From Candidatus Campbellbacteria bacterium (GTDB lineage Bacteria; Patescibacteriota; Minisyncoccia; Phycocordibacterales; EsbW-18): 64,000 nt of DNA. Numbering within the stretch: the stretch's first letter is position 1; each line of letters begins with the position of its first letter. The notes beneath the pieces are model-generated. The model was given only the letters and a program-made list of their open reading frames with translations, made no database searches and had not been told where the DNA came from. A program made the position numbers and the translations under genes. Shown piece after piece: positions 1-64,000 of the stretch. The DNA lies in contig CP064977.1 in assembly GCA_016699465.1 (NCBI GenBank), positions 74,096 through 138,095 of the forward strand. Reading direction: 5' to 3'.

Positions 1-337
1 AGAGTAATCCTTCGGCTGAACTTTCTCGGTCACCAATAATCTCAAGACGCAACTCGATATCTTTTTTGTAGGGCACTTTACGGGTGTGTGCACGTCGAAC
101 CGTTCCTCCGCGGTGTACTTCGTCAGTAATAAATGAACGTAGCGCGGCAACGTGTTGGGCTGGACAGTGGTGCCTCTTTTCATGTGCGCGGTCTTCTTTT
201 TCGATAGTCAGTGGGCTGGTGAGCCTGAACCCGTAAAAATCAGCAACATCAATTGCTTTTTTTAAATTGCCTGTATATCCATACCACAATGGTTTACTTG
301 ATGCAGTGTCCCGTTGTTGTTGATATGTGTGTGACAT
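1..337 (-). CDS. hypothetical protein, N-terminal 112 codons (gene runs off window edge); weak resemblance to class-II aminoacyl-tRNA-synthetase motif-1 region
   Basis: Open frame on minus strand from ATG at 337..335 to position 2 with no stop; starts 2 nt after lepB stop, consistent with an operon. Not in the ORF track, presumably because it is truncated by the edge; identity not established. Confidence 0.35.
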   Translation of the reverse strand, partial: MSHTYQQQRDTASSKPLWYGYTGNLKKAIDVADFYGFRLTSPLTIEKEDRAHEKRHHCPAQHVAALRSFITDEVHRGGTVRRAHTRKVPYKKDIELRLEIIGDRESSAEGLL

Positions 338-339
338 GG

Positions 340-990
340 TTACTGTGTTGAAGTGGTTGTCGTGTTGGTTTCAAGATAGGTGTGTGAGCCAGGGAAGAGA
401 GATGTGCGTTTGATAGGGAGGAGGCGAACAAGCGCACGACCTGTAATAAATTCTTTTTTAAGTGGTCCCCAAATGCGCGAATCGGAACTTGCGGGACGAT
501 TATCTCCCATGACAAAGTATTCATCTTTTCCGAGAACAATATCCACATTGCCAAATGTTTGATGTGAGAGAAACGCTTCGTCTAAACGAAGCACCTCTGG
601 ATTTTTAGTACTTGTTACAGCGATAGTATTTCCAGTAATGGTAAGGTGTTCTCCTGGAAGTCCGATGATGCGCTTAATAAAATATTTTGATGTGTCCAAC
701 GGATACTTAAAGATGACAACATCTCCGCGTTGTGGGTCTTCAAATCGGTATGATATTTCATCAACAATGAGGTACTCACCATTTTTAAATGTTGGATCCA
801 TGGATGAACCGCTCACAATGAATGGTTGAGCAATAAAAATTCGAATAGGAAGCACAACAAAAACGGCAATAAACACAAAACGAATAATTTCTGATGAAAA
901 ACTACGTGCAATCCAAGAGTGCGCGCTCGTTTCATTTTTTTCAGGAGAATTTTTTTCCGAAGTAATATTTTTTTCGTTTGGATCTAGCAT
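340..990 (-). CDS. lepB: signal peptidase I
   Basis: 216-aa ORF with N-terminal TM segment, catalytic SSMDPTF (Ser) box and GDNRxxSxDSR box. Confidence 0.9.
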   Translation of the reverse strand: MLDPNEKNITSEKNSPEKNETSAHSWIARSFSSEIIRFVFIAVFVVLPIRIFIAQPFIVSGSSMDPTFKNGEYLIVDEISYRFEDPQRGDVVIFKYPLDTSKYFIKRIIGLPGEHLTITGNTIAVTSTKNPEVLRLDEAFLSHQTFGNVDIVLGKDEYFVMGDNRPASSDSRIWGPLKKEFITGRALVRLLPIKRTSLFPGSHTYLETNTTTTSTQ

Positions 991-1108
991 TTCGAGACAA
1001 TTGTATACGCGTGTTCTCCTTGACGCAAGATTTTGTTTCGTGTTGTGGCGTATCTTTTCTTTTTTCTTTAAAAAAGTTGACTGTCTGAAGGTAACAATCT
1101 ACCATGGT

Positions 1109-1708
1109 ATGTGTATGAAATATCTTATTGTTGGTTTAGGTAACCCCGGAGATGAGTACGAACACACGCGACATAATGTTGGACGTGATGTTGTGACGGC
1201 GTTTGCAGAAAAAATGGATTTTAATGCGTTTGAAAAAGAATCAAAAGCCACCGCATTGATTGCAAAAGGAAAAATAACATCCAACATTGTTGAGTGTGTG
1301 CTTCCAGAAACGTTTATGAATAAATCAGGCCTCGCCGTGGCGTATATGGCGAAGGTTCGTAAAATACGACCTGAGTATGTGGTTGTTGTGCACGATGATT
1401 TAGATATTCCGCTAGGATCATTCAAGATTTCATTCGATAGGGGATCGGGAGGACACCGTGGTATTGATTCGGTTATGAAACAATTAAAGACACGCGCGTT
1501 TATTCGTATTCGCGTTGGGGTAACTCCGACAACACCGACAGGAAAATTGCGTAAACCGCAGGGTGAGGAAAAAGTAATAAAATTTATTTTAGGAAAAGTG
1601 GTGAAAGATGACGCACTCGCGCTCAAGAAAGTAACAAAAAAAATAATAGAAGCGTTGGAGAGTATTGTGCTTGAAGGACGTGCACATGCGATGAATGTGT
1701 ACAACTAA
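1109..1708 (+). CDS. pth: peptidyl-tRNA hydrolase
   Basis: MKYLIVGLGNPGxEYxxTRHNVG signature; ORF-track start at 1001 is a TTG far upstream, internal ATGs at 1109/1115 fit the conserved N-terminus. Confidence 0.9.
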   Translation: MCMKYLIVGLGNPGDEYEHTRHNVGRDVVTAFAEKMDFNAFEKESKATALIAKGKITSNIVECVLPETFMNKSGLAVAYMAKVRKIRPEYVVVVHDDLDIPLGSFKISFDRGSGGHRGIDSVMKQLKTRAFIRIRVGVTPTTPTGKLRKPQGEEKVIKFILGKVVKDDALALKKVTKKIIEALESIVLEGRAHAMNVYN

Positions 1709-2012
1709 ATTGTTGCATGAAGTTTTTTTGTGGCGTACAGTCATTTTTAGATTATGTTCATGTGCGCGTTTACAACTCATGGGAGGGTTGGGTGTGAGTG
1801 ATACGCAAGAACTTTGTTTTCATAACGGAGATAAACAGTTTACTCCAGTCTCTATGGAAGATGGTCAATGGGGAATGATTTGGATTGAGTGTGCCATATG
1901 TAAGGCTTTTCTTGTGGCCCGCGCTGTTCCATTCAATCCCTGTGAACACCCTGGGGGTATGGACAAAGCGCTAATTTTTTTGGGGTGTGTTCAAGAACCG
2001 TTCCTTGTATAG
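1695..2012 (+). CDS. hypothetical Cys-rich small protein (doubtful)
   Basis: 105-aa ORF overlapping pth stop by 14 nt and lying before the terminator at 2027; no SD, no recognisable family. Confidence 0.25.
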   Translation: MCTTKLLHEVFLWRTVIFRLCSCARLQLMGGLGVSDTQELCFHNGDKQFTPVSMEDGQWGMIWIECAICKAFLVARAVPFNPCEHPGGMDKALIFLGCVQEPFLV

Positions 2013-2026
2013 GTGCGACAAAACAA

Positions 2027-2052
2027 AACGCCATCTCGGATGAGATGGCGTT
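2027..2052. terminator. bidirectional rho-independent terminator between pth region and rpsA
   Basis: Perfect 11-bp stem aacgccatctc/gagatggcgtt with GGAT loop, T-rich tract on both sides. Confidence 0.7.
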
Positions 2053-2070
2053 CGTTCTTTGTACTACTAA

Positions 2071-3129
2071 TTATTTTGCATTTGCTCCTGTGTAGGAGAG
2101 TGTCATACGTTGATCTTTTGGATCAAAAAGATTGATTTTGAACGCGTATGATTTACCAAGCTCTAATGTTTCGCGTAGTTTTTCGATTGATTCAAACTCT
2201 GAAACGTGGACCAAACCAGCAACACCTTCTTCGATAGATGCGAGTGCACCGTGTTTGTTGTACTTAATGATGACAGCTTGAACAATGTCATCTTTTGCAA
2301 ATTTCTTTGCGGCCGCCCCCCACGGATTTTCTTTGAGTGCTTTGACTGAAAGGGAAATTTTTCCATCCTTCACTTCAATAATACGTGCGCGAACTTTTTC
2401 TCCGACAGTAAATATTTTTCGTGGGTTATCAACGAGACCCCAATCGAGTTCAGAAATGTGTGCAAGACCTTCAAGTCCATCTTCAACTTTTATAAAGACT
2501 CCGAAGTCAACAATGCCTGTAATTTCACCTTCAACATCGTCGCCAACGGCATACTTAGAAACAAGTACTTGTTTTTCTTTTTGGTCAGTGCCTTTTTCTG
2601 AGAAGATAAGTTTTCCTTCTTTTGGATCTGCGGTAATAAGTGTTACTTGGAGTGTTTGACCAACAAGTTTTTGCAATTCATCAAAGATGCGGTCCTTATC
2701 GCCACCTTCAACACGAGGGTAGTTGTCTGTTGAGAGTTGTGATGCAGGGAGAAATCCAGCAATTCCTTGCCATTCAAGAATAAGACCACCTTTGTTTGCT
2801 TCCTTAATAGGAAGCACAAATGAAATTTTTTCTCGGACAGCCTTTTCTGCCTCGCTCCAGATGAGTGCTTGACGCGCCTCGCGGAGAGATAATTCAAAAT
2901 ACCCGTCAGCGTTGTTAATATCAACAACGGTTGCGGTTACTTCATTTCCAATTGAAATGTTTTTGATAATGTCTCGTGCGTTATTGAATTCGCGTCCGAA
3001 AATAATTCCAGTACCAAATGGTGCAATATCGACAAAGACAGATGATTTGTGCAATGCGATAACGTGTCCTTCAACAATATCTCCCACGACTGGTGGGTTT
3101 TTTGTCTGAATGAGAAATTCATTCATCAT
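2071..3129 (-). CDS. rpsA: 30S ribosomal protein S1 (four S1 domains)
   Basis: Repeated S1-domain pattern (GxVxGxV...FGAFV...GLLHISE); start placed at MMNEF with AAGAAGG SD 9 nt upstream; ORF-track start 3213 is probably too far upstream. Confidence 0.88.
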   Translation of the reverse strand: MMNEFLIQTKNPPVVGDIVEGHVIALHKSSVFVDIAPFGTGIIFGREFNNARDIIKNISIGNEVTATVVDINNADGYFELSLREARQALIWSEAEKAVREKISFVLPIKEANKGGLILEWQGIAGFLPASQLSTDNYPRVEGGDKDRIFDELQKLVGQTLQVTLITADPKEGKLIFSEKGTDQKEKQVLVSKYAVGDDVEGEITGIVDFGVFIKVEDGLEGLAHISELDWGLVDNPRKIFTVGEKVRARIIEVKDGKISLSVKALKENPWGAAAKKFAKDDIVQAVIIKYNKHGALASIEEGVAGLVHVSEFESIEKLRETLELGKSYAFKINLFDPKDQRMTLSYTGANAK

Positions 3130-3392
3130 GTGGTCTGCCTTCTTGTCTTTAACATCCCCATCATCTGGTGATGTGTGCGTGCGTGTTGTCATAATATGTC
3201 TAATGTTGTGCAACGTCTTAGTGTGGAATTACGTGTACGTAATTCACTTCCATGTGTCGTTGCAAACAAAAAAGGGGAGTAAGCCCCATGGTGACCCGTC
3301 ATGCGACGGCATTCCTCATATTAGGCTTGTTTAATAATAAATACCTCTATCCCCCTGATAAAGGTTTGAGTATTCTATCACTGAAAAACGCT

Positions 3393-3809
3393 TTAGGCAA
3401 TTAGCCCCTTTTCTTTTGGGAGTACGATATAAAGAATAATGAATGTAAGTAGTGTAAGTTGGATTGAAGGCGTGAGACCGACATGTATGAACGGAAGAAG
3501 GGGCATAGCTTTTGTATATGCCCAGCGTCCTGTGTTGAGTGCATATAGTTCAAGTGCGATTGCAAACATAAATGCAACAAGTGTTGGAAGTACGAGCCTC
3601 CATTTTAATCGTGAGAAAAAAAGAGAGGGAAGTGCGATGAGTGTGATGAAGGTTGCGTCAAAAAGTGCTGCGTGCAAAAGAATGGAGTCTGTTATGGCTC
3701 CACCTTGATAGTGCACATACAACACAGAGTGTGCGTATTCCCACATAAGGTTGAGAAAAAAGGCGAGGAGGAAAATAAGAGGAAAGCGAGCGAGGTGTCT
3801 CATGTTCAT
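3393..3809 (-). CDS. hypothetical polytopic membrane protein
   Basis: 138 aa with four hydrophobic helices; no family recognised. Confidence 0.55.
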   Translation of the reverse strand: MNMRHLARFPLIFLLAFFLNLMWEYAHSVLYVHYQGGAITDSILLHAALFDATFITLIALPSLFFSRLKWRLVLPTLVAFMFAIALELYALNTGRWAYTKAMPLLPFIHVGLTPSIQLTLLTFIILYIVLPKEKGLIA

Positions 3810-3886
3810 AGTATATGTTCAAAATATTTTTTATTAAGAGACACCGTAGGGTATACAATACCACCACAGAAGTTGCTCTGTGGTGG

Positions 3887-4609
3887 TCACAAGATGGCAT
3901 TACGCCGTAGACGAAACCCTCTCCGTTGAAGATTTCTCTGAACCTGAGAGATTTCTTCGTGAGGAAGAACCATCATAACGGGGAACCGCACTTCTTGAGT
4001 GGTGAAAAGATCAAGTTCCATCGCGACGGTTATTTTTCCAGAGAGTGTTCCGAGTATGCTCGGCGCGAAGTTAAGTACTCGGAATCCTGCAATTGGATGT
4101 TCACCAAAAATTGGTGCAAACGTTTTGCACGGCAGGTCAATGGTTTCCATTCCAAGGTGTCCGAGGATACTTTTTTTCGAAAGAGGTCTCGTTTCTCGCC
4201 AGTCCTTCACAACGGAGAAATCGACCAAGAGGCACCATAACGTGTGTTCCGCAAGGAAACGTTGGACAGCCACTTCTTCTGAGTGTGCTGCAAGCTCTGT
4301 TTGTCGTTTACCATCGCGTGTTTGCCGACGATTTTCATACGAAAACAAAGCGTACCAGATTCGCCTAAATGGGAAACTGTTTAATCTTGCGTACTTTTCG
4401 ATTTGGTCCACAGAGAGTCGGAATCCATATGGGCTACGAAACCCCGAGGCTTTCACTTCGATTGATGTTTCTGACCGCCACAGACAGACGTCTCCGTTTG
4501 TGTCTTGTGTCAGATTTCCACCAAATATGTTATGCGCGAGTCGTTCGTAAAAGTTGCCGACTATGGTTTGTTTGTGTCCGAGAACAAAGGTCTCACCTGT
4601 GTCGCTCAT
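3887..4609 (-). CDS. hypothetical protein with possible PD-(D/E)xK nuclease-like motif
   Basis: 240 aa; GAGAGG SD 5 nt before ATG at 4609; motif GDVCLWRSETSIEVK fits D...ExK; GC content (about 48%) higher than flanking host genes. Confidence 0.5.
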   Translation of the reverse strand: MSDTGETFVLGHKQTIVGNFYERLAHNIFGGNLTQDTNGDVCLWRSETSIEVKASGFRSPYGFRLSVDQIEKYARLNSFPFRRIWYALFSYENRRQTRDGKRQTELAAHSEEVAVQRFLAEHTLWCLLVDFSVVKDWRETRPLSKKSILGHLGMETIDLPCKTFAPIFGEHPIAGFRVLNFAPSILGTLSGKITVAMELDLFTTQEVRFPVMMVLPHEEISQVQRNLQRRGFRLRRNAIL

Positions 4610-4869
4610 ACACACCTCTCTTTCTTAATTATTCTTTGGTAAGTGTATCAGAAAAAATTTAAAAGAGGTATTGGCATAGGATAGAAAAATGCGTATACTG
4701 TTACCCAGGTGTACATTATTGTACACCGCACATTCCTCGGTAAGTCCGGCTAACGCCGGCCTTCCTCCGACGGCGCTCGGATAACATGAAAGCAAGCTTT
4801 CGTGTTACTCCTCGTTTGTTGTAGTAGCTCATGACATGAGCCTCGAGGAAAGAATACATGTAGCAATAT

Positions 4870-4942
4870 TCCTCGGTAGCTCAGCGGTAGAGCGGCGCCC
4901 TGTTAAGGCGATGGTCGTAGGTTCGATCCCTACCCGAGGAGC
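4870..4942 (+). tRNA. tRNA-Asn (anticodon GTT)
   Basis: 73-nt cloverleaf: acceptor tcctcgg/ccgagga, D-arm gctc/gagc, anticodon loop cuGUUaa, T-arm gtagg-ttcgatc-cctac; one G-A mismatch at 27:43. Confidence 0.85.
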
Positions 4943-4983
4943 AAATGGTATTACATGGGATTTCTTGGGATAATAGAAATACC

Positions 4984-5414
4984 ATGATGTCGAAAAAAAA
5001 CCAAGTGACTTCAATAAACGATTCGATATCGTTGGATGTTTTATTGAACATGACGGAAATTTTTTACTCTTGTGCCGGCACCCTCACAAAGCAAGCGGTT
5101 GCAAATGGGGTCTTCCTGCCGGCAAAATGGATATAGGCGAAAATACTCTACAAGCAGTACTTCGTGAGACGCAGGAAGAAACTGGACTGGCACTTCCTGG
5201 TGAATCGGTTGAGTATTACGATTCGTTGTACGTTCGAGACGGTGATTTTGATATTGAATGGCACATGTTTGCAACAAAACTAAACGACCGACCGACTGTA
5301 ACGATCAGCCCACATGAACATTCGGACTATCGTTGGGTGACACCCGAGGAAGCATTAGAAATGGACCTCATACACGACCTGGCAGAATCAATCAGATTGT
5401 TCTACCAGAGATAG
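4984..5414 (+). pseudogene. NUDIX hydrolase gene interrupted by a frameshift in an A8 homopolymer (4993-5000)
   Basis: Frame A gives MMSKKNQV...; frame B from 4977 gives RFDIVGCFIEHDGNFLLLCRHPHKASGCKWGLPAGKMDIGENTLQAVLRETQEETGL with a canonical Nudix box. Frame B has no ATG/GTG start; one extra A in the A8 run would fuse both into an intact protein of about 143 aa. Confidence 0.7.
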
Positions 5415-5680
5415 GATTTATACAGCTACAAAGACCCCATTCGCCGTAAAGAAGGTTCGAGGGTTGGAAGTCCCTTCTACTGGGGCTATACCCGCATCAG
5501 AGTCATTCGTGATGGAGAGACGGCAATCTGCTGTGGGTCAACTACAGCTACAGGTAGGGGCTCGTTTTTAAATACTCGAATATTTCAACGATGCGGACAA
5601 CCAGCCCAACAACAAAGACCTACGCACTTAACCTTTAAAAGATGCCTGACCCCATTTCCCAAAAGTATTCAAAGGTATTG

Positions 5681-6643
5681 CTAATGATTTAAACGACCAG
5701 AGTTGATGATTCCGACTGCGCGAGACAATGTGTCATATTTTTTGTGCAGCTCAAGCAATTGTTCCGTTGTAATAGTTGTTCCAGTACCAAGAGTTTTTAG
5801 TTGAGACAAAATCAATGAGAGATCCTTTTTTGCCGCAGACCTTTCCGAACTTTCCATTGCTTCTTTTTCAGTTTGAATAGCAAGAAGAAGTTCCAAATTG
5901 TGGTTTGTTTCAAAGGTAGTGAACAACGTTTCAATGTTTTTGATTTCTGGGTTTTTGATTTCTGGCTCAGTGTCTCTCAAACGCGCACGGTACATCTCCT
6001 TGTGTGCCTTTTTTTCTTCTTCAAATAAAGTGAGCAATCTTTCAAAATGCGTTTTGCACACACCTCGTATTTTTTCGTCGCGCACTCGCCCAATGGCTTC
6101 TAGAAGTGCTTCTTTGTCAAAAAGAAGTTCGAGCTCATCTGGTTGTCCGGGCTTCGGTTCCCATGGTGCAAAGATCTCAAGGTAGTTCACATCCCCCTGT
6201 TCACTTCTAGTATAGTTACCAACATTTTCGTCAATATTAAAACCGAGCCCGATACTTTCAAGTTCTAAAGCGACCTCGGACATCTCCGTCCCCATTTCCT
6301 GGATCATTTTTTTTCCTGCTTCCTCCGAGTCGATACCGAGAAGACGTTCTTTTTGTAATAACGCGTGTCCTGGTGTGTGCGCAACACGTTCTCGGTCAAA
6401 TGTTTGTTGGCCATCAATAGATTCTCCTGCCTGATATATATCTGGCACGTGTTGGGGAAGGAGTAGGTGAACTATTTTTGTTAGGTAAAAAGTACCCTTG
6501 AGTTTGTTCGGTGTGTCTTTTTTCTCTTTTCCTTTTATAACAGAAATAACCTCCTTTGTGTTTGTAGGGTTAACAAAGGTTTCTTTCTCATCTCCCACAC
6601 CAAGTGGTTTTTGGCTTCCTGATTCGAATGAACCCAGTCTCAT
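5681..6643 (-). CDS. hypothetical protein
   Basis: 320-aa ORF with coding-like composition; no family recognised. Confidence 0.55.
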   Translation of the reverse strand: MRLGSFESGSQKPLGVGDEKETFVNPTNTKEVISVIKGKEKKDTPNKLKGTFYLTKIVHLLLPQHVPDIYQAGESIDGQQTFDRERVAHTPGHALLQKERLLGIDSEEAGKKMIQEMGTEMSEVALELESIGLGFNIDENVGNYTRSEQGDVNYLEIFAPWEPKPGQPDELELLFDKEALLEAIGRVRDEKIRGVCKTHFERLLTLFEEEKKAHKEMYRARLRDTEPEIKNPEIKNIETLFTTFETNHNLELLLAIQTEKEAMESSERSAAKKDLSLILSQLKTLGTGTTITTEQLLELHKKYDTLSRAVGIINSGRLNH

Positions 6644-6953
6644 ATCTTTTCATTGTATCGGAATTAGTATTTGAAGTAAAACGTTAGCCACGTTCCTGTG
6701 TGTACCAAGGTTTGTCCGAAATGATATGGAATAGCCAAAAAATAGTGCCAAAGCCCTCCTTAGATGATGGATATTCAAGAACTCTTGCCGTACAAATAGA
6801 CCGCTGATTTTAGTTCTGAAGTGCCACCATTGGAAACATCTCAAAAATCTGAGAAAACTCAATATCTCTTTGTATCTGAATCCAGTTAAGGGTTCTGAAC
6901 TCGTCCATTAGAGGGAGCAAGAAACAGTTAAGTCACCTCCTAGTGTCAGTAAT

Positions 6954-6982
6954 TTGACATATATGGATTATATTTATATGAT
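6954..6982 (+). promoter_or_regulatory. sigma70-like promoter (TTGACA-17-TATGAT) for the GC-rich small gene at 7049
   Basis: Consensus -35 at 6954-6959, 17-nt spacer, -10 TATGAT at 6977-6982. Confidence 0.5.
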
Positions 6983-7048
6983 ACTTACATCGTGGAATGT
7001 TTCTACGGCACGCTTCTGTGAAGCGTAATGAAAGAAGAGGAGCTTATT

Positions 7049-7279
7049 ATGATCGCGAAGTTCGAATACTCGCCGATCTCGGCTGGCACGAAGGTGAGAA
7101 CCACCCAGCCAAACATGAGGCTCCGCAAGGAGTGGAGCGACGAGGCTTGGGAAAAGCGCAAATGGGGTGTTCGAGGGACCGTGGTCATTCATCACGATTC
7201 CCACGGTCTGTGCTACGACGTTCGACACGATGACGGAACCGAGGGTTGTTATGACCCTTCGGAACTGGAAGTCGTGTAG
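7049..7279 (+). CDS. small GC-rich hypothetical protein (76 aa)
   Basis: GAAGAGGAG SD before ATG 7049; followed by terminator; local GC about 58% against a host level of about 42%. The antisense ORF 6974..7318 is rejected. Confidence 0.5.
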   Translation: MIAKFEYSPISAGTKVRTTQPNMRLRKEWSDEAWEKRKWGVRGTVVIHHDSHGLCYDVRHDDGTEGCYDPSELEVV

Positions 7280-7290
7280 ACACGCAACCA

Positions 7291-7335
7291 AAGCAATTCC
7301 GAGCCGCACTGGCAACAAACTGGTGCGGCTCTTTT
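7291..7335 (+). terminator. rho-independent terminator
   Basis: gagccgcac-loop-gtgcggctc followed by TTTTCT. Confidence 0.6.
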
Positions 7336-7422
7336 CTATATTAAAGTTGGTGTTCTTATGGAGTAGGGATCGAACTGTAGGTCCTAATTTTTAATGACTG
7401 CAAGGAATATAAAAGTGGTTTT

Positions 7423-8439
7423 TTACAAAAGATTTTTGCGATCAAAATGTGAACGCTCGGCTTCTTCAACGACACGCACCATTGTCTGTACAGCTTCAAG
7501 AGGATACTCGCCTGACGCCGTTTCGTCCGAAAGCATAACAGCGTCGGTCCCGTCCCATACTGCTTGGGCAATATCAGATACTTCAGCGCGTGTTGGGTGC
7601 GAATGCGTCACCATCGAGAAAAGCATTTGTGTTGCGGTAATACTTGCTTTGTTGTGCCAGATTGCATGTCGAATAAGATTTTTTTGTACAAAGGGAACTT
7701 GTTCGATAGGCATCTCAATTCCAAGATCTCCGCGCGCAATCATGATTGCATCTGATGCCGAAATAATTGCATCAATGTCTTTGAGTGCGAGGTGCGTTTC
7801 TATTTTTGAAATAATCTTTGCTTGTGTATGTACCACTTCACGGAGCATCTGTACGTCTTTTGCACTCTGCACAAATGAAATAGCGACATACTCAACACCT
7901 TCTTGAAGGGCAAACGCGACATCTTTGTAATCTTTGTCGGTAAGTCCTGACATGGTTAGTTTGGTGTGCGGCACATTGACGCCTTTGCGGGAAAAGAGAA
8001 CTCCTTCTCGAACAACTTCGCAGGTGATTCGTCTTTCATCAATACTTCGTACCACAAGCTCCATTTCTCCGTTGGCGAGCAATATGGGATCACCAACACT
8101 AATGTCTGCGTGAAGGTAGGGTTCATCAATATGAATAATGCACTCGTCTGTTTCTTCTGCGGTTGAAAACGTGACCATTTCACCCGTGCGGAGCATACGT
8201 CCTTCTTTTGGAAGAGTTCCGACGCGTATACGAGGACCTTGAAGGTCTTGCATGACCGCTAGAGGTATGCCAAGTTCTTTACTTGCACGTTGAATGTTTC
8301 TTCGACGTTCACGATATTCGTCATACGTACAATGAGAAAAGTTCATACGGAAAATAGAAACACCTGCTTCTGCAAATGCTTTAATCATTTCAAAACTTTC
8401 TGATTTTGGACCGATGGTTGCAATTATTTTTGTACGCAT
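7423..8439 (-). CDS. pyk: pyruvate kinase, short form lacking the C-terminal regulatory domain
   Basis: MRTKIIATIGP N-terminus, MIARGDLGIE active-site region, about 339 aa. Confidence 0.9.
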   Translation of the reverse strand: MRTKIIATIGPKSESFEMIKAFAEAGVSIFRMNFSHCTYDEYRERRRNIQRASKELGIPLAVMQDLQGPRIRVGTLPKEGRMLRTGEMVTFSTAEETDECIIHIDEPYLHADISVGDPILLANGEMELVVRSIDERRITCEVVREGVLFSRKGVNVPHTKLTMSGLTDKDYKDVAFALQEGVEYVAISFVQSAKDVQMLREVVHTQAKIISKIETHLALKDIDAIISASDAIMIARGDLGIEMPIEQVPFVQKNLIRHAIWHNKASITATQMLFSMVTHSHPTRAEVSDIAQAVWDGTDAVMLSDETASGEYPLEAVQTMVRVVEEAERSHFDRKNLL

Positions 8440-8545
8440 AGCTTTTATTTTTATGTATAGGACCATAGATACTACACGAAAATATTAAAAAAAGAAATCT
8501 ACACATAGAGAGCATATAGAATAATGTGTTGTCCTTGGTATATGC

Positions 8546-9757
8546 GTGTATACTGTGTATATGCAAAAGACAAAAATTCTCATTCTGTTAACTGTTTTTA
8601 TTGATGTTATCGGATTGGGGATAGTAATTCCTATTTTGCCGTTTTACGTTGCAACATTCACGAATTCAGCGATTATCATGACGTCACTGTTTGCTATGTA
8701 CGCACTTTTTTCATTTTTGAGTGCGCCTGTTATCGGTGCGCTTTCAGATAGAATTGGTCGTCGGCCGATGCTCATTATGAGTATTTTTAGTACGGCGATT
8801 GGGTGGTTTGTATTTGCAGGGGCAACAAATCTTATATTTTTGTTTTTGGGGCGAATTATTGATGGGGTAATGGCTGGTAATTTTCCTATCGCACAAAGTT
8901 ATTTGTCTGATATCGCGCGAGATGAAAAAGAACGCACGGCAAACATGGGGCTCATTGGTGCTGTGTTTGGTATTGGTTTTATTCTCGGACCGTTTCTTGG
9001 AGGAGTGCTGGGTAGTATTGGACACACTGTTCCGTTTTGGTGTGTGGGTGCCCTTGCACTCTTCAACGGAATCCTCGCACTCTTTATCTTGCCCGAAACA
9101 CATCATGTACGAAGTGCGGCACCAATAAGTATTAATCCATTTACACCACTCTCACGTGCAATTCACAACGGTGCGCTCAGAAGTAACTACCTTGCCTGGT
9201 TTCTGTTTGGTTTAGCTATTGCAAGTTACCAAGCCATTTTCTCACTCTACCTCCGAGATGTGTTTCACTTCACTGAATTAACAGGGGGTTTCATTTTTGG
9301 CGCTATAGGTATTATCATCGCGTTAAATCAAGGTGTTGCAATGAAGCATGTGTGGTTGAAATATTTTAAACGGCCCGCACTTGAGCTGGGCACGCTCGCA
9401 GTATTTGCGGTTGGATTTGTGCTGATGGGGATACCGGTCTTCTTTGTGTTTTGTGCCGCGATACTCTTGACGACCGTTGGGCAATCTATTTTGCGGGGGG
9501 TTATGACAAGTCAGGTGGTTGGCAAAACGCCACCGCTTCAGCGTGGGGAAGTGCTTGGTATTATGTCCTCCATTGCATCGCTCAGTATGGTTATTGGGCC
9601 GTTTCTCTCAGGAGCGTTGTATGAAAAAAGTAGTACACTCCCTTTTATGTTTGGTGCACTGTGCGTAGCATTTGCATTTGTTGTGTTGTACATCAAGAGG
9701 CGTGAATTGAGCGATGGTGAATTGCCTGAAGATGTCGTTTTGGAGTCGGTGGTATAG
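8546..9757 (+). CDS. MFS transporter (TetA/drug-H+ antiporter-like)
   Basis: 12 predicted TM helices, MFS motif GALSDRIGRRP between TM2 and TM3; start uncertain (GTG 8546 or ATG 8561). Confidence 0.85.
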   Translation: MYTVYMQKTKILILLTVFIDVIGLGIVIPILPFYVATFTNSAIIMTSLFAMYALFSFLSAPVIGALSDRIGRRPMLIMSIFSTAIGWFVFAGATNLIFLFLGRIIDGVMAGNFPIAQSYLSDIARDEKERTANMGLIGAVFGIGFILGPFLGGVLGSIGHTVPFWCVGALALFNGILALFILPETHHVRSAAPISINPFTPLSRAIHNGALRSNYLAWFLFGLAIASYQAIFSLYLRDVFHFTELTGGFIFGAIGIIIALNQGVAMKHVWLKYFKRPALELGTLAVFAVGFVLMGIPVFFVFCAAILLTTVGQSILRGVMTSQVVGKTPPLQRGEVLGIMSSIASLSMVIGPFLSGALYEKSSTLPFMFGALCVAFAFVVLYIKRRELSDGELPEDVVLESVV

Positions 9758-9792
9758 TGCGCAGTATGTATTCGTGTAACCAATATATCAAT

Positions 9793-10560
9793 ATGAAAAA
9801 AATACTCATTTGGATTTGTATAATGGTTGTTGTACTTGGATTTTGTATCGTTGGTGCGGGAATATATAGATTTAATTTTACAAATGACGACATCTATCTT
9901 CAGAATGGTGGACAAATAAACTCAAAAGATGGAACATATGCGATAGAGGGGCACACAATTACGCTTCACAACGGTATATCTGAAGTGGAGGTTGCTCCAG
10001 GTTCAGTATCAAAAAGTATCACGCGATATTTTGGTAACGATGTTGTTGGTGATTTTAACGGTGATGGAAAAAATGATACAGCGTTTCTTTTGACACAAGA
10101 AACTGGCGGAAGTGGCACATTTTTTTATGTTGCTGCCTTGATTGGTGACGAAGGAAAAGGAAGCGGAACGAATGCAGTGTTTCTCGGTGATCGTATAGCA
10201 CCTCAAAGTACGGAATTTAGAAATGGAATGATTATTGTTAACTTTGCAGAACGTGCTTTGGGAGAGCCGTTTTCAGTGATACCATCTGTTGGTGTGAGTA
10301 TGTATTTTAAGGTTGTTGATGGTGTACTACAGGAAGTACGCCCACATATATCAGAATCAGATGCTCGCACTATTGCCGAACGCTCATGTATTAAGGGTGG
10401 TGAGGCGTTGAGTGCCGGAATGTATAACGAAGGTACAAAGACGTGGTGGTTTGACGCAAATCTCAATGCAACACGTGAAGGATGCAATCCAGCGTGTGTG
10501 GTGGGTGAAGAAACAAAAACAGCCGAAATTAATTGGCGCTGTACAGGGTTGGTACAATAA
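9793..10560 (+). CDS. hypothetical membrane-anchored/secreted protein
   Basis: N-terminal TM/signal MKKILIWICIMVVVLGF; no family recognised. Confidence 0.55.
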   Translation: MKKILIWICIMVVVLGFCIVGAGIYRFNFTNDDIYLQNGGQINSKDGTYAIEGHTITLHNGISEVEVAPGSVSKSITRYFGNDVVGDFNGDGKNDTAFLLTQETGGSGTFFYVAALIGDEGKGSGTNAVFLGDRIAPQSTEFRNGMIIVNFAERALGEPFSVIPSVGVSMYFKVVDGVLQEVRPHISESDARTIAERSCIKGGEALSAGMYNEGTKTWWFDANLNATREGCNPACVVGEETKTAEINWRCTGLVQ

Positions 10561-10565
10561 AATCT

Positions 10566-10979
10566 CTATCGGTGTTTTGCTGTGGCACAACGGCAACCGT
10601 ATGGTTTGATGTGTTCGTCAAAATATTCTTGCTGGTAGTCGTAGGAGAGCTCTTCTCCAATTTCAATTTTTCTTTTTGCAAAGATATACACACGCCCACG
10701 TCTAATATCTACTTCACAATTTGGTTTGCATGAGTGATTAATATAGCGTGCGGTATTTGTGCGTGAACTTCCATCAATAAACCGGCGCGAGTTTGTTTCA
10801 AACAAATATTTTCCGTTTATTGTGTCAGCGGTTTTTGCATCAACAATTCTTCCTGTGTATTCAATAATAAAACCCTTGCGCTCAATAGGTGCATCGGTGA
10901 ATAATCCTAAACCACTTTTGGAACGTTTAATACGTAATGCACGACGGATAGACCTGTATTTTTTGGGTAGTGGAAACAT
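10566..10979 (-). CDS. SET-domain protein (putative lysine methyltransferase)
   Basis: GxG...Y, NHSCxPNC and ELxxDY SET signature motifs in a 137-aa protein. Confidence 0.75.
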   Translation of the reverse strand: MFPLPKKYRSIRRALRIKRSKSGLGLFTDAPIERKGFIIEYTGRIVDAKTADTINGKYLFETNSRRFIDGSSRTNTARYINHSCKPNCEVDIRRGRVYIFAKRKIEIGEELSYDYQQEYFDEHIKPYGCRCATAKHR

Positions 10980-10990
10980 GGTGCGACTAG

Positions 10991-12208
10991 TTACTCAAAG
11001 ATGTCCCACATCTTCTGATCTTCGTTCCCATCAATCTTGAAGATGGCGACACCCGCAAGACCATATTCTCGAGCGAGATCCACTTTTTGTGCGATGGCCT
11101 CTGCGTCATTCCACGTTGCATAGTAGAACACTGATGGTAATCCTGTTGCGTGTGTGTACGCAAATGATTGCGCAGAAACTTTCAGTGCATCTGGGGTATC
11201 GTGTGGGATTGTTGTGTTGTAAGTAAATTGTGGTGCTGTTGTGATAGGGAAGAACGTAAAACTCAATTCTCCGGCGTTTCCGCGTATTGGTGTAACCTTG
11301 TACTGTTTTGCTGTTTTTATTCCGTAGGATGGATTGAATGCGCCAGTTTTTCCGTATTCTTGATATGTGTCGGAATGCACAATTACTTCGTACTCATGTC
11401 CGTACGTTGAAATGCCAAGAGATATTTTTTCTTTAGGAATACTTTGTAGTGTGAATTCTATCACCTTACGTACCCATGCTGGGTCTGATACGGGAATGTA
11501 CGCTTCGCCGGAATGTGTGTTGTTGAGTGTAAGATCCGCGCGTTGTTGATCGTAGGTCATTATATTTACACGATCACAGTATGTCGCGATTGCGGTGTAG
11601 TCATTTGCATACCGCAGGTCAGTTGGAATTGTTTTGTAGAGTGATTCTGGCGGCGTGCGTGCTTCAATAGTGCATGAGAGAATTTTATTTTTTCCGAGTT
11701 TATTCTTGAGTTCTTTAAGAAATAGTCCAAATGCTTCAAACGTCTCAGCACTTTTTCCTTCATAATCGATATCAACACCATCGAACTTCTGTTTTTGCAC
11801 CATTGTGGTAATGGCTTTGATGTGTTTGGTTCGTAACTCGGGAGTGCTCAACGTGGTGTAGATAGCGGATGTATTGCTCCACATTACTGTTGGAAGTATG
11901 TGTATATCTTTTTTGTGGGCGGACGAAAAAAGATTTTTCCATGCGCTTTTTTGAATTTTTCCAAGGTCAATAAGCGTACCGTCACTTTTCACTGAATAGT
12001 TGAATGGAAAGATGGTAGATAAGTCAGAGAGGTGTTTACGAGCGTCTTTGGTGCCGCTTGATACAGCCCAGTATGGAATCCATCCAGATACTTGGAGAGA
12101 GTCAGCGGCAAGAGTAAGGAGTGGTGTGGAAAAAAGAATAATAATGATGGCGCACAACCACAATGAAGTTGCACGTACAGGCTGTACGATTGTAGTAACG
12201 AGTTTCAT
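10991..12208 (-). CDS. secreted glycoside hydrolase family 18 (chitinase-like)
   Basis: Signal peptide, FDGVDIDYE catalytic motif of GH18. Confidence 0.8.
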   Translation of the reverse strand: MKLVTTIVQPVRATSLWLCAIIIILFSTPLLTLAADSLQVSGWIPYWAVSSGTKDARKHLSDLSTIFPFNYSVKSDGTLIDLGKIQKSAWKNLFSSAHKKDIHILPTVMWSNTSAIYTTLSTPELRTKHIKAITTMVQKQKFDGVDIDYEGKSAETFEAFGLFLKELKNKLGKNKILSCTIEARTPPESLYKTIPTDLRYANDYTAIATYCDRVNIMTYDQQRADLTLNNTHSGEAYIPVSDPAWVRKVIEFTLQSIPKEKISLGISTYGHEYEVIVHSDTYQEYGKTGAFNPSYGIKTAKQYKVTPIRGNAGELSFTFFPITTAPQFTYNTTIPHDTPDALKVSAQSFAYTHATGLPSVFYYATWNDAEAIAQKVDLAREYGLAGVAIFKIDGNEDQKMWDIFE

Positions 12209-12257
12209 ACGAGTAGTATACCGTATGAGCCAGTGATTCGTTACATGGGATAACAAA

Positions 12258-12285
12258 AAAACACCCGTGCGGGTGTTTTTTTGTT
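12258..12285. terminator. bidirectional terminator
   Basis: aaaaaaacacccg-tgc-gggtgttttttt palindrome flanked by A/T runs. Confidence 0.65.
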
Positions 12286-12286
12286 A

Positions 12287-12670
12287 TTATTTCTTGGTAG
12301 TTTTTTTTGCTGGTTTCTTTTTTGCTACTGGTTTTTTTGTAGCAACTTTCAATTCTTTTGAAATATTTTTCCAGTGACCTTTAAGTTCTGTAACAAATGC
12401 TTGTACATCTTTTGGATCAAGCTTCTGGAGTTTTTTGTAGCGCTCCGCGACTTCTTTAATTGTTGTGTGGTATCCTTTCTCGCTTATTGCAGAAGCCTGT
12501 TTAAGTTCTGCTACAACGTCCTTTTTTGCTTTTACAGACCACGCCTTAACTACAGCGCGGTTCTTTTTGGCATCCTTCGATGCATAGAAAAAGTATGTTC
12601 CAGCTGCTGCGGCTGCGAGTGCGGCGATACCTGTTCCAACGGCTACTTTGTTAGTTGTTGTTTTTTTCAT
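12287..12670 (-). CDS. hypothetical Lys-rich protein with N-terminal TM segment
   Basis: 127-aa ORF, basic C-terminal tail. Confidence 0.5.
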   Translation of the reverse strand: MKKTTTNKVAVGTGIAALAAAAAGTYFFYASKDAKKNRAVVKAWSVKAKKDVVAELKQASAISEKGYHTTIKEVAERYKKLQKLDPKDVQAFVTELKGHWKNISKELKVATKKPVAKKKPAKKTTKK

Positions 12671-12743
12671 GTGTGATTTTGCGAAATCATATTACGTAGC
12701 GTCGATTGTTACGTGGCTGAGATCGCGATAAACTTTGTGGTTA

Positions 12744-13055
12744 TCAGTTAGTGTCTTTTGTTTTTTGGACATTCACTGGTTTTCTTTTAATATTTTTTTG
12801 TCTCTTGATAAATAATCCAAGAAAGTAATCAAAAATTGTTTTTATTTTTGTACCTTCTTCTTTTACCGCACCGCGCAGTTCATTGATATCACCAGCGAGT
12901 TTATCACCTTCTTTTCGCGCTATTTCAGAGAGGTGGCGTACATCTCTTAGTACGGGAATGATGTAGTACATCGATATTCCAAACGCAATAGTCAGAAGAA
13001 CAACAAAAATACTTGTAATAAAGAAAAAAATATCTGCGTGGATAAGTGTTTCCAT
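12744..13055 (-). CDS. small membrane protein (DUF948-like architecture)
   Basis: N-terminal TM helix followed by charged coiled region. Confidence 0.5.
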   Translation of the reverse strand: METLIHADIFFFITSIFVVLLTIAFGISMYYIIPVLRDVRHLSEIARKEGDKLAGDINELRGAVKEEGTKIKTIFDYFLGLFIKRQKNIKRKPVNVQKTKDTN

Positions 13056-13230
13056 AGAGAATAGTTTAGCACATGTGCCTGAATATTTTTAAAGAGCATT
13101 TTCCACATCTGTGTATAGGTTGATGGGGAAGATTGCATGTTTTGATGGTAGTTCGTGTTTATAAGTTGTCTGTTGTCTGGTATACTGCCCACGTATCCCT
13201 CTATAAAAAACAGGGGGCATTACTACATAT

Positions 13231-13407
13231 ATGAAAAAGAACACACAACAGTCAGGTTTTCGTTCAGTAGAGCGTCTTTCACATTTTCGATGTGGAGCGT
13301 GTAATAAATGGTGGTCAATCGGTGATGCGCCACTTGGCAAAAAAGAATGGCACTGTCCGTGGTGTGGAGAGAGGCAGGTGATGGAAAGGGCTAAAAGTCC
13401 AAAATAG
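13231..13407 (+). CDS. small zinc-ribbon protein (58 aa, two CxxC pairs)
   Basis: AGGGGG SD 12 nt upstream of ATG; CGAC...CPWC; stop 2 nt before uvrA ATG; absent from the ORF track because it is under 60 aa. Confidence 0.5.
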
Positions 13408-13409
13408 GT

Positions 13410-16067
13410 ATGAAAAAACCAGACAGTGACAAAATAATAGTGAGGGGTGCCCGAACACACAATCTTAAGAATGTGACGGTTGAAATGCCACGTAACAAAA
13501 TGGTTGTGTTTACTGGTTTGTCAGGTTCAGGAAAATCTTCTTTGGCGTTCGATACCATCTTTGCAGAAGGACAGCGCCGATATGTTGAGTCATTGTCTGC
13601 GTATGCGCGACAGTTCATCAGTCAAATGCCAAAGCCGGATGTGGATGAAATTGTTGGGCTTTCTCCCGCAATTTCAATTGACCAAAAATCTCGCTCAAAC
13701 AATCCGCGTTCAACCGTTGCAACGATTACTGAAATTTACGATTATCTCCGTATTTTATATGCACGTATTGGTATTCCGCACTGTTTGGTGTGTGGTGAGC
13801 CAATTAAGCGGTTGACAAACGAAGAGATTCAAAACTTTATTCTTGAAAAAGTAGACGTTGCGTCTGCGAGTGTAAAAAAACGTGGACAGAAAAACCTCTC
13901 TGAAGCAATTGCCGATGCCCAAACGGGTCCTGCACTTGAAATTTTTTCACCAATTGTGCGTGGACGAAAAGGTGAGTACTACCAACAACTCTACGATTTT
14001 CTCAATCGGGGATATACCGAAGTACTTGTGGATGGTGTTCGCAAAAAACTACGAGAACAAATTATTCTTGAAAAAAATAAAAAACACGATATCGATATTC
14101 TCATTGACCGTATTCCACTCGTTGATTTCGTTGAATCACATGACACTGCACTCGAGCGTTTGCGTGAGTCGCTGGAGCGCTCGCTCCATGAAGCACAAGG
14201 ACTTGTTCGTGTGGTGTTTTCAGGTATTGATGAGTTTGCTAAAAAAGGAAGCAACGATATTGGTGTATTGATGTCATCAAAGTTTTCGTGTCCAAATGAC
14301 GGCTATTCGTATCCAGAAATTGAACCACGATTATTTTCTTTCAATAGTCCGTACGGCGCCTGTGCGGAGTGTAATGGACTTGGAACACAAGATTTTTTTG
14401 TGAAGGACGCATGTCTGGTGTGTAACGGAGCACGTCTTCGTCCTGAGGCACTCCATGTACGTCTTAATGGAAAAAATATCGTTGAAGCAACTGCGTTGTC
14501 TGTTGATGATGCTCATGTATTTTTCCGCGTTCTATCTCTTACTGAAAAAGAAAAAGAAATTTCAAATGTTGTTGTTCGTGAGATTATTGATCGACTTAAA
14601 TTTATGCAAGATGTAGGTATTGGGTACCTTACACTTGATCGTCGCGCCAACACACTTTCAGGAGGTGAAGCACAACGTATTCGTCTTGCGTCACAACTAG
14701 GTTCGGGACTTGTGGGGGCACTCTATGTTCTTGACGAACCAACGATTGGACTCCACTCGCGTGACAACGATCGTCTCATTAAAACACTTCAAAATCTTCG
14801 CGATCTCGGTAATACGATTATTGTGGTTGAACATGACGAAGACACCATTTTCTCATCTGATTACATTGTTGATATTGGACCGGGCGCTGGGGTGCACGGA
14901 GGGAAGATTGTGGTTGCTGGTGATTTGGAAGAATTGTTAACGGCCAAAGAGCCTCCGGTAAAAGGGAAGTCGCTCACCCTTGCGTACCTGCGTGGTGAAA
15001 AATATATTCCACTTCCTGACATACGTCGTACTGCGGACAAGGGCGTTATCAAAATTCGTGGTGGAACTATTTTCAACATAAAAAATATGAATGTTGATAT
15101 TCCTCTCGGAAAATTTGTTGTGGTAACAGGAGTGTCTGGTTCCGGAAAATCTTCGTTTATGTATGAGATTTTGTACAAAAATCTTCAGGCGCGTTTGGAG
15201 CGAAAGTATCGAACTGCGCAAACATTCAACTGCGGTTCTATTACGGGAACTGAATACGTGTCTCGAACAATCATGATTGATCAGTCACCGATTGGTCGCA
15301 CTTCACGAAGTAATCCGGCAACGTACACGGGAGCCTTTTCACATATTCGTGACATGTTTGCAGCAACACCTGAAGCACGCGCTCGTGGTTGGAAGGCGAG
15401 TCGATTTTCATTCAACGTAAAAGGTGGCCGATGTGAAGCATGTGAAGGAAAAGGTGAAATTGCTGTTGAAATGCACTTTCTCCCAACAGTGTATGTTGAG
15501 TGTGATGTGTGTGGCGGTAAGCGTTTTATGCGCGAAACACTTGAAGTTGAGTATCGAGATAAAAATATTCACGAGGTGCTTTCGATGACTGTAGAAGAAG
15601 CACTCGCTTTTTTTAACGATATTCCTGCCATTTATGACCGACTCCACACACTTAATGAAGTTGGTCTTGGGTACTTACAACTTGGCCAATCAGCAACAAC
15701 ACTCTCAGGAGGAGAGTCACAGCGCGTTAAAATTTCTTCTGAACTCTATCGCACGCATGTGCAAAAAACACTCTACCTTCTTGATGAGCCGACCATCGGA
15801 CTTCATTATGAGGACGTACGAAAACTTATTGAAATACTTCAGATGCTTACCACAAAAGGAAACTCGGTTATTCTCATTGAGCACAACATGGACATTGTGA
15901 AGAGTGCGGATTACATTATAGATATTGGTCCTGAAGGTGGAACAGAAGGAGGAAAAGTTGTAGCGTTCGGAACTCCAGAAGAAGTTGCTGAATCAGGCAC
16001 GCACACAGGACGCTATTTGCGCAAAGTGTTACGTAAACAGGCAACACATGTATCGTCAAAAGAATAA
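13410..16067 (+). CDS. uvrA: excinuclease ABC subunit A
   Basis: Two ABC ATPase modules (GLSGSGKSS and GVSGSGKSS Walker A), zinc-finger Cys clusters, 885 aa. Confidence 0.95.
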
Positions 16068-16129
16068 TTCTAATACTATGCAGTATGTTTGTTGTCCATT
16101 ACTAGTTTCTAGTACCTAGTTGATCATAT

Positions 16130-17071
16130 ATGTCCAATTTTGATGACACTAAAGGAAAAGAGGACCTTCGTCGGAAAGCGCTTGAAGAAACGGCAAGTGC
16201 ACAGCGACTTATCAAGGCACAAGAAGAAAGGCGGAAACAACAGCATGCGCAAATTGTCCAATTAGAACTTTCGCGTTTAAACCAAGAAATAAAACGTGCA
16301 GAGCAAGAACGAGCGTCACTAGTGCTCGAAGAAGATTCAATTAAACGTCAAGAGGCGGAAGAAAAAAGAACGGTTGAAAGTACCGTAACTCACCAAGCAC
16401 AGGCAAAGACGGAAACGCTTGATATAAGTCGTACACAGCAAAAACTTGAAAGCGAGTTGGCCGAACTCACAAAGAAAAAAGAAACACTCACTGCAACACT
16501 CAAAAAAATGGCACAAGAGCACGTAACACGCCAGCGTGCTAAGCCGACTATTTCTCATATCCAAAAAAATGCAGGGAAAGAAGGCGAGCTAAAGCGTGAG
16601 CTTGTCAAGTTAGAAAAGGATATGGAAACACTCAAAAAAATTATTGCTGCTGATGAGGCGCGTCTGCGTGAAGAAAAGGCGACATGTACTCGTGAAGAAG
16701 CAGAAAAGAAAAAGATTGAATTGGAATTGAGTACCGTACAAAAAGATGCACACAAAGAAGAGGTGGTTGGAGGTTTATCAGCGCAGCAAGAGAAAAAAAT
16801 ACAACAAGAATCTGAACAGATACAAACGGTGCTCGGTGCTGTTGAAAGAAGTATTCAAGATGTTATGAGAAAATTGCGTTTATTTACAACGCGCGGACAG
16901 AAGCAAAAAAGAGATACGCAAGAAAACGAACGTACAAAGAGAATGGCTGAACAAGCGGTGCGTACTGCGGATACAAAATTGCGAGATCGTGAACGACGAC
17001 TTAAACAACTGGATGCTGATATACGTACAAAAAAAGAAAAGAAAGAAAAGTTAGAGGCCGAATTACGCTAG
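16130..17071 (+). CDS. hypothetical highly charged coiled-coil protein
   Basis: 313 aa, E/K/R/Q-rich heptad-like composition. Confidence 0.55.
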   Translation: MSNFDDTKGKEDLRRKALEETASAQRLIKAQEERRKQQHAQIVQLELSRLNQEIKRAEQERASLVLEEDSIKRQEAEEKRTVESTVTHQAQAKTETLDISRTQQKLESELAELTKKKETLTATLKKMAQEHVTRQRAKPTISHIQKNAGKEGELKRELVKLEKDMETLKKIIAADEARLREEKATCTREEAEKKKIELELSTVQKDAHKEEVVGGLSAQQEKKIQQESEQIQTVLGAVERSIQDVMRKLRLFTTRGQKQKRDTQENERTKRMAEQAVRTADTKLRDRERRLKQLDADIRTKKEKKEKLEAELR

Positions 17072-17084
17072 TGGAGTGCATACA

Positions 17085-17112
17085 AAAAGCCAGATGTGCT
17101 ATCTGGCCAGTT
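17085..17112 (+). terminator. rho-independent terminator
   Basis: gccagat-gtgct-atctggc followed by TTTT. Confidence 0.6.
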
Positions 17113-17128
17113 TTGAACACAAGAGAAG

Positions 17129-17326
17129 TTAAGATTCGAAGTCTAGATCGGCGCCATCACTGTCGATGTCGTGATGCCGCAGGGCAGAATCCGAGGGATG
17201 ACCGTTAGCTCCTACATCAGGAAGTGGGGGTGGTGGACACGGGGTTTCGATGTCGAAAGATGAAATTCCAACAATGACGCGTGTCGGCCTTGGCACTCGG
17301 CTGTGCGGTGTATCTTCGGCACTCAT
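17129..17326 (-). CDS. small acidic GC-rich hypothetical protein (65 aa)
   Basis: AAGGAG SD 7 nt before ATG; GC about 57% against AT-rich flanks. Confidence 0.45.
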   Translation of the reverse strand: MSAEDTPHSRVPRPTRVIVGISSFDIETPCPPPPLPDVGANGHPSDSALRHHDIDSDGADLDFES

Positions 17327-17373
17327 ATATTCTCCTTGCTCGTCGTTCGTCTACCTTATAGTATAATCCTATA

Positions 17374-18597
17374 ATGGCGTTACATCTAAAAGATATACAC
17401 ACTCTCCCCGATGCTCCTGGCGTGTACCTTTTTTGTAAAGGTAAAGATATCCTCTATATTGGCAAGGCAACATCGCTTAAAAATCGTGTACGTAGCTATT
17501 TTTCCTCGGATATTATAGAAACGCGTGGCCGGCGTATCGTAAAAATGCTTGATGAAGCAACGCGTGTCCGGTTTGAAGAAACACCCTCCGTCCTTGAGGC
17601 ACTCATTCTTGAGGCGGTGCTGATTAAAAAACATCAACCAAAGTATAACGCAAAAGAGAAGAGCGATACGAGTTTTAACTACGTTGTTATTACCAAAGAA
17701 GATTTTCCGCGTGTTTTTACTCTTCGTGAACGAGAACTCTCCAACATTCCACATACTACATTCCACATTCGTCATTCATTCGGCCCATTTCCTCATGGTA
17801 CACAACTAAAGGAAGCATTACAGATTATTCGTAAAATATTTCCATTTCGAGGAAAAAATGATGCACCATTGGCTTCGGATCGAAGACGTGCATCTCGTTT
17901 GTACGAAGAACTCGGACTTTCTCCACGATCACAAGAAATAAGTGTGCTGGAGTATAAAAAAACAATCCGACATATTGTGCTCTTTTTTGAAGGTAAGAAA
18001 AAACAACTTCTCACTACTCTTACCAGAGAAATGAAGCAGTATGCCCGTGCCCGCAAATTTGAACAGGCTAGCGAAATAAAGAGACGTTTGTATGCCTTGC
18101 AACATATTCAAGATGTAGCGTTGATACGGCCTGAAGTTCAAAGTTCAAAGTTCAAAGCTCAAAAAAGAATAGAGGCATATGATGTGGCGCATATTTCCGA
18201 AACTGCACGTGTTGGTGTAATGACTGTTATAGAAAATGGGGAACCAAACAAAAGAGAGTATCGAACCTTTTCTATTAAAACGAAACAACAGGGAGATATT
18301 GCTGGTCTTTCTGAGATTCTTGAACGCCGTTTGCAACACATGGAGTGGCATCTACCCAAGCTTATTGTTGTGGACGGTGGTATTGCTCAAAAGAATGCAG
18401 CTGAAAAGATTTTAAAAACATTTGGCTTTCAGATTCCTATTGTTGCCGTCACTAAAAATGAACATCACAGACCTGAAAAACTTCTAGGAAATCAAAAAGA
18501 TATACTAGGTAATGAAAAAGAGATTCTTCTTGTCAATAACGAGGCACACCGCTTTGCGCTTAGTCGACATAGAGCAAAAAAGAATCGAATTTTTTGA
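17374..18597 (+). CDS. uvrC: excinuclease ABC subunit C, short form (GIY-YIG plus RNase-H-like endonuclease domain, no C-terminal HhH)
   Basis: GVYLF..ILYIGKAxSLKNRVxSYF GIY-YIG motif; UvrC central and endonuclease domains; 407 aa. Confidence 0.85.
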   Translation: MALHLKDIHTLPDAPGVYLFCKGKDILYIGKATSLKNRVRSYFSSDIIETRGRRIVKMLDEATRVRFEETPSVLEALILEAVLIKKHQPKYNAKEKSDTSFNYVVITKEDFPRVFTLRERELSNIPHTTFHIRHSFGPFPHGTQLKEALQIIRKIFPFRGKNDAPLASDRRRASRLYEELGLSPRSQEISVLEYKKTIRHIVLFFEGKKKQLLTTLTREMKQYARARKFEQASEIKRRLYALQHIQDVALIRPEVQSSKFKAQKRIEAYDVAHISETARVGVMTVIENGEPNKREYRTFSIKTKQQGDIAGLSEILERRLQHMEWHLPKLIVVDGGIAQKNAAEKILKTFGFQIPIVAVTKNEHHRPEKLLGNQKDILGNEKEILLVNNEAHRFALSRHRAKKNRIF

Positions 18598-18609
18598 TAT
18601 ACTAAAGAC

Positions 18610-19503
18610 ATGACCAAAATACGCGTTGGTGTTGTACGTGGTGGAGGAGGTAGTGGATACCAAAATTCTCTTGAAACAGGGAAGGTGGTGTTGAACACGC
18701 TGTCTCAGGAAAAATACGAACCCCACGATATTTTTATAGATACAAATGGCGTGTGGCACGTGGAAGGATTTCCTCTTTTGCCAGAACAAGCGGTCCGACG
18801 TTTCGATGTTATTTTTAATGCGCTTGATGGAAACAATGAAGGTGTCATTAGAACGCTCGAGCGTTTTCATATTCCATTTACCGGATCGGGCTCACTCGCG
18901 ACAAGTATCGCTCAACACAAACTTCGTTCCAAAGAAATATACACACAGAACGCTCTTCGGACACCACTGCACACGATATTTGATGGTAGTGTACACAACG
19001 AAAAAGATATTCGTGAAATTTTTCGAACATTTCCGCATCCAACAACAGTGCACCCCGTTGTGTCTGGCTCGCGAAACAATGAGATTGTGTACACACTTGC
19101 TGAACTTACCGATGCTATTGCGCACGCACAGCAAAAACACGGCACGACGCTCATAGAAATGCACATTCCTGGAAAGAGAGTCTCGTGTTTGGTTACGGAT
19201 GATTTTCGTGGTGAAAAACAACACACGGCTTTCCCTGTACACACGTCAGATGAAAATGCTCAGCTTTCTCGGGAAGAAAAGGAAGAAGTACAACATATGG
19301 CGCGTACCGCACACAATGCACTGGGCGCACGTCACTATTCACTCTCTGATTGCGTTGTGTCTCCGCGAGGTGTATACGTTCTTGAAACAAAAACAGCGCC
19401 GGCATTTGGCGATGATTCTGCGCTCGGGCGTTCTCTTGCTGAAGTGGGGGTTCCACTTTCACATTATTTAGATCACATCGTTTCTCTTTCTTTGAAAAAA
19501 TAG
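18610..19503 (+). CDS. ddl: D-alanine--D-alanine ligase
   Basis: ATP-grasp; N-terminal VGVVRGGxSxE pattern and FxGSGxLAS region. Confidence 0.85.
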   Translation: MTKIRVGVVRGGGGSGYQNSLETGKVVLNTLSQEKYEPHDIFIDTNGVWHVEGFPLLPEQAVRRFDVIFNALDGNNEGVIRTLERFHIPFTGSGSLATSIAQHKLRSKEIYTQNALRTPLHTIFDGSVHNEKDIREIFRTFPHPTTVHPVVSGSRNNEIVYTLAELTDAIAHAQQKHGTTLIEMHIPGKRVSCLVTDDFRGEKQHTAFPVHTSDENAQLSREEKEEVQHMARTAHNALGARHYSLSDCVVSPRGVYVLETKTAPAFGDDSALGRSLAEVGVPLSHYLDHIVSLSLKK

Positions 19504-19525
19504 AACCAAGAGGATTAAAAAACTA

Positions 19526-19558
19526 AGGCCCTTTTCCGTACAACGGAAAAGGGCCTGT
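19526..19558. terminator. terminator hairpin
   Basis: aggcccttttccg-tacaa-cggaaaagggcct perfect 13-bp stem. Confidence 0.6.
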
Positions 19559-19571
19559 GCTGTGTCACCGG

Positions 19572-19826
19572 TTATTGCTCAGGGAGCTTGATTGCTTCTC
19601 GAATCAGCCCACCTTTTATGTACCGGTACTTGAAATACCACCTCGCGTTCCCAGAGTCCACAAGTCGCTTAAAGTGTTGATACACTGTCTGGGGACTTCG
19701 GCCCGTGCACTGTACCACTGAGTCAACTGTAAGAGTTCTGTGAAACTTGAGGCGGTCGAACAGGCATCTGTCCCATCCGAGCTCCTTGAGCTCTTGTTCC
19801 CAAAGACAACGGATCTTTTTGGACAT
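19572..19826 (-). CDS. hypothetical protein
   Basis: 84-aa ORF, coding-like composition. Confidence 0.4.
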   Translation of the reverse strand: MSKKIRCLWEQELKELGWDRCLFDRLKFHRTLTVDSVVQCTGRSPQTVYQHFKRLVDSGNARWYFKYRYIKGGLIREAIKLPEQ

Positions 19827-19904
19827 CAGCCACTCCTTTTTGTTGTGGAAATTGGTTTTATCTGAAATGTAAAATACATCTCAGATTACGTACTGTCAAT
19901 CTTT

Positions 19905-20438
19905 TTATGTGGCGATCTTTTTTGGTCCAAAGAGGTAGTGGGCGCAGTATCCAGTCAAGATTCCTAGGACAATACCACCAAGAATATCGCTTGGGTAGTG
20001 TATGCCAGCAGTAATACGAGCGATGCCTATGAGTAGTCCTGATGCATACAACATCCATGCAAGTTTTTTATTACCAAAAAAGTACATTGCAGTTGCAAGT
20101 GAAAAAACAAACATAGTGTGACCGGACGGAAAAGAGTTTGATGTTTTATCAAACAAGTAGGGAATATTGAGTGTGTGCAGAGGTCGCGGGCTTTCGTATA
20201 TGAAGCGAATGAATTCTGTAAGAAGTTCGGCACCAAGAACACTTGCAATGAGTGCTTTCGTATTTTTCCAAAATGTCAGAAGTGATCCTGTGTAAATGTC
20301 GCGATACCACACAACACCAGCAATGAGTATGATGAGAAAAACGTAATATTGTGCAAAAAAAAGTACTATTCCATCGATGAGGGGGGATGTGCCAAGAATC
20401 CCGTTAAGGGTGAATAGAATTTCTAGGTTAAGGTTCAT
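19905..20438 (-). CDS. PAP2-family membrane phosphatase (undecaprenyl-diphosphatase-like)
   Basis: PAP2 motifs KxxxxxxRP, PSGH and SRxxxxxHxxxD (IARITAGIHYPSD). Confidence 0.8.
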   Translation of the reverse strand: MNLNLEILFTLNGILGTSPLIDGIVLFFAQYYVFLIILIAGVVWYRDIYTGSLLTFWKNTKALIASVLGAELLTEFIRFIYESPRPLHTLNIPYLFDKTSNSFPSGHTMFVFSLATAMYFFGNKKLAWMLYASGLLIGIARITAGIHYPSDILGGIVLGILTGYCAHYLFGPKKIAT

Positions 20439-20613
20439 TGGAGTTTGTTTTTGTGGTCACGAATCACTAAGTATTTTACTTCACTTCGTTCGTAAAATCC
20501 TAAGTGTTCTTGAAGCCTACCCCGGCACGATCTTTTGATCGCCCGTCTCAATGAGCACATTGACCTACTGGGTCGGCGCTCAGACCAATGGCGCGCCTGC
20601 GACTTCCATAAAA

Positions 20614-20640
20614 TAAAAAACCTAGATTCAAGAAGGTTTT
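20614..20640 (-). terminator. terminator downstream of tRNA-Ala
   Basis: aaacct-agattcaag-aaggttt hairpin followed by T-run on the minus strand. Confidence 0.6.
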
Positions 20641-20647
20641 TACTTTG

Positions 20648-20720
20648 TGGACCCGACCGGATTCGAACCGGTGACCTCCTCATTGCAAATGAGGCGCTCT
20701 ACCAACTAAGCTACGGGCCC
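20648..20720 (-). tRNA. tRNA-Ala (anticodon TGC)
   Basis: gggcccg acceptor with G3:U70 wobble identity pair, anticodon loop uuUGCaa, T-loop ttcgaat. Confidence 0.9.
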
Positions 20721-20919
20721 GTATCGAGTAATTGAAGATACTGGGCATGCCTTCAGCGAAGAAAATGATATCATAAAATATCTTCAAAACAAGAAGGATG
20801 TGGAGTAGTATACCGATAGTACCCAGTAGGTACATTAGTAGATTTGTAATGTGGTTGTACTATTGTACTCAATCGTGCGTGGTTTGGGATAGATTGTTCC
20901 TCAAAATTATTTTCTCTGT

Positions 20920-20990
20920 CGGGCCGTAGTATACCGGTAGTACGCGTGCTTCGGGAGCACGTAGACCGAGTTCGATTCTCGGCGGCCCGA
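20920..20990 (+). tRNA. tRNA-Pro (anticodon CGG)
   Basis: 71-nt cloverleaf with perfect 7-bp acceptor starting C1:G70, anticodon loop uuCGGga (G37), T-arm ccgag-ttcgatt-ctcgg, discriminator A. Confidence 0.88.
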
Positions 20991-21277
20991 CAGATGGCGT
21001 AAAAGAAGAATAAGACACCGGAAGTGTGGGGCACTTCCGTGGCTCTGAAAGAGACGTAGACCGAGTTCTGAGTCACAAATAATTTTCTGCTGAAAATTTT
21101 TGCGACCCCGTCTCGCGCCGTCGCGCTCCGACTCTTTGACTGTGCACAGTCAAAGCTCGGCATCCCGACAGAGGGTGTAAAATTAGTATTTAAAATTAAA
21201 AATATTTTTATGCCAGTATTTTTATGTTTACCGACTAAGTAAAAAAGTTATGGGACAGTACCGGAAAGATTTTCCAG

Positions 21278-21535
21278 ATGTACATGATGGACAGAGATTA
21301 TGCACCGTTTAAGTTGACCGATGAGTGGGGAGAATGTGTGCAGGTCTACCTCATGCTTACAAAGAGGGGTAGACAAAAAGGGAAAACCGAGGAAGAAATA
21401 CAAGAAATGCTTAGAGAGAAAATTGCGGACGTGTTTGGGTACTTGCTTCTTTTTGCTGAACAGGAGAACATTGATCTATCTGACGCTTTGAAGAAAAATG
21501 GTTTACTCACATTAAGGAATAATACACACCAATGA
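21278..21535 (+). CDS. MazG-like nucleotide pyrophosphohydrolase domain protein
   Basis: 85 aa; EE..E.LGDV...L..LA...IDL motif pattern of the MazG/YpjD family. Confidence 0.55.
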   Translation: MYMMDRDYAPFKLTDEWGECVQVYLMLTKRGRQKGKTEEEIQEMLREKIADVFGYLLLFAEQENIDLSDALKKNGLLTLRNNTHQ

Positions 21536-22218
21536 AAATTGCATTTGTCACAGCAGATACCGCTCGGTTAGAACAACTTTTAGCACCATACGCGCGCGTG
21601 TGTGAAGTTGTTACTGAAAACCCTGATGTGGTTATTTTGTTTGGTGGAGATGGGACGTTGATGATTGCTGAACACCAGTATCCTGCGGTTCCAAAACTTT
21701 TTTTGAAAAATAGCAAAATTGCAAAGCTTGGTCCTAAAATTCCCAATGAAGAGATTTTGGACAAATTCTTTTCAGGAAAGTGCACAGTAACCGAGCACAT
21801 GAAATTGCGTTTTTCAATCGGGGAGAGGCACGCGGAAGCGCTCAACGATATTGTGGTGCACAACGAAAACCCGCGACATGCTATTCGGTACATTCCGCGT
21901 GTGAATGGAAATGCTTTGTATGATGAAGTCATCGGTGATGGTACGGTGTGTGCAACCCCACTTGGCTCAACTGGTTACTACCGTTCAATCACTGACAGTA
22001 TTTTTGAAACAGGAATTGGTCTTGCGTTCAACAATAGCACCGAGCAAACAGACCATATTGTTCTGAAAGAAGATAGCATTGTGTCTATTGAAATTACCCG
22101 CGGGCCTGCGTTTTGTTATGCGGATAATCAGGAAGAATCATATCCACTTACAATAGGCGACATTCTCACTATCCAAAAATCCTCCGAAACCGCAAAAATA
22201 ATCTCGGTGTCCCAGTAA
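21532..22218 (+). CDS. nadK: NAD(+) kinase
   Basis: GGDGT motif and DGxxVxTPxGSTGY region; overlaps upstream gene by 4 nt. Confidence 0.85.
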   Translation: MKIAFVTADTARLEQLLAPYARVCEVVTENPDVVILFGGDGTLMIAEHQYPAVPKLFLKNSKIAKLGPKIPNEEILDKFFSGKCTVTEHMKLRFSIGERHAEALNDIVVHNENPRHAIRYIPRVNGNALYDEVIGDGTVCATPLGSTGYYRSITDSIFETGIGLAFNNSTEQTDHIVLKEDSIVSIEITRGPAFCYADNQEESYPLTIGDILTIQKSSETAKIISVSQ

Positions 22219-22238
22219 AGTGTTACAATTATGTATAT

Positions 22239-22892
22239 ATGAAAACATTCGACTACATCCTAAAAAGTTTTATGAATGCGGGCGGAGTATGTATCTACGT
22301 GTCTGGTATTGCATGGCTTGGATTTAATACTCAAGGAATTGATAATGTGGCTGGTTTTGCTCTCCCTGTTTTCATGCTTTTGCTTTTTGTTGTTTCTGCA
22401 TCTATAACCGGAGGACTTGTGTTAGGAAAGCCAATTCTTTTGTATCTGGAGGGAATGAAACGTGAAGCACTCATATTGTTTTTTACAACACTTGGCTGGC
22501 TCATTGTGTTTCTCGTCGTCATTGCTTCAACACTGTTTTATTCACAAGCAACACATAATGAAACAGATCAAAAAAAGATTGATGTTTTTGATAACGCAAC
22601 TACAACCGTAGAAAAAACAAATGATTCACCCGCTGTAGATTCAAATAACAATACCAAGTCACTGCCACCTCCAGAAATTCCAAAAGTAGTTAAACAATGT
22701 GTGCCAGCTGGATGTAGTAGCGTGGTATGTGTCGATGCCACTAAAGCAAGCGAGATTGTTACGGCGTGCGAATATGAACCATGGTATGCATGTTATAAAA
22801 GTGCACAATGTGAAGTGCAAACTGACGGCGAGTGTGGATGGACACAAACACCAGAATTAACTGCGTGTAGGGCAAACTCGCCAATACGTTAA
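22239..22892 (+). CDS. hypothetical membrane protein with C-terminal Cys-rich extracellular domain
   Basis: Three TM helices then a 10-Cys C-terminal region. Confidence 0.5.
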   Translation: MKTFDYILKSFMNAGGVCIYVSGIAWLGFNTQGIDNVAGFALPVFMLLLFVVSASITGGLVLGKPILLYLEGMKREALILFFTTLGWLIVFLVVIASTLFYSQATHNETDQKKIDVFDNATTTVEKTNDSPAVDSNNNTKSLPPPEIPKVVKQCVPAGCSSVVCVDATKASEIVTACEYEPWYACYKSAQCEVQTDGECGWTQTPELTACRANSPIR

Positions 22893-22900
22893 TAGGGTAT

Positions 22901-23233
22901 ATGGAATTATCACAACAACATTGCGTGCCGTGTGAAGGTGGTATGTCACCAATGAGCGAAGAGGGAATTACAAAAAATCTTCTACTTATCTCCACGTGGT
23001 CGCTCAAAGAGGGGCGACTTTACAAAAAATTTGAGTTCAAGACATTCCCTGAATCAGTGGCATTTGTGAATGCGATTATGCCTATTGCTGAAAAAGAAGG
23101 GCACCACCCCGATATTGCTATTTTTTATAACATTGTTGAATTAACCCTTTGGACACATGCGATTGGTGGTCTTTCGGTAAATGATTTTATTCTTGCGTCA
23201 AAGATAGATATCTTATATAAAAGTGCCTCTTAA
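22901..23233 (+). CDS. pterin-4a-carbinolamine dehydratase
   Basis: EGHHPDIAIFYNIVELTLWTHAIGGLSVNDF matches PCD/DCoH signature ([EH]-x3-H-H-P-x5-Y...D). Confidence 0.85.
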   Translation: MELSQQHCVPCEGGMSPMSEEGITKNLLLISTWSLKEGRLYKKFEFKTFPESVAFVNAIMPIAEKEGHHPDIAIFYNIVELTLWTHAIGGLSVNDFILASKIDILYKSAS

Positions 23234-23284
23234 AGGCACTGTGGGGACTTGTCATCGCCTATAGAACGTGTATACTAAGTCCCT

Positions 23285-23593
23285 ATGACATTTGCAGTAA
23301 TTGAAACAGGCGGAAAGCAATACCTCGTTTCTGACGACAAGTCAATAGTAACCGAAAAACTTCCTATCGAGGCAGGTGAGAAGGTTGTTTTTGATAAGGT
23401 TGTGCTCATGGACGATGGTTCTACAACAACCCTCGGTGCTCCCTACATTGTAGGTGCAAAAATCGAAGCAACACTCGATGCACAAGGACGTGGTAAAAAG
23501 ATTGAGGTTATTAAATACAAGGCAAAGAGCCGATACTACAAGAAGCGCGGACACCGCCAGCCATTCTCAAAGGTAACCATCAAGAAAGTATAA
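23285..23593 (+). CDS. rplU: 50S ribosomal protein L21
   Basis: MTFAVIETGGKQYLV N-terminus typical of bL21. Confidence 0.9.
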   Translation: MTFAVIETGGKQYLVSDDKSIVTEKLPIEAGEKVVFDKVVLMDDGSTTTLGAPYIVGAKIEATLDAQGRGKKIEVIKYKAKSRYYKKRGHRQPFSKVTIKKV

Positions 23594-23595
23594 AA

Positions 23596-23632
23596 AATCT
23601 CCCCAACATCGAGGAGATTTTTTATTTAGTAC
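23596..23632 (+). terminator. rho-independent terminator after rplU
   Basis: aaatctcc-ccaacatcgag-ggagattt followed by TTTTATTT; a second palindrome at 23655-23672 serves the minus strand. Confidence 0.65.
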
Positions 23633-23713
23633 TTTAATCAAGAAATTTAAAAATGTACCGATATATCGGTACATTTTTGTTATGGACTAATTCGCGCGAA
23701 TAGGAGAATAGTC

Positions 23714-23980
23714 TCAGTCCTTTAGGGATATAATTTTCAAACCTTTTTCTTCAATAGTTTTTTTGGGCCAAAATTTGGTGAGGTCATTCAGTGTCCAGTT
23801 ACCAACAAACCCAACTTGTTTTTCTATTGTTCGTCCCGTGTACTCCTTTGTCTCTGGATTCCACTCTCGCAATACCAATGTGTCGCCTTCGTTTATTTCA
23901 AAATCATTGAGACGTAGCTCGAAAGATTTTCTACCACTCGCTACTTCATCAAAATATTTTGGCCAAATTTTTTTTCTCAA
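23714..23980 (-). CDS. ASCH/DUF3850-like PUA-fold protein
   Basis: KxFELRxND...EGDxLxLRE pattern in an 88-aa protein. Confidence 0.55.
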   Translation of the reverse strand: MRKKIWPKYFDEVASGRKSFELRLNDFEINEGDTLVLREWNPETKEYTGRTIEKQVGFVGNWTLNDLTKFWPKKTIEEKGLKIISLKD

Positions 23981-24047
23981 TACGCATATGATTTCACAAA
24001 ATCACGTCGCGCAAGTGTCAATTAAGGCGCGACGAATATTTGTTGTA

Positions 24048-24656
24048 TTAGCGTCTATTAGTAAACGCGCTTTTAATGGTGTCGGCATCGGAATATTCAA
24101 GTTCAGTTCCTGTGGAGAGTCCGCGTCCGAGCATGGAGATAGTAATACCGTTTTCAGTGGTGATAGGTAAGAGAAGTGACTTCACGTGGTCCGCGGTCAT
24201 TTCACCCTCAGGATGTGCTCCTGTGGCGATAATGATTTCTTTGAGGTTTTTGATATTTTTTTGCACGTACTTCGTGAGCTCGTCTGTTTTAAGATTTGAT
24301 GGTGTTGATTCAAGAAGGGGAACGGTTCCTCCAATGACAAAGTAGTGACCGTTGTATGCGTGTGTTTTTTCAATGGCGTCTAGATCGGCATCTTTTTCAA
24401 CCACCATGAGTAGGTGTGTGTCCCGGTTTGGAGATGAACAGATATCACAGACCTCGGCGTAGCCATCTGCATCAAAGAAGCGGTGGCACTGCGCACAGCG
24501 TGAAATAGACGCTTGGAGTTCTTCAATACGCTCAGACAAACTTTTCACAAATGCCTTGTCTTGGGTAAGGAGAAAGTGCACGAAGCGTTTTGCTTGTCGT
24601 GGTCCGATGCCTGGAAATTTTTGAAAGTATTCAGCTAGTTTTTGTATCGCGTTCAT
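24048..24656 (-). CDS. recR: recombination protein RecR
   Basis: MNAIQKLAEYFQKFPGIGPRQAKR HhH N-terminus, C4 zinc finger (CxxC...CxxC), Toprim region; ORF-track start 24743 is an upstream extension. Confidence 0.9.
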   Translation of the reverse strand: MNAIQKLAEYFQKFPGIGPRQAKRFVHFLLTQDKAFVKSLSERIEELQASISRCAQCHRFFDADGYAEVCDICSSPNRDTHLLMVVEKDADLDAIEKTHAYNGHYFVIGGTVPLLESTPSNLKTDELTKYVQKNIKNLKEIIIATGAHPEGEMTADHVKSLLLPITTENGITISMLGRGLSTGTELEYSDADTIKSAFTNRR

Positions 24657-24694
24657 CTTGTACAGTTTAACAAATTTTGATCCACTATGTGTTT

Positions 24695-24722
24695 CTTGAC
24701 AGAAAAAATGTGCGGTATATAA
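24695..24722 (+). promoter_or_regulatory. consensus sigma70 promoter (TTGACA-16-TATAAT) reading towards tRNA-His
   Basis: Perfect -35 and -10 hexamers; followed by a roughly 430-nt ORF-poor leader before tRNA-His. Confidence 0.5.
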
Positions 24723-25153
24723 TGTTTGTAGATTACATTTCAAACGCGTTTATACAGTGGAATAGTAGGAAGTCTTAGTATGGTTTGAGCGAGTTCGGGA
24801 TAGTGTGAGCCGAACCCTGAAGAGATTTTTGAACACGTCACTGGAGCGGTTAGTGAAAAAGCCCAGCAAAGAAGTAGGGCACAAGCTAGACGGTGGTCAC
24901 ACATCGTGAATCTGTAAATTAAGTGTCCGGATATCCTGCATAAGGAGTTCGGGAAAGAGGATGGAACCGCGGGTAGTCATATCTAAAGACTCTCGTTCCT
25001 TTTGTATCGTCGTATATGACGGTGCACAGGGAATGGGAGTTTTTTGCGTTTATGAAAGGAGAAACGCATGGGCTTCACACGAACCCGTCGTTCTTTTGGC
25101 GGAGCAGGTCCGCACTAACAACCTGTACGGAGAGATAATCTCTCCGTACACAT

Positions 25154-25227
25154 GGTGTCTGTAGCTCAATTGGTAGAGCGCTTCTCTGTGGCAGAAGTGG
25201 TTGCGGGTTCAAGTCCCGTCAGACACC
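25154..25227 (+). tRNA. tRNA-His (anticodon GTG) with genome-encoded G-1
   Basis: Acceptor gtgtctg/cagacac preceded by extra G (G-1), anticodon loop cuGUGgc, T-arm gcggg-ttcaagt-cccgt. Confidence 0.9.
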
Positions 25228-25229
25228 CT

Positions 25230-26177
25230 ATGAGCTATAAAAGTAAAAAACAAAAAAATACGCTCAGAAATCGCATTGGTAATAAGATGCGAACATTTAG
25301 AATTGTTCTTTCAAGACTCGCACAGAACGTGCGGTCTCAGCTCAAAGGTCGAAAGGAAAGCAAAATGTCCCTACCACAGACGAGAAAGGTCATGGCATTT
25401 CTTCGAGATGAGGCTCGGCGTATTCGACCCAACAACAAGAGGATTGACGAATGGGTCGATGAACTTCTCGAGCAGTGTGCTCGAGACGGAAAGCCGGTAG
25501 ACGTACTCACCCAGTGGTGTCTGTCGAAAGATCTCGAAACTCGGAAAATACAACAAGGAGGTCGACTTTCACCCCTTCCTTCCGAGAAGAAGATGATCCT
25601 TGAGGCAATTCCGCGCATTATTGATGTTTTCACCAGTAATGGCTTTCGAGTCAACTGGTGGTTCACATTCAACAAGGCGTTTGTGGACGAGGGGCGGGTG
25701 TCTGATGCATTGGTCGTCGAGTATATCAATCTCATCAGTGCCCTCGTTTCCCAAAATGAGGCAGTGCGCGAAAGTGGTATTCTTATCAACTGGGAGGAAG
25801 AAGTGCTCCAAGGTCGACAACAGCCAAATAGAGAAGTTATGGAAGATTTCTTTCGGTACATTCCGAGGGGCGCGTTTGATATCGAGATGAAAAATCTCCT
25901 TCGACGCGTCCAGAAGTACCCCAACTTTTCAAAGTCAGTTGCCGAGCTCGAGGTAGAAAAGAAGTACAACATTGCTTGTGAGGTGGGGGAGGGGAAGTTT
26001 CTCCTCGGCGAGCAATCGCCGTTTTCCAAGGGAGAGTTTCTCCTCATTCCATTTGAATTTCCGGAGCGGTACGGATTTTTCGAGATACTAGCTCCAGGGT
26101 TTCAACGTCGTATTGCTGCAGTACTTAAACCATACCCATGGCGCATAGATGCCGACGATCTGGTGTATGAATCGTAG
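25230..26177 (+). CDS. hypothetical protein (cassette 1), start uncertain
   Basis: ORF immediately after tRNA-His; the track start at 25152 lies inside the tRNA; GC rises to above 55%. Confidence 0.5.
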   Translation: MSYKSKKQKNTLRNRIGNKMRTFRIVLSRLAQNVRSQLKGRKESKMSLPQTRKVMAFLRDEARRIRPNNKRIDEWVDELLEQCARDGKPVDVLTQWCLSKDLETRKIQQGGRLSPLPSEKKMILEAIPRIIDVFTSNGFRVNWWFTFNKAFVDEGRVSDALVVEYINLISALVSQNEAVRESGILINWEEEVLQGRQQPNREVMEDFFRYIPRGAFDIEMKNLLRRVQKYPNFSKSVAELEVEKKYNIACEVGEGKFLLGEQSPFSKGEFLLIPFEFPERYGFFEILAPGFQRRIAAVLKPYPWRIDADDLVYES

Positions 26178-26192
26178 CGGTTCGCACACATA

Positions 26193-26226
26193 AGGCCCGC
26201 TTCGTTTAACACGAAGCGGGCCTTTC
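26193..26226 (+). terminator. terminator hairpin
   Basis: aaggcccgcttcg-tttaaca-cgaagcgggcctt 13-bp stem. Confidence 0.55.
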
Positions 26227-26231
26227 TCTAA

Positions 26232-26268
26232 TAGTATTCAACTAGTTTTTGGATTGCATTCATAAATT
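26232..26268 (-). pseudogene. recR 5'-end remnant (11 codons MNAIQKLVEYY then stop)
   Basis: Reverse complement atgaatgcaatccaaaaactagttgaatac closely matches the true recR start atgaacgcgatacaaaaactagctgaatac; its ATG overlaps the TGA of the 108-aa gene (ATGA). Confidence 0.6.
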
Positions 26269-26586
26269 TTCAAGTGGATAGACGTCGAAGGCAACTTCTT
26301 CGTATGGGTGTACTGATTTCATCGCCGAAATAATATCAAGCATTTTCTCTCTTTCGCAGACAAATTCAATTCGTTCTTCTGGTACAGATTCTAATGTACC
26401 AACTTCACCTATTGCTGGACGCGCTCCGTCTTCAGGTAGAAATCGTCCGGTTCCTTTTGATGAAAAGGTACAGAATGAATAGTTGCCAATTTTTCCTGCG
26501 CCTGCTTTACCTACAGCATCACGAACAACATCGGCGTGTGATTCAGGAACGAACACAACGATTTTTAGTTTTTTTGTTTGAGACAT
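26260..26586 (-). CDS. small alpha/beta protein; C-terminus HPYEEVAFDVYPLE is CutA/PII-like (weak)
   Basis: 108-aa ORF, GC-rich; translationally coupled (ATGA) to the recR-like remnant. Confidence 0.5.
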   Translation of the reverse strand: MSQTKKLKIVVFVPESHADVVRDAVGKAGAGKIGNYSFCTFSSKGTGRFLPEDGARPAIGEVGTLESVPEERIEFVCEREKMLDIISAMKSVHPYEEVAFDVYPLENL

Positions 26587-26632
26587 GCGACTATTTTAGC
26601 AGATTTTTAGGGCTATTTGGGGTAACTTGACA
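26587..26632 (+). repeat. cassette-array repeat, copy 1 (46 bp promoter-proximal part ending in TTGACA)
   Basis: gcgactattttagcagatttttagggctatttggggtaacttgaca; same sequence at 28286-28332 and 29046-29091. Confidence 0.85.
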
Positions 26633-26656
26633 AGTGGTAATAATATATAGTATAAT
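26627..26656 (+). promoter_or_regulatory. sigma70-like promoter TTGACA-18-TATAAT for cassette 2
   Basis: The -35 box is contributed by the repeat; the -10 box by unique cassette sequence. Confidence 0.55.
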
Positions 26657-26719
26657 ATCTAACAGAAGCTCATCACCAGATCAGCCGTAATGGTTGGTCA
26701 AAACCGAAGGAGAAAAATC

Positions 26720-27256
26720 GTGAAGAAGATTTTCTCATTTGACGCCGAGACCAACGGACTCTGGGGACAGGCGTGGGCGATCGGCGCCCTCGTCTACGAC
26801 GAGAACGGCGTTGAAATTGCCCGATTCGTCGGCCGTCTGCCGGACTCGGCGGTGACCGACTCGTGGAGCCGGGAGAACACTCTGCCCCAGGTGCAGGGAA
26901 TCCCGGTGACCCATGAGGACTACGACTCGCTTCTCGCCTCGTTCGCCGACTTCTACAAGGCGAACAAGGACGGAGCCGACGTCGTCGTGCACATGGGGTA
27001 CATCGTGGAGGCGAAGATTCTTCGTGATCTCCACGATCGCGGCCTTATCGGCGACTGGGAGGGGCCGTACCCGCTCTACGACGTCAGCGGAAACCTGCAG
27101 GCCGCTGGTGCGGACCCCACCTCGGTGGACAAGTTCGCGGACGAGCGAGGTCTTCAGGTGGGAGTGGGTACCGACATCGTCGGAGGAACCCACAATCCGC
27201 TCTGGGATTCTGCCGCCGCGGCGGCAGTCTACCGCTACTTGGTCTACGACAAGTAG
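26720..27256 (+). CDS. DEDDh-family 3'-5' exonuclease (DnaQ/RNase T-like)
   Basis: AAGGAG SD 7 nt before GTG 26720; motif I FDAETNGL, motif III HNPLWDSAAAAAVY (H-x4-D); GC about 62%. Confidence 0.8.
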   Translation: MKKIFSFDAETNGLWGQAWAIGALVYDENGVEIARFVGRLPDSAVTDSWSRENTLPQVQGIPVTHEDYDSLLASFADFYKANKDGADVVVHMGYIVEAKILRDLHDRGLIGDWEGPYPLYDVSGNLQAAGADPTSVDKFADERGLQVGVGTDIVGGTHNPLWDSAAAAAVYRYLVYDK

Positions 27257-27296
27257 CAACGTGGGAGTTTGAGAGGACTCCGTCAACAAAACCTCT

Positions 27297-27346
27297 CCCA
27301 TCGTAGAATGTGTGTTCTACCCGATGAGTCCAAAAGGACGAAATGG
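27297..27346 (+). ncRNA. hammerhead-ribozyme-like motif (type III topology) with U4-to-C deviation; speculative
   Basis: cccaUC | GUAGAA-ugugug-UUCUAC | CCGAUGA | GUCC-aaaa-GGAC | GAAA | UGG: 14 of 15 core positions and all three stems present. Stem III is only 4 bp and competes with an upstream hairpin (gugggag/cucccau). Confidence 0.2.
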
Positions 27347-27364
27347 TTTGTTCTTTGAGAAAAT

Positions 27365-27420
27365 TCTTTCGGTTATCTCAGTGTTTGTGATTTGAAGAGA
27401 GCGTTGAGATAACCGAAAGA
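27365..27420. promoter_or_regulatory. perfect 16-bp-stem hairpin immediately upstream of the SD of the 27435 gene
   Basis: tctttcggttatctca ... tgagataaccgaaaga, exact reverse complements; A-run after, T-rich before. Confidence 0.5.
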
Positions 27421-27434
27421 AAAAAGGAGATACT

Positions 27435-28148
27435 ATGCAAAGGAAAAAAATTGAAGTGAAGAAAGGGAAGTACGCCTTTCTTGTTGACGGACTCAGAAAA
27501 GAGCCCATCAACTTTCTGCGGCATGAGCCGCTGAATGAGATTGAAATCTTACTTGGCAAGGGAGCCAAGAGTGTCGAGTACTACGGCACTTTCGGGGGAG
27601 AGGACGGGGTTCTCCTTCTAGTAGTTGAAGTGTCGTCGGATGGACCAGTTATCACAGAAGGTGGTAATCTCTTCGCGTTCTGCAAAGGGTGCGGAGAACT
27701 CATTCGGAGCGAGCACGGGTGTGTCAGAGGGTCTGATGAACCGTGCAAGGAGAAGTTCCGGTCGGGAACAAGCTTTCTCACCGCCCCGCTGGATCACCCT
27801 TGTGCCGCTCTCTACCACGCGGCACAGGACGGAAAGTTCTTGGTCGGGATTGACAACCCGATGCGAGTTCCAGATGTGCCGAGTTGGGTCTTGATTCAAA
27901 ACAGAAAGACCCACGGCGGTGGTCACCATTATCACTGGTTTGGTCGCTCTGGACTTAGTCCAGAGGGTCTCGCAGACTTCTTTCGGAGGCATCCTGCCAG
28001 TGACGCCGAAGTATCTCTCGAAGGAGAGGTTGTGGTGGTCAAATCATCACAACTCGGACCGTGGATTGGTTCGAGTGGACGTTGGGCGAAGGCCTACCAA
28101 CGTCTTGGAATTCGAGTTCAGTTTCGACCAGTTGTAGCCACCGCCTGA
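27435..28148 (+). CDS. hypothetical protein (cassette 2, second gene) with CxxC/His clusters
   Basis: AAGGAGA SD; 237 aa; GC about 58%; no family recognised. Confidence 0.55.
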   Translation: MQRKKIEVKKGKYAFLVDGLRKEPINFLRHEPLNEIEILLGKGAKSVEYYGTFGGEDGVLLLVVEVSSDGPVITEGGNLFAFCKGCGELIRSEHGCVRGSDEPCKEKFRSGTSFLTAPLDHPCAALYHAAQDGKFLVGIDNPMRVPDVPSWVLIQNRKTHGGGHHYHWFGRSGLSPEGLADFFRRHPASDAEVSLEGEVVVVKSSQLGPWIGSSGRWAKAYQRLGIRVQFRPVVATA

Positions 28149-28332
28149 TGAAACACGGGAGACCGCGCTTTCATCAGGCGGTTTTCTTATTTTTATTTTT
28201 TGAATCTACTCCACTATTCGCGCGAATTAGAGAATGGTTTTTTGGAGCTTTTGAAAGTATTCAGTTAGTTTCTGAATTGTATGCATGCGACTATTTTAGC
28301 AGATTTTTAGGGCTATTTGGGGTAACTTGACA
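28141..28332 (+). repeat. cassette-array repeat, copy 2 (terminator hairpin + recR-5'-like segment + TTGACA)
   Basis: About 93% identical over about 190 bp to 28903-29091; hairpin ccgcctgatgaaa...tttcatcaggcgg plus T-run acts as terminator for the upstream gene. Confidence 0.85.
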
Positions 28333-28408
28333 AAACAAATTATTTTTGCTAAAAAACAGATAGAACACAACATACGCTACTTGGCGTATGAACTTTTGGA
28401 GAAAAATC

Positions 28409-28885
28409 ATGAAACTGTTCCGAGGTGTGCTTATCGTCTTGACGGTAGCGTTGGTTTTCCAGGCCCTTCTCACTGTCTACAAGCATCACAAAAAGGCGGA
28501 GCAGCTGGAGAGGTTTGTGGCCGCAGAAGCGTTGGACGCGGCCGCCTCACTTGCAAACGCTCTGGAAGCCACTTATTACCAGGACGGAGGACTCGATTCT
28601 GTTGTGACCACGTGTGCCTCATCGGAGATCACCTGGACGAAGACGACACACGGGGAGTTCACAACCCGATGCAACGTCACCGGAGATTTCTACGACCCGG
28701 ACACGTACAAGACGATTACGGACGGAAAAGACACAATCCTTCCAGTGAGTCTTTTCACGAGAGTCGACGAGAGGATGCTCGTTCGACTCAAGGATGGTTG
28801 GAGGTTGCGGAGCGCCACCCTTACAGTGCTCGCGGAAGACGCCCGAGGTCGGGTGCTTGCCAAGGCGAGCAAACACCTTCGGTAG
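28409..28885 (+). CDS. hypothetical secreted/membrane-anchored protein (cassette 3)
   Basis: GGAG SD 7 nt before ATG 28409; signal/TM LFRGVLIVLTVALVF; GC-rich. Confidence 0.5.
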   Translation: MKLFRGVLIVLTVALVFQALLTVYKHHKKAEQLERFVAAEALDAAASLANALEATYYQDGGLDSVVTTCASSEITWTKTTHGEFTTRCNVTGDFYDPDTYKTITDGKDTILPVSLFTRVDERMLVRLKDGWRLRSATLTVLAEDARGRVLAKASKHLR

Positions 28886-28902
28886 TGGGCATTCAATCTC
28901 TG

Positions 28903-29091
28903 CCGCCTGACAGACACGGAAAACCGCGCTTTGTCTGGCGGTTTTCTTATTTTTATTTTTTGAATCTACTCCACTATTCGCGCGAATTAGAGAATGGTTT
29001 TTTGGAACTTTTGAAAGTATTCAGCTAGTTTCTGGATTGTATGCATGTGACTATTTTAGCAGATTTTTAGGGCTCTTTGGGGTAACTTGAC
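28903..29091 (+). repeat. cassette-array repeat, copy 3
   Basis: Hairpin ccgcctgacagac...gtctgtctggcgg carries compensatory substitutions relative to copy 2; ends in TTGACG -35 with TATACT -10 17 nt downstream. Confidence 0.85.
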
Positions 29092-29164
29092 GTGGGACGA
29101 TTTATGACTTATACTTTTTACGGAACCGAACGAAAGAACAACTTCGACTCAGGAGGCCGAGACA

Positions 29165-29494
29165 ATGGCGACTCAAGGGGTGGTAAGTGTCGTGAAGAAC
29201 GGGGTGGTGGTGCTCAAGGTTGTCGCAGGCTGCGATGGTTACAACGCGGCCCTGCTCGGCAACACGATTCGGGGAATGGGAATCATTCCAGATGCGGAGA
29301 ACGCCTACGACCTGGCGTTCAAGCTCCGTTTCGGCGAGGTCGAGTGCCTCGTCGCGATGGACCAGAGGACCGAGGTGTTTCGGGGTCACGACGAGATCGA
29401 CTCGACGAGGTATCGAGCCACCTTCAGCGACCCGCGCTTCAACCCAAGGTGGGAGCAGGGAACCGCCGACTTCGTGGAGGTGGTCGAGTTCTAG
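29165..29494 (+). CDS. hypothetical protein (cassette 4), 109 aa
   Basis: GGAGG SD; GC about 62%; antisense ORFs rejected. Confidence 0.5.
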   Translation: MATQGVVSVVKNGVVVLKVVAGCDGYNAALLGNTIRGMGIIPDAENAYDLAFKLRFGEVECLVAMDQRTEVFRGHDEIDSTRYRATFSDPRFNPRWEQGTADFVEVVEF

Positions 29495-29528
29495 AATCAA
29501 CACGATGACCCAGAACGAGCTGAACTAT

Positions 29529-29660
29529 ACCGTCTGACAAACACGGAAAACCGCGCTTTCATCAGGCGGTTTTCTTATTTTTATTTTTGAATCTACTCCA
29601 CTATTCGCGCGAATTAGAGAATGGTTGCCGGGGAATTTCTGAAAATATTCAGTTGTCTTA
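29529..29660 (+). repeat. cassette-array repeat, copy 4 (degenerate)
   Basis: Terminator hairpin plus ttgaatctactccactattcgcgcgaattagagaatggtt shared with copies 2 and 3, then a diverged recR-like segment (gaatattttcagaaattcc). Confidence 0.7.
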
Positions 29661-29732
29661 ATTAAATTTTACAAAAAGAAACCGCCTCGTCTGGGAACGG
29701 GACGGTTCCATGTGACGGGGCGGGGGCAGGTG

Positions 29733-30212
29733 CTACTGCGGGGTTGGGAGCGAAATTGGCGCAGTTCGGTTGACCTGCATCGTGCGGCGCATCCACCACT
29801 CGTCCAGGATGATCTGGACCATACCGCGCTCTCGCTTGCCCGCGACCATTTGCGCTATGGGTGCGAGTGTTCGAATGTCGCGGTGTTCGCGCTGGCCGTC
29901 GGACCACTCGATGAGTACCTCTGTGAACGACGGGTTGTGCTCGTAGCGATCCACGACCCAGAAAATCTCATTGTAATCGGTGATGCAGGTGGCGGGAAGC
30001 TCGACGGTTTTGAGCAGCTCCAGCATCTGCTCTTCGTGCACCTTGCGCTCTGTCGCGGTTCGCGCCTCTTCGGCGTCGGCGGACTTGGAACCAGACGTGT
30101 CCCCGATGAGCATGAAAAGGCTGAAGACGATGATGCATCCGAGGATGAACCCGAAAACGAGGTTCATCCGTTTCGCTGACATGAACTCTCTCTCAGTAAA
30201 GAGGCGCTCCAT
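29733..30212 (-). CDS. hypothetical membrane-anchored protein, GC-rich
   Basis: Own promoter TTGACT-17-TATCAT at 30258-30286 (minus strand) and GAGGAGG SD. Confidence 0.5.
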   Translation of the reverse strand: MERLFTEREFMSAKRMNLVFGFILGCIIVFSLFMLIGDTSGSKSADAEEARTATERKVHEEQMLELLKTVELPATCITDYNEIFWVVDRYEHNPSFTEVLIEWSDGQREHRDIRTLAPIAQMVAGKRERGMVQIILDEWWMRRTMQVNRTAPISLPTPQ

Positions 30213-30298
30213 GTTGAACCTCCTCGGCCGATGGCCTGTAGGTACGTATTTTCTGGAGAGGATGATACTATAAAATCACAAAAAAGTCAACTGACAAA

Positions 30299-30679
30299 TT
30301 ATTCGAGGATATCAGGAATATGAGAACGGGGAACTTTGCGAACATTTACTTTCTCCATTTTTAGAATTGACGCTTTCATGAGGCGGTGTAGTCCGTCTAA
30401 GATTAGCCAACGGCCTTTATTCTCCATAATGTCTATTGGATGTATGAGGTCTGCGTTCATGGTGCGCTCGTACTCTTCTTTGTGCGCGTCAGGATTGGTC
30501 AGGACTTCCTGGGGCGTAAGATTATAGACGCCGTTTTCCCAAAGGAATGGAATATCGAAGTGCCATGTAAGTTCGCTGGTAGGTATTTCTTCAACAGGGA
30601 CATCAAGAGCCCACACCTTTGGTTCACTCCAATCAAAATCAAATCCAACGTCTTTAATTATTTGTGGAATATCACCCAT
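30299..30679 (-). CDS. hypothetical protein with ParB/Srx-like DGxHR motif (ILDGLHRL)
   Basis: 126 aa; motif typical of the ParB-like nuclease superfamily; assignment weak. Confidence 0.4.
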   Translation of the reverse strand: MGDIPQIIKDVGFDFDWSEPKVWALDVPVEEIPTSELTWHFDIPFLWENGVYNLTPQEVLTNPDAHKEEYERTMNADLIHPIDIMENKGRWLILDGLHRLMKASILKMEKVNVRKVPRSHIPDILE

Positions 30680-30750
30680 GTTCTGATTATTTTTGTATTA
30701 TATAAAAAAGTGCCTGACTCCATTGTCCACATTTTTTATTTCGCACATCG

Positions 30751-31485
30751 TTAAAGTACCCCTTTGTTTTGCAATTCCATTACAAAAAACTTACCTTTTT
30801 CACTGAAATCAATTGTCAGCTGTCCGCCCACTTTATCTTTTCGTATAAGTCCTATAACGTCAAGTTTTGAGAAGTAATTAGGATTTAAGTATTCATCGTA
30901 CGGATGAGATGGGCTTGTCGAGTATTTACCGCCATATTGATAAATAATTTGGTTTGCTTTTTTGAGTGCCTCAATATTTTCGGGGTTATAAGAGAATTTT
31001 TTTAGTTCATCCAACCAAGCGACCATGGGATTGCTTTTTTTTATTTGTTTTTCTTGCTTAGTTGTTTTTGCAACCACCTCAATTTTTTTTGCGCGCTGTT
31101 CTTCGAGTGCAGTTTTTTCTTCCTCAATCTTCCTTTTTTCTAGAATACTTATGATAGTTTTTTTTGACTCATACTCCTCATTTTTTCTGTGTGCTTTTAT
31201 AAGAAACAATTCAGGAAATGTCCAAATTACTAAAAATGTTAATAAGAAAGGTAGCGCCCAAAGGCAGACGCTTATTATAGGATGTGTAGGATCTAATAAA
31301 AGATTCTGAAGATATTCTGTTTTTAAAAGTCCTTTAGATTCCCAGATTTTTTCCTCACTTAGAAAGAAAAGAGCAACCATAAATTTCCAATGGATGATTA
31401 TGGAAGATATTAGAAGTGTCCCATAAAATGGGCTTGAAAATCTCTGCTCGACCATCTTTTTTATTGATTCAAAAATTTCTGTCAT
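30751..31485 (-). CDS. hypothetical membrane protein with coiled-coil segment
   Basis: ORF-track start 31830 would overlap dnaB; first in-frame ATG after dnaB stop is at 31485. Confidence 0.5.
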   Translation of the reverse strand: MTEIFESIKKMVEQRFSSPFYGTLLISSIIIHWKFMVALFFLSEEKIWESKGLLKTEYLQNLLLDPTHPIISVCLWALPFLLTFLVIWTFPELFLIKAHRKNEEYESKKTIISILEKRKIEEEKTALEEQRAKKIEVVAKTTKQEKQIKKSNPMVAWLDELKKFSYNPENIEALKKANQIIYQYGGKYSTSPSHPYDEYLNPNYFSKLDVIGLIRKDKVGGQLTIDFSEKGKFFVMELQNKGVL

Positions 31486-31495
31486 GTTTTTGTTT

Positions 31496-32923
31496 CTAAA
31501 ACTCCGCACTTGTTCCTTGAGCGGAAGCGTCGAATTGCTCAACACCGTGGCGTTCAAGTGAACGGAAGGTGGCTTTCTTGTCGTCAAAGTAGAGTTCGAG
31601 CACACCCGTTGGACCGTTACGGTGCTTGGCGATGATGAGTTCCACAATGTTTGAGCGCTCACCAGCTTCTTTGTAGCGGTCTTCACTGTGAATAAACATA
31701 ACCAAGTCAGCGTCCTGTTCAATAGAACCAGAGTCACGAAGGTCGGAGAGTTGTGGTCGTCCACGGCGCTGTTCAATGGCACGTGAAAGCTGTGAGAGGG
31801 CAACGACAGGCACGTCGAGCTCGCGGGCAAGCTGTTTCAGTGAGCGGGAAATTTCGGTCACTTGTTGCACCATGTTGTCTTGCTGGCGGTTTTTACCTGA
31901 TGGAACCATGAGCTGGAGGTAGTCTACAATGATGAGGTCGAGACCTTGCTCACTCTTGAGACGGCGGGCAACAGAGCGCATTTTCAAAATGTTGTTGCCC
32001 GCCTGGTCGTCGATGAATATTTTTGCTTGCGAGAGTTTGTTTGTGGCATCACTAATGCGTTCAAATTCGTCGTCGGTGGAAAGTTTTCCTGTGCGCAAAC
32101 GCCACGCATCCACTTGTGCCTCTGATGCAAGCATGCGGTCTACTAATTGCTGTGCACTCATTTCAAGAGAGAAGATACCAACGGATTTGCCGTAGCGAAT
32201 AGAGGAGTGGCGTGCAATGTCCAATGCGAGGGACGTCTTTCCCATGGAAGGTCGTGCGGCGAGAATGACGAGGTCTGCTTTTTGAAGTCCTGCGATTTTG
32301 TTGTCCAACTCTGGAAAACCTGTTGGCACACCGCGGAGTGTTCCTGAAGATTTTTGCAATTTGTCCAAGCGTTCAAACGCATCGGCGAGCACGTCACTGA
32401 TGGGAATAAATTTCTTTGTTCCTGGGGCAGACGTGATGTTGTAGATTTGCTTCTCCGCTTTATCAAGTAACTCTTCCAACTCTTCTTCTTCGGCAAAGCC
32501 GAGTTCGGTGATGTGGTAGGCGGCTTCAATCAACTGGCGCATCGTGTACTTCTTTTGCACAATTTCAGCGTAGTGCTTTGCGTTCATGGATGAGGGCACC
32601 GTGTCCACCAAGCCAGTGAGGTAGCTCATGCCACCAACCGTCTCTATTTCTTTGAGTTCTTTGAGTCGAGAGGAGAGTGAAACAAGATCAATCGGTTCTC
32701 CTTTTTTGTAGATGTCGAACATCGCGGAAAAAATAATTCCGTGTTTGCGTGCATAAAATGATTCTGCTGAGAGAATATCAATGACGTCGTGCACTGCTTC
32801 AGGACGCAACAAAATAGAACCGAGAAGTGCTTTCTCTGTCTCCACATCTGATGGTGGTGTGCGAACTGGTTTTGTTTGAGGGTGAGTTGCCATGAATATC
32901 TGCATAGTAGCATACGAAAACAA
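31496..32923 (-). CDS. dnaB: replicative DNA helicase DnaB
   Basis: Walker A GARPSMGKTSLAL, DnaB N- and C-terminal domains; exact start (TTG 32923 or ATG 32893) uncertain. Confidence 0.9.
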   Translation of the reverse strand: MFSYATMQIFMATHPQTKPVRTPPSDVETEKALLGSILLRPEAVHDVIDILSAESFYARKHGIIFSAMFDIYKKGEPIDLVSLSSRLKELKEIETVGGMSYLTGLVDTVPSSMNAKHYAEIVQKKYTMRQLIEAAYHITELGFAEEEELEELLDKAEKQIYNITSAPGTKKFIPISDVLADAFERLDKLQKSSGTLRGVPTGFPELDNKIAGLQKADLVILAARPSMGKTSLALDIARHSSIRYGKSVGIFSLEMSAQQLVDRMLASEAQVDAWRLRTGKLSTDDEFERISDATNKLSQAKIFIDDQAGNNILKMRSVARRLKSEQGLDLIIVDYLQLMVPSGKNRQQDNMVQQVTEISRSLKQLARELDVPVVALSQLSRAIEQRRGRPQLSDLRDSGSIEQDADLVMFIHSEDRYKEAGERSNIVELIIAKHRNGPTGVLELYFDDKKATFRSLERHGVEQFDASAQGTSAEF

Positions 32924-33013
32924 TCGCCTTTACATACAAAAGAGGGGAGTACCTGTGTCTACACTGTGGACAAGTGAGTCAAAAAAACGGCTCTATAGAG
33001 CCGTTTTTATGCA

Positions 33014-34390
33014 TTAGGAGTTTTTTGGAATGATTTTCTGGCCGTCAGGCGTGTCTTTAACATCAAATCCTAATTTTTCAATATCAGCACGTAGGTTATC
33101 AGATGTAGTCCAATCTTTTGCTTCGCGCGCTGCTTGTCGTGCGTCAAGGAGTGATTGAATGTCATTTGAGACAGCCACTGCCTCAACGCTATCTAACTTG
33201 AGTCCAAGAACGGTATCAAATGCGAGTGCGGTTACTTTTTTGTCAGCAGGGGATACAGCTTCATCTTTGAGAAGCTCCCACAACACAGCAACTGCCTGAG
33301 GGGTTCCTAAATCGTCATTTACTGCGTCCATGAATCGTTTGTAGTACTCATCGTTGACGGTGCCTCCTTCTTCATCTAGCTCACGAATACGTTCAACTAA
33401 TTTGAGGTATGCATTTTGTCCTGCAAGGAGCGCTTCCATAGTGAAGTTCATTTCACTTCGGTAGTGTCCTGTGAGTAACCAGTAGCGGTAGGCAAGGGGA
33501 GTCACACCTTTCTCTTGTAGTGTTGAGAGAACGAGTACATTACCAAGCGATTTAGAAATCTTTTCATTATCAATATTGAGAAACGCATTGTGCAACCAGT
33601 ATCGTGCAAATACTTTTCCTGTCGCATTCTCTGACTGTGCGATTTCATTGTTGTGGTGCACAGGAATATGATCAATACCACCTGTGTGAATATCAAATGT
33701 CTCACCGAGATACTTCATGCTCATAGCTGAACACTCAATGTGCCACCCAGGAAATCCTTTTCCCCACGGGCTTTCCCAACCAAGCTCGGTGTTGAATTTC
33801 CATAACGCAAAGTCACGGGGACCGTGTTTGTGAGACTCTTCTGCATCCGCACGAACATCTGAGAGTGGAGTGAGTCCGCCAAGTCGTCCATAGTGTGCAT
33901 CTTTTTCTGTATCAAAGTAGACACCATCGCCAGGAATGATGTACGTGAATCCTTTTTCTTCGAGACGTTTGATGATATCGATTTGTTCAGGAATGTTATC
34001 TGTCGCTCGTGGTAATTCTTGTGGGTGCAGAATATTAAGAGAGGCCAAATCTTCTTCAAATACTTTTGTGTATCGTTCTGCAAGTTCACGCATACCAACG
34101 AGCGTCATAGGAAGACCTTCTCGTTTTAAGCCTTTACTCATTTTGTCTTCTCCAGAGTCTGCATCGGAGGTGAGGTGACCAACATCCGTAATGTTCATCA
34201 CTTGGAGTACGTCGAATCCATTTGTGGTGAGTACACGACGAAGCGTATCTGCAAACACATACGCACGGAGGTTGCCAATGTGTACACGGTCGTACACGGT
34301 TGGGCCACAGTTGTACATGCCCACATGTGGCGCAACAAGCGGTTCAAACGGTTCTTTTGTTCGTGAAAGTGTGTTGTAGAAGGTAAGCAT
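33014..34390 (-). CDS. cysS: cysteine--tRNA ligase
   Basis: HIGN (HIGH-class) and KISKSLGN (KMSKS) motifs; start at MLTFYNTL. Confidence 0.9.
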
Positions 34391-34391
34391 A

Positions 34392-35312
34392 TTAGAGCCA
34401 GCGTTTGTGTTTGAAGAAACTGTACATGGAAATCGATAGGATGGCCATAAGCACAATAATAATCCAGAAATCATACGTACTTCCCACAAACGGCGCGTGT
34501 ATTGTGTTCATACCGAAAATACCAGCAACAAGTGTGAGTGGAAAGGTAATAAATGCCATGACGGTAAGTGTTTTGATAACTTCGTTTTGTTTAATACTCA
34601 AGAGTGAGTTGTTTGTTTCGCGTAGTTCGTTGAAAAAAGATTCTTCGCCTTCAAGTTGGTGACGGATACGTCGGTAATCACCAATGCTACTGCGTATGTG
34701 GCGATTAAATGATTCACCTAAGAGTGTTTGACCTGACGTGGCAATTTCTTCGAATGCTTCTTCATGGTATCCGAGGGCCTTTTTAAAATCGGCGAGCTCG
34801 CGTCCAAGAAGCGAGAGTGAGTGCACTACTTTTTTTTCTTGATCTGCAAATATTTTTTCTTCGATACGTTCGAGTGATTTTCCAATGCGTTCTAAATCGT
34901 ACTCAAATGATAAGTACAATTTTTCTATCATGGTGTGTACGAGAGAGCCGACGTCGCGTATTTCGGAGAGAGATGTTGCAGTGGCGTTGTTGGTATCAAA
35001 TAATTCTTTAAATTCTTGGAGTGAGGTATCGCTTGTGTATCGTGCGGTAATGAGCACGTCGGGCATAATAATGAAATCAATTTCGTGGAGCGATTTTCCG
35101 TTGTCATTGTGTTCTTTTTTTGGAAAGTGCAATACGATATAGGCGCACGAGTCGTACATATCACTGTGCGATCGGCGCGTACTGACGAGAAGCTCGGCTC
35201 CCACGAGTGCTGGGATGTGGTAGTGCTCAATCAAAGTTGCAACATCGTCTCTTGTTGGGGAGACAACATCAATCCATGTAAGTTTTTTATGCGTGTGTGT
35301 TGTGAGTGTCAT
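34392..35312 (-). CDS. corA: magnesium/cobalt transporter CorA
   Basis: C-terminal two TM helices with GMN motif (GIFGMNT). Confidence 0.85.
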   Translation of the reverse strand: MTLTTHTHKKLTWIDVVSPTRDDVATLIEHYHIPALVGAELLVSTRRSHSDMYDSCAYIVLHFPKKEHNDNGKSLHEIDFIIMPDVLITARYTSDTSLQEFKELFDTNNATATSLSEIRDVGSLVHTMIEKLYLSFEYDLERIGKSLERIEEKIFADQEKKVVHSLSLLGRELADFKKALGYHEEAFEEIATSGQTLLGESFNRHIRSSIGDYRRIRHQLEGEESFFNELRETNNSLLSIKQNEVIKTLTVMAFITFPLTLVAGIFGMNTIHAPFVGSTYDFWIIIVLMAILSISMYSFFKHKRWL

Positions 35313-35354
35313 GTTTCTTGCATATACATTCTACCGCATGTAATAATACTTGCT

Positions 35355-36563
35355 ATGATTCGTGTTCACAAGATTACGCTCTTTATATGTGCACTCGCTC
35401 TTTTCGGAGTTGGTTTTTTTGTTGGTAAGGATAGCGTTATCCCTGTTTCGTTGGTGACGGATGTAAAAAATGTTGAAAAACCACAAACTGTTTCTGCTGA
35501 TTTCAATCAATTCTGGTCAGTGTGGAATCTTATCAATGATAAATACTTTGCTGCATCATCAAGTGTTTCGCAGGAAAAGGTGTGGGGAGCAATCGGCGGT
35601 CTCGTCGATTCTCTAGGTGATCCACATAGTATTTTCTTTCCACCAGAAGACGCACAGATGTTTCAAGATATGATTCTTGGAAGTTTTGGTGGTGTGGGAA
35701 TGGAAGTAGGCGAGAAAGAGGGTGTTATTACAGTCATTGCACCGCTCAAAGGTTCTCCTGCTGAACGTGCGGGTATTCGTGCAGGTGATACGGTTGTAGA
35801 GATAGGCGCAACCTCAACGGCGAATATGTCTCTCGATGAAGCTGTTAAGCAAATTCGTGGCAAGATTGGAACACAAGTACAACTCACGTTGGCGCGCGAG
35901 GGGAACCCTGAATTTATTATTGTGAAGGTGATGCGTGAAAATATTTCTATTCCCACACTTGATACTAAACTTCGTGACGATGGTATTTTTGTTATTTCCC
36001 TGTATAACTTCGATGCAAAATCTTCTGTAAAAATGCGAGAAGCGTTCGAGGCATTTACGGCATCACAGAGTACTAAACTGATTCTTGATGTGCGTGGAAA
36101 TCCAGGAGGGTTTCTTGATGCGGCCGTTGATATTGCTAGTTACTTTTTACCAGAAGGAGCAATTGTTGTTCGTGAAAAATTTGATCAGGGAAGGGAAGAG
36201 CATGTGTACCGAAGTGCTGGGTATGCTCTTTTGAAGAAGCCGTTTGATATGGTGGTACTTGTTGATGGTGGTTCTGCATCCGCTTCTGAAATTCTTGCTG
36301 GGGCATTTCAAGAACATAATATCGCGAAGCTTGTAGGGCAAAAAACATTTGGAAAGGGTTCTGTACAGGAACTCATTCCTCTTGCGGGAGGCGCTTCTCT
36401 CAAGTTGACTGTTGGGGAATGGACAACACCAAATGGTACTTCTATTTCAAAAAATGGATTGACCCCTGATGTGGTTGTTCCTATGACATTTGAAGATAGT
36501 CAGGCAGGAAAAGATCCTCAAATGGATTCTGCAGTCGGTATTCTCCTCAAAAAAACTCCATAG
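35355..36563 (+). CDS. ctpA: carboxy-terminal processing peptidase (S41)
   Basis: PDZ domain plus S41 core VRGNPGG, Ser/Lys dyad region; N-terminal TM anchor; track start 35085 overlaps divergent corA. Confidence 0.85.
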   Translation: MIRVHKITLFICALALFGVGFFVGKDSVIPVSLVTDVKNVEKPQTVSADFNQFWSVWNLINDKYFAASSSVSQEKVWGAIGGLVDSLGDPHSIFFPPEDAQMFQDMILGSFGGVGMEVGEKEGVITVIAPLKGSPAERAGIRAGDTVVEIGATSTANMSLDEAVKQIRGKIGTQVQLTLAREGNPEFIIVKVMRENISIPTLDTKLRDDGIFVISLYNFDAKSSVKMREAFEAFTASQSTKLILDVRGNPGGFLDAAVDIASYFLPEGAIVVREKFDQGREEHVYRSAGYALLKKPFDMVVLVDGGSASASEILAGAFQEHNIAKLVGQKTFGKGSVQELIPLAGGASLKLTVGEWTTPNGTSISKNGLTPDVVVPMTFEDSQAGKDPQMDSAVGILLKKTP

Positions 36564-36643
36564 GTATAGCGTTTTTTGTTACCTTCAGGCCCTGTGTAAC
36601 CGTGTGGTTGCAGAGGGTTCTTTTTGTAGTATGCTTGGTGTAT

Positions 36644-37096
36644 ATGGAAATTATTTTACTTAAAGATGTGGCAAAAGTGGGTAAAAAGTTGGATATTGTG
36701 CATGTTTCCGAAGGATATGCGATTAACTTTCTCATTCCTAAAGGATTAGCCCGTGCCGCGACTGCATCTGCACGAAAAGCAGTTGAAACACAGAAGGCAA
36801 CTATAGGAGCACAACACCGAGCGCATGATGAGGCTCTTGAGCGTGACATCATGGCTTTAAACGGTGCGAAGATTACGCTCACAGAAAAAGTGAATGCGAA
36901 GGGTCATTTATTTGGTTCATTACATCCAGAACGTATCCTTGATGAAATTCGCGCACAGCTTGGTATATCAATTCCAAAAGAGTGCCTCATGGTGAAAGAG
37001 CCGATTAAGACTGCGGGAGACAACGAGGTTTCTTTGCAATCAGGTAAAGCACAAGCAACACTTATTGTATCTATTCAAGCTCCTGCGAAAAAATAA
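36644..37096 (+). CDS. rplI: 50S ribosomal protein L9
   Basis: MEIILLKDVAKVGKKLDIVHVSEGYAINFLIPKGLA N-domain signature. Confidence 0.85.
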   Translation: MEIILLKDVAKVGKKLDIVHVSEGYAINFLIPKGLARAATASARKAVETQKATIGAQHRAHDEALERDIMALNGAKITLTEKVNAKGHLFGSLHPERILDEIRAQLGISIPKECLMVKEPIKTAGDNEVSLQSGKAQATLIVSIQAPAKK

Positions 37097-37121
37097 AATT
37101 ATTTAAATGCGTCGCGTATCA

Positions 37122-37228
37122 AAAAACACCCGAGCGGGTGTTTTTTGATACAAATATATATTTTTATTTCCGAGCCGAGGAGTCAGAAAAGTAAAAGGAG
37201 AGACACTTGGTCTCTCCTTTTACTTTAT
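37122..37228. terminator. pair of terminator hairpins between rplI and rpmA
   Basis: aaaaaacacccg-agc-gggtgtttttt and gtaaaaggagagac-cactt-ggtctctccttttac. Confidence 0.6.
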
Positions 37229-37231
37229 CTT

Positions 37232-37510
37232 TTATTTAGCTAGAACGTCTACAATCTTCTTTCGTGTAGATGTACCGTCAAATCGTACGGCTCGTTTCAT
37301 GCGAAATTTAACCACACCTTCTGTAATTGCAAAAAGAGTATGATCCTTTCCCATGTCGACATTCTTACCAGGAAGAATGCGGGTACCTCGTTGGCGTACA
37401 ATAATAGCGCCTGGTTTTGCACCTTGTCCGTCACCAATTTTCACACCAAGGAATTTTGGCTTTGAGTCTCGTAGGTTTTTTGCTGTTCCTCCAGCTTTTC
37501 TATGTGCCAT
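37232..37510 (-). CDS. rpmA: 50S ribosomal protein L27
   Basis: [24 protein letters not shown]...[10 protein letters not shown] signature. Confidence 0.9.
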
Positions 37511-37966
37511 ATACGCTCTATGTTATTTAATGAAGTGCTCAATACTATACCGTATTATATTCAAAAAAACAAGCGTTTGGCACGGTTGTGTTTGGGCGGT
37601 ATGGTGACCTTTGTGACGGTGGCTTTTGTTGGTGTATCGTCGTTTTATATGGGTAGGATTGTTACTGGTATGCGGTCCGAGTGCCCCCTGACAATTGATA
37701 TACCGCGTTCTGAAGCGTTTATATTGGCTACCTCTTCTAACGCTACCTCTGTACAAAATTCAGTAGAGAAAAAAATAAAACCACAAAAAACAGAGGTGTC
37801 TATAGTAAACAGGGAAGGGGGAGTTGTTGTTTCAAAGAATGGAACAAAGTATCACTTTCCGTGGTGTGCTGGGGCAGGGCAAATAAAAGAAGAAAATAAA
37901 GTATGGTTTAGAACTGAAGTTGACGCACAATTGGCCGGGTATACAAAAGCAGGAAACTGTCAATGA
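37502..37966 (+). CDS. hypothetical membrane-anchored protein with C-terminal YHxPxC...C motif (Ada-like metal-binding pattern)
   Basis: 154-aa ORF; TM helix near N-terminus; start uncertain. Confidence 0.45.
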
Positions 37967-38086
37967 ACCCTCGAGGGGATGCCTTTATTGGCTGGGGTTT
38001 TAAGATTGTATATGTCGCACAATATATCTTTTCCGACCTATATATCTAGAAATAAAGGTGTTAAAACAAGCTCTAGCAAACGTCCT

Positions 38087-38398
38087 TTAATTGCCAATTT
38101 GTGGAGGTGTTATTGGTAATTGTCCTCCAGTTGTCTTAAGGTTTCCTACACCCTGTAAAAACATATCCCACAAAATTTTTATTAAATGATTCCAAAGCCA
38201 TGTCGCTGGCCCACTCAAGTATGTTGACCATATAGTTGTCAAGAAATTCCAAAACCAAGAAAGGTTTTGTTTAACAATTGGTGACGCAAGGATGTCTCCT
38301 ATATTGAGTCCAAAGTATCCAAGGACAATAAGTGCGATGACAATAATGAGGATTATTTTAATAAATCCTGATTGATGTTTTGTGTGGTGTGAGAACAT
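38087..38398 (-). CDS. small Trp-rich membrane protein
   Basis: 103 aa, one TM helix and W-rich tail. Confidence 0.45.
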   Translation of the reverse strand: MFSHHTKHQSGFIKIILIIVIALIVLGYFGLNIGDILASPIVKQNLSWFWNFLTTIWSTYLSGPATWLWNHLIKILWDMFLQGVGNLKTTGGQLPITPPQIGN

Positions 38399-38542
38399 GG
38401 TTATTGATAATGATTTTATAATGTCTTTTAAGTATAACCTTGATTACATACTAGCTCCAATAGAATCCATTCAACAGTACTTTGCTCGTCTCTGTGTATA
38501 CGAGGGTCTTATAATGTATTTAATTGCGTTATATGGACGTGG

Positions 38543-39847
38543 TTATATTTTTGGAAGATACTCGAATGGGTTTAAGTATGCTTCGTACGGTGCAAATGGA
38601 ACTTTGGTGTTCTTACATCCAACACTCCATGAAAATGGCGAAATTTTAACAGCGTTTCTATCGAATACACTAAAGTGTAAATGCGGTCCAGTTGCGTAGC
38701 CGCTTGCTCCTGCGTATCCAATAATCTGGCCAGTTTTTACCGTATCACCAGCAGAGACGCTCATAACTGACATGTGTGCATACAATGTTGAAAGTCCATT
38801 GTCGTGATCAATAAGAACCCATCTTCCGTACGAATAACACCCTGGAACTGCATCCATATTAACGGCGTCGCGGACCGTTCCTGCGGCCGTCGCAAGAAGC
38901 GGTGTTCCTACGGATGCTTTAAAATCGATTCCTCGGTGAGGATTTGGTTGTCCGTCCTTGTATCCATAAGCACCACTTTTTGCAAAGCTTGTCAATCCGA
39001 AGCCTTGTGTGATGACCGGTATCTCTACAGGCCACGCAAGGACACTACTTCCCTTTTGTGGAAGTTTTGAAGGATCTTGTGCGTACTGGAGTTGTGCTTC
39101 GTAATCTTGTAATTCACTTTCAAATTTTTGTGCCGCTAAACGTTTTTCTTCCAAGAGTTTTTGATACTCAGTTTCTTTGTTTTTTGTGGTACTAAGTAGC
39201 TGGTCCTTTTGTTGCTTGTTTACTTCAATAACTTTCTTTTGACCGTCGAGTTTTGATTTGTACGCACTTAACGAGTCGTGCTCTTTTTGCTCGAGTTCTT
39301 TTTTGTCAGATAAATCAGCTTTGAGTGCGCGGAGTTGCTCTAATTCATCGCGTAATGTGATTTGAATTTGCTCAAGTTGGTCAAATTCAGTCCACATGTC
39401 AGTAAGCGAATTTGTACCGAGGATAATTTCAACAAGAGACTCGTTGTCTGATTCCTGCATCGTTTGGAGTGCAGTTCCTATAACGCTATTATTTTTTTGT
39501 ATTTTTTGCTCTTGTTCTTGAATTGCTGAAGCGAGTTGTTCAATAGAATAGCCTGTTTGTTCAATTTTCTTTTGTGTCAGTGTTATATCACTCAATAATT
39601 TCTGTCGTGTAATATTGAGTTGTGCGATTGCGCTTTCAAGTGTTTTCCGTTCACCTCCTACGGTTTGCAACTCTTTTTCATATCGTGCAATATCTTTTTC
39701 AATTTGGTTAATCTGTTCAGTTTTTTCTTGTATTTTACTTTGTAAATCATCAAGAGAGACCGCCGCACGTACTGGAGATACAAAAAATACATACCCTACA
39801 AGAACGAACGTACATACTCCCAGAACTGTGAGAGGTTTGTGCATCAT
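38543..39847 (-). CDS. M23-family metallopeptidase with N-terminal coiled-coil (EnvC/LytM-like)
   Basis: HRGIDF and GPHLHFSV zinc-ligand motifs; long coiled-coil region. Confidence 0.8.
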   Translation of the reverse strand: MMHKPLTVLGVCTFVLVGYVFFVSPVRAAVSLDDLQSKIQEKTEQINQIEKDIARYEKELQTVGGERKTLESAIAQLNITRQKLLSDITLTQKKIEQTGYSIEQLASAIQEQEQKIQKNNSVIGTALQTMQESDNESLVEIILGTNSLTDMWTEFDQLEQIQITLRDELEQLRALKADLSDKKELEQKEHDSLSAYKSKLDGQKKVIEVNKQQKDQLLSTTKNKETEYQKLLEEKRLAAQKFESELQDYEAQLQYAQDPSKLPQKGSSVLAWPVEIPVITQGFGLTSFAKSGAYGYKDGQPNPHRGIDFKASVGTPLLATAAGTVRDAVNMDAVPGCYSYGRWVLIDHDNGLSTLYAHMSVMSVSAGDTVKTGQIIGYAGASGYATGPHLHFSVFDRNAVKISPFSWSVGCKNTKVPFAPYEAYLNPFEYLPKI

Positions 39848-41184
39848 GTAAGACGTGTGAGAGCATTAGTAACACGAGTAAGTGTTTCTTGTTTTCCTAG
39901 GGTTGCAGCAAGTGTAAAAGGGTCAGGTGATTTTTCAACTCCCGAGAGGGCAAATCGAAACGGCCAGAGCACGCTCCCCTTTCCGTTTGCTTCTGCGTAG
40001 GGCCAGACAGCTTCCTTGAGGCCCTCCAGTGTAAAAGAAGTGTCTGGAAGAGATTCTAGTGTGTTGTGAATCCACGTTAAGTGTTGTTGGGTAGTTTCTT
40101 TCGGGTCAGTTTTCCAAAGAAGCTTCGTCGTGTCGTATACCGGCAATGAAAAAAAGTAGCTTACTTCCCCGCTTTCAAAAAGATGTGTTACGTCACCAAA
40201 TGTTTGTATACGATCAATAATGATGGGTTGTATTTTTGCGAGTATATCCAAATTTGTTCCGTGTGGTGCAAAAGCTGCGATGTGCGCAAGCTGTTCCTCA
40301 GAAGTCATTTGGCGGATGTAGTGTCTATTAATCCAGTTTAATTTTTCAACATTGAACACGGCCCCACCTTTCTGTACTTTTGAAATATCAAACGCTTGAA
40401 TCATTTCATCAAGTGTAAAAAATTCTTGGTCGGTACCAGGATTCCATCCCATGAAAACAACGAAGTTTAAAAGTGCTTCAGGAAGGTAGCCGCGACTTCG
40501 GTAGTATGTGAGCGAAACCGTTTCTCCATGCTTGCGCTTTGATAGTTTTGATTTATCTGTTGCTAGAACAAGTGGTAGGTGTGCGTACACAGGTCTCGTG
40601 AGACCGAGAGCTTCTTGAATAAGAATCTGTCGTGGTGTGTTTGAAAGATGTTCTTCGCCGCGAATAACGTGGGTGATGTGCATGTCGCCGTCATCAACAA
40701 CAACCGCAAAGTGGTACACAGGCTCGTCAATACTTCGAGCTATGACAAAATCACCAAGATCCGTAGTATCAACTGACACTGTTCCTCGAATCATATCTTC
40801 AAAGGTAACAATACTCTTTGGATTTTTAAAACGAATTACTTCGTCACGTTGCCCTGGTTCAGTTGGGGTTTCTTTTGAAATATACGCATGACCAGAGTCA
40901 ATAAGTTTTTGCAAGGACGTTTTGTAGAGTTCGGTTCGTTCGGATTGTTTTGCAAACACATCATGATGTAGACCGAGCCATGCGAGATCCTCGATAAGGC
41001 CTGTGGTCCACTCTTCACGACTACGTTCTTTGTCGGTGTCTTCAATGCGTAGCGCGTAGGTGCCACCATGTTTACGTGCAAATAAAAAATTGAAAAGTGC
41101 ACCGCGCACGCCACCAATATGAAGAAATCCTGTTGGTGAAGGTGCAAAGCGAACAACGACGTTTTGTGAGGAATTATTCTTCAT
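39844..41184 (-). CDS. gltX: glutamate--tRNA ligase
   Basis: SPTGFLHIGG (HIGH) and KLSKR (KMSKS) motifs. Confidence 0.9.
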   Translation of the reverse strand: MKNNSSQNVVVRFAPSPTGFLHIGGVRGALFNFLFARKHGGTYALRIEDTDKERSREEWTTGLIEDLAWLGLHHDVFAKQSERTELYKTSLQKLIDSGHAYISKETPTEPGQRDEVIRFKNPKSIVTFEDMIRGTVSVDTTDLGDFVIARSIDEPVYHFAVVVDDGDMHITHVIRGEEHLSNTPRQILIQEALGLTRPVYAHLPLVLATDKSKLSKRKHGETVSLTYYRSRGYLPEALLNFVVFMGWNPGTDQEFFTLDEMIQAFDISKVQKGGAVFNVEKLNWINRHYIRQMTSEEQLAHIAAFAPHGTNLDILAKIQPIIIDRIQTFGDVTHLFESGEVSYFFSLPVYDTTKLLWKTDPKETTQQHLTWIHNTLESLPDTSFTLEGLKEAVWPYAEANGKGSVLWPFRFALSGVEKSPDPFTLAATLGKQETLTRVTNALTRLT

Positions 41185-42328
41185 GTTCGAGGGCTACATC
41201 GAGAACTTCTCGTGCAATTTTTTCAGCAGCGTCCGGCCGTGCAAATGCTGCAGCCTTTTGTGCCATATGCGTCATTTCGTCAGGCGCACTGATAAGTCGA
41301 TCGATTTCTGATACTAACAAATTTGGCGTGAGATTTGCTTGTTCGATAACGATTGCTGAACCTGTACGAGCATAGGCAAAGGCATTTTTTTCTTGATCAT
41401 GACTGACAAGTGTTGGGATAGGAATAAGAATTGATGGCTTACCCCATGCGGCAATTTCAAAAATAGAACCCGATCCAGCCCGAGAAATAACAAGATCAGC
41501 TGCACCTGCAGACATACGCATGGCAACAACGTTAAGAAATGGAAATGCGTGATAGCGTTCCTTGAGAGGGTTTCCTTCAAGAATAAGAGCTGAGGTACCG
41601 CGTGTTATGTCGTACAACTCTTTTCCTGTTTGATGAAGGATTTGATATTTTTCAACGAGTTGTGGTAGTGCTTCAATAAGTGTTTCATTTATAGCCTGAG
41701 CTCCTTGGGAACCGCCCAAAACAAGAATGGTTGGTATACTTTGTTCAAGTTTCAAAAATTCATGTGCGCCAGCACTCGCAACACTTTGTAGCTCATGACG
41801 AATTGGATTTCCCGTGAGTGCAATGCCCGGTTTTTTCTTTCGTTTTGCAGTGATTGACTCAAAGTACTGTGCTGAGTCAGGGTATGAAATGGCAATACGG
41901 TGTGCATACGTTGCCGCCCACGCATTTGCCCGACCTGGTACCGAATCAGATTCGTGAATAACTAATGGAATACGAAAAAGTCGCGCAGCAAATACAACGG
42001 GTACGCTCGGGTATCCACCTTTGCTGAATATGACATCTGGAAATGAAATAAACACTTTAACAACTGCCTTTACCATCCCCCACCCTATTTTGAACACGTC
42101 GAGAACATTTTTAAACGAAGCATATCGTCGCTGTTTTCCTGCAGTGATGTGTTTAAATTCGATATTATTTTCGAGAAGGGCGTCGGGGTCGTAAGCTTCC
42201 GTTGCCATGTAAATAAGTTCAGGTTCAATGAGGTGATCGCGTTTAGCAATCTCGTGAATTTGCTGAGCAACAGCAATCATGGGATAAAAATGTCCACCCG
42301 AACCCCCACCTGTAAGAATAATGCGCAT
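41174..42328 (-). CDS. murG: undecaprenyldiphospho-muramoylpentapeptide beta-N-acetylglucosaminyltransferase
   Basis: MRIILTGGGSGGHFYP N-terminus, GT28 C-terminal domain. Confidence 0.9.
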   Translation of the reverse strand: MRIILTGGGSGGHFYPMIAVAQQIHEIAKRDHLIEPELIYMATEAYDPDALLENNIEFKHITAGKQRRYASFKNVLDVFKIGWGMVKAVVKVFISFPDVIFSKGGYPSVPVVFAARLFRIPLVIHESDSVPGRANAWAATYAHRIAISYPDSAQYFESITAKRKKKPGIALTGNPIRHELQSVASAGAHEFLKLEQSIPTILVLGGSQGAQAINETLIEALPQLVEKYQILHQTGKELYDITRGTSALILEGNPLKERYHAFPFLNVVAMRMSAGAADLVISRAGSGSIFEIAAWGKPSILIPIPTLVSHDQEKNAFAYARTGSAIVIEQANLTPNLLVSEIDRLISAPDEMTHMAQKAAAFARPDAAEKIAREVLDVALEHEE

Positions 42329-42395
42329 ATATATCAAGAATGCCCGTATACCAGAGCAGTACCTTTTAGTATATCAGAAATACCGCGTTCTGTTA

Positions 42396-43508
42396 CTACT
42401 TTTTTGCTGGGGAAGCTTCTTTTGCGTGTTTTGATATCGCAAGGATAATTCCAATTTCGGCAAGTGTCATAAAGAGCGATGTTCCACCTTTGCTGACAAA
42501 CACCAGTGGATCTCCTGTCAGTGGAAATACGCCAAGCATGGATCCGATATTGATGAAAGATTGTGTGACGATTGCGGTTACGAAACCTAATACAATAAGT
42601 CGTGAGAATGTTGTTTCGGCGCGTATGGCAATGCGATAACCAAAATTTAAAAATGCAATGAATAAAGCAATGAGAACAATTCCTCCAATAAATCCCCACT
42701 CTTCAGCAAATACTGCAAACACAGAGTCTCCCATTGGTTCAGGAAGAAAACTAAATTTTTGTACGCTTTGCCCAAAACCTCTTCCGGTGATTTGACCCGA
42801 GCCTATCGCAATAAGTGATTGGTTAATCTGGTATCCGGCGCCGAGTGGATCTTTATCTGGATTAAGAAATGTGTCTACTCGATCTCCAATATATGGAACA
42901 AAAAAAACGATAAGTGTTGCACACACGCTGCCAATTACGACAAGAGAAAGCAGGTGTTTCCACTGTGCTCCTGCAAAAACGAGCATTGAAAAACCAGTAA
43001 CGCCAATAATGATGAGTGTTCCGTAATCAGGTTGAAAGATTAGTGCGCTACCAACAATAGATAGGAAAACAACAAGCGCGAGTGGCCCATACGTGATGGT
43101 GTGTATACGTTTTCGAGCAGCTGCGCACCACGCAGCAAAATAAAGGATAAAGCCAAACTTTAAAAATTCCGCGGGTTGTATTGATATGAAGCCAAGATTT
43201 ATCCAGCGATGTGCCCCTCCGTGCTCTGAGCCGATAAATGGCGCAAACACAAGAAATGTTGAAAAGAAAGTTACTAGAAAAAAATAAAATGCGTACTTAT
43301 TCCAAAATGTGATTGGTATTTTGATCGTAATACATGCTAGAAGTACACCAATACCCAAAGATATAAGCTGGGTAATGATTTGAGATGAAACATCAATACT
43401 TTCCGGTCGTGCAAGAAGTCCTGTTGATGCAGAAATAAAAATAAATATCCCAGCAACAACGAGAACGCTTGTAACAAAAAGAAAAAATGTATCAACGGTA
43501 CGTTGCAT
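42396..43508 (-). CDS. ftsW: SEDS-family peptidoglycan glycosyltransferase FtsW/RodA
   Basis: 10 TM helices; SEDS conserved loop region. Confidence 0.85.
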   Translation of the reverse strand: MQRTVDTFFLFVTSVLVVAGIFIFISASTGLLARPESIDVSSQIITQLISLGIGVLLACITIKIPITFWNKYAFYFFLVTFFSTFLVFAPFIGSEHGGAHRWINLGFISIQPAEFLKFGFILYFAAWCAAARKRIHTITYGPLALVVFLSIVGSALIFQPDYGTLIIIGVTGFSMLVFAGAQWKHLLSLVVIGSVCATLIVFFVPYIGDRVDTFLNPDKDPLGAGYQINQSLIAIGSGQITGRGFGQSVQKFSFLPEPMGDSVFAVFAEEWGFIGGIVLIALFIAFLNFGYRIAIRAETTFSRLIVLGFVTAIVTQSFINIGSMLGVFPLTGDPLVFVSKGGTSLFMTLAEIGIILAISKHAKEASPAKK

Positions 43509-43569
43509 GGTGTTTAGTATAGCACCGACCTCTCTCTATCGTTGTGCATAAAGGAGTATCCCGACGTCT

Positions 43570-44628
43570 TTATCCCAGGAGGGCCAAGAGAACGCCGATG
43601 GTTGCACAGATAATTGAAATGACCCAGTAGCGCATCACTACCTTGTATGGAGGCCACCCAATAGCTTCAAAGTGGTGATGAATGGGGGCAACGAGAAAAA
43701 TTTTCTTTCCACGGAATTTTTTTGATGCCACCTGCATAATGTTTGTTGTGACCGTGACAAATTGTATACAAGCGATAATGGGAAGTAAGAGGACAGTATC
43801 TGTAAGGAACGCAATGATAGTGAGCGCGACCGCGAGAGGCATGAAGCCAACTTCAGTCATATAAAATCGTGCAGGTGGTATGTTAAACCAAAGGAATGCG
43901 AGTAAGCCACCGACAATAACAAATGAGAATGCTGAAAGGTCTATTTGACTATGAAATGCTGCAATAATACCAAGCGCAGAGAATACGGTTGCCAAAACTC
44001 CACCAGATAGTCCATCAATACCATCGATAACGCCGCTGGCGAGCACGGCAAGTAGCACAACGAGGAAGAATGGAATAAACCAGATACCTAGATCAATATG
44101 GCCATAAAATGGAACAAATACTTCTGACATACCTAGTTTTGCGTAAAACCACCATGCAGCAAAAGCTCCGAAAACAAGAATAGGTAGTACGCGATACTGA
44201 AACGGAAGTCCGTCAGGAAAACGTGGTGATGTTGAAACAACAACGAGGTCTTCTATAAAACCAACAATGGAACCAATAAGAAATCCAGCAAGAGGAAGCC
44301 ACGTTTGAGTGCGTGAGAGAAAATCTATTTTTCCCGAAGGGCCTCCACTATCGAGATATGAGAGAAGCCAAAAAATTCCAATAGTTATAAAGACGGAAAG
44401 TACTATAACAAGCCCGCCCATACGAGGTGTTTTTACCTCACGTTCTTTATGAAGCTCATTAAATATAGGGGTTCCTTTGTTGTCACCAAGGCCGTGTGTA
44501 TTCCCTGACCGTTTTTTCCAAATACTTTTTGAGTAGAGGTAGTGAGTAACAATTGGTGTAATGAGTATCCCAATAAAAAATGAGAATGTTGTTGGACCAA
44601 TAATTTTTATAGCATTGAGTATTTCCAT
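43570..44628 (-). CDS. mraY: phospho-N-acetylmuramoyl-pentapeptide transferase
   Basis: MraY family motifs including DDxxD-like and HHHFE. Confidence 0.9.
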   Translation of the reverse strand: MEILNAIKIIGPTTFSFFIGILITPIVTHYLYSKSIWKKRSGNTHGLGDNKGTPIFNELHKEREVKTPRMGGLVIVLSVFITIGIFWLLSYLDSGGPSGKIDFLSRTQTWLPLAGFLIGSIVGFIEDLVVVSTSPRFPDGLPFQYRVLPILVFGAFAAWWFYAKLGMSEVFVPFYGHIDLGIWFIPFFLVVLLAVLASGVIDGIDGLSGGVLATVFSALGIIAAFHSQIDLSAFSFVIVGGLLAFLWFNIPPARFYMTEVGFMPLAVALTIIAFLTDTVLLLPIIACIQFVTVTTNIMQVASKKFRGKKIFLVAPIHHHFEAIGWPPYKVVMRYWVISIICATIGVLLALLG

Positions 44629-44643
44629 AGGTTTGAGTATATC

Positions 44644-45582
44644 CTACTCTTTTTCTTTGTAATATGCTCGGGTTGCGTTCACAAGTTTTTGTACATCAGT
44701 AAAACGTCCTTCTCGACTTGATCCAAGCACGGTAATAATAATAGGGTGTCCAATACCAACATCAAACGAAAGCACAAGATTCCCTCCCGCAGCATCAGTA
44801 AAACCAGTTTTTGAACCAACGGCGTTTGAAATTGAATCAATCATGGTATTTGTGTTCGATACAGGATGTACCTTATCGAGAGATGCAATACTTCCCTCTT
44901 CTGTGCGCGTTGCGTCAAGAATGTCAGGAATAGCAGTTAGTGTGTGTGCAAATAAGAGTGCCACATCGCGTGCTGATCCAAAGTTCGCAGCTCTACCAGT
45001 AGTAGGTGTATCAAGTCCGGTGGCATTCGTGAAAGAAAAAGAAGATAGGCCGACTGTTTTTGAATATTCGTTCATTGCTCCAACAAAGGTTGTTGTGTGG
45101 TGTTGATCGTACACATCAGCAAGCGCTGACGCGCCATCATTTGATGACACTGTAAGAATATAGCGCAAAAGATCTCGTAGTACCCATCGTTCCCCAACAA
45201 AAAGTCCAGAATCGCCGTCAGTAGCCAGTGCCTCTGGTGAAATAGTAATAATTGTTCCAGGGAGAAATTCGTTTTGAGCGACGACCACTGAGAGTAATTT
45301 TGTAATGGATGCTAGTGGGCGTGGTTCGTAGGCGTTCTGTTCAAAGAGCGCAGATTCTGTTTTTGCATCGTATACGTATACCGCGTGTGCTTCGAGATGG
45401 AGTTCATCAAACGCAGATGATACGTACGGTGCGGGTACCGCAGGTGTCGGCGTGCTACTCAGTGTTTTTTTTGAAAATATAACTGTTGCAATAAGAATTG
45501 TGCAACACACAACAATAAGCCCTCCAACAAGAAGTGGGGTTATGCGTACAAAGGAATCATATTGTGAGGTCTCATTACTCAT
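44644..45582 (-). CDS. D-alanyl-D-alanine carboxypeptidase (S11, PBP5-like)
   Basis: SxxK (SITK), SxN (SSND) and KTG motifs; start moved to MSNETS because it overlaps the scpB stop (ATGAGTAA). Confidence 0.8.
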   Translation of the reverse strand: MSNETSQYDSFVRITPLLVGGLIVVCCTILIATVIFSKKTLSSTPTPAVPAPYVSSAFDELHLEAHAVYVYDAKTESALFEQNAYEPRPLASITKLLSVVVAQNEFLPGTIITISPEALATDGDSGLFVGERWVLRDLLRYILTVSSNDGASALADVYDQHHTTTFVGAMNEYSKTVGLSSFSFTNATGLDTPTTGRAANFGSARDVALLFAHTLTAIPDILDATRTEEGSIASLDKVHPVSNTNTMIDSISNAVGSKTGFTDAAGGNLVLSFDVGIGHPIIITVLGSSREGRFTDVQKLVNATRAYYKEKE

Positions 45583-46162
45583 GCGTTTCTTCTTCGTGCG
45601 GAGCACTAAAGGCCTCTAATGTCTCTGTCGCATGGGTAAATTCTGGTAGTTCAGAAACGCTTGTTACACCGAGGTATGAAAGTAATTCGAATGTTGGTTT
45701 GTACAGATAACTGCGTTGATCACTTGGGTTTTCAACACGCTCAATAAGTCCTCGGATGGCCAGCTGTCGTACAATGAATGACGAATTAACTCCACGGATG
45801 TGATCCACACGAGCACGTGTCACGGGACCGTAATACAAAACGATGGCAAGTGTCTCAAGTCCTGCTTTTCCAAGATCTTTTTCGAGCTCGTCTTTAATAA
45901 GTTGTTCAATGCGTGGTGCCATTTCAGGTGCAGTTGCCAACATGAAAGAATCTCCATTTTCCATGAGTCGGACACCGCGTTTTTCACGTGCAAGGTGCTC
46001 GCGGAGTTCTTGCCCTGCAGTTTTTACTTCGTCTTCTGAAATACTGAGTAAACGTGCAATTTCCGAAATGGAAAGAGGCTCGCCTTTAAAGAACAGAAGT
46101 GATTCAAGTTGTGTAGAGTGTTCGTTCATCCCGTTAGAGATTAGAAACGCGGTGCGTTTCAA
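45575..46162 (-). CDS. scpB: segregation and condensation protein B
   Basis: Tandem winged-helix ScpB pattern. Confidence 0.8.
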   Translation of the reverse strand: MKRTAFLISNGMNEHSTQLESLLFFKGEPLSISEIARLLSISEDEVKTAGQELREHLAREKRGVRLMENGDSFMLATAPEMAPRIEQLIKDELEKDLGKAGLETLAIVLYYGPVTRARVDHIRGVNSSFIVRQLAIRGLIERVENPSDQRSYLYKPTFELLSYLGVTSVSELPEFTHATETLEAFSAPHEEETHE

Positions 46163-46252
46163 AAATTATCACACCGTCGTGTGCGTATGAATAATATACC
46201 AATTTTCCTTGAATTTTGTGCACAAACATACGTGAGTAATCTCTAGCGGGAT

Positions 46253-47011
46253 TCATAGGTGTGCGTATGAAGGTGTCGTCACAGTTTCAGTTTCCATTTC
46301 AATATCAGAAAATGTTTGATGCTGACGTACAGCAAGAACTCCTTGCTTTACTAATTCTAACATGGCGAGAAAGCTAACAATGGTATTAACCCGAACCTCT
46401 CGGTCTGTAGCATCGCCACGAACATGTGATTTTCGCACATCGCTAAAACGCATTTTGAGTGCTTGAGTAATACGCTCCGAAAGGTGGCTCATCATTTCTT
46501 CCAAACTCATAATTTTCTCAACGACAACTTTTTTGAGCACTTCTTTTTTAGGAAGACGCGCAATAACGTTATGAAGTGCATCAATGAGTGTTGTGGTGGT
46601 AATTGATGCGTGTGGTGCAAACACCGCCTCTCGATACAGTGACGTTTGTGCTCGAGGAAACAGTATATGTGTACCGAAGCGCAAACCAATTTCTTTTGAA
46701 AGATGTTGTACACGTTGATAGACGCGGAGGCGCTCTTCAAGGTCGTGTATGTCAGCTTGCTCTTCCTGTGTGAGTGTAAATTCTGGCAATAACGATTTTG
46801 ATTTAATGAGTACCAACGTTGAAGCAATGAGAACAAATTGTGCAGCATCTTTAATCGGAAACTGATCTAACTGCTTCACAAACGCCATGTATTCATCAGC
46901 AACATCGGCAAGGGAGATGTCACTAATAAAAACCTTTCTCTTTTCAATAAGAGACAGAAGTAGTTCGAGTGGTCCCTCGAACACTGGTGTTTTTATATGA
47001 AACTCACTCAT
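46253..47011 (-). CDS. scpA: segregation and condensation protein A
   Basis: ScpA/kleisin family similarity over 252 aa. Confidence 0.8.
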   Translation of the reverse strand: MSEFHIKTPVFEGPLELLLSLIEKRKVFISDISLADVADEYMAFVKQLDQFPIKDAAQFVLIASTLVLIKSKSLLPEFTLTQEEQADIHDLEERLRVYQRVQHLSKEIGLRFGTHILFPRAQTSLYREAVFAPHASITTTTLIDALHNVIARLPKKEVLKKVVVEKIMSLEEMMSHLSERITQALKMRFSDVRKSHVRGDATDREVRVNTIVSFLAMLELVKQGVLAVRQHQTFSDIEMETETVTTPSYAHL

Positions 47012-47019
47012 GATGTACC

Positions 47020-48420
47020 CTACTCTTTTTTCTTTAAAACGGACAATCCAAGATCTCTCAAAACAATTGGATCAATTGGTCCCGGAGCATGCATGACGGC
47101 GGTCTTTCCTTTTCCTGTCATAGGAAACGCCTGCACTTCGCGCAGGTAGGATTCACCTGTGGCAATCATGACACCGCGTTCAATACCCAATCCAATACCA
47201 CCGTGTGGAGGAACTCCGTGTGAAAAAGCCTCAAGCATGTGGCCTACACTGTCTTTAATTTGCTCAGGTGTGTACCCCATGATTTTGTACGTTGCCTCAA
47301 GAATTTCTGGTCGGTGTGCACGAATACTTCCCCCTCCTGTTTCAAATCCGTTACAGACGAGGTCATACTGCTGTGTGACAATGTTTTCAATGTTTTCACC
47401 CTTCATGTGTGATTCGAGGTGATCTTCTCGTGGCATTGAAAAAGGGTTGTGGGTAAATGTCCATTTGCCGTCGTCGGTTTTTTCAAAGAATGGAAAGTCA
47501 GTTACCCAGGCGTACGCAAGAATCCCCTTCTCTTTTTCTTCTGGTGTGCGCATATCAAACTTATCTGCACCATACGTTTTCATGGCTTCTGCATAGGTGA
47601 TACGTGGAAATGGTTTTTGTTTGATGGTCTTACCCAAACTTTCCATGACAAAGGTAATCATACCTTCGATGGTATCCATGACTTCGTCACGTGTGACGAA
47701 TGACATTTCAAAGTCGAGTTGTGTGTGTTCATATCCACGGTCGGCACGAAGGTCTTCATCACGCACACATCGTGCAAGTTGAAAATACTTTTCAAAACCA
47801 GAAGTCATTAAGAGTTGCTTGTACTGTTGTGGTGATTGTGGCAATGCATAAAAGTTTCCTGGGGCGTGACGAGATGGTACTAAGAAGTCACGAGAACCTT
47901 CTGGTGTTGATTGTGTGAGGAGTGGTGTTTCGATTTCAACAAATCCCTGCTTAAACAAGTATTCACGACACTTCTGCACAAACTCACTTCGGATGCGAAT
48001 ATTTTTTTGCATGCGGGCAGAGCGGAGGTCTACATATCGGTATGCTAGTCGCGTTTCCTCATTGAGTCCCATGGTGTCTTGTGTCAAATCAAACGGAGGA
48101 GTCGTTGCTTCTGCAAGAACGGTAATTGATTCAGCGACACACTCGAGTGCACCGTTTTGTTCACCTTCATTGACAAGATTATCAGGACGTTTTTTGATGA
48201 GTCCTGTAAGTGTGATAACCCATTCAGACCTAAGAGTGTTTGCGACAGCGAGTGCCTCGGCATTTTTAGGCGTTACAACCACCTGCACCTTCCCGGTCTC
48301 ATCACGAACATCAATAAAAATAAGCTTTCCATGGTCGCGTCGTACGGAAACCCAACCTGCAATCGTAATACTACTGTCAATATGTTTTTCGAGGTCTTGT
48401 ATGTAAATACGGTTTTTCAT
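47020..48420 (-). CDS. aspS: aspartate--tRNA ligase, short form without GAD insertion domain
   Basis: Class-II motifs including FRDEDLRADR and GGIGLGIER-like; 466 aa. Confidence 0.9.
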   Translation of the reverse strand: MKNRIYIQDLEKHIDSSITIAGWVSVRRDHGKLIFIDVRDETGKVQVVVTPKNAEALAVANTLRSEWVITLTGLIKKRPDNLVNEGEQNGALECVAESITVLAEATTPPFDLTQDTMGLNEETRLAYRYVDLRSARMQKNIRIRSEFVQKCREYLFKQGFVEIETPLLTQSTPEGSRDFLVPSRHAPGNFYALPQSPQQYKQLLMTSGFEKYFQLARCVRDEDLRADRGYEHTQLDFEMSFVTRDEVMDTIEGMITFVMESLGKTIKQKPFPRITYAEAMKTYGADKFDMRTPEEKEKGILAYAWVTDFPFFEKTDDGKWTFTHNPFSMPREDHLESHMKGENIENIVTQQYDLVCNGFETGGGSIRAHRPEILEATYKIMGYTPEQIKDSVGHMLEAFSHGVPPHGGIGLGIERGVMIATGESYLREVQAFPMTGKGKTAVMHAPGPIDPIVLRDLGLSVLKKKE

Positions 48421-48512
48421 ATGTGTTCAAGTATATAGGTTTTGTGCCCATTTCCAAAGAGGATAAAGTAACCTAAAAAATGTAAAACCGCCGGACCTTT
48501 CTCAAGGCCGGC
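48277..48512. repeat. 236-bp direct repeat, copy A (aspS 5' end and its upstream terminator)
   Basis: Identical except 1 nt to 52349-52584. Confidence 0.9.
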
Positions 48513-48546
48513 GGTCAGAATCACGGTAGTTCCTCAGTACCGTGAC

Positions 48547-49782
48547 TTAGAAGAGCAGGTAGGGTCGCCACGCGTCCGGGTTCTGCTTGACCATCATGCA
48601 GAACCCGTAGATGAGGGCTGAGAGAATCAGCCCCACCGTAGCGTACGTACGCGCGTGTTTCATGGGAATGTCGGTGAATTTCTCCAGTAGGTAGAGGGCG
48701 AAGAACGTCCCCCCTATCTTTTGGAGCTCGGGGATGCTCCATGTGGATCCGACGAACAGTGCGAGTACCCCACCGACGATGGTGATGAGCTGTTGTGCAA
48801 CATACCCTTCACCATTTCGGTAGTATCGAGAAGATGCGATGAGGAGACCCAGGAAGCCGATGAAGCTTCCCATAAAGAGGGCTCCGGACTCGAACACCGA
48901 AAGGTACGGGACACTGTTCCCAAACACTCGCAGGAAGACGAATCCCGTCAAGATGACGAGGCTTGCGCCAGTTGCCCGACCCAACGAGTCTTCGTCTTTG
49001 AATCCAAGGACGTACCCCATGGGAATGACTGCCCCAGAGAAACCCAAGGACGCCATGAGTGCAATGACCGCGAAGAACCCCACGAGCGAACTCGTGAAAA
49101 TCATCGCGACCAAGCCCCACATGAGAAACAGAAAGAAAGCGATACCCTCTTCAGAATTCCAGTTACGCCTTGTTGCGGTAAAAGCCACCGCACCACCAAG
49201 GAGGAGGCATCCTGTCAGCGCGACGTACGAAGCGGTGCCGCTTCCGAGTGTGGCCGCGAATGCGATGAGTCCGAGTGAACCCAGGTAGCAAGCTACCTCG
49301 TACACCAACATCGGAATATCGAGAAACCGCTTCACCAGCCATGTGATGAGATCGCGCAACAGATAGAGTAGCGAGAGGACGCCGATGATGATCGCCACGA
49401 GCCACGCGATGTTCACGAAGGTGACGAAACCTGCAAACTTCTGCAGCCTCGTCAGATGCACTGTTGGCGCCGGGGACGGCGTCGACAAGAGGACGTTCAG
49501 CTCCATGAGCTTCACGTCCCGTCCGGTAATCTGCTTCGCCTGGGCGAGATATCGGTCGATTCCCTGCCTCGCCTGTGATTCGGTGATGATGCCGGCGCTG
49601 GCGTTCTCATCGAGGACGCGTACCCCGTACGCGAGCTCTCTGAGCTCGGCCGGCGGCTCGTCGCCCCAGATTGGAGTGACGAATGCAACAAGGGCGAGAA
49701 TGATGGAAAGCAAAAGTCTGTCTCTCATGATGGTCTTCCTTTCTTCTGTTGTTTTTTTGAAGAACGACGAATCCAGCCACAA
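48547..49782 (-). CDS. hypothetical polytopic membrane protein, GC-rich
   Basis: 411 aa, more than 10 TM helices, GC about 57%. Confidence 0.55.
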   Translation of the reverse strand: MWLDSSFFKKTTEERKTIMRDRLLLSIILALVAFVTPIWGDEPPAELRELAYGVRVLDENASAGIITESQARQGIDRYLAQAKQITGRDVKLMELNVLLSTPSPAPTVHLTRLQKFAGFVTFVNIAWLVAIIIGVLSLLYLLRDLITWLVKRFLDIPMLVYEVACYLGSLGLIAFAATLGSGTASYVALTGCLLLGGAVAFTATRRNWNSEEGIAFFLFLMWGLVAMIFTSSLVGFFAVIALMASLGFSGAVIPMGYVLGFKDEDSLGRATGASLVILTGFVFLRVFGNSVPYLSVFESGALFMGSFIGFLGLLIASSRYYRNGEGYVAQQLITIVGGVLALFVGSTWSIPELQKIGGTFFALYLLEKFTDIPMKHARTYATVGLILSALIYGFCMMVKQNPDAWRPYLLF

Positions 49783-49944
49783 TAGCTGGATTTCTGTGAA
49801 TATTTTTACACCATTTTATACATTATGTCAACTATCTTCTTTTTAAAAGTGCTGGTATACCAAGGCATCTATTGTGTCTATCAAAACGCACATATAAAAA
49901 AGCTAAAAAGTGAATTTGATGTGCAAATCAGCTATAAAATAATC

Positions 49945-51771
49945 TCACGCATTTTTTGCATCGAGATATGAACGCGCCTGACTCTCCCACATCTGTGCAT
50001 AGTAGCCGTTTGCAGCTACAAGCTTTGCGTGCGGGCCAATCTCAACAAGCTCACCCTGACGGAAGACGGCGATGCGGTCTGCCCCACGTACGGTATTGAA
50101 TCGATGCGAAACGAGAAAGAGCGTACTACCTTCGACAGCTGTTTCAATCTGACTGAAGAATTTTTCTTCCGCGATGGCGTCCACTGACGCAGTTGGTTCG
50201 TCGAGAATGATGACGAGACCGTTGCGGTAGAGGGTACGTGCGATTGCGAGGCGTTGTTGTTGTCCGTGTGACAACTCAACACCGTGTTCATACTCGACTC
50301 CAATTTGGGCGTCATACTTTTCTGGGAATTCTTCGATGAATGAGTGTGCTCCAGCGAGTTCTGATACAATCCGAGCTCGTTCGGGTGAAATTTTTGCATC
50401 AGAACGCCCCATTGCAATCGCTTCAGTCACAGAAAAATTGTGAATGAAGTACTCTTGGAGAAGAATTGAAAGGTATGAACCCCACTCGTGAAGACCGATC
50501 TTTGTGAGTGGCACGTCATTGATGAGAATTACTCCTTCCGTCGGGTCGTAGATACGAGCCAACAACTTCAGGAGTGTTGTCTTCCCTGCACCATTTTCAC
50601 CAACGAGCGCCATACGTTCGCCTGGTTCAATGGTGAGGTTAACGTGTCTGAGCACCCACACGTCACTGTCCTGGTATCGGAACGATACGTCTCGAAATTC
50701 AATACGAGGAGGAGTCGTGAGTGAAAGGTGTGTTGGATGTGGAGCCTCAATAATCACGGGTTTTGTATCAAGTACGGTGAAGATGTCGTGTGCGTAGAGT
50801 GTTTGTTCGTACTGTTGTGCGATATTGCCAAAGAGGCTTGTAATCATACCGGCAAACTGTCCGAGAACACTCGTCATGAAGACAATGTCACCAATACCTG
50901 CGTTTCCTCCAGCAACCATTTTGACAACGAGAAAGAATGCGTAGCCGATACCACAGGCACCAACGAGTGCCGCAAGGACACTTGTCCACAGACGTGTTCG
51001 GTCAACTCCAATTTGTTCGCGTTTGAACGCCTCAATAATTGATTTTGCGCGCTCGATGAGATGCTCGGCACCTTGAAGGAGCTTTGTTTGAATGACAGGC
51101 TTTCTTCCTTGAAGATGATTGCGAATACTCCCGTATAACTTCTGTCGTGGACTATTCTCAGACCAAATGAACCACTGCTTGTTACCATAGCGCATCTGAA
51201 CATATAGTGTTGGCATGAGACCAACAAGCACGACGACGAAGATGATCGGGTAGCGAACAGCGAGTCCGGCTGAAACAAGAATACCGATGAGCAGTGATAC
51301 GTTGCCGAATTGTTGGTCAGCAACATTGACGATCGGATAGTTTCCTCGGTCGAATGCTCGCGTTATCAGATTTTGAAACTCAGCATTCTCGTAGTGGGCG
51401 ATGTCAATCTCGGCACGCTTACGCATGATTTTGAGATCGATACCTTGCTGTGCCTCCACGAACCATCTCTTGTCGAAGTAGGTCAGGAATGCACCTGCAA
51501 GACGTGACAACGCCCATGAGCTCGCGTACAACATGACCAAGAACACAGGAATGACAAGTCCACGGGAAATTGAACCCGCAACTGCATCAATGATAGAACC
51601 TGTGATTTTTGCCTGTGCCAGTGGCAATACGTTGGTGATGGTTGTCAGTACAAGAATGAGTACTGCGTACCCGGGCTTGAAGCCCCACGCAAACTTACAG
51701 GAACGGATGACCGTTCCCATGAGATTTCGTGCTGTCTGCATGATTTTGTTCTCCTCCTTGGTTTGTGTCAT
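49945..51771 (-). CDS. ABC exporter, fused permease/ATPase (MsbA-like)
   Basis: 6-TM domain plus Walker A GENGAGKTTLLKL, ABC signature LSHGQQQR, Walker B ILDEPT. Confidence 0.85.
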   Translation of the reverse strand: MTQTKEENKIMQTARNLMGTVIRSCKFAWGFKPGYAVLILVLTTITNVLPLAQAKITGSIIDAVAGSISRGLVIPVFLVMLYASSWALSRLAGAFLTYFDKRWFVEAQQGIDLKIMRKRAEIDIAHYENAEFQNLITRAFDRGNYPIVNVADQQFGNVSLLIGILVSAGLAVRYPIIFVVVLVGLMPTLYVQMRYGNKQWFIWSENSPRQKLYGSIRNHLQGRKPVIQTKLLQGAEHLIERAKSIIEAFKREQIGVDRTRLWTSVLAALVGACGIGYAFFLVVKMVAGGNAGIGDIVFMTSVLGQFAGMITSLFGNIAQQYEQTLYAHDIFTVLDTKPVIIEAPHPTHLSLTTPPRIEFRDVSFRYQDSDVWVLRHVNLTIEPGERMALVGENGAGKTTLLKLLARIYDPTEGVILINDVPLTKIGLHEWGSYLSILLQEYFIHNFSVTEAIAMGRSDAKISPERARIVSELAGAHSFIEEFPEKYDAQIGVEYEHGVELSHGQQQRLAIARTLYRNGLVIILDEPTASVDAIAEEKFFSQIETAVEGSTLFLVSHRFNTVRGADRIAVFRQGELVEIGPHAKLVAANGYYAQMWESQARSYLDAKNA

Positions 51772-51798
51772 ATATACATTCTCGGACAGAAGATACTA

Positions 51799-52167
51799 TC
51801 ATACTGACTGTTGGAGTTTGTGATAGTTTGTGTACGAAATTGCGAGGACACCTAGCGCAATGAGTGGAAAAAGTACTGGCGCACCAAATCCATCAACGGC
51901 AATAATACTGAGTCCTGCGAATATAAAATCAAAACCAAACCCTGCGTATGCCCACTCTTTTACACGAGCTGGTACTTTTGGAATCATGAGTGCGAGAGAA
52001 CCGAGAACTTTGAAGACGGTCAAAAGTGTTATGAAATAAATCGGATAGCCGAGGTGTGTGATGCCGTCAATCGACATTTGCGATTGAGATGTTAATGCTG
52101 GCATAACTCCTTCAAAAAGGAAGATTATTGTCGTTGAAATCCAAAATGCTACTTTTGCTTTTTTCAT
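51799..52167 (-). CDS. DoxX-family membrane protein
   Basis: Four TM helices, DoxX-like pattern. Confidence 0.65.
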   Translation of the reverse strand: MKKAKVAFWISTTIIFLFEGVMPALTSQSQMSIDGITHLGYPIYFITLLTVFKVLGSLALMIPKVPARVKEWAYAGFGFDFIFAGLSIIAVDGFGAPVLFPLIALGVLAISYTNYHKLQQSV

Positions 52168-52348
52168 TAGTTATATATGTTATTCGCTTACAATAATCTT
52201 AAAACCTCCGTACGCCATCTTTTTCATATCAAATGGCATGTCGTTCTTCTTTTCTGGGTGTTTCTTCTGGTATTCTTCCATGCCCTTCATCACCTCTTTA
52301 TTAATTCTGTTGCGGTCCGCCTTAGACTTGAAGACAATCCAAGAAAAA

Positions 52349-52584
52349 AACCACCTACACCTTCCCGGTCTCATCACGAACATCAATAAAAATAAGCTTT
52401 CCATGGTCGCGTCGTACGGAAACCCAACCTGCAATCGTAATACTACTGTCAATATGTTTTTCGAGGTCTTGTATGTAAATACGGTTTTTCATATGTGTTC
52501 AAGTATATAGGTTTTGTGCCCATTTCCAAAGAGGATAAAGTAACCTAAAAAATGTAAAACCGCCGGACCTTTCTCAAGGCCGGC
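52349..52584. repeat. 236-bp direct repeat, copy B
   Basis: See copy A. Confidence 0.9.
52352..52489 (-). pseudogene. aspS 5' fragment (46 codons then stop; duplicated with the repeat)
   Basis: Encodes [45 protein letters not shown] then TAG where real aspS continues. Confidence 0.8.
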
Positions 52585-52662
52585 GGTCGAAACCATAACG
52601 GTTTCGCAGTACTGTGGTTAGCTGTGGCGACTAAAAACTGCAATCTGCAAGTAAACCGAAAT

Positions 52663-53310
52663 CTACGACCTTGCGTCTCGAACGAGCTGCGACACGATGG
52701 CGTCTGGAACATCCCCGAACGAATCGTAGAACATTCCCGTCGCGGGTGCTGATGAGAGGGTCGATTGGCGCCAGAAGATGATCTCGTCGACCATGATATC
52801 CGAGGACTTGAGATCCCGCGGAATCACTGGAACAGCGAGAACAATCTCCTTCACACCGAAACGACGTCGCAGCATGAGTGAAGCGGCCAGAGCCGTCCTG
52901 CCGCTGACGATCCCATCGTCACAGAGCAGAACCTTCTCCCCGACCTCAAACGACTCGCCGTTGTAGAGATGCTGACGCTGATGTGCTTTCTCCAGGAGCT
53001 GGTTTGCCCCGGGTATCTTGAGTGTCGAGACGTTTTGAATGTACATCAGCCGCAAGGGCTGCAGGTTCTCCATCTCAACCAACACACCCTCACCGAACGG
53101 AGTCACGATCAATTGGAAGGATTTTCCGTCTCCCATATCGTCGACGACGAGTGCGTTGAGAGAGATACCTGCGTCGGTAGCGATGCGCGCCGCGATAGGT
53201 ACTCCTCCTCGTGCCAGACCAACGGCGACGAAACTCGAAACGTTCGGAAGGTCCTGCAGGACTTCAGCGCTCAGCTTTGCTGCGGCGTCCGTCCGATCTA
53301 CAAAAAACAT
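52663..53310 (-). CDS. type I phosphoribosyltransferase domain protein
   Basis: PRPP-binding motif VLLCDDGIVSGRT. Confidence 0.7.
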   Translation of the reverse strand: MFFVDRTDAAAKLSAEVLQDLPNVSSFVAVGLARGGVPIAARIATDAGISLNALVVDDMGDGKSFQLIVTPFGEGVLVEMENLQPLRLMYIQNVSTLKIPGANQLLEKAHQRQHLYNGESFEVGEKVLLCDDGIVSGRTALAASLMLRRRFGVKEIVLAVPVIPRDLKSSDIMVDEIIFWRQSTLSSAPATGMFYDSFGDVPDAIVSQLVRDARS

Positions 53311-53336
53311 CTCTCTCCCCCCTTTTTTCTAAAAGG

Positions 53337-53365
53337 AAAGGAGGGGCTCGTCACCGAGCCCCTCC
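53337..53365 (-). terminator. terminator for the GC-rich gene upstream of the PRTase gene
   Basis: ggaggggctcg-tcac-cgagcccctcc followed on the minus strand by a T-rich tract. Confidence 0.55.
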
Positions 53366-53392
53366 GGAGTTGTCCTCTGCCGACCGGTGTCG

Positions 53393-53737
53393 CTAGCAGG
53401 AGGAGATGTGGTCGCTGGCCGCGGTCTTCTTGATGCGATCGAGGTCCAGGCCGATGTAGGTGGCGAGCCGCTGGGCGCCGTCGGCGATCACGTGGTTGGC
53501 GATCGAGACGGCGAGCAGCTGCACGCCGGGACGGGCGTGGACGGGGATCGGTTGGCCTGCCAACTGCGCCCGAACGATCAGAGCCGAGTGACCGAGGGCC
53601 TGCTCGGCGGCCGCGTGCTTGTCGAGCCCGTTGGCCTGGAAGTCCCACTCCATCCCGCACTTGTGGATCGGATAGCGCGGATCGATGTTCTTGGTAGCCG
53701 GGACTTCCGGCTTGTGCCCCGCGTTGGACTTCGTCAT
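53393..53737 (-). CDS. GC-rich hypothetical protein (114 aa)
   Basis: GGAGAG SD; GC about 64%; alternative frames give Arg-rich junk and are rejected. Confidence 0.5.
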   Translation of the reverse strand: MTKSNAGHKPEVPATKNIDPRYPIHKCGMEWDFQANGLDKHAAAEQALGHSALIVRAQLAGQPIPVHARPGVQLLAVSIANHVIADGAQRLATYIGLDLDRIKKTAASDHISSC

Positions 53738-54079
53738 GGTGAGTCTCTCCCTGTGACAAGGACCGTCGAGATTGACGTCCGTTTGGAATGCTAGCATGTC
53801 TAATATATTCTGTCAAGTACTCCGGAACGATGTAACAAAGAGCAAAAATTTAGCATTGTTAGTCCCGATTTCAATAGACTAAATAGAAACGGCGCCGCGA
53901 TGACTTCGTCTTGGCTGAGTCGGTTGACTTGGTCAGGCCCAGCGGAGACGTTTTCTTCAGAGAAGGTGGAACCATAAAAAATAAAATTATTCCTGCAACG
54001 TACCTAAAAAGCCACAAAAGAAAACCCCAACCCAACGCATCTTTATAAAGATGTGTATACATAGAGTGTGTACCTTATA

Positions 54080-55012
54080 TTAATATGCTGCGTGCATTGA
54101 TGAATAAACTTCTGCTGTTTTTTCAGTATCTTGTTTACTTTCTAAAAATACATGTGCGTCTGGGCTGTATCTTGCTGCGAGGTCAAGTACGAGTTGATAT
54201 TTTGTATTCAACGTCTCTCCGTAGTGTGATGGTGCATACAAATGAATAACTCGAATCCGTGTTCCAAATATTTTAAACCAGGAAGTAAGTTCAGCTTCCC
54301 AGTCTGCAGGATCAACATCGTGAAGAGCGTGGTTTATATCTAGTGTAATTCCGATATGATCTTCAACAGTTTCGGTGGTAACACCATTTGCCATACAGTA
54401 TTCGGAAATATACTGTACGAGCGTGTGTATATCTTCAGGAGTTTGTCCCCACGCTCCCTCGGCACCTTTTTTCGGCATATTTTCAATCGCAATTGAACAT
54501 GAAGGAGTATTTTCAGTGACGTGATTTGTAAAACTTTGTGCACACAAAGAAGCATAGTGCGTTAGTAGTGCGTGTTGTGCTTCGGCGGATAATTCTTTCC
54601 ATAGTTGGTCGCGGAGTGCCAGTGGGTGCATCGTATACGACTCGATTCCAAGTTCTGAGGCATACTCAAGAGTAGTGCTCATATGTTTTTTGTTTTGTAT
54701 CTCAAGGGTTTCAGGATCTATCTTGGGCGTTTCTCCGTGAATTGAAATATCAACATCTGGATGTGCCTCACGGAACGCACGAAGTGTATCACACGCTTCT
54801 ATAATTTCTTCTTCGCTTCTTTTTCTAAAATCAAATTGCACAGAAGGAAGCCCGAGGGTTTCAGCAAGATGAATGTGGTCTAAAAGACGCGTGTGGGTTC
54901 CGTCTTTTTGTTCTGTACAAAAAACAATACCAAGATTCTCGTGAAGTTCTTGGCGTTTTTCTGCAAACTGTTCTGTTTCGGTGGAATGTGTGGGTACAGA
55001 TTCAAAAGACAT
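54080..55012 (-). CDS. xylose-isomerase-like TIM-barrel protein (sugar-phosphate isomerase/AP-endonuclease-2 fold)
   Basis: His/Glu/Asp metal-ligand pattern (IHGE, LDINHALHDVD); assignment moderate. Confidence 0.55.
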   Translation of the reverse strand: MSFESVPTHSTETEQFAEKRQELHENLGIVFCTEQKDGTHTRLLDHIHLAETLGLPSVQFDFRKRSEEEIIEACDTLRAFREAHPDVDISIHGETPKIDPETLEIQNKKHMSTTLEYASELGIESYTMHPLALRDQLWKELSAEAQHALLTHYASLCAQSFTNHVTENTPSCSIAIENMPKKGAEGAWGQTPEDIHTLVQYISEYCMANGVTTETVEDHIGITLDINHALHDVDPADWEAELTSWFKIFGTRIRVIHLYAPSHYGETLNTKYQLVLDLAARYSPDAHVFLESKQDTEKTAEVYSSMHAAY

Positions 55013-55016
55013 ACAA

Positions 55017-55982
55017 TTACAAAATCCCTACCTTTTCGCGGATTTCTTTCATTTTTTCTTGTGCGTGGGGACGGATTTTATCTCGTCCCTCAGAAATAAC
55101 GCGGTTTACCAACTTAGTATCGCTTGCAATTGTTGCTCGTTTCTCTCGAAGAGGGGCAATAAATGCGTCAAGGTCTTCGATTAATGTTTCCTTAAGTGTC
55201 TTAAAGCTAGATATATTCGCTTCGTAGAAAGGTTTGAGTTCGGCTTCTGGTTTAAAAAGTGTATGAATTGCAAAAAGGTTCTGTGGAAATTCTCCTCCCG
55301 AATTTGTCACGATAGACATAACTGCCTTTATGATTTCTTCGCGTGTCGCAAAGAGTGGAATGGTATTGTTGTAGCTTTTGCTCATCTTTTGTCCGTCAGT
55401 ACCAAGTACAATTCCCTGCTCTTTCAAAATAAGAGGCTCAGGAACAGTAAACGTCTCACCAAAGGTAAGGTTAAACTTCTGTGCGATGTCACGGGCATAC
55501 TCCACGTGCTGTTTTTGGTCTGCGCCAACAGGTACAACATCTGCATTAGGAAGCAAAATATCTGCCGCCATAAGAACCGGGTAATCAAAAAGTCCCACTG
55601 TCGCTTCCTTTCCTTTTGCGACTGCATCTTTGTATGCGTGAGCGCGTTGCAAATATGGAACAGTGACCAGTGTATTAAAAATCCACGTCAGCTCAGTTAC
55701 TTCTGGAATATCTGATTGAATGAAGAGTGTTGTTTTCTCTGGATCAATGCCAATTGCCAAGTAATCAATAATCACATCACGCGTATCTTGTGCGAGCGTT
55801 TGTGCATCCTGTACGCCAATGAGTGCGTGATAGTTGGCAACAAAAATATAATTCTCATGTGTTTCTTGCAGTTCAACAAATTGCTTCATCGCGCCAAAAT
55901 AGTTTCCGATATGTGGTCGTCCTGTTGGTTTTACACCAGAGAGTGCAACTTTCTTTTCTTTTGTTGAACCGATACCAAACAT
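55017..55982 (-). CDS. trpS: tryptophan--tRNA ligase
   Basis: GVKPTGRPHIGN (HIGH) and KMSKS motifs. Confidence 0.9.
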   Translation of the reverse strand: MFGIGSTKEKKVALSGVKPTGRPHIGNYFGAMKQFVELQETHENYIFVANYHALIGVQDAQTLAQDTRDVIIDYLAIGIDPEKTTLFIQSDIPEVTELTWIFNTLVTVPYLQRAHAYKDAVAKGKEATVGLFDYPVLMAADILLPNADVVPVGADQKQHVEYARDIAQKFNLTFGETFTVPEPLILKEQGIVLGTDGQKMSKSYNNTIPLFATREEIIKAVMSIVTNSGGEFPQNLFAIHTLFKPEAELKPFYEANISSFKTLKETLIEDLDAFIAPLREKRATIASDTKLVNRVISEGRDKIRPHAQEKMKEIREKVGIL

Positions 55983-56018
55983 AGAATAGCTTGTTAGTTG
56001 ATTAGCTGGTTAGCTTTA

Positions 56019-57299
56019 TTAGCTTATAGAAATGTGAGAAAGTAAGTCACCCGCGGATACGCGCTCTTGTTTCATAGTATCGCGATCACGAATGGTAAGT
56101 GTTCCATCTTCAAGTGTTTGGTGATCAACAGTAACACACACAGGTGTTCCAATCTCATCTTGTCGGCGGTAGCGCTTTCCTATTGAACCGGATTCGTCGT
56201 ACAACACGCGTGCACTCTTGGAGAGTTCTTTGTATATTTCTTGTGCTTTTTCAGACAACCCATCTTTCTTCATTAAAGGCAATACAGCCACTTGGTAGGG
56301 CGCAATTGCTGCTGGTAGACCCAACACCACTCGAACATCATCTTCAACAGGTTCCTCTCGGTATGCATCACACAAGACGGCAAGAACAGTTCTATCAACG
56401 CCAAGAGAAGGTTCAATAACATGTGGAATAAAGCGTTTTTTTGCTTCCTCATCAAAATAACTCAAATCAACACTCGAGTGTTCAGCGTGAGCTCCGAGGT
56501 CGTAGTCGGTGCGGTATGCAAGTCCGTAAAGTTCTTTCTGACCAAATGGATAGTCAAATTCAAAGTCAATGGTGCGTTTTGAATAGAATGCAAGATCTTC
56601 AGGAGCGATTTCGTGTTCGTGGACATGTTCACTTTTGAGTCCGATTTCAGCGGTCCATGCAAGCATCTGCTTTCTCCAATCTTCAAATGCTGCTTCCCAA
56701 TACTCAGGTGCAACAAAGTACTCCACTTCCATTTGCTCAAATTCACGCACACGGAACAAAAAGTCGCGCGGAGCAATTTCATTGCGGAATGCTTTTCCAA
56801 TTTGTCCCAATCCAAACGGCAACTTAGGATGCAGGGAGTCCATCACGTTCTTGAAGTTTACAAACATTCCTCCAGCAGTTTCAGGACGAAGATATACATC
56901 AGATGAAGAGTCGTCATCAGCACCAATGGCTGTCTTAAACATCATGTTAAATTGCTTCACATCACCAAGTGCTCCCCCACAGTCGGGACATTTCTTTGCG
57001 TCATCAAGCTGATCAGCACGAAATCGGTGTTTACACTTTGTACACGCAACGAGTGGGTCTGAAAATCCAGACACGTGTCCAGACGCTACCCACACTTTTG
57101 GATTCATTAAAATAGCAGCATCCACACCGTACATATCATTTCGGTCATGAATAAATCGTTTCCACCAGAGTGCTTTGATGTTGTTTTTGAGCTCTACACC
57201 TAAAGGTCCGTAATCAAATGTTCCTGCAAGACCGCCGTAAATTTCGGAACCTTGGAAGATAAAGCCGCGCCGTTTGCACAGCGATACTATCTTTTCCAT
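56019..57299 (-). CDS. glyQS: glycine--tRNA ligase (alpha2 dimeric type)
   Basis: Class-II GlyRS N-terminus IVSLCKRRGFIFQGSEIYGG; start at MEKIV with GAAGG SD. Confidence 0.9.
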   Translation of the reverse strand: MEKIVSLCKRRGFIFQGSEIYGGLAGTFDYGPLGVELKNNIKALWWKRFIHDRNDMYGVDAAILMNPKVWVASGHVSGFSDPLVACTKCKHRFRADQLDDAKKCPDCGGALGDVKQFNMMFKTAIGADDDSSSDVYLRPETAGGMFVNFKNVMDSLHPKLPFGLGQIGKAFRNEIAPRDFLFRVREFEQMEVEYFVAPEYWEAAFEDWRKQMLAWTAEIGLKSEHVHEHEIAPEDLAFYSKRTIDFEFDYPFGQKELYGLAYRTDYDLGAHAEHSSVDLSYFDEEAKKRFIPHVIEPSLGVDRTVLAVLCDAYREEPVEDDVRVVLGLPAAIAPYQVAVLPLMKKDGLSEKAQEIYKELSKSARVLYDESGSIGKRYRRQDEIGTPVCVTVDHQTLEDGTLTIRDRDTMKQERVSAGDLLSHISIS

Positions 57300-57535
57300 C
57301 ACGTTAGAGCCTTCGTCTTTGGTCATCCCATTAGAGATAGGAAATGGAATACATTTCCGTATCGGTTAGATTTTTAAAACAAAACTAGATATATTCGTTG
57401 CCCTGTTTCCCATTCGAATCCAAAACTGTGGAATCTCTAACGGGACCAGTACAAAAATAATACCATACGGAACGTAAAAAGCCCGCCATGGAAATGGTGG
57501 GCTCGAGTTGCGAAAAGAACATCTGAGAAAGTTGG

Positions 57536-57838
57536 ACGAGACGAGGGCTTGGGGTCGGTACTAAGGACCGTTGGGACACAATCGCGGTGGTGGTGTGCCC
57601 GTAGTTACGGCCGATGCGGTCGATTTATCGAACTATACTTCCCGGTACGACCCCTTGAACCGTGCCAGAGGATTACGTAAGCCACACACAGGCACCTGTA
57701 CCTGCTGTGCTCTTGATCGACGCAATCATGATCTGTCGCTCTCTTATTTTGTCGTGGGAGCTCCCTCCTCACGATATAGCGACCTAGCGCCCTGCGCAGG
57801 GTTTTTCCACCTAATGGACCCCCTTCGCCCTCGTCTCG
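57536..57838. other. 303-bp GC-rich ORF-free element bounded by a perfect 14-bp inverted repeat (gacgagacgagggc / gccctcgtctcgtc); structured ncRNA or MITE-like remnant
   Basis: Long-range complementary ends; second nested helix ggggtcggtac/gtac-gacccc; many internal palindromes; terminator-like ccctgcgcaggg+TTTTT at 57795-57811; GC about 58%. Confidence 0.45.
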
Positions 57839-57904
57839 TCCGCATGTACCTTACCAAAACGTACTTTTTTGGTCAATTGACTTTTCTACTATATGTAGCA
57901 TACA

Positions 57905-57957
57905 AAAAGCCCCGCCAACGCACGGTGGTGCGTTAGACGGGGCGAAGGTGGCGTTTT
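57905..57957 (-). terminator. terminator for the 57958 gene
   Basis: Nested palindrome gccccg...aacgcac-ggtg-gtgcgtt...cggggc followed by a T-run on the minus strand. Confidence 0.55.
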
Positions 57958-58242
57958 CTAGGCGGTGTTGATGTCCTGAATGAATTCGCTGAATGTCACC
58001 CATTCTTGAACTGCACATCGGAGCTTTTCACCAGTGAGGCGTACGTCCCCGAGTTCCATGCAGTTTCTCCAAAAACAACAGTGGACGATACTATTTTTGT
58101 CGTCAAAACGAATCCGTAGTGCCCACCACGAACCAAGAGTCATAAGGTTTCCATTACGGAAAATACCAAATTGACGACCTCTCTTGAAATTAAAAAGATG
58201 AATCTCTCGGGCAACGCCAGTGCCATTCGGTTGCTTCTTCAT
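57958..58242 (-). CDS. hypothetical protein
   Basis: 94-aa ORF; no family recognised. Confidence 0.4.
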   Translation of the reverse strand: MKKQPNGTGVAREIHLFNFKRGRQFGIFRNGNLMTLGSWWALRIRFDDKNSIVHCCFWRNCMELGDVRLTGEKLRCAVQEWVTFSEFIQDINTA

Positions 58243-58349
58243 GCATCCCCCCTCTCAAAAAAGAACATTAGGACTCTACGCAAACTATACACTTACTATC
58301 AACATAAATCTATTGAATACGTTGAGTCTAAAAGCCTGGTACGCGTTTA

Positions 58350-58378
58350 TTGACAATGTTTTAAGTAACGGGTAGTAT
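58350..58378 (+). promoter_or_regulatory. sigma70-like promoter TTGACA-17-TAGTAT driving the ncRNA
   Basis: Consensus -35, 17-nt spacer, good -10. Confidence 0.55.
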
Positions 58379-58385
58379 CTTCTCC

Positions 58386-58644
58386 GGTTCAGGCAACGTC
58401 TGGCGAAATCGAGGGTTCGAACCCCTCGGGAGAAACCTCGGAGTGAGTAAATTTGTTTCTCTGGGCGTACTGATAGCTATCCCAAGATGCGTAGAATAGG
58501 TGGGAGACTGCGACATTCGATCTCCGGGTCGAATTGAGTCGATGTGAAATACCACCCAATCTGGGAGACAGAGCGTTCCTCCGAACGCTGCTATCAGTTG
58601 CTTGAACCACTCGGGTCCACGATTACGCATCGCGGACCTTTTTT
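58386..58644 (+). ncRNA. unclassified structured ncRNA of about 260 nt (promoter to intrinsic terminator)
   Basis: No ORF. 12-bp P1 helix pairs the 5' and 3' ends (GGUUCAGGCAAC at 58386 with GUUGCUUGAACC at 58597). Adjacent 8-bp P2 helix (CUGAUAGC with GCUAUCAG). T-loop-like hairpin GAGGGUUCGAACCCCUC. Terminator ggtccacgat-tacgc-atcgcggacc+TTTTTT at 58614-58644. Confidence 0.55.
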
Positions 58645-58984
58645 ATACATGCAACAAACAGTCACATGGTTTTTCTTTGAGAATTATCCTCTGTTCTTTG
58701 ATAGTGTTGATGAACACTTTTTGACTACCAGAACCAGTTGCTAATCGTTTATCAAGTGGTGTGTGGTGTTGGTATCCTCGGCGAGAGAATTCTTTTACCA
58801 ACGCTTCATGGCGTGTGTAGAGCGCCTTTTTCTTTCCTACCCAACGCAGTGTTTCTGGATGATGTGCGTACCCACCCTTCCCTTTGTGTTTTGTGAGAAT
58901 GTTCCATAGACCATGAAGCTCGCGATGTTCGGCGAGCAAATGTTTTCTGCATAAATGTTGTGGATGTATGTCCCAAACGCGCAT
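58643..58984 (-). CDS. pyrimidine-dimer DNA glycosylase (T4 endonuclease V / DenV family)
   Basis: N-terminus MRVWDIHPQHLCRKHLLAEHRELHGLW parallels T4 DenV MTRINLxxxxELxDQHLLAEHRELPRIF. Confidence 0.75.
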   Translation of the reverse strand: MRVWDIHPQHLCRKHLLAEHRELHGLWNILTKHKGKGGYAHHPETLRWVGKKKALYTRHEALVKEFSRRGYQHHTPLDKRLATGSGSQKVFINTIKEQRIILKEKPCDCLLHV

Positions 58985-59001
58985 GCGATTCTGCAGAATC
59001 G

Positions 59002-59030
59002 CGCCACGTACTGTTGATTGTTACGTGGCG
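59002..59030 (-). promoter_or_regulatory. conserved palindromic element CGCCACGTA-N11-TACGTGGCG upstream of the denV-like gene
   Basis: 9-bp inverted repeat; related copies at 59961-59989 and a half-site at 59047-59060. Confidence 0.45.
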
Positions 59031-59088
59031 TAATTCCAAAATTAAAGTTGGTAAAGCGTGTTACGCGGCGAAATCGTATTTTTGTATT

Positions 59089-59541
59089 TTATAACCTTTG
59101 TACGATATACCAAACAAGAAGAGCGAGTCCTCCCCACCAGCCGATGTCGGAAAGTATCAAACCAACAATAATTTTATTTTGAAGAGATGTTGGTAAGAGT
59201 TCTGTCTGCCGTCCTTCGCGTTCGCGTGCGAGTAAAAACGGGCTGACGTAAAACGATAGAAAAATACCGTTCACTATGAGCACGCACGCAATAAGTGCAT
59301 GGTAGAGAGGAATACCAGTAAATGACTCATTTCGATAGAAAATAACTCCTCCTATGATTGCGAGGGTGATACCAAGCCAAATAAGAGGTTTGGTGACTTT
59401 GTGTGTGCGTGTGGTAGCCTCTGTCCAATATGACGATTTTCTTCCTAAAAACCCATGAATATCAATAACGGTAACTGCCCCCAGCCCCACGATGAAGCCC
59501 GAAATAAAGATAAATAATCCAATAGCATCCAACATAATCAA
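59089..59541 (-). CDS. hypothetical membrane protein
   Basis: 150 aa, four TM helices. Confidence 0.5.
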   Translation of the reverse strand: MIMLDAIGLFIFISGFIVGLGAVTVIDIHGFLGRKSSYWTEATTRTHKVTKPLIWLGITLAIIGGVIFYRNESFTGIPLYHALIACVLIVNGIFLSFYVSPFLLAREREGRQTELLPTSLQNKIIVGLILSDIGWWGGLALLVWYIVQRL

Positions 59542-59544
59542 AAA

Positions 59545-59943
59545 TTATTTAAGTGCAGTAAGTATGAAGTATGCAATAACGCTTGTGAGTGCAGTAACTA
59601 GTACTCCCCACCCCATATCAATGAGTGTCATAGACGTAGGCCATCCAGCAATAGTTGCATGATTGGTGAGATCGTATGCACCGTATGCGACGAGTCCCAA
59701 GAGTGCCCCTCGCCAGAGTGCTTCAATCCAGGATGCAGATGAAATAGCCGGCATAACTGCGAGTAGGAGTACACCAAGTGCATAGAGAGGATAAAAGAAC
59801 GCGACCGGAATGAGGTTGATTGATTTGCTAAAAAGAAATCCCATGTGTTCTGCATAAAACTTTTTTGCCAACACAAGAATCCAGAGTGCATCAAGTGCAG
59901 TGAGTGGTAACAGTGTTGCAAGATAGGCTAGGAGTGTTTGCAT
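59545..59943 (-). CDS. membrane protein (DUF2177-like)
   Basis: Start moved to MQTLL (59943) because the longer start would overlap the conserved palindromic element. Confidence 0.5.
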   Translation of the reverse strand: MQTLLAYLATLLPLTALDALWILVLAKKFYAEHMGFLFSKSINLIPVAFFYPLYALGVLLLAVMPAISSASWIEALWRGALLGLVAYGAYDLTNHATIAGWPTSMTLIDMGWGVLVTALTSVIAYFILTALK

Positions 59944-59979
59944 ACGATTTAGTGAAATCGCGCCGTGTATCATCAATTG

Positions 59980-60393
59980 TTACGCGGCGGAATTTAGGTA
60001 CGTTATGGTTAGTTGTAATGTTGTCGCGAAAGAAACCCAGAGAAGATATGGAATATTCGCGTACACAATCCAGCGTAAATCTGCTGAAGCGTGCCAGAGT
60101 GACCATAGTGCCCAAATCAATGTTGCGAGCACAAGCAGCACGTCCACTGCCGCGAGAAGGTTGTTCCTTAGACCAAACTGGAGTGGTGTAAATGCAAAAT
60201 TAAAAACAAGATTGAGTGCGAATGGTAGCGCAATCATCCAAGGAAGTTGTTTAGTGAATGCTTTGTAGAATACGGTACTGAACGTAACTGCAATAATTGC
60301 GTACAAAAAAGTCCACGCTGGGCCAAAGAGCCAACTCGGTGGCGCCCATGATGGTTTGATTAACGTTGAGTACCAGGTGTAGGTTGGATTCAT
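59980..60393 (-). CDS. tspO: TspO/MBR tryptophan-rich sensory protein
   Basis: IKPSWAPPSWLFGPAWTFLY N-terminal signature, five TM helices. Confidence 0.8.
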   Translation of the reverse strand: MNPTYTWYSTLIKPSWAPPSWLFGPAWTFLYAIIAVTFSTVFYKAFTKQLPWMIALPFALNLVFNFAFTPLQFGLRNNLLAAVDVLLVLATLIWALWSLWHASADLRWIVYANIPYLLWVSFATTLQLTITYLNSAA

Positions 60394-60549
60394 ATGTGAT
60401 TGAGTACAATCATGCCGTGAGGCCGATGTAACAAAATTAGATTATTACGTGACCTCATTCTAGCACTTTTTGTAAGAAAAGTTTTTAATTTCAAAAATGT
60501 AAAGAGCCCCAGCAACTGTGCTGGGACTCGGATGTCCGAATGCGTCGGA
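60394..60549. repeat. 156-bp terminator+promoter+5'UTR module, copy A (upstream of tspO)
   Basis: About 95% identical to 63315-63465; contains hairpin cccagca-actg-tgctggg, extended -10 TGcTAGAAT (minus strand) and GTAACA-N9-TGTTAC palindrome. Confidence 0.85.
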
Positions 60550-60562
60550 CGCGCGTACAGGG

Positions 60563-61330
60563 TTACGGAGTGGTCGCCGGGGGTCGCGCCGTGAGGCGGA
60601 CCTCCAGGGTGGTGGCGCCGTCAGCCCCCACACCGCTCTCGATGGTACTCGCCACGAGGGCAGTGTCCCACTCCACGCTCCCGTTTCGGATGGTCCAGAG
60701 AAACAGCGGGTGCGCGGAGGGTGTCAGAGGTGGGGTGATCGTCGGAGCCGGAGAAACCGTTCCGGGAGCGGGCGACACCAGAGGCGTCACGCGCGGTGCC
60801 GGTGCGGGAGCGGGCGGTGAAGTCCTCCGCCGGCCACCCGAGAGTGCCCCGAGGTAGGTGATTCCAGCGACGAGCGCTGCGGCCAGAAGCAGTAGCAGCA
60901 GGGCGAGGATGATCTTGCCCTTGGTCGTGATGAACGACCAGAGGCTGTCACCGAAGCTTGCTGCCGGAAGCGCCTTTGCGATCGGCGGTGCCGGCTGCGT
61001 CGGAGCGATGACGGTCACCTTGATCGGCAGCGCCTCGATCCGGTTCCCACAACTCGCTTTGTAGCGAGGGGTCCCGTCGCGATCGACGAGGACCACGTCG
61101 CCCGGCTCGAGCCGAGCGAACTTGTAGCTCGACGGGCCGACGCGGTTGAGGACCTCCAAGGGCTCCCTCAGGATCTTGGCGGAGAGGCCCAGGTGGGCCT
61201 GCTCGGCGGCCGTCAATGGGTGGTTGAAGGTCGGGTAGGTGGACTCGTCGATGAACGTGGGCGTGTCCGCCCACGAGGCGCCGACGATGGTCAGCAGACA
61301 GAGGGCGAACAACAACGCGATTCTCTTCAT
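60563..61330 (-). CDS. GC-rich secreted Pro-rich protein with C-terminal TM segment
   Basis: Signal peptide, Pro/Ala/Thr-rich low-complexity tail, GC about 66%. Confidence 0.55.
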   Translation of the reverse strand: MKRIALLFALCLLTIVGASWADTPTFIDESTYPTFNHPLTAAEQAHLGLSAKILREPLEVLNRVGPSSYKFARLEPGDVVLVDRDGTPRYKASCGNRIEALPIKVTVIAPTQPAPPIAKALPAASFGDSLWSFITTKGKIILALLLLLLAAALVAGITYLGALSGGRRRTSPPAPAPAPRVTPLVSPAPGTVSPAPTITPPLTPSAHPLFLWTIRNGSVEWDTALVASTIESGVGADGATTLEVRLTARPPATTP

Positions 61331-61427
61331 TTCTCGATCTCCTTGTGGAGCGGGTTGTCTGAGACACCGGACAGGAACAATTCCTGTCTATGTTCTGTTG
61401 ACTATTATAGCAAACTTAAAACATTTG

Positions 61428-61877
61428 TCAAGTACTATTTTTCAACCCTTTTCTGATTTCCATCCAGAGTCGCCCAATGTGATTTAAACCCTTCCCATCT
61501 TCCCCATCATCCCAAAAACCATCTCCAGGTGGATAGGTAACGATGTGCTTCACAATCTGTAGTTCTCCAGAGTCAAGAAGTGCCTGCCGTATTTCTTCGT
61601 GTTGCTCCGCTTTCAAGCGCATGAGCTTCTCCATGATGTGGAGCTTATGTTCTTCACTTTTAAATTCTGGAATTTGAAGATGTTTATACTTTGACGATAC
61701 TTGCCATGCTTGTACTGGACTGTGCGCTGTACGAATTTCTTCAATGATCTGTGAGTCCGTGTATCGCATACATTGGTATGCGTGTTCAAGTGTTGGATAA
61801 ACCACACCCTCAATCTCAAGTGCGTGAGCAGTGTATGGAGAGAAGTATATGTAGAATTTTTCTAGTGGGTATTTCAT
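61428..61877 (-). CDS. NADAR/YbiA-family (DUF1768) protein
   Basis: FYxxxxxxS...YPTxEHAYQ pattern characteristic of the NADAR domain. Confidence 0.7.
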   Translation of the reverse strand: MKYPLEKFYIYFSPYTAHALEIEGVVYPTLEHAYQCMRYTDSQIIEEIRTAHSPVQAWQVSSKYKHLQIPEFKSEEHKLHIMEKLMRLKAEQHEEIRQALLDSGELQIVKHIVTYPPGDGFWDDGEDGKGLNHIGRLWMEIRKGLKNST

Positions 61878-61895
61878 CGGGGTTGTAGTTTCTTT

Positions 61896-62654
61896 TTATT
61901 TTTCAGCACGGACAACAAGAAAAAGATCTCGCGTAACACTTTTCTCTTTCAACGTCTCATATTTTTGAAGCTCATCAGCGCCCATGTTTCTTCTGTGGTC
62001 CTCAGAGAGTTCAACAACTTTTGGAACGTGATACGAAATATTTTTGAAATGAGCATGTTCTACACTTTCAATAATGGATTCTTCATTCGGGTGGTTGTAG
62101 TAGACAATCTTGATGTTTCCTAGCATCGCCGTGTGTTTCGTGAGTGTTACTCCACGCGTGTTTGTTACAGGATCACCTGCAGACTCTTTCGTACCCCAGT
62201 ATGCCGGGTGGTGGGTTGAAAACACAAGCATTCCCTGTGGTTTTAGGACGGTGTGAATACCTGCAAGGAGTACATCCCAATCAGATGCGTAGTGAAATGC
62301 GAGGCTTGAATATACAACATTAAAAGATTCTTTCTCAAACGAGGTGCCAATATCAATCATGTCCAATATGAAAAACTCTACTTGAGGAAATTTTGCACGA
62401 GCGGATGCAAGTAACTGCTCCGAGATATCAATACCCACAATCTTTGCCGCTCCCCTTTTCTGTATTTCGTCTATTTCCTCCCCACTTCCAACACCAATAC
62501 ACAGCACCGACATGCCCGAGAGATCTGCTGGAAGGAGTGCTTCCATGGCAGGTTTTTCCATGTATTTATGTGCGACGTTTGTTTTGAGTGCATCTTCCCA
62601 CTCAAGCGCGTGTTCGTCGTACTGACCTGCGTTGTGTTGTGTGTCTTTATTCAC
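61896..62654 (-). CDS. class I SAM-dependent methyltransferase
   Basis: Motif I VLCIGVGSGEE and downstream acidic motif II. Confidence 0.75.
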   Translation of the reverse strand: MNKDTQHNAGQYDEHALEWEDALKTNVAHKYMEKPAMEALLPADLSGMSVLCIGVGSGEEIDEIQKRGAAKIVGIDISEQLLASARAKFPQVEFFILDMIDIGTSFEKESFNVVYSSLAFHYASDWDVLLAGIHTVLKPQGMLVFSTHHPAYWGTKESAGDPVTNTRGVTLTKHTAMLGNIKIVYYNHPNEESIIESVEHAHFKNISYHVPKVVELSEDHRRNMGADELQKYETLKEKSVTRDLFLVVRAEK

Positions 62655-62660
62655 CTGATT

Positions 62661-63314
62661 TTAGTTAAACCTTTTCCATATTCCCTGGGTAACAACTTCT
62701 ACGTTGTCGCCAACAACTTGCACCGCTGACTGATCATCAAGCGCATACAGAGGTACATCAACACCTTGTGCTACCTCGTCTATCAATTCAGATGCTCTTG
62801 GAAAGTAAGGAGAGTTCATATGTGGCACCACAAGAAAATCAACGAACCCAAGACCTTCATTACTTGCACCATCAAGAATAGGTTCATTGTAGAGTCGTTG
62901 CATTTCTTTCTCTAGTAGATTCGGAGAAGTAACCATGCTACCGGCACTGATACCTACATATACACGGCTCTTTAATAATTCAGGTAGAGCTTCAATTAAG
63001 CCAGATTTTTTTATTTGAGCCATCAAGTACGAGGTATTACCTCCACCAAACAACAACACGTCGGCGTGTTGCAATCGTGGAAGCCAGACTTCTTTTGACA
63101 CGGCTGCGATATCTACAATATCAACTTCCTTAAAACCAAGTTCTGTGCATTTTGCCAAGTCACTGATGAGCCACTCTTTATCTCCTTCTTCAACATTTGC
63201 AGCGGTTGGTATAAAGGCCAGTGTTGCGTCAATAAAATCTTTCCCGACGAGTTTACGTAGAGTGTCAATAATCGTTTTGTTTGTAAATCCACCTGAAGTT
63301 AGTAAGAGTTTCAT
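62661..63314 (-). CDS. S51-family peptidase (dipeptidase E-like)
   Basis: MKLLLTSGGF start, GGGNT and SAGS catalytic-region motifs; track start 63434 lies in the repeated leader. Confidence 0.75.
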   Translation of the reverse strand: MKLLLTSGGFTNKTIIDTLRKLVGKDFIDATLAFIPTAANVEEGDKEWLISDLAKCTELGFKEVDIVDIAAVSKEVWLPRLQHADVLLFGGGNTSYLMAQIKKSGLIEALPELLKSRVYVGISAGSMVTSPNLLEKEMQRLYNEPILDGASNEGLGFVDFLVVPHMNSPYFPRASELIDEVAQGVDVPLYALDDQSAVQVVGDNVEVVTQGIWKRFN

Positions 63315-63465
63315 GTGATTGAGCACAATCATGCCGTGAGGCCGATGTAACAAAATTAGATTGTTACGTGACCTCATTCTAGCACTTTTTGTAGGAAAAG
63401 TTTTTAATTTCAAAAATGTAAAGAGCCCCAGCAACTGTGCTGAGGTTTTGGTGTCCGAATGCGTC
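63315..63465. repeat. 156-bp terminator+promoter+5'UTR module, copy B (upstream of the S51 peptidase gene)
   Basis: See copy A. Confidence 0.85.
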
Positions 63466-63585
63466 AGAAGTAGGTTTTTAATAGAAAAAAGTGTGACCTC
63501 AAGAATTTTTTATCATTTTTGACAAAAGTATATATTCAAAGTATATTTATAAAAGAACCGTTCTTGTCAACAAAGGAGAAATCAT

Positions 63586-63930
63586 ATGGATTCAACCACA
63601 AGGGGCCTTATAAGACAAGTTGGAAACCACCATGGCCTTGATTCCAATCAGATGGAGAATCTCCTCAGGGCTATGGGGGAACACTTCGCCGATGTTGAGT
63701 TTTATATGCACCTCGAGGAAGAAGAACGTCTCTTCCCTCCCACGGAAGAGGAATTGGCAGCAGAAAGATTTGATTTCCTTTCTCAAGATGATTCTTTCGA
63801 AGAGGAATCGTGTACTCCCACGCTCGATAAGATCATCGAGCGTGGGATGGAGCAAACCAATCCGCTCTTCGAGGCACTGTCCGAGTGCCTTATGCGTTTT
63901 GCTCGGGTCGCAGCCTCTAAGGAGGCGTAG
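63586..63930 (+). CDS. hypothetical acidic protein
   Basis: AAAGGAGA SD 7 nt before ATG; 114 aa. Confidence 0.5.
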   Translation: MDSTTRGLIRQVGNHHGLDSNQMENLLRAMGEHFADVEFYMHLEEEERLFPPTEEELAAERFDFLSQDDSFEEESCTPTLDKIIERGMEQTNPLFEALSECLMRFARVAASKEA

Positions 63931-64000
63931 CAATTCATTCCCGCTCGTGTTGTAACGTTTCGGCCAGCCGTCTCTGATGGCTGGCCGTTTCACTTTATAT

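Follow-up and report, generated by a model that had tools for sequence, protein, structure and literature searches.

Foreign genes stacked between recR and dnaB in a Candidatus Campbellbacteria chromosome: a possible counterpart of phage PeSL cassettes

T4-type phages carry mobile regulatory cassettes known as PeSLs (Arbiol et al. 2010, PMC2839356; Comeau et al. 2014, PMC4122927), intergenic repeats that join a composite stem-loop terminator to a strong sigma-70 consensus promoter. These motifs flank ORFans in a hyperplastic region with no dedicated recombinase, and they bound indels and replacements for which homologous exchange leading to minicircles has been proposed (PMC2839356, PMC4122927). 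The array described here lies in the window, the whole 64,000-nt stretch of Candidatus Campbellbacteria DNA that was analysed, and its repeats likewise pair a terminator with a sigma-70 consensus promoter and flank ORFans with no dedicated recombinase. Indels and replacements between relatives are again bounded by motifs, and homologous exchange is again the proposed route. By analogy, the array would be a chromosomal counterpart of the phage cassettes, differing in its bacterial (CPR) chromosome, in its compositionally foreign, GC-rich cassettes, and in being known from sequence, with minicircles hypothetical. Its modules also differ in being locus-specific duplications of neighbouring recR, aspS and pepE rather than a genome-wide motif family, and in spanning 150-270 nt with a gene stub and a putative ArsR-type operator inside. 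Promoter propagation, in which near-identical regulatory regions stand upstream of unrelated genes in one genome, has been put forward as a means of switching on genes that are new to it (Matus-Garcia et al. 2012, PMC3488235). Such mobile promoters differ from the copies in the window, which stand in tandem, take in a terminator as well as a gene stub, and mark off the foreign cassettes of an array.

Other systems share single features with the locus. Clusters of attC sites without an integrase are known as CALINs, and like these and integron arrays the locus holds small, unrelated and mostly unknown genes in one direction, with a recurring structured separator and no adjacent integrase. Unlike them it has neither IntI nor attC (R''/L''-L'/R' sites and the boundary GTTRRRY are absent), each cassette has its own promoter and terminator, and the repeat derives from a housekeeping gene; the earlier note was right to set integrons aside. 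Tandem integrative islands (tRNA- or dusA-type 5'-end integration, tycheposon-like) keep stubs of their target genes, and here too serial insertion beside a conserved gene has left displaced partial target copies at each junction. Unlike such islands, the locus shows no integrase or excisionase remnants, its units are just 0.6-1.7 kb long, the stub is joined to the gene's own 3' flank, and three targets occur in 64 kb with no shared core. The pdif (XerC/D) modules of Acinetobacter plasmids have a recurring 28-bp 11-6-11 site; the locus resembles them in its small gene modules without their own recombinase and its recurring 11-6-11-type palindrome, but its 28-nt palindrome is a predicted ArsR-family operator and unit boundaries lie elsewhere. 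Homology-facilitated illegitimate recombination and insertion-duplication in naturally transformable bacteria, and the minimal mobile elements of Neisseria, usually replace DNA rather than stack it, and we know of none that builds ordered arrays with repeated regulatory modules. All of these are similar in that foreign DNA enters through a conserved anchor beside a hypervariable site, with alternative cassettes between conserved flanks.

The borders of the locus are as follows.

23690-23712: resident palindromic box (ATTCGCGCGAAT core), 3' end of the recR-orf88 unit
24048-24656, minus strand: resident, intact recR (Pfam RecR_HhH, Toprim_4, RecR_C)
24657-24723, plus strand: upstream region of resident recR (U0), promoter TTGACA-16-TATAAT at 24696-24723, scoring 12/12
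31496-32905, minus strand: dnaB, bounding the hot spot on its far side (tblastn against 30 relatives)

The dnaB-recR junction is a hot spot at which horizontally acquired genes are stacked as independent transcription units. In this Campbellbacteria genome the interval holds 6.8 kb of extra DNA, mostly GC-rich genes, organised as five or six self-contained transcription units; in more than 20 of the 30 relatives searched by tblastn the gap is 20-150 nt and this insert is absent. The relative L001, whose RecR is 97% identical in amino acids to the resident protein, has one GC-rich gene there, different from those of the window, and other genes occupy the interval in L003 (three), L002 (four) and L005 (one). 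Cassette proteins of L001 and L003 are 57% identical, and the recR-proximal cassette of L002 ends in a hairpin homologous to the module's terminator. Interval content is thus wholly different between relatives, in line with the earlier reading of a cassette-accretion locus of foreign genes. The U0 promoter is directed away from recR, and U0 is only 59% identical to the upstream element of the modules; the resident box adjoins the convergent terminators of rplU and recR. Candidatus Campbellbacteria itself is a tiny-genome bacterium of groundwater and wastewater.

The inserted genes and their own signals, from recR towards dnaB, are listed next.

24740-25003, plus strand: T-box leader opening unit 0, His specifier GAA-CAC-G
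25155-25228, plus strand: tRNA-His (GUG), within the inserted DNA
25365-26177, plus strand: orf270, ORFan payload of unit 0 (49% GC, GC3 0.52)
26192-26224, plus strand: terminator hairpin of unit 0 (-26.5 kcal/mol, z = -7.1)
26260-26586, minus strand: orf108, host-like GC (41%), between stub A and upstream element A
26720-27256, plus strand: DEDDh 3'-5' exonuclease, cassette 1 gene a (178 aa, 63% GC, GC3 0.80)
27435-28148, plus strand: orf237, ORFan, cassette 1 gene b; stop codon within the left arm of hairpin B
28409-28885, plus strand: orf158, cassette 2 (alternative start 28388; 56% GC)
29165-29494, plus strand: orf109, cassette 3 (61% GC, GC3 0.81)
29682-30290, minus strand: inverted unit with orf159 (29733-30212, 58% GC)
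30299-31485, minus strand: orf126 (ParB/SbnI-like, PHROG 17560) and orf244 (33% GC)

By their GC3 contrast with the host, the array cassettes are real foreign genes: array ORFs reach 0.53-0.81 and the window's other GC-rich genes 0.66-0.86, against 0.33-0.44 for host genes. The earlier note had drawn the GC-rich tract as 25228-30290, which holds for the ORFs of 26720-30212 (53-63%) and fails for 25229-26600 (40-49%), the modules too being AT-rich. Besides the four cassettes that it gave as a minimum there is a fifth unit, the inverted GC-rich one of orf159, which has its own promoter (TTGACT-17-TATCAT, 30290-30262) and terminator (29723-29682). As had been proposed, every gene comes with a promoter and a terminator of its own. 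The match of the T-box leader to Rfam RF00230 scores 65.5 bits (E = 4e-14), short of the gathering score of 93, and the dnaB-recR interval of L001-L007 contains no tRNA. Family searches gave no match for orf270 or orf158, the latter with a predicted N-terminal membrane/signal segment. The first codons of orf108 resemble the recR start, and a homologue adjoins the box array of contig L042. The exonuclease, starting at GTG 26720, was correctly recognised from its sequence: D8/E10/D87/H158/D163 are invariant, and its AlphaFold model (pLDDT 91) matches DexA, RNase T and Orn (oligoribonuclease) in Foldseek. More than 540 homologues at 65-83% identity occur in CPR, forming a family of about 59% GC that resides in 34-44% GC genomes, in contexts unrelated to each other such as the interior of the spc ribosomal operon. 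In comparison, orf237 has a single distant homologue among 5.8 billion proteins, and orf109 has 44 homologues (36-56% identity), one of them in a phage-like contig of 68% GC (L165). The AT-rich accessory genes orf126 and orf244 are both missing from the dnaB-recR site of relatives.

Could GC-rich foreign contigs simply have been joined at repeats during assembly? Short-read assemblies do break at the modules: the Logan contig L151, assembled by a separate pipeline from a sample that may be the same as the window's, ends inside the upstream element and just past hairpin B. It is nevertheless 100% identical to 26604-28191, reproducing both AT-rich/GC-rich junctions of cassette 1, so that the joins of promoter, GC-rich ORF and hairpin are not an assembly chimera. 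The modules, moreover, differ from each other (80-100% identity by segment), single GC-rich genes bearing AT-rich consensus promoters are seen again in relatives and in other CPR genomes, and locus tags IPJ70_00575 to IPJ70_00590 (NCBI) all lie on one 811-kb contig, so that an artefact is scarcely credible.

What separates the cassettes is a module of about 190 bp, present in three ordered copies (B, C and D) and in dispersed form (A).

26223-26263, minus strand: resident-type recR 5' stub A (MNAIQKLVEYY*; 76% identical to resident recR nt 1-41)
26587-26632: upstream element U, copy A, with -35 TTGACA at 26627-26632
28138-28332: module B, complete; hairpin 28140-28182, then T-rich spacer, box 28216-28235
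28246-28286, antisense: recR stub of module B (MHTIQKLTEYFQKLQKTIL*)
28287-28332: upstream element U of module B, -35 at 28327
28898-29092: module C, complete; hairpin 28902-28942, box 28976-28995, recR stub 29006-29046
29047-29092: upstream element U of module C, -35 TTGACG at 29087
29525-29660: module D, cut short, with hybrid hairpin at 29529-29570 and box at 29603-29622

The order is intrinsic terminator, T-rich spacer, palindromic box, antisense recR stub (the first ~17 codons) and upstream element U (~45 nt, ending in a -35 hexamer), which apart from the box is the anatomy first described, down to the final TTGAC(A/G). The direct repeats, in families at 28138/28898/29525 and 26565/28265/29025, are real: the 37-nt core of U occurs three times against 0.00 expected, and the 12-nt palindrome ATTCGCGCGAAT four times against 0.11. 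That the last hexamer is a -35 box completed by a -10 in the following cassette is borne out by promoter scores of 12/12 at 26627 (with the cassette's own TATAAT) and 10/12 at 29087, position 28327 reading TTGACA-17-TAAAAA; the -10 boxes all lie in unique cassette DNA. The earlier view that the same module ends every cassette needs correcting. B and C are complete, whereas D breaks off inside a partial stub at about 29660 and has no U, unit 0 has a terminator unlike the B-D hairpins, and orf108 parts its stub, whose ATG overlaps the orf108 stop (ATGA), from its U.

Identity within the modules is mosaic. Copies A and B of U agree at 47/47 positions, and B and C are 100% identical across T-rich spacer and box (59/59), 93.5% in the stub, 91.5% in U and 80.5% in the hairpin. 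The hairpins, only 80-83% identical to one another, fold at -30.1, -23.1 and -16.6 kcal/mol (z = -7.3, -4.7, -4.0). In module C both sides of the stem have changed relative to B, so the compensated stem noticed earlier exists in the copy at 28903; the copy at 29529, to which it had been assigned, is a hybrid with a C-like left arm, a B-like right arm and two mismatches. Homologous exchange would be expected to leave mosaic identity of this kind. The repeats end at functional signals, the -35 hexamer and the terminator stem, and the alignments show no conserved or attC-/att-like core outside these signals. Judged by its sequence, the module is a 'mini-recR locus' in which the 5' end of recR has been joined to the gene's 3' flank (box and terminator), and it derives from a recR lineage other than the resident one: in B and C the stubs and U belong to the L002/L003 type, stub A being resident-type. 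The 190-nt module turned up in no second genome, a metagenome scan matching the box only.

The box deserves separate attention, as the spacer of about 50 bp had been called conserved without the palindrome inside it being singled out. In its perfect form, ATTCTCTAATT-CGCGCG-AATTAGAGAAT, it is a 28-nt palindrome of 11-6-11 layout, and up to 10 copies stand between small ORFs in L051, with 2-4 in several other contigs. The units might therefore be dif-module-like cassettes moved by a host Xer recombinase at a Xer/dif-like site. We regard this as very unlikely: 35 of 120 box loci carry an ArsR-family gene, nearly all with the box 10-50 nt upstream, the signature of an autoregulatory operator, and the box is putatively the operator of an ArsR-family regulator widespread in CPR metagenomes. 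Furthermore, unit similarity continues past the box in the window and in the closely related metagenome contigs L042 and L143, where a cassette has been replaced between two box-plus-promoter modules, and the box is missing from module A as well as from the modules of aspS and pepE. Elsewhere the box follows the recR stop directly (L005) or by about 60 nt (L045).

Our preferred explanation, held tentatively and at somewhat less than even probability, is homology-driven insertion-duplication with module-mediated shuffling. Donor DNA would have come from a related lineage with a different cassette beside the same anchor, the recR 5' end and its upstream region. Recombination over homology on one side only, whether as Campbell-type insertion-duplication of circularised fragments or minicircles or as homology-facilitated illegitimate recombination, would then add a cassette instead of replacing one and leave a duplicated anchor. 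With two modules in place, RecA-type exchange could excise, add, swap or homogenise units, making a dedicated integrase unnecessary. Each module would stop transcription of the upstream cassette at a strong intrinsic terminator, present one predicted ArsR-type operator box, and supply through U a -35 hexamer, probably in an UP-like context, to the next cassette, which contributes its own -10, leader and RBS. Tiny genomes may in this way stack and express borrowed genes with no visible integrase. Some observations sit less easily with this explanation. B, C and D have one recR-deletion junction in common, which means that an illegitimate event must have produced the first module at least; that three cassettes should each end exactly at -35 and terminator stem looks tidy if homology alone drove the process, and calls either for donors already formatted in this way (similar arrays elsewhere) or for strong selection on expression. 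Natural transformation, too, delivers single strands, for which circularisation is not an obvious route.

Two further duplications in the window show that the process is not specific to recR.

48277-48544, minus strand: second locus, proximal copy; terminator, aspS promoter and first 144 nt of intact aspS
52349-52616, minus strand: second locus, distal copy; same terminator and promoter, truncated aspS stub
60394-60549, minus strand: third locus, copy 1; terminator and promoter/5'UTR, ending exactly at the TspO start codon
63313-63468, minus strand: third locus, copy 2; same module ahead of a pepE-like gene

The aspS duplication spans 268 nt, about 240 nt of it ~100% identical, and its copies are preceded by GC-rich orf393 (48547-49728) and by GC-rich orf134 and orf215 (52663-53797); the pepE/TspO duplication spans 156 nt, its first copy following GC-rich orf255 (60563-61330, 67% GC). 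Both duplications lie beside GC-rich genes and consist of unrelated sequence, and the three loci share no common core. Beyond the window, other CPR loci show the same pattern of terminator and promoter, with or without a gene stub, and cassettes there are set apart by locally repeated intergenic modules, 215 nt long in L159 and 115 nt in L154.

The earlier claim of site-specific insertion targeting the recR 5' end and promoter is not supported by these loci, nor by the functional repeat ends, the mosaic identity and the 5'-to-3' fusion of a foreign recR lineage, which is no simple target duplication. A broader version, for which we see a minor but real chance, has a trans-acting site-specific recombinase encoded elsewhere stacking small integrase-less elements at the 5' ends and promoters of recR, aspS and pepE; each element would bring a replacement 5' end and promoter, as dusA- or tRNA-targeting islands do, and displaced stubs would pile up as an array. 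Target-gene stubs do stand at each junction and stem from different recR lineages, as expected if elements carry their own copy, hybrid hairpin D could mark a crossover in a conserved loop, and one orf109 homologue (L163) is flanked by a 21-nt tRNA-Gln 3'-end repeat that looks like classical site-specific integration. Yet no recombinase-like ORF was flagged by a regex screen of the 64 kb, nor an integrase by family searches of any cassette; the missing common core, the recR 3' flank fused to the stub in B-D (unpredicted by 5'-end replacement), the long near-identity of the aspS repeat in place of a short core with diverged arms, and the exonuclease cassettes lacking a flanking duplication at other sites (L152, L157) all count against it.

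Selection to express and insulate each gene could alternatively have subdivided an acquired foreign block by local copying of a terminator-promoter module, with no serial acquisition. In every case the position of the duplicated module would let it drive the gene that follows: the pepE module stops exactly at the ATG of TspO, and the one from aspS precedes DoxX-ABC-orf393. Many prokaryotes, moreover, have documented 'putative mobile promoters' (PMC3488235). This seems improbable, since cassette distributions differ as widely as those of the exonuclease, orf109 and the ORFan orf237, which are not neighbours elsewhere, making acquisition of a single block unlikely; the stub's foreign recR lineage and the lack of a known copying mechanism also speak against it.

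The CPR/Patescibacteria have very small genomes in which few mobile elements can be recognised, and their means of acquiring and expressing foreign genes are poorly understood. In the Candidatus Campbellbacteria window, 6.8 kb separates recR from dnaB (read directly and by repeat analysis), and this interval holds small genes set between copies of a repeated module, labelled A to D:

24048-24656, minus strand: recR (Pfam RecR_HhH, Toprim, RecR_C)
24696-24723, plus strand: recR upstream region, a perfect TTGACA-16-TATAAT promoter directed away from recR
24740-25003, plus strand: T-box leader with His specifier CAC (Rfam score 65.5, below the gathering score of 93)
25155-25228, plus strand: tRNA-His(GUG), with encoded G-1
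25365-26177, plus strand: orf270, an ORFan of 270 aa, 3' of tRNA-His
Between orf270 and the exonuclease gene: module A
26720-27256, plus strand: predicted DEDDh exonuclease gene, followed by a 237-aa ORFan (orf237)
28138-28332: module B, complete, between orf237 and a 158-aa gene (orf158)
28898-29092: module C, complete, between orf158 and a 109-aa gene (orf109)
3' of orf109: module D, truncated
Between module D and orf126/orf244: orf159, 159 aa, GC-rich and inverted, with its own promoter and terminator
At the dnaB side of the insert: orf126 and orf244, AT-rich accessory genes
31496-32905, minus strand: dnaB, the other border of the insert

Repeats in the insert are far more frequent than expected by chance, and the tandem cassette array with repeats that the earlier note had described here holds good after correction, for example of a split module A, a truncated module D and the inverted orf159 unit. 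The ORFs between 26720 and 30212 have 53-63% GC and GC3 of 0.53-0.81, against GC3 of 0.33-0.44 in the host genes of the window, and a GC3 > GC1 > GC2 pattern confirms their reading frames. That such a structure is an artefact of assembly seems extremely unlikely. Of the island ORFs only orf126 had a match in Pfam, PHROGs or NCBIfam, a weak one to ParB/SbnI-like proteins and to a PHROG. Look-ups of identical proteins for RecR, a 188-aa reading of the exonuclease, orf109 and orf159 gave no entry, owing to differing start codons or to the coverage of the index. At the recR side, the T-box leader (His) lies immediately 5' of the tRNA-His gene, with a short ORF and a hairpin in between; a T-box ahead of a tRNA gene, instead of an aminoacyl-tRNA synthetase or biosynthesis gene, is unusual.

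On the plus strand a complete module consists of a terminator hairpin with U-tract, a T-rich spacer, a palindromic box (ACTATTCGCGCGAATTAGAGAATGG), an antisense stub of the first ~17 recR codons and a 46-nt upstream element (U) ending TTGAC(A/G). The hairpins fold at -30.1 (B), -23.1 (C) and -16.6 kcal/mol (truncated D). Read in the direction of recR, the same module runs from promoter region through recR codons 1-17 to box and terminator, and box followed by terminator is also found at the 3' end of genuine recR units: the box directly follows the recR stop in one relative (L005) and lies about 60 nt beyond it in another locus (L045), and a resident copy at 23690-23712 sits after orf88 in the window. 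This shared arrangement indicates that the module is a recR locus from which the coding body has been deleted. Its 5' stubs (at 26223, 28246, 29006 and 29627) are fused to recR 3' flank, and B, C and D have the deletion junction in common, D retaining a few extra recR-like bases.

The modules were not simply copied from the neighbouring recR. Stub and U of modules B and C (ATGCATACAATTCAGAAACT…) look like the recR starts found in two relatives, L002 and L003, and differ from the type shared by the resident gene and a third relative, L001 (ATGAACGC…); the resident recR upstream region is only 59% identical to that of the module. Stub A, by contrast with B and C, is of the resident type. Module A is split, a different terminator being followed by a 41-nt stub, a 108-aa gene (orf108) and a U identical to that of copy B at 47/47 positions. 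Identity between copies is mosaic: T-rich spacer and box match at 59/59 positions between B and C, U is shared by A and B and 91.5% identical to that of C, the hairpins are mutually only 80-83% identical, and hairpin D joins a C-like left arm and loop to a B-like right arm. Within the window, module sequence is confined to the dnaB-recR locus. In-situ propagation of a promoter is a clearly unlikely source of these copies. A phage-borne module was rejected, as viral contigs searched with box and U gave no match to either. At the split module, the ATG of stub A overlaps the stop codon of orf108, and the first seven codons of orf108 (ATGTCTCAAACAAAAAAACTAA; 26565-26586) resemble the start of the recR stub (ATGCATACAATTCAGAAACTAA; 28265-28286), which suggests that orf108 once entered the beginning of a recR gene and became fused to it.

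Every unit has a promoter, with -35/-10 pairs scoring 12/12, 10/12 and 10/12, plus TTGACA-17-TAAAAA. Each module would both terminate the preceding gene and supply the -35 region of the following promoter, adding one putative operator for a repressor widespread in CPR, and from its sequence the array can be read as a row of insulated transcription units. Integrons are recognised by an IntI-type tyrosine recombinase adjoining the array (not required of a CALIN) and by attC sites with R''(RYYYAAC)/R'(GTTRRRY) cores, and their cassettes are mostly promoterless and expressed from Pc. Unlike integron or CALIN elements, the hairpin of the array is a terminator with a U-tract, and its units carry their own promoters. 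Unit boundaries read ...GGGGTAACTTGAC(A/G) immediately before the junction and CCGCCTGA... immediately after it, and no GTTRRRY or RYYYAAC core occurs at unit junctions. No array ORF matches a recombinase in Pfam, PHROGs or NCBIfam, and the motif H-x-x-R-[HKRY]-[ST], a weak test, is absent from all window ORFs of at least 90 aa. An accretion locus distinct from a classical integron, as the earlier note had it, is therefore supported by the missing attC cores, the missing recombinase match and the units' own promoters. Direct repeats derived from the end of a target gene (the recR stubs and, elsewhere in the window, an aspS stub) recall site-specific integrative islands; unlike these, the array has no integrase or excisionase match in or beside it, and its recR stubs continue into recR 3' flank. 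Two specific candidates were also set aside. A tRNA-His-targeted island was rejected, the 3' end of tRNA-His being repeated nowhere in the window, and IS200/IS605-type insertion 3' of TTGAC was dropped for want of a left-end hairpin and of TnpA/TnpB; a promoter role, as seen in cassettes at unrelated sites, also accounts for TTGACA.

Comparison with relatives shows the interval to be a hot spot. A RecR scan of 185,579 species genomes yielded 30 Patescibacteria loci, in at least 20 of which the order cysS-dnaB-recR, then convergent rplU, is kept, with dnaB ending 20-150 nt before recR. The earlier note had proposed comparing the locus among relatives, and content does differ: in L001, whose RecR is 97% identical, the insert is a single GC-rich gene, divergent and equipped with a promoter (TTGACT-17-TATAAT) and a terminator of its own; both L002 and L003 carry MazG and two GC-rich genes, to which L002 adds a PemK-like gene; L005 carries a lone AT-rich gene; and at least 20 of the 30 loci have no insert. 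Unrelated inserts at the same place imply that the content of the interval turns over. The cassette proteins of L001 and L003 are 57% identical, and the recR-proximal cassette of L002 ends in a hairpin homologous to that of the module (80% over 55 nt). Neither recR stubs nor tRNAs were found in the dnaB-recR interval of the insert-bearing relatives, nor was a close relative with the same module found, and the stub-bearing array thus far appears unique to the Campbellbacteria genome studied. On the other side of recR in L001, extra genes separate recR from rplU (10612-12548), one histidine-phosphatase-like, one MutT-like and one GC-rich and of 153 aa, making the 3' side of recR a second variable site.

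The box is a palindrome of 28-32 nt (…ATTCTCTAATTCGCGCGAATTAGAGAAT…) found across very diverse CPR contigs, with window copies at 23690, 28216, 28976 and 29603. A metagenome scan for ATTCGCRCGAATTAGAGAAT returned at least 120 contigs of 32-58% GC, and among those listed only the 30-45-nt box, never the 190-nt module, is common to contig and window. By far the most enriched gene beside it encodes an 88-aa ArsR-family protein with HTH_5 above the Pfam cutoff; the gene is present in 35 of the 120 listed loci, with the box 10-50 nt 5' of its start and often overlapping the -10. The box is thus probably the operator of this 88-aa autoregulator, and like an ArsR-family operator it appears as a palindrome over or next to the regulator gene's promoter that recurs at other promoters. 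It also lies 5' or 3' of many small ORFs in arrays, one of which (L051) has 10 boxes in 4 kb, and about 30% of boxes fall within long ORFs (NifS-like or MurD-like, for example) whose protein length is unchanged. The window encodes no homologue of the 88-aa regulator. A Xer/dif-like site or a REP-like element had been considered, and both were rejected in favour of an ArsR operator after analysis of enrichment and position. A Xer-like role for the box is very unlikely: pdif/Xer modules end at 28-bp XerC/D sites and have their breakpoints inside them, whereas here similarity runs ~80 nt and ~105 nt past a box that seems to behave as an operator. Two related contigs from another CPR lineage, L042 and L143, carry different ORFs between two box-and-promoter modules, with flanks 89-100% identical; in both, the conserved part stops at a -35-like hexamer and resumes at the terminator.

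The genes of the cassettes are members of a gene pool that is mobile among CPR. For the exonuclease, over 540 homologues at 65-83% identity were found, and its best match is a 99%-identical Candidatus Campbellbacteria protein, IPJ70_00575, on an 811-kb contig; orf237 corresponds to IPJ70_00580 and orf109 to IPJ70_00590. Neither Pfam nor sequence searches against PDB gave a match for the exonuclease. Its predicted structure (pLDDT 91) matched DexA of T4, RNase T and the oligoribonuclease Orn in Foldseek with probability 1.00, residues D8, E10, D87, H158 and D163 (the DEDD acidic residues and H-x4-D) are invariant, and on this modelled fold the first gene of cassette 1 qualifies as a DEDDh exonuclease. 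In other CPR genomes the gene has about 59% GC in backgrounds of 34-44% GC, and each copy, with its own consensus promoter, occupies an unrelated site: between corA and hrcA (L152), beside tRNAs and rpmG (L154), adjoining TspO (L159), or, together with a 274-aa gene and oriented against the surrounding genes, within the spc ribosomal operon, where rplE and rpsN flank the insert (L157, 4600-7100). Conservation among these copies is limited to coding sequence. In L157, where rpsN is uncalled and of Z-type S14, a divergent TTGACA promoter of the insert faces rpsN-rpsH, as if to restore transcription of the interrupted operon. The intergenic spacers of that operon are unusually long at ~100 nt; a motif (…ATTCGCATCAATTCG…TATAAT) recurs immediately 5' of several ribosomal-protein gene starts (3073, 4604 and 8030), and ~119-nt intergenic modules, 91% identical, lie at 7623-7741 and 8053-8171. 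The copy in L159 belongs to a GC-rich three-gene island (exonuclease, a 649-aa helicase-like gene and a 489-aa gene) in a 34% GC genome.

Of the remaining cassette genes, orf237 is essentially an ORFan and orf109 has 44 homologues. One of the latter, 43% identical, is on a 150-kb contig of 68% GC (L165, 1-12357) with an adjoining DnaB-like gene and more than 30 small, tightly packed ORFs, none with a Pfam match; the contig looks phage-like and is a possible high-GC donor pool for cassettes. Another homologue, in L163 (5680-6427), occupies a segment of 668 bp that has a direct repeat of 21 nt from the tRNA-Gln 3' end on either side (5739-5759 and 6407-6427, 90% identical) and no integrase nearby; this resembles a lone gene enclosed by an att duplication. 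This last arrangement is in keeping with a site-specific recombinase acting in trans, a rather unlikely explanation for the array, where no recombinase signal was found.

Two further duplications in the window repeat the architecture. A 268-nt direct repeat (48277-48544 and 52349-52616; about 240 nt identical between copies) runs from a terminator through the aspS promoter into aspS, of which it takes in the first 144 nt; its copies each lie 3' of GC-rich genes (orf393, and orf134 with orf215), the distal one being a truncated stub (52349-52492) 5' of DoxX, an ABC transporter and orf393. A 156-nt direct repeat (60394-60549 and 63313-63468; 94-98% identical) comprises a terminator and promoter/5'UTR and stops precisely at a start codon, which belongs to TspO at one site and to a pepE-like gene at the other; one of the copies comes after orf255 (60563-61330, 67% GC). 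The terminator tail TTTACATTTTT, common to both types, occurs four times, all in modules, against 0.25 expected, which hints that the aspS-type and pepE-type terminators are related, with only two of the occurrences independent. In L159 a ~215-nt structured intergenic element (1592-1811 and 3793-4007, 94.5% identical) separates the island genes and extends to the RBS and start codon of whichever gene follows, and in L154 a 115-nt intergenic module is locally repeated between cassettes. Duplication of terminator and promoter, with or without a 5' stub, beside foreign genes is thus recurrent and not tied to recR, and the site-specific targeting of the recR 5' end and promoter that the earlier note had seen is unsupported. 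Isolated GC-rich genes in the window (48547-49728, 52663-53310, 53393-53797 and 60563-61330) have 56-67% GC and GC3 of 0.66-0.86, the window as a whole having 44% GC; all are ORFans except one, whose product has a phosphoribosyltransferase domain.

As the most economical origin of the array we infer homology-anchored acquisition. DNA from relatives would carry another cassette beside the same conserved anchor; integration by single crossover (insertion-duplication) or by homology-facilitated illegitimate recombination would add a unit and duplicate the anchor, and later exchange between modules would shuffle and homogenise the units. The argument draws on the lack of a recombinase signal, three loci without a common core, stubs of a foreign lineage, modules of mosaic identity, the hybrid hairpin D and the cassette replacement in L042/L143. 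The model is weakest in having to assume an unexplained illegitimate event for the first recR-deleted module, and in calling on selection, or on pre-formatted donors, to account for such tidy boundaries.

Promoter-early stem-loop (PeSL) cassettes of T4-type phages, for which a mechanism of homologous exchange has been proposed and partly demonstrated (PMC2839356, PMC4122927), offer a close likeness: each repeat of the array is an intergenic composite that combines a stem-loop terminator with a sigma-70 consensus promoter. Homology-anchored acquisition is related also to ‘promoter propagation’ (PMC3488235). PeSLs flank ORFans in hyperplastic regions and bound the differences between relatives, and recombination between their motifs is proposed to give minicircles; the array has ORFan content and lies at a hot spot, and motif-bounded replacement was seen only in the other CPR lineage (L042/L143). 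Unlike PeSLs, a genome-wide motif family in phages, the array is in a CPR chromosome and its module at one window locus. The architecture is that of PeSL-like regulatory cassette shuffling or of tandem island accretion, built in a CPR chromosome from housekeeping-gene stubs. Full-text literature searches turned up nothing on the box or on CPR arrays of this kind; the pattern is recurrent across CPR genomes and apparently undescribed, and its mechanism is what we infer.

The recurrent architecture, seen in the array, in two sister loci within 64 kb and in other CPR, consists of compositionally foreign single genes, each with a consensus promoter and a strong terminator, which are stacked beside essential genes and set apart by duplicated regulatory modules that would keep the adjoining housekeeping gene expressed. 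If homology drives it, the ‘mobile regulatory cassette’ idea extends from T4-type phages to bacterial chromosomes, and there is a concrete, testable route by which symbionts that are naturally competent and poor in recombinases gain genes; if the process relies on a dedicated enzyme, this would be a new cassette-capture system. The widespread putative ArsR-type box offers a handle on a CPR-wide accessory-gene regulon. A bolder and doubtful reading is that Paceibacteria-type CPR hold an undescribed general gene-capture system, in which GC-rich genes of a shared pool, possibly phage-derived, are inserted at housekeeping-gene borders with duplication of the local ‘terminator-promoter-5' stub’ segment (either as a target duplication of very great length, 115-270 nt, or by a trans-acting recombinase that reads terminator hairpins), the captured genes coming under a common ArsR-type repressor via the 28-nt box. 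If true, it would be an integrase-less, self-insulating functional analogue of the integron. A further repeat family in the window, of 46-55 nt and 67-74% identity (…GATTGTTACGTGGC), is intergenic, at 12672-12717, 58984-59029 and 59943-59988.

Follow-up and report, generated by a model that had tools for sequence, protein, structure and literature searches.

SXT/R391 elements insert at the 5' end of a housekeeping gene, prfC, where direct repeats of the gene start are formed and the incoming DNA restores the promoter and the first codons. SXT itself is about 100 kb long, encodes its own tyrosine integrase and uses a single attP/attB core (PMC2791158). The recR locus described here, found in a 64,000-nt stretch of a Candidatus Campbellbacteria genome that we call the window, resembles SXT/R391 insertion in all the features of the first sentence, but its units are only 0.6–1.7 kb, no integrase was found and the junctions vary.

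A second group of processes, comprising Campbell-type integration, unequal crossing-over and the homology-facilitated illegitimate recombination of naturally transformable bacteria, is also similar to what we found. In these, the insert is flanked by duplicated homology with one homologous and one illegitimate junction, any locus may be affected, and arrays grow or shrink through recombination between repeats. They are known mainly from laboratory constructs and transformation experiments and, to our knowledge, have not been described as building ordered arrays of promoter-bearing cassettes in CPR genomes.

Sedentary chromosomal integrons (e.g., the Vibrio VCR arrays) and attC clusters lacking an integrase share with the recR array small ORFs of unknown function lying between highly similar repeats of 100–200 nt. 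Unlike them, the recR array has cassettes that carry promoters and terminators, and its repeat consists of a host promoter and gene start. No integrase domain indicative of intI was found in the ORFs flanking the array and Rfam returned no attC-like structure. Xer/dif modules (IMEX, pdif) have the same 28-nt, 11-6-11 layout as a motif of the array, which brackets small genes in three other contigs (L037, L038 and L048), yet this motif also lies in frame in intact genes. There is no GC-skew switch at the recR locus, and a chromosome dif site was rejected there on that ground. Arrays of tRNA remnants and tycheposon-like islands target the 3' ends of tRNA and tmRNA genes and carry integrases. In tandem island accretion, as at recR, one hotspot receives DNA in succession, each arrival being marked by a partial, nested copy of the target; at recR, however, that target is a protein-coding gene, affected at its 5' end, and an integrase was not found.

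Anatomy of the dnaB–recR insertion zone

In 30/30 related genomes recR comes next after dnaB, in the same orientation, which makes positions 24657–31495 of the window an insertion zone. The parts of the locus, from downstream of recR to dnaB, are the following.

23682–23709, minus: one more 28-nt motif, opposite in orientation to those of the array, downstream of the recR operon; L005 (4008) and L067 (13676) have copies at the corresponding position
24048–24656, minus: recR, 202 aa; 97% identity to RecR of L001
24657–24723, both strands: present recR promoter TGTTAAACT, -10 at 24664–24669, back to back with a plus-strand sigma70 promoter at 24696–24723 (alignment; promoter scan, 12/12)
24740–26231, plus: module inserted in recR at about nt 29–31 (Rfam, ARAGORN); also in L067 (94% identity), where a 29/29 direct repeat bounds it
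24740–25003, plus: candidate T-box leader of the module (Rfam)
25155–25228, plus: tRNA-His of the module (ARAGORN)
25230–26177, plus: 315-aa ORF of the module
26194–26229, plus: terminator hairpin of the module
26228–26263, minus: copy 1, relic of recR nt 1 to about 30 (scan; the L067 equivalent is 29/29 identical to true recR)
26260–26586, minus: yqfO, 108 aa, NIF3 insert domain (PDB 2gx8 at 1e-34; "YqfO family protein" in the source records)
26587–26633, minus: repeat 1a, leader and promoter of recR type (TGCTAAAAT, 6 nt, ATG), from which yqfO is now driven; ends in the shared plus-strand -35 hexamer TTGACA (repeat search, alignment, promoter scan)
26627–28184, plus: cassette 1, with promoter, predicted 178-aa DEDDh exonuclease, 237-aa ORF and terminator hairpin; genes 53–62% GC
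26720–27256, plus: ORF of the predicted exonuclease (AF2 and Foldseek)
27435–28148, plus: 237-aa ORF of cassette 1
28138–28333: repeat 2, with hairpin and T-run, 28-nt motif (28208–28235), recR relic (28240–28286, minus), leader/promoter and -35 hexamer (28287–28333)
28409–28885, plus: cassette 2, 158-aa ORF, GC-rich, no family match
28898–29093: repeat 3, parts as in repeat 2, with motif (28968–28995), recR relic (29000–29046, minus), leader and TTGACG (29047–29093)
29165–29494, plus: cassette 3, 109-aa ORF; in L067 too, directly beside the yqfO leader
29525–29662: repeat 4, distal end of the array, with hairpin, motif (29595–29622) and recR relic (29627–29662, minus), without leader
29733–31495, minus: rest of the zone up to dnaB, with a 159-aa GC-rich ORF, a 126-aa ParB/Srx-like ORF and a 244-aa low-GC ORF
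30299–30679, minus: the ParB/Srx-like ORF, common to L067
30751–31485, minus: the 244-aa low-GC ORF
31496–32923, minus: dnaB, the ancestral upstream neighbour of recR

The recR gene starts with ATGAACGCGATACAAAAACTAGCTGAATACTTTCAAAAA and encodes an intact protein, in which the Pfam domains RecR_HhH, Toprim and RecR_C were all found. Its first 39 nt were compared without gaps with both strands of the window (127,924 positions), yielding 32/39 matches at 29008–29046 and 31/39 at both 28248–28286 and 26225–26263, all of them on the minus strand. The best unrelated match within the window reached 25/39, the background had a mean of 10.2 (sd 2.9), and the binomial expectation for at least 31 matches is 6e-7, so that the resemblance of these segments to the recR N-terminus, reported in the original prediction, is real and well above chance level. 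A repeat search recovered the same family, and a fourth, partial copy, covering about nt 7–47 of recR, lies on the minus strand at 29627–29662. All the copies are thus on the strand of recR itself. Similarity to recR reaches about nt 47–51 in copies 2–4 and only about nt 30 in copy 1. The translations proposed for the copies, MHTIQKLTEYFQKLQKTIL, MHTIQKLAEYFQKFQKTIL and, in copy 1, MNAIQKLVEYY, each followed by a stop codon, proved correct, as did the overlap of the yqfO stop codon with the copy-1 ATG in the form ATGA.

The repeated segments also include the region upstream of the ATG. In agreement with what had been claimed, the leader preceding the 108-aa gene (26565–26633) matches those of copies 2 and 3, at 28265–28333 (88%) and 29025–29093 (81%), and the heptamer TGTCAAG, predicted about 38 nt upstream of the ATG, was found 38–39 nt upstream in all cases, true recR and copies alike. 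Read as its reverse complement, TGTCAAG is the -35 hexamer of a sigma70 promoter on the plus strand; these promoters scored 12/12 at 24696–24723 and 26627–26656 and 10/12 at 29087–29115. In the alignment, a leaderless-type promoter, TGnTAAAAT followed after 5–6 nt by ATG, is common to repeats 1a, 2 and 3, to true recR and to the relatives L001, L003 and L004, and the repeat leader aligns with bona fide upstream regions of the relatives' recR. The segments resembling recR are relics of its own promoter and first 10–16 codons. They are decaying pseudo-5' ends, for which the earlier term "mimic" is a misnomer. The 108-aa gene, which had been described as GC-rich, has a GC content of 41%.

Each cassette possesses its own sigma70 promoter, as indicated by the promoter scan, and its own terminator. 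Repeats 2 and 3 are 96% identical over 158 nt. The 178-aa protein of cassette 1 is placed by AF2 and Foldseek predictions in the Orn/RNase T fold, and searches of the cassettes in Pfam, NCBIfam, PHROGs and PADLOC gave no match. None of RecR, YqfO and the cassette proteins of 158 and 109 aa had an exact match on record. An independent Logan contig (L062) is 100% identical to cassette 1, and the exonuclease cassette is also present at other loci of other Paceibacteria, with its own promoter and devoid of recR pieces and of the 28-nt motif.

The locus in relatives and similar duplications in the window

The gap between dnaB and recR measures 19–145 bp in several relatives (L004, L006 and L007) and is widened by inserted genes in L001, L002, L003 and L005. 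The inserts of L001–L003 include GC-rich genes divergent from recR; that of L005 is a low-GC gene on the recR strand. A close relative, L067, is 94% identical to positions 24049–26632 of the window and displays the order cassette 3, leader, yqfO, recR relic (nt 1–29), without repeats 2–4 and without cassettes 1 and 2. The recR part (nt 1–29) of its yqfO–ATGA–recR segment is identical to true recR at 29/29 positions, and its 1596-bp module lies between perfect direct repeats of 29 bp, beginning at the recR ATG. The units missing from L067 are exactly those located between the repeat-3 leader and the repeat-1a leader, a difference that is as expected from gain or loss through recombination between leader repeats.

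The original prediction had also proposed a search of other genomes for elements integrated at recR. This revealed the variable insertions between dnaB and recR and the repeat-bounded module of L067, and no additional recR relics in the 30 relatives. The insertions and the L067 module back the idea of nested remnants of recR 5' ends, with a fresh promoter and 5' end being supplied. The ancestral ATGA coupling of the 108-aa gene to recR holds for the common ancestor of the window and L067, but not further back, as dnaB is followed by recR without yqfO at this locus in 30/30 relatives; elsewhere yqfO follows secA or an HD-domain gene. The coupling of yqfO to recR is therefore restricted to that recent common ancestor.

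The same pattern is present at other loci of the window. At aspS, inserted genes lie between two copies, 4 kb apart, of a segment made up of a hairpin, the upstream region and nt 1 to about 144 of aspS (268 nt, 96% identity). At a third locus, a 156-nt upstream region ending at the ATG is common to two different genes beside a gene of 67% GC. The sequences of both duplications are unrelated to the recR repeats, and neither these duplications nor copy 1 contain the 28-nt motif. Their existence argues for general recombination and not for an att site specific to recR. No integrase or recombinase domain was detected in the nine ORFs of the insertion zone and ten other ORFs of the window, with PHROGs, NCBIfam and PADLOC likewise returning nothing.

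The 28-nt palindrome

The 28-nt motif is a palindrome, ATTCCACTATT-CGCGCG-AATTAGAGAAT, with an 11-6-11 layout in which one arm is conserved and the other variable, and it abuts the recR relic at the same position in repeats 2, 3 and 4. We found it in metagenome contigs as well, 31 unrelated ones, where it is sometimes part of the reading frame of a housekeeping gene. The genes with in-frame copies are GuaA, RsmI, PpsA-like and HsdS, of unchanged length, and within the intact GuaA and PpsA-like genes the motif is seamless, without any indel. Same-orientation arrays of the motif bracket single small genes in other CPR contigs, with five copies in L038 and three each in L037 and L048. Its strongest association is with ArsR-like HTH genes, suggesting that it may be an operator; no ArsR-like gene was found in the window or in the relatives. 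No recurrent integrase or recombinase was found beside the motif at the 31 metagenome loci, and scans of viral contigs for the motif and for the leader gave no match.

In repeat 4 the relic runs ...EYFQKFPG-NH-SLIRANSG, in frame into the motif. The possibility that this repeat was once a live recR allele with an in-frame motif was rejected, since 0/120 of the best RecR matches carry the motif; FPGIGPRQA(K/R)RF is nearly invariant among the RecR matches inspected and no MHTIQKLTEYFQK start was found. The way in which the motif overwrites coding DNA without indels resembles uptake sequences. A role as DNA-uptake sequence was rejected as the main reading because of its low density, with 2 copies in 513 kb of other loci. 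A search of the literature on CPR integrons, gene cassettes and uptake sequences, and for the motif string, retrieved nothing relevant.

Origin and growth of the array

We favour homology-driven duplication-insertion together with unequal crossing-over, to which we would give an even chance, over an integrase specific to recR. The recR relics would mark successive insertions at the dnaB–recR junction. Each added unit is a self-contained, mostly GC-rich cassette that has a sigma70 promoter and a terminator of its own and is transcribed in the direction away from recR. It would travel joined to a recR promoter and 5' end, a linkage that may stem from a related strain in which the cassette already adjoined recR. 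On the recR side the exchange would be homologous, via about 50–100 nt of leader and 5' coding sequence, and the far junction would be a one-time illegitimate join, linking recR nt ~47 to the 28-nt palindrome and terminator in repeats 2–4 and recR nt ~29–31 to a terminator in copy 1. The outcome would be a duplication, in which the former promoter and 5' end are left behind as a relic and recR is kept intact and expressed by the copy that came in. Once two copies were present, the array could grow and shrink by unequal crossing-over or, alternatively, by Campbell-type integration and excision between repeated units, and a dedicated integrase would not be required. We infer a RecA-type exchange, probably fed by DNA uptake, along with the donor strains and the order of events outlined here.

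The added units begin right after the shared leader and ATG and finish with a leader and ATG, as predicted by a single crossover in that homology. Direct duplications flank inserts at recR, at aspS and at the 156-nt upstream region, sister strains (the window and L067) differ by whole repeat-bounded units, and the junction positions differ, being at recR nt ~30 or ~47. Against homology-driven insertion, the homology amounts to just 29–95 nt at ~80–100% identity, near the lower limit for RecA-type exchange, and no donor strain was found with an MHTIQKL-type recR start or with the array leader placed directly on recR. In addition, the 29/29 direct repeat of L067 has its first base precisely at the ATG and the nt ~47 junction occurs repeatedly beside the 11-6-11 palindrome, and both look like products of a site-specific enzyme.

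Such an enzyme might be a recombinase encoded elsewhere (Xer, integron or other tyrosine or serine type) with the palindrome as its working site, where cassettes would be inserted and excised, the recR piece being a passenger that joined the inter-cassette unit once and was then copied along. This would account for the constant position of the motif beside the relic in repeats 2–4, its layout with one conserved and one variable arm, the arrays around small genes in L038, L037 and L048, the hybrid nature of the hairpin adjoining the motif in repeat 4, and the retention, in L005, L067 and the window, of a motif copy downstream of recR next to genes that change. Nevertheless, we find it rather doubtful: no recombinase recurs near the 31 motif loci, seamless copies in intact GuaA and PpsA-like genes are odd for an attachment site, the ArsR-like association suggests an operator, the exonuclease cassette moves without the motif, and the motif is missing from copy 1 and from the aspS and third-locus duplications. 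The original prediction invoked incoming elements that carry a replacement recR 5' end, as in an attP. In this model a dedicated family of integrative elements would be inserted into the 5' end of recR by an integrase since lost or located elsewhere, as for SXT/R391 at prfC. The perfect 29-bp repeat flanking the 1.6-kb module of L067 agrees with such elements, and every event supplies a replacement promoter and 5' codons, recR staying intact with the old copies stranded. We regard these elements as unlikely, given that neither a tyrosine or serine integrase (19 window ORFs screened) nor an attP-bearing element was found, that the units are single- or two-gene cassettes of 0.6–1.7 kb, and that 0/30 relatives have a recR relic while analogous duplications occur at aspS and another locus. 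Nor does there appear to be one crossover point, as similarity to recR in the window ends at nt ~30 in copy 1 versus ~47–51 in repeats 2–4; the match to recR is 29/29 in L067 and 31/39 in the window.

The intact extended -10 box and ATG of repeats 1a, 2 and 3, and the fact that the repeat also provides the -35 hexamer of each cassette promoter, could mean that the copies are kept for a function, as spare recR promoters firing antisense into the terminator of the preceding cassette, as a short-peptide ORF or as a decoy for a recR regulator. This is very improbable, for the short ORFs differ in where they stop, one of them is frameshifted with respect to repeat 4, copy 1 has diverged, L067 manages without copies 2–4, and the conservation (96% between repeats 2 and 3) is as recent duplication predicts. 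An assembly artefact, in which cassette alleles of co-existing strains were strung together via shared flanks, might be suspected in an array of near-identical repeats of 158–196 nt, the more so as L062, a short-read contig, is interrupted within the repeats at either end. It is hardly credible, however, since repeats 2 and 3 hold an MHTIQKL-type relic linked to the motif, a combination that could not result from a fusion of repeat 4 with repeat 1a, L062 enters both flanking repeats of a cassette 1 that it matches at 100%, and the relic principle is seen independently in L067.

The locus documents legibly the way in which foreign genes are gained by a minimal, host-dependent CPR genome beside an operon of essential function while the operon stays unbroken, each arrival bringing its own promoter, its own terminator and, for the gene next to it, a spare start. 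If homology-driven insertion is correct, DNA uptake from close relatives would be a motor of accessory-gene turnover in these uncultivated bacteria; if the palindrome is an active site, it would represent a new recombination system. Whichever applies, the relics can be used in practice to locate insertion hotspots and to order insertion events in metagenome-assembled genomes. It is conceivable, though we would not expect it, that CPR bacteria have an undescribed means of cassette capture and shuffling without a cassette-borne integrase. Highly conserved, GC-rich genes equipped with promoter and terminator would enter recR, aspS and other housekeeping genes at the 5' end and bring along a portable replacement for that end and its promoter, and the dispersed palindrome, bracketing small genes in many CPR genomes, would serve as recombination or recognition site.

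The module closest to recR has an additional feature. Its candidate T-box leader (Rfam RF00230) scored 65.5 bits, against a gathering score of 93, in a full-length match (1–219, E = 5e-13). A hisS 5' remnant was looked for after the T-box and gave no PDB match. In the minimum-energy fold of the candidate leader, GAA-CAC-G lies on the 3' side of the basal internal loop.

Copies of the recR start between dnaB and recR

The window (42% GC) belongs to a genome of the Candidate Phyla Radiation (CPR). Its RecR shows 97% identity to that of the uncultured MAG L001, and the best named relatives by RecR are Campbellbacteria and Paceibacteria. Each of the 30 related genomes retrieved through RecR carries recR behind dnaB in the same orientation, and in L004, L006 and L007 the two genes are 19-145 bp apart. 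Given this adjacency, 24657-31495 of the window (6.8 kb) is inserted material. Between the two genes, 0.6-2.3 kb are present in L001, L002, L003 and L005. The junction genes of L001-L003 are mostly GC-rich and transcribed away from recR, with TTGAC-type promoters at the start and GC-rich hairpins at the end, and the L005 insert is a low-GC gene on the recR strand. A second recR 5' copy was absent from all 30 relatives searched.

Copies of the recR start and neighboring promoters in the window
24048-24656, minus strand, recR, intact
26225-26263, minus strand (as recR), copy of recR nt 1-39, 31/39 matches
28248-28286, minus strand (as recR), copy of recR nt 1-39, 31/39 matches
29008-29046, minus strand (as recR), copy of recR nt 1-39, 32/39 matches
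29627-29662, partial fourth copy, about recR nt 7-47
24696-24723, plus strand, sigma70 promoter, score 12/12
26627-26656, plus strand, sigma70 promoter, score 12/12
29087-29115, plus strand, sigma70 promoter, score 10/12

The best unrelated match to the first 39 nt of recR among 127,924 positions scanned was 25/39, and the binomial expectation for at least 31 matches is 6e-7. The recR-like segments of the original prediction are thus confirmed, and so are their translations, the ATGA overlap between the 108-aa ORF and one copy, the leader common to that gene and the repeats, and TGTCAAG at 38-39 nt upstream of the ATG. Read in reverse complement, TGTCAAG gives the -35 hexamer of the plus-strand sigma70 promoters.

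Repeats 2 (28138-28333) and 3 (28898-29093) share 96% identity over 158 nt. Along the recR strand, each begins with the -35 hexamer of the divergent cassette promoter and a leader that can be aligned to the DNA ahead of true recR genes in relatives. Next come the first ~47 nt of recR, the pentanucleotide CAACC and a 28-nt palindromic motif. An A-run with a GC-rich hairpin closes the unit and forms the terminator of the plus-strand cassette that precedes it. The leader has an extended -10 box (TGnTAAAAT) 5-6 nt ahead of the ATG, which implies a putative recR promoter of the leaderless type. The recR part matches recR of the window and of L001-L003 about equally (31-33/38) and begins with ATGCA (Met-His), as in L002 and L003. 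By this make-up, the segments are duplicates of recR's own promoter and beginning and are not convergent mimics; the word "mimic" of the original prediction is not supported.

We consider the array real and probably not an assembly artefact. Across 26604-28191 the window agrees at 100% with an independent Logan contig (L062), both ends of which fall within the repeats, repeats 2 and 3 hold sequence that no fusion of other segments of the locus could yield, and the same kind of relic was found independently in a second contig, L067.

Toward dnaB, the first ~115 codons of a 359-aa ORF (30751-31830, minus strand) are artefactual: they read the 3' end of dnaB in another frame, and only these match relatives. 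The actual gene encodes about 244 aa (30751-31485), is low in GC and has weak PHROG hits. A neighbouring 126-aa ORF (30299-30679) with a ParB/Srx-like DGxHR motif is conserved in L067.

Origin of the array

L067, a Logan contig of 36.7 kb, is 94% identical across window positions 24049-26632. Its order is dnaB ... MazG with its own terminator, cassette 3 (a 109-aa gene), TTGACA and leader, yqfO, ATGA, recR nt 1-29, a hairpin, a module of T-box, tRNA-His and 315-aa gene, and recR. The relic behind yqfO matches true recR at 29/29 positions, and these 29-nt copies, spaced by 1596 nt, are the sole direct repeat of that region. This indicates that an intact recR formerly stood in translational coupling with yqfO, and that a 1.6-kb module, bringing a new promoter and start, subsequently entered recR at nt ~29. 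The insertion would predate the split of the window strain and L067. The yqfO gene is the 108-aa gene of the window (26260-26586, minus strand), annotated as "YqfO family" and matching PDB 2gx8 at 1e-34. At 41% GC it is not GC-rich, contrary to the original prediction. It is frequent among CPR bacteria, and other lineages have it at different loci, so its coupling to recR may be called ancestral for the recent ancestor shared with L067, not without that qualification.

Repeats 2-4, cassettes 1 and 2, and the motif at this site are missing from L067. The window-specific material begins directly after the shared leader and ATG and ends with leader and ATG, the topology expected from a single crossover within the leader and 5' homology. 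The incoming DNA may have been a circle, or a misaligned sister or imported DNA. A reverse exchange between leader repeats would delete the intervening units, so that the difference may reflect either gain in the window or loss in L067. Illegitimate recombination would be needed only for the founding joins, that is, recR nt ~47 to motif and recR nt ~30 to terminator.

Two other loci of the window show the same pattern with unrelated sequences.

Repeated units at other loci
47020-48420, aspS
48277-48544 and 52349-52616, copies of the 268-nt aspS unit, 96% identity
60394-60549 and 63313-63468, shared 156-nt upstream region, 94% identity

The aspS unit comprises a terminator hairpin, the upstream region and nt 1 to ~144 of aspS. 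Its copies lie on either side of 3.8 kb of inserted genes, among them one for a 56%-GC membrane protein of 411 aa. This duplication follows the principle of the recR array. A further GC-rich block lies beyond the second copy (52663-53816). The 156-nt region ends exactly at the start codon of a TspO-like and of a PepE-like gene and includes the terminator of an adjoining 67%-GC gene (60563-61330).

The original prediction attributed the array to an attP-bearing element integrating into the recR 5' end. Its topology, nested remnants of insertions that brought a replacement recR start, was largely right, but the agent is unsupported. No recombinase domain was detected in the nine ORFs of the insertion zone and ten other window ORFs screened, and the recR junctions differ, at nt ~30 in copy 1 and ~47 in repeats 2-4. 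For these reasons, together with the same pattern at two other loci, a general process driven by homology seems to us more likely than an integrase specific to recR. Against this reading, RecA-type exchange would have had little homology to work with (29-95 nt), and the perfect 29-bp repeat and the recurrence of the nt-47 junction beside the palindrome would also be compatible with an enzyme that acts site-specifically in trans. We place the recR array among known phenomena of target duplication and island accretion, in a new form found here in a CPR genome.

Cassette contents and the T-box module

One cassette protein shares 99% identity with IPJ70_00575 of NCBI "Candidatus Campbellbacteria bacterium". 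The 178-aa protein of cassette 1 (26720-27256), encoded by GC-rich DNA, is a DEDDh exonuclease with the oligoribonuclease/RNase T fold, with invariant D-x-E and H-x4-D motifs, a model pLDDT of 88.5 and Foldseek TM-scores of about 0.6; the other cassette proteins gave no family match. The 540 homologues of the exonuclease, from several Paceibacteria classes, are 65-83% identical, far above the 45-70% of RecR. Elsewhere in Paceibacteria (e.g., L063 8001-8519 and L065 8001-8522) the cassette occupies different loci, always with its own TTGACA-17-TATAAT promoter and free of recR pieces and of the motif. High conservation, varied loci and an own promoter suggest recent horizontal spread. Between both cassette 1 genes lies a long near-perfect inverted repeat (27360-27425) that yields spurious mir-101 hits on both strands.

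In L063 (Yonathbacteria), a 115-nt direct repeat (8516-8630 and 8890-9004, 93% identity), consisting of a terminator and a second imperfect palindrome, separates small genes behind the exonuclease cassette. Repeat-separated cassette arrays with unrelated linker sequences thus occur elsewhere.

The region 24696-26229 holds a sigma70 promoter, a probable T-box leader whose specifier appears to be His (CAC) and a tRNA-His gene, and the ATG of a 315-aa ORF (MSYKSKK...) lies at 25230, 2 nt past the tRNA 3' end. The family of this protein is small (55 clusters), and its homologues, too, seem to lie directly beside a tRNA gene. Its AF2 model (pLDDT 92.8) is closest to the isonitrile synthases PvcA/IsnA, class I Tyr/Trp-tRNA synthetase cores and cyclodipeptide synthases, with TM-scores of about 0.45-0.5. 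Control of a tRNA gene together with a putative aaRS-like enzyme by a T-box would be an unusual arrangement.

The dispersed 28-nt palindrome

Copies of the 28-nt motif
28208-28235, 28968-28995 and 29595-29622, plus strand, window
23682-23709, minus strand, fourth window copy, downstream of the recR operon
L005 4008-4035 and L067 13676-13703, downstream of the recR operon

The motif, in full ATTCCACTATTCGCGCGAATTAGAGAAT, occurs in 31 unrelated metagenome contigs (L031-L061), where its 21-mer CACTATTCGCGCGAATTAGAG gave 31 exact hits with unrelated flanks. Conservation centres on the core ATTCCACTATT-CGCGCG-AATTAGAGAAT; one of the arms varies, and some variants are fully palindromic. The motif has a low density, with 2 copies (those of L005 and L067) in 513 kb of other loci. 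Same-orientation arrays surround other small genes (five copies in L038, three each in L037 and L048), and ArsR-like HTH genes are bracketed by the motif, one copy forming the stop codon and another lying 30-60 nt upstream of the start. Inside intact GuaA, PpsA-like, RsmI and several HsdS genes it always reads SLIRANSG, and the palindromic form inside intact genes reads FSNSxELE. Aligned with solved homologues, GuaA and the PpsA-like protein show a gap of at most one residue across the motif, which therefore replaces native IRxxxG-coding DNA with no added length.

A literature search found nothing on this motif, and no recurrent recombinase was found near the 31 metagenome loci. The motif could serve as an operator for ArsR-like proteins, act as a site of recombination or be a sequence that spreads by itself. 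Mainly because of it, we still grant a novel site-specific cassette system a small chance, unlikely as we judge it, and regard the dispersed palindrome as a lead worth following.

Another short sequence of the window, the 46-nt TGTGATTTTGCGAAATCATATTACGTAGCGTCGATTGTTACGTGGC, is present in three copies (12672-12717, 58984-59029 and 59943-59988) with 67-74% identity.

Follow-up and report, generated by a model that had tools for sequence, protein, structure and literature searches.

Chromosomal hotspots of horizontal gene transfer (HGT) between conserved core genes are a general concept. Integrase-driven islands, for example those with dusA-specific integrases, can enter a gene at its 5′ end and restore it. 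The products of homology-facilitated illegitimate recombination (HFIR) that have been described experimentally usually delete recipient DNA by the anchor, rather than duplicating a part of it. HFIR is known from natural transformation (de Vries & Wackernagel 2002; Prudhomme 2002; Meier & Wackernagel 2003, as far as they are reported in PMC6382021), with one side of the event in conserved homology and the other at a microhomology, which measures 3-10 bp at the junctions in naturally competent bacteria (PMC6382021). Insertion with long target duplication (ILTD), described for restriction-modification genes (Nobusato 2000; Furuta 2010, PMC2853133), occurs mostly in competent species with repeats of 46-423 bp, and is identified by direct repeats >30 bp, an insert <20 kb and no mobility genes (PMC2853133). 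Natural competence occurs in Saccharibacteria (PMC10633639), and Patescibacteria commonly carry competence genes (PMC12455944).

The locus described here, in a 64,000-nt stretch of a Candidatus Campbellbacteria genome (the window), carries a duplicated aspS 5′ end and resembles each of these systems in part. Like HFIR, it would have one side in conserved homology and the other at a microhomology (6-8 bp at a junction termed J3, 10 bp at another, J1), and foreign genes were gained without mobile-element machinery in a phylum whose competence is demonstrated or predicted. It differs from HFIR in that the anchor gene is partly duplicated instead of recipient DNA being deleted, in that a later gene conversion is needed for the 99.6% identity of the repeats, and in that the process is read from sequence alone, the donor and recipient alleles not being observed. 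With ILTD it shares direct repeats (240 bp) and an enclosed segment (3,832 bp) within the size limits, no integrase or transposase, and a repeated sequence that is single-copy in a related genome (L014, collinear downstream). However, the cargo is not a restriction-modification (RM) system, one insert end is a truncated gene, and the single copy of L014 has the upstream flank of copy A (a membrane gene) and not that of copy B (a phosphoribosyltransferase gene), so that the empty site of a simple ILTD event is not seen.

The fixed trpS-aspS interval, with different accessory sets in close relatives and assembly breaks at its edge, is like other HGT hotspots, but here layered relics of former borders (the remains of a terminator, and the aspS stub) are preserved and document the joining mechanism at the hotspot. 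The dusA-type islands also leave the 5′ end of a housekeeping gene intact and a displaced 5′ fragment at the other border, whereas the present locus has no integrase, no conserved att core, variable stub length and a junction inside a truncated cargo gene.

The duplicated aspS 5′ end and the segment between its copies

All genes of the trpS-aspS locus are on the minus strand. Repeat search, pairwise alignment and base-by-base comparison delimited direct repeats of 240 bp at 48277-48516 (copy A) and 52349-52588 (copy B), both on the minus strand, spaced 4072 bp apart and 99.6% identical. In the 9-kb region, the repeats that rank next are ≤26 nt long with 67-81% identity, which excludes a chance origin of the 240-bp repeat. 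The initial annotation had recognized the duplication of the aspS 5′ end beside a retained intact aspS, which the repeat search and the alignment confirm; its single difference between the copies also stands, but the repeats are 240 and not 236 bp long, and each holds 48 rather than 46 aspS codons (nt 1-144).

Copy A, within the intact aspS gene (47020-48420, 466 aa), is composed of a 30-nt GC-rich terminator hairpin, hp, identified by folding and followed by a U-run (48516-48487), a promoter-like site TTGGAA-16-TATACT found by sequence scan (48457-48430), and aspS codons 1-48 (48420-48277). Copy B contains the identical hairpin (52588-52559), as had been claimed of both copies, the identical promoter-like site (52529-52502), and an aspS stub with an open reading frame of 45 codons (52492-52355). 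Through the sole mismatch between the copies (plus strand, G at 48285 and A at 52357), codon 46 reads CAG in copy A but TAG in the upstream copy B, where the stop codon is at 52357-52355. The stub is presumably dead, as had been proposed, but it stops 6 nt before the copies diverge and not at the divergence itself; a T7 run lies near its end (52350-52344). Beyond the repeat, homology continues for only 28 nt at ~64% identity, reaching 48544 and 52616. It corresponds to a second hairpin, h1 (48521-48545), which by fold and alignment is located 3′ of the membrane-gene stop codon and is L014-like, and to its homologous but diverged counterpart h1′ beside copy B (~52593-52617).

The segment enclosed by the repeats starts, in the direction of transcription, with the C-terminal fragment of a DUF1428 gene (52180-52348; profile match and alignment to relative L001), which directly follows the aspS stub and is without its N-terminal ~73 codons. 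The 56 residues that it encodes align with residues 76-131 of the L001 protein (131 aa) at 93% identity. A three-way alignment places junction J3 at the hexamer GTGGTT (52349-52354), which is common to aspS codons 47-48 and to ~codons 73-75 of the intact L001 DUF1428 gene, that is, a microhomology of 6 bp, or of 8 bp if one mismatch is allowed. J3 is an illegitimate join at this microhomology, from aspS codon 48 to DUF1428 ~codon 74. Next come a DoxX_2 family membrane protein of 122 aa (51799-52167; Pfam), found in an orthologous block in L001 and L008, and a fused TMD-NBD ABC exporter of 608 aa (49945-51771; Pfam and NCBIfam), which is MsbA-like yet under every curated cut-off, and whose gene is ~80% identical in nucleotides to the aspS-adjoining ABC gene of L001 and L007. 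In the junction zone J4 (49845-49923) the homology to the L001/L007 ABC block ends and that to the promoter of the L014 membrane gene begins. The last gene encodes a polytopic membrane protein of 411 aa (48547-49782) from a family found mainly in Patescibacteria, with a GC content of 55.9% vs a window mean of 44.2%. The three genes first listed for this segment (GC-rich membrane protein, ABC exporter and DoxX) are therefore all present; the DUF1428 fragment had been missed, and the picture of a discrete insert does not hold at the upstream end, where aspS codon 48 runs into a DUF1428 gene cut at ~codon 74.

Upstream of copy B is an orphan phosphoribosyltransferase-domain protein (PRTase; 52663-53310, 215 aa, 56% GC, Pfam), the best homologue of which outside this strain is 47% identical, and which was seen at this locus in no relative compared. 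It is preceded by a small hypothetical gene of 65% GC (53393-53797) with real homologues (best identity 61%), a promoter-like site (53816-53788) and a terminator-like hairpin (53365-53340). Alignment to L014 and L001 locates a further junction with a relic, J1, at 53880-53974: a 123-aa gene of L014 type is cut after ~33 codons at a 10-bp microhomology, TGGTTCCACC, and after it come the remains of the element and of the terminator right arm found ahead of aspS in L001. These alignments show J1 to be a second microhomology junction, where an older pre-aspS terminator has left a relic.

The source contig (811 kb) was assembled from a metagenome and the hotspot is polymorphic in related populations, so one may ask whether two strain alleles were falsely concatenated, or the repeat falsely duplicated, by the assembler. 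Two Logan contigs of run SRR11674038, L017 (60418-52559) and L018 (52387-48487), match the window at 100%; they are apparently from the same strain, possibly from the window's own sample, and so represent an independent assembly but not an independent sample. Each ends 30 nt (k−1, with k=31) inside a repeat copy, L018 crosses the stub/DUF1428 junction including the T variant, and the h1′-hp and h1-hp adjacencies are also contained at 100%. The novel junction and both repeat flanks, for which a check of read support had been proposed, are thus found in short-read contigs, and the junction sequence is not an assembly artefact. Moreover, an assembler cannot create a 6-8 bp overlap, and all consistent linear paths through the short-read graph use the assembled order, the sole alternative being L018 plus the repeat closed as a 4,072-bp circle. 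We consider an artefact very improbable.

The trpS-aspS interval in relatives

The gap between trpS and aspS holds at least five different gene sets among relatives. trpS directly adjoins aspS in L003; ahead of aspS there are SET-3dmu-DUF1428-DoxX-136aa-ABC-75aa in L001, with the DUF1428-DoxX-ABC block intact, glycosyltransferase genes in L002, an ABC gene in L007 and DUF1761-DoxX in L008. The closest relative, L014, has the order trpS-AP_endo-123aa-membrane-hairpins-aspS, with the ortholog of the membrane gene immediately upstream of aspS. The contigs of several relatives end just upstream of aspS. The left flank of the window (54080-55982, minus strand), comprising trpS (55982-55017) and a xylose-isomerase-like TIM-barrel gene (55012-54080), is 94% identical in nucleotides to L014, and the aspS side is 93-97% identical. 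For a neighbouring class II aaRS gene, identity to the syntenic gene of L014 falls to only 47%, vs 91-94% (nt) for its flanks, which indicates intense allelic replacement in the region. Judging from these comparisons, the trpS-aspS interval appears to be a hypervariable gene-exchange hotspot. The aspS 5′ stub is absent from the loci of all 70 relatives, and the duplication is therefore specific to this strain.

An alternative to the history we favor below is that a 3.83-kb fragment, from the truncated DUF1428 gene through DoxX, ABC and membrane genes to h1, entered a PRTase-h1′-hp-aspS arrangement, either with a 240-bp target duplication or as a circle closed at GTGGTT and integrated by a single crossover in the hp-aspS 1-48 region. 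Either route would give identical flanking repeats directly. The repeats of 240 bp, the segment below 20 kb and the lack of mobility genes agree with the operational definition of ILTD (PMC2853133), closure at GTGGTT would account for J3 as well as for the sharp end of the repeat, and the short-read graph fits a 4,072-bp unit. However, L014 is collinear with the window at 91-97% nt identity except for 53964-49845 (4.12 kb extra in the window), and the ends of this interval are J1 and J4, not the repeat ends. The PRTase-terminator-aspS adjacency that the initial annotation had expected at the empty site was not found in any relative or collection searched, and L014 has membrane gene-terminator-aspS instead. 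The fragment-insertion history also leaves unexplained why the unit is not L014-like up to the repeat end while the flanks on both sides are, and known ILTD cargo consists of restriction-modification systems. We regard it as unlikely, although it retains some weight.

Dedicated mobile elements were considered as well. Neither integrase, transposase nor recombinase was found in the open reading frames of 47020-55012 (Pfam, NCBIfam, PADLOC), no integrase or transposase in the flanks of the relatives (precomputed Pfam annotation), and no similarity of the segment to plasmids, phages or IMG/VR contigs. Inverted matches at the locus, from the repeat search, are weak and 20-24 nt long. Insertion of a transposon or IS was rejected, as no transposase domain is present, the inverted matches are only these weak ones and the duplication is 240 bp long, against the 2-14 bp of the target-site duplications that such elements make. 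An integron-like cassette array was rejected for want of an integrase, and the repeats consist of a 5′ end, promoter and terminator, not of attC-like palindromes. Nor do the repeats behave as att sites, since the difference to L014 (53964-49845) is not bounded by them and no PRTase-hp-aspS site exists in the genomes compared.

We also noticed that the recR locus of the window contains stubs of the recR 5′ end with promoter copies, which supports part of the recR-like signature noted initially; the stub lengths differ, those of recR reaching to codons 13-14 and that of aspS to codon 48, and there is no junction motif in common. A recurrent target position was rejected on this difference and on the lack of an aspS stub in the 70 relatives' loci. 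Site-specific integration of an island at the aspS and recR 5′ ends, bringing a replacement 5′ end and promoter, fits superficially, in that both are regenerated, a stub is left and similar stubs occur at recR. Yet a truncated DUF1428 gene, joined at microhomology, forms one of the ends, and 240 bp of identity far exceeds typical att cores; together with the differing stubs, the missing integrase or recombinase in and beside the segment and in the relatives' flanks, and 0/70 loci with an aspS stub, this leaves the island reading largely refuted and scarcely credible. Insertion by a common integration mechanism, as suggested initially, is thus only partly supported, with no common site and no recombinase in the region or in the relatives' flanks.

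Modules of terminator, promoter and 5′ stub occur in the window twice for aspS and three to four times for recR, and a TspO/peptidase-S51 promoter module occurs twice. These modules might conceivably be homologous handles of an integrase-independent cassette exchange in Campbellbacteria, in which cassettes with such modules on either side would be looped out by RecA, taken up by competent relatives and re-enter by homologous recombination at the promoter/5′ end of the same core gene. If so, the core gene would supply the cassette promoter and core-gene-anchored cassette arrays would result. We hold this to be a doubtful, speculative extension.

Ancestry of the repeat unit and origin of the duplication

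Over aspS nt 1-144 the window is 83.3% identical to L014 and 88.2% to L007, while over nt 145-432 it is 96.2% identical to L014 and 76-80% to all others. The dense mismatches to L014 run as far as 48280; the end of the repeat is at 48277. The 240-bp unit of the intact aspS therefore seems to have a different ancestry from its flanks, and the coincidence of the ancestry break with the repeat end points to gene conversion. The near-identity of the copies, taken initially as the mark of a recent event, is probably due to such conversion rather than to a young insertion. In principle, L014 instead of the window could be where the break arose, in which case its coincidence with the repeat end would be chance; over nt 1-144, L007 is at about the same distance from the window as from L014. 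Relaxed mismatch control would also be needed for conversion between 240-bp repeats with an initial divergence of ~15%.

Taken together, we think that the 240-bp repeat is probably the scar of an HFIR-like, microhomology-mediated illegitimate recombination in the hotspot, followed by homogenization. DNA from a sister strain with other hotspot genes, ending in the aspS upstream/5′ region, would have recombined with the resident chromosome. One end would have been resolved by homology in the conserved flanking genes, and the anchor could be on either side (trpS side 94%, aspS side 93-97% to L014). The other end would have been joined illegitimately at the 6-8 bp around GTGGTT, so that a resident DUF1428 gene was fused in its middle to codon 48 of aspS. 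The resident aspS would have kept its own promoter and 5′ end, so the cell stayed viable, and two copies of terminator-promoter-aspS 1-48 would result. Later or simultaneously, the copies would have been homogenized by gene conversion across exactly their common length, which would account for their 99.6% identity.

Both J3 and J1 join unrelated sequences at microhomologies within the 3-10 bp range of HFIR. We infer from this pattern that DNA came in by natural transformation and that conversion took place, and likewise the polarity of the events and their order. Against the HFIR-like origin, it requires a minimum of three events, which could be ordered in more than one way; the postulated parents, PRTase-h1′-hp-aspS without the block or DUF1428-DoxX-ABC-membrane-hp-aspS, are in no collection searched.

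Implications for gene exchange in Patescibacteria

In practical terms, annotation should mark both the 45-codon aspS stub and the remnant of DUF1428 as pseudogene fragments. The intact promoter copy of the stub presumably now lies ahead of the otherwise promoter-less truncated DUF1428, DoxX and ABC genes. The 4,072-bp unit is likely to be prone to RecA-mediated loss or amplification through its direct repeats, and is best treated as unstable. Near-identical flanking repeats are not necessarily a sign of a young insertion.

CPR/Patescibacteria have tiny genomes and few recognizable mobile elements, yet much gene exchange. The event described here looks like one of an ordinary kind and not like the footprint of a dedicated mobile element. 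The locus provides a natural case, resolved to the base pair, of accessory genes being added by an essential gene without a recombinase, through microhomology joins in which the essential gene kept the promoter and 5′ end that were its own and a stub was left over.

The aspS direct repeat and its read support

The genes around the aspS repeat are all on the minus strand, in a low-GC genome segment (44% GC for the window). Two 240-bp direct repeats with a spacing of 4,072 bp were identified by repeat search, pairwise alignment and base-by-base comparison: copy A (48277-48516), which belongs to the intact aspS, and copy B (52349-52588), which lies upstream and carries an aspS stub. The near-identical duplication of the aspS 5′ end described in the initial annotation is confirmed, at a length of 240 bp and with one mismatch (on the plus strand, G at 48285 vs A at 52357). 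Each copy contains, on the minus strand, a terminator hairpin (hp; 30 nt, GC-rich, followed by UUUUACAUUUUUU, with a fold z of about -4), a promoter-like site (TTGGAA-16-TATACT) and aspS nucleotides 1-144 (48 codons), of which the single mismatch turns codon 46 from CAG into TAG in copy B, leaving a stub of 45 codons. No other repeat in the 9-kb region is longer than 26 nt at 67-81% identity. A search of the whole window against Rfam at the gathering threshold yielded four tRNAs only, and no known RNA family for the hairpins.

The copies enclose a C-terminal DUF1428 fragment, a DoxX_2 gene, a fused ABC exporter and a membrane-protein gene (411 aa, signal peptide, about nine TM helices, 55.9% GC). 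Tandem duplication of a resident segment was rejected because all sequence between the repeats is single-copy. Recent import of the GC-rich membrane gene from outside the phylum was likewise rejected, as its homologues are mostly from Patescibacteria and the ortholog in the closest relative, L014, is equally GC-rich. The middle of this gene (49605-48650) is 70-80% identical to L014 at the nucleotide level and its ends 93-96%, a pattern suggestive of allelic replacement within the gene or of a surface protein under diversifying selection.

Read support, which the initial annotation had raised as a check, comes from two Logan short-read contigs of run SRR11674038 that contain the junction and the repeat edges and are both 100% identical to the window. 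L017 (60418-52559) ends 30 nt into copy B, while L018 (52387-48487) starts 30 nt upstream of the T variant, crosses the junction between the stub and DUF1428 and ends 30 nt into copy A. A k=31 graph breaks in this way where a repeat is truly present twice, and the reads evidently contain 31-mers that cross the novel junction. All linear paths through the short-read graph give the order of the assembly; otherwise, L018 plus one repeat would have to form a 4,072-bp circle. In the GC-rich stretch 53393-53797, the Logan gene call runs opposite to a minus-strand ORF of 134 aa. This ORF has 21 matches at E<=1e-3 (best 61%), a promoter-like site and a terminator, and on the strength of these real homologues and signals is probably the true gene.

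The trpS-aspS interval and its junctions

AspRS homologues at 91-96% identity were followed to their contigs, and the neighborhoods were compared. The genes downstream of aspS keep a fixed order (scpA-scpB-dacA-mraY-ftsW-murG-gltX), whereas the upstream gene content differs almost every time: trpS directly adjoining (L003), trpS-SET-3dmu-DUF1428-DoxX-136aa-ABC-75aa (L001), glycosyltransferase genes (L002), ABC (L007), DUF1761-DoxX (L008) and trpS-AP_endo-123aa-membrane (L014). Several relatives' contigs stop 140-590 bp upstream of aspS. Because the upstream gene sets differ and contigs end there, the trpS-aspS interval is regarded as a hypervariable hotspot; it holds an intact DUF1428-DoxX-ABC block in L001 and an ABC gene in L007. 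AspRS and the product of the phosphoribosyltransferase-domain gene (PRTase) upstream of copy B match proteins from an 811-kb contig of a Candidatus Campbellbacteria (CPR/Patescibacteria) bacterium at 100%. Elsewhere the PRTase has no close homologue (best 47%), and its allele was not found in GTDB genomes. The hairpin sequence had no match in GTDB genomes or JGI metagenomes, the parent alleles were not recovered, and the aspS stub occurs in 0 of 70 other loci. Upstream of trpS, a class II aaRS gene (56019-57326; tRNA-synt_2b and HGTP_anticodon) has 47% amino acid identity to the syntenic L014 gene, with flanks 91-94% identical at the nucleotide level; a distant allele appears to have replaced it in situ.

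L014 is collinear with window 58984-38671 at 91-97% nucleotide identity and has the unit in single copy, in the order trpS-AP_endo-123aa-membrane-h1-hp-aspS, where h1 is the hairpin beside copy A. The empty site predicted by the initial annotation, PRTase-terminator-aspS, was not found; membrane-h1-hp-aspS stands in its place. Window 53964-49845 (4.12 kb) replaces 279 bp of L014, and the ends of this difference, J1 and J4, do not coincide with the repeat ends. Only about 33 codons of the 123-aa gene are left at J1, where the sequence switches at TGGTTCCACC to some 95 bp with homology to the element and the terminator right arm in front of aspS in L001. J1 is a second microhomology junction, and the adjoining stretch is the relic of an older "pre-aspS" border. 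The hairpin preceding copy B (h1′) is a diverged homologue, about 64%, of h1, which follows the stop codon of the membrane gene both beside copy A and in L014. In L014, an insertion of ~125 bp (11364-11485) separates the aspS promoter from the ATG; neither the window nor the other relatives aligned there (L001, L002 and L003) have it.

Past the stub lie residues 76-131 of a 131-aa DUF1428 protein, a fragment 93% identical to the intact L001 protein. When intact aspS, the junction (J3) and L001 DUF1428 are aligned together, the switch falls inside GTGGTT, which is common to aspS codons 47-48 and DUF1428. As the switch sits in this shared microhomology, the "insert" begins within a truncated gene joined to another truncated gene, and J3 is an illegitimate junction and not the end of an element. 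The T7 run noted earlier at the point of divergence is present but belongs to the native DUF1428 sequence. A shared junction motif or Chi-like sequence was sought between the aspS and recR junctions and rejected, with no convincing common motif.

Ancestry of the repeat unit and its origin

Nucleotides 1-144 of aspS differ from L014 at 24 positions (83.3% identity) and are nearer to L007 (88.2%), while nucleotides 145-432 are 96.2% identical to L014 and 76-80% to all other relatives. The last of the 24 mismatches is at 48280, the next of any kind 63 nt beyond. L014-like sequence resumes upstream of copy A, in h1 and the 3′ end of the membrane gene. With both flanks L014-like and the unit itself not, the 240-bp unit in the intact aspS is best regarded as a foreign patch, whose ends match both ends of the identity between copies A and B. 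One of these is the homology stop at J3; at the other, homology goes on and falls to 64%. Gene conversion of copy A by copy B would produce this combination of identical core and diverged homologous flank. The ancestry break is not expected from a simple duplication. The 99.6% identity, read by the initial annotation as a recent insertion, would on this pattern date the homogenization and not the acquisition. The replaced aspS 5′ end could formally be that of L014 instead, and the coincidence with the repeat end would then be chance.

No recombinase or transposase is present in the region. A plasmid or phage origin was rejected, as the insert and flanks had no match among plasmids and phages, nor the PRTase and membrane protein in IMG/VR. 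A defense system was also rejected, PADLOC giving a sub-threshold ShosT-like match (PRTase) and generic ATPase matches (ABC protein). The rearrangement probably arose by microhomology-mediated illegitimate recombination in the hotspot, followed by conversion between the copies. Different hotspot alleles would have recombined at microhomology, one side of the exchange would have been resolved within conserved flanks, and the copies would have converted later, with at least three events (J1, J4 and J3, plus conversion). A microhomology join with one side resolved in conserved flanks resembles homology-facilitated illegitimate recombination (HFIR), known from naturally competent bacteria with microhomologies of 3-10 bp (PMC6382021). 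Natural competence has been demonstrated in Saccharibacteria (PMC10633639) and competence genes are reported to be prevalent in Patescibacteria (PMC12455944); the organism studied here may be competent. Entry of the insert with a 240-bp target duplication, or as a circle through a single crossover, is unlikely: the repeat and insert do fit the operational definition of an insertion with long target duplication (ILTD; PMC2853133), but this route lacks an empty site and leaves the ancestry break unexplained.

Repeated modules in the window and consequences for aspS

The recR locus (24048-29700), which the initial annotation had likened to aspS, does hold recR 5′ stubs with promoter copies. The real recR starts at 24656 on the minus strand, and upstream of it are three diverged stubs (26263, 28286 and 29046) ending at codons 13-14, promoter copies at 26565-26633, 28265-28333 and 29025-29093, and a tRNA gene (25155-25227). 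One junction and an antisense terminator are common to two of the stubs and a third copy that is partial (29525-29626). Together these make up a ~200-bp module that recurs between single cargo genes on the plus strand, an arrangement resembling a cassette array. A 156-bp terminator hairpin-promoter-ATG module occurs twice at 94% identity (60394-60549 and 63313-63468), with unrelated genes behind it, TspO (59980-60393) and peptidase S51 (62661-63312); L017 begins inside this repeat. The recurrent stubs differ in position and junction, which argues for a general recombination process over a site-specific one. The interpretation in the initial annotation is in part supported, except for the integration mechanism common to aspS and recR, given these differences and the missing recombinase. 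A cassette-exchange role for terminator-promoter-5′ stub modules seems improbable. A 46-nt palindrome-bearing motif (about TGTGATTT.GCGAAATCACA) at 12672-12717, 58984-59029 and 59943-59988 lies directly upstream of three minus-strand genes and could serve as their common operator; a DUF2177 membrane protein and a pyrimidine-dimer DNA glycosylase are among the products of these genes.

The duplication is best explained as a recombination scar within a CPR hotspot, of an HFIR/ILTD-like type that is already known in general terms. The aspS gene is intact with its own promoter, presumably the reason the rearrangement was tolerated, and the stub is probably non-functional. Its promoter copy would now precede the truncated DUF1428-DoxX-ABC block, itself without its former upstream genes, and the 4,072-bp unit, bounded by direct repeats, would be liable to precise loss or amplification.
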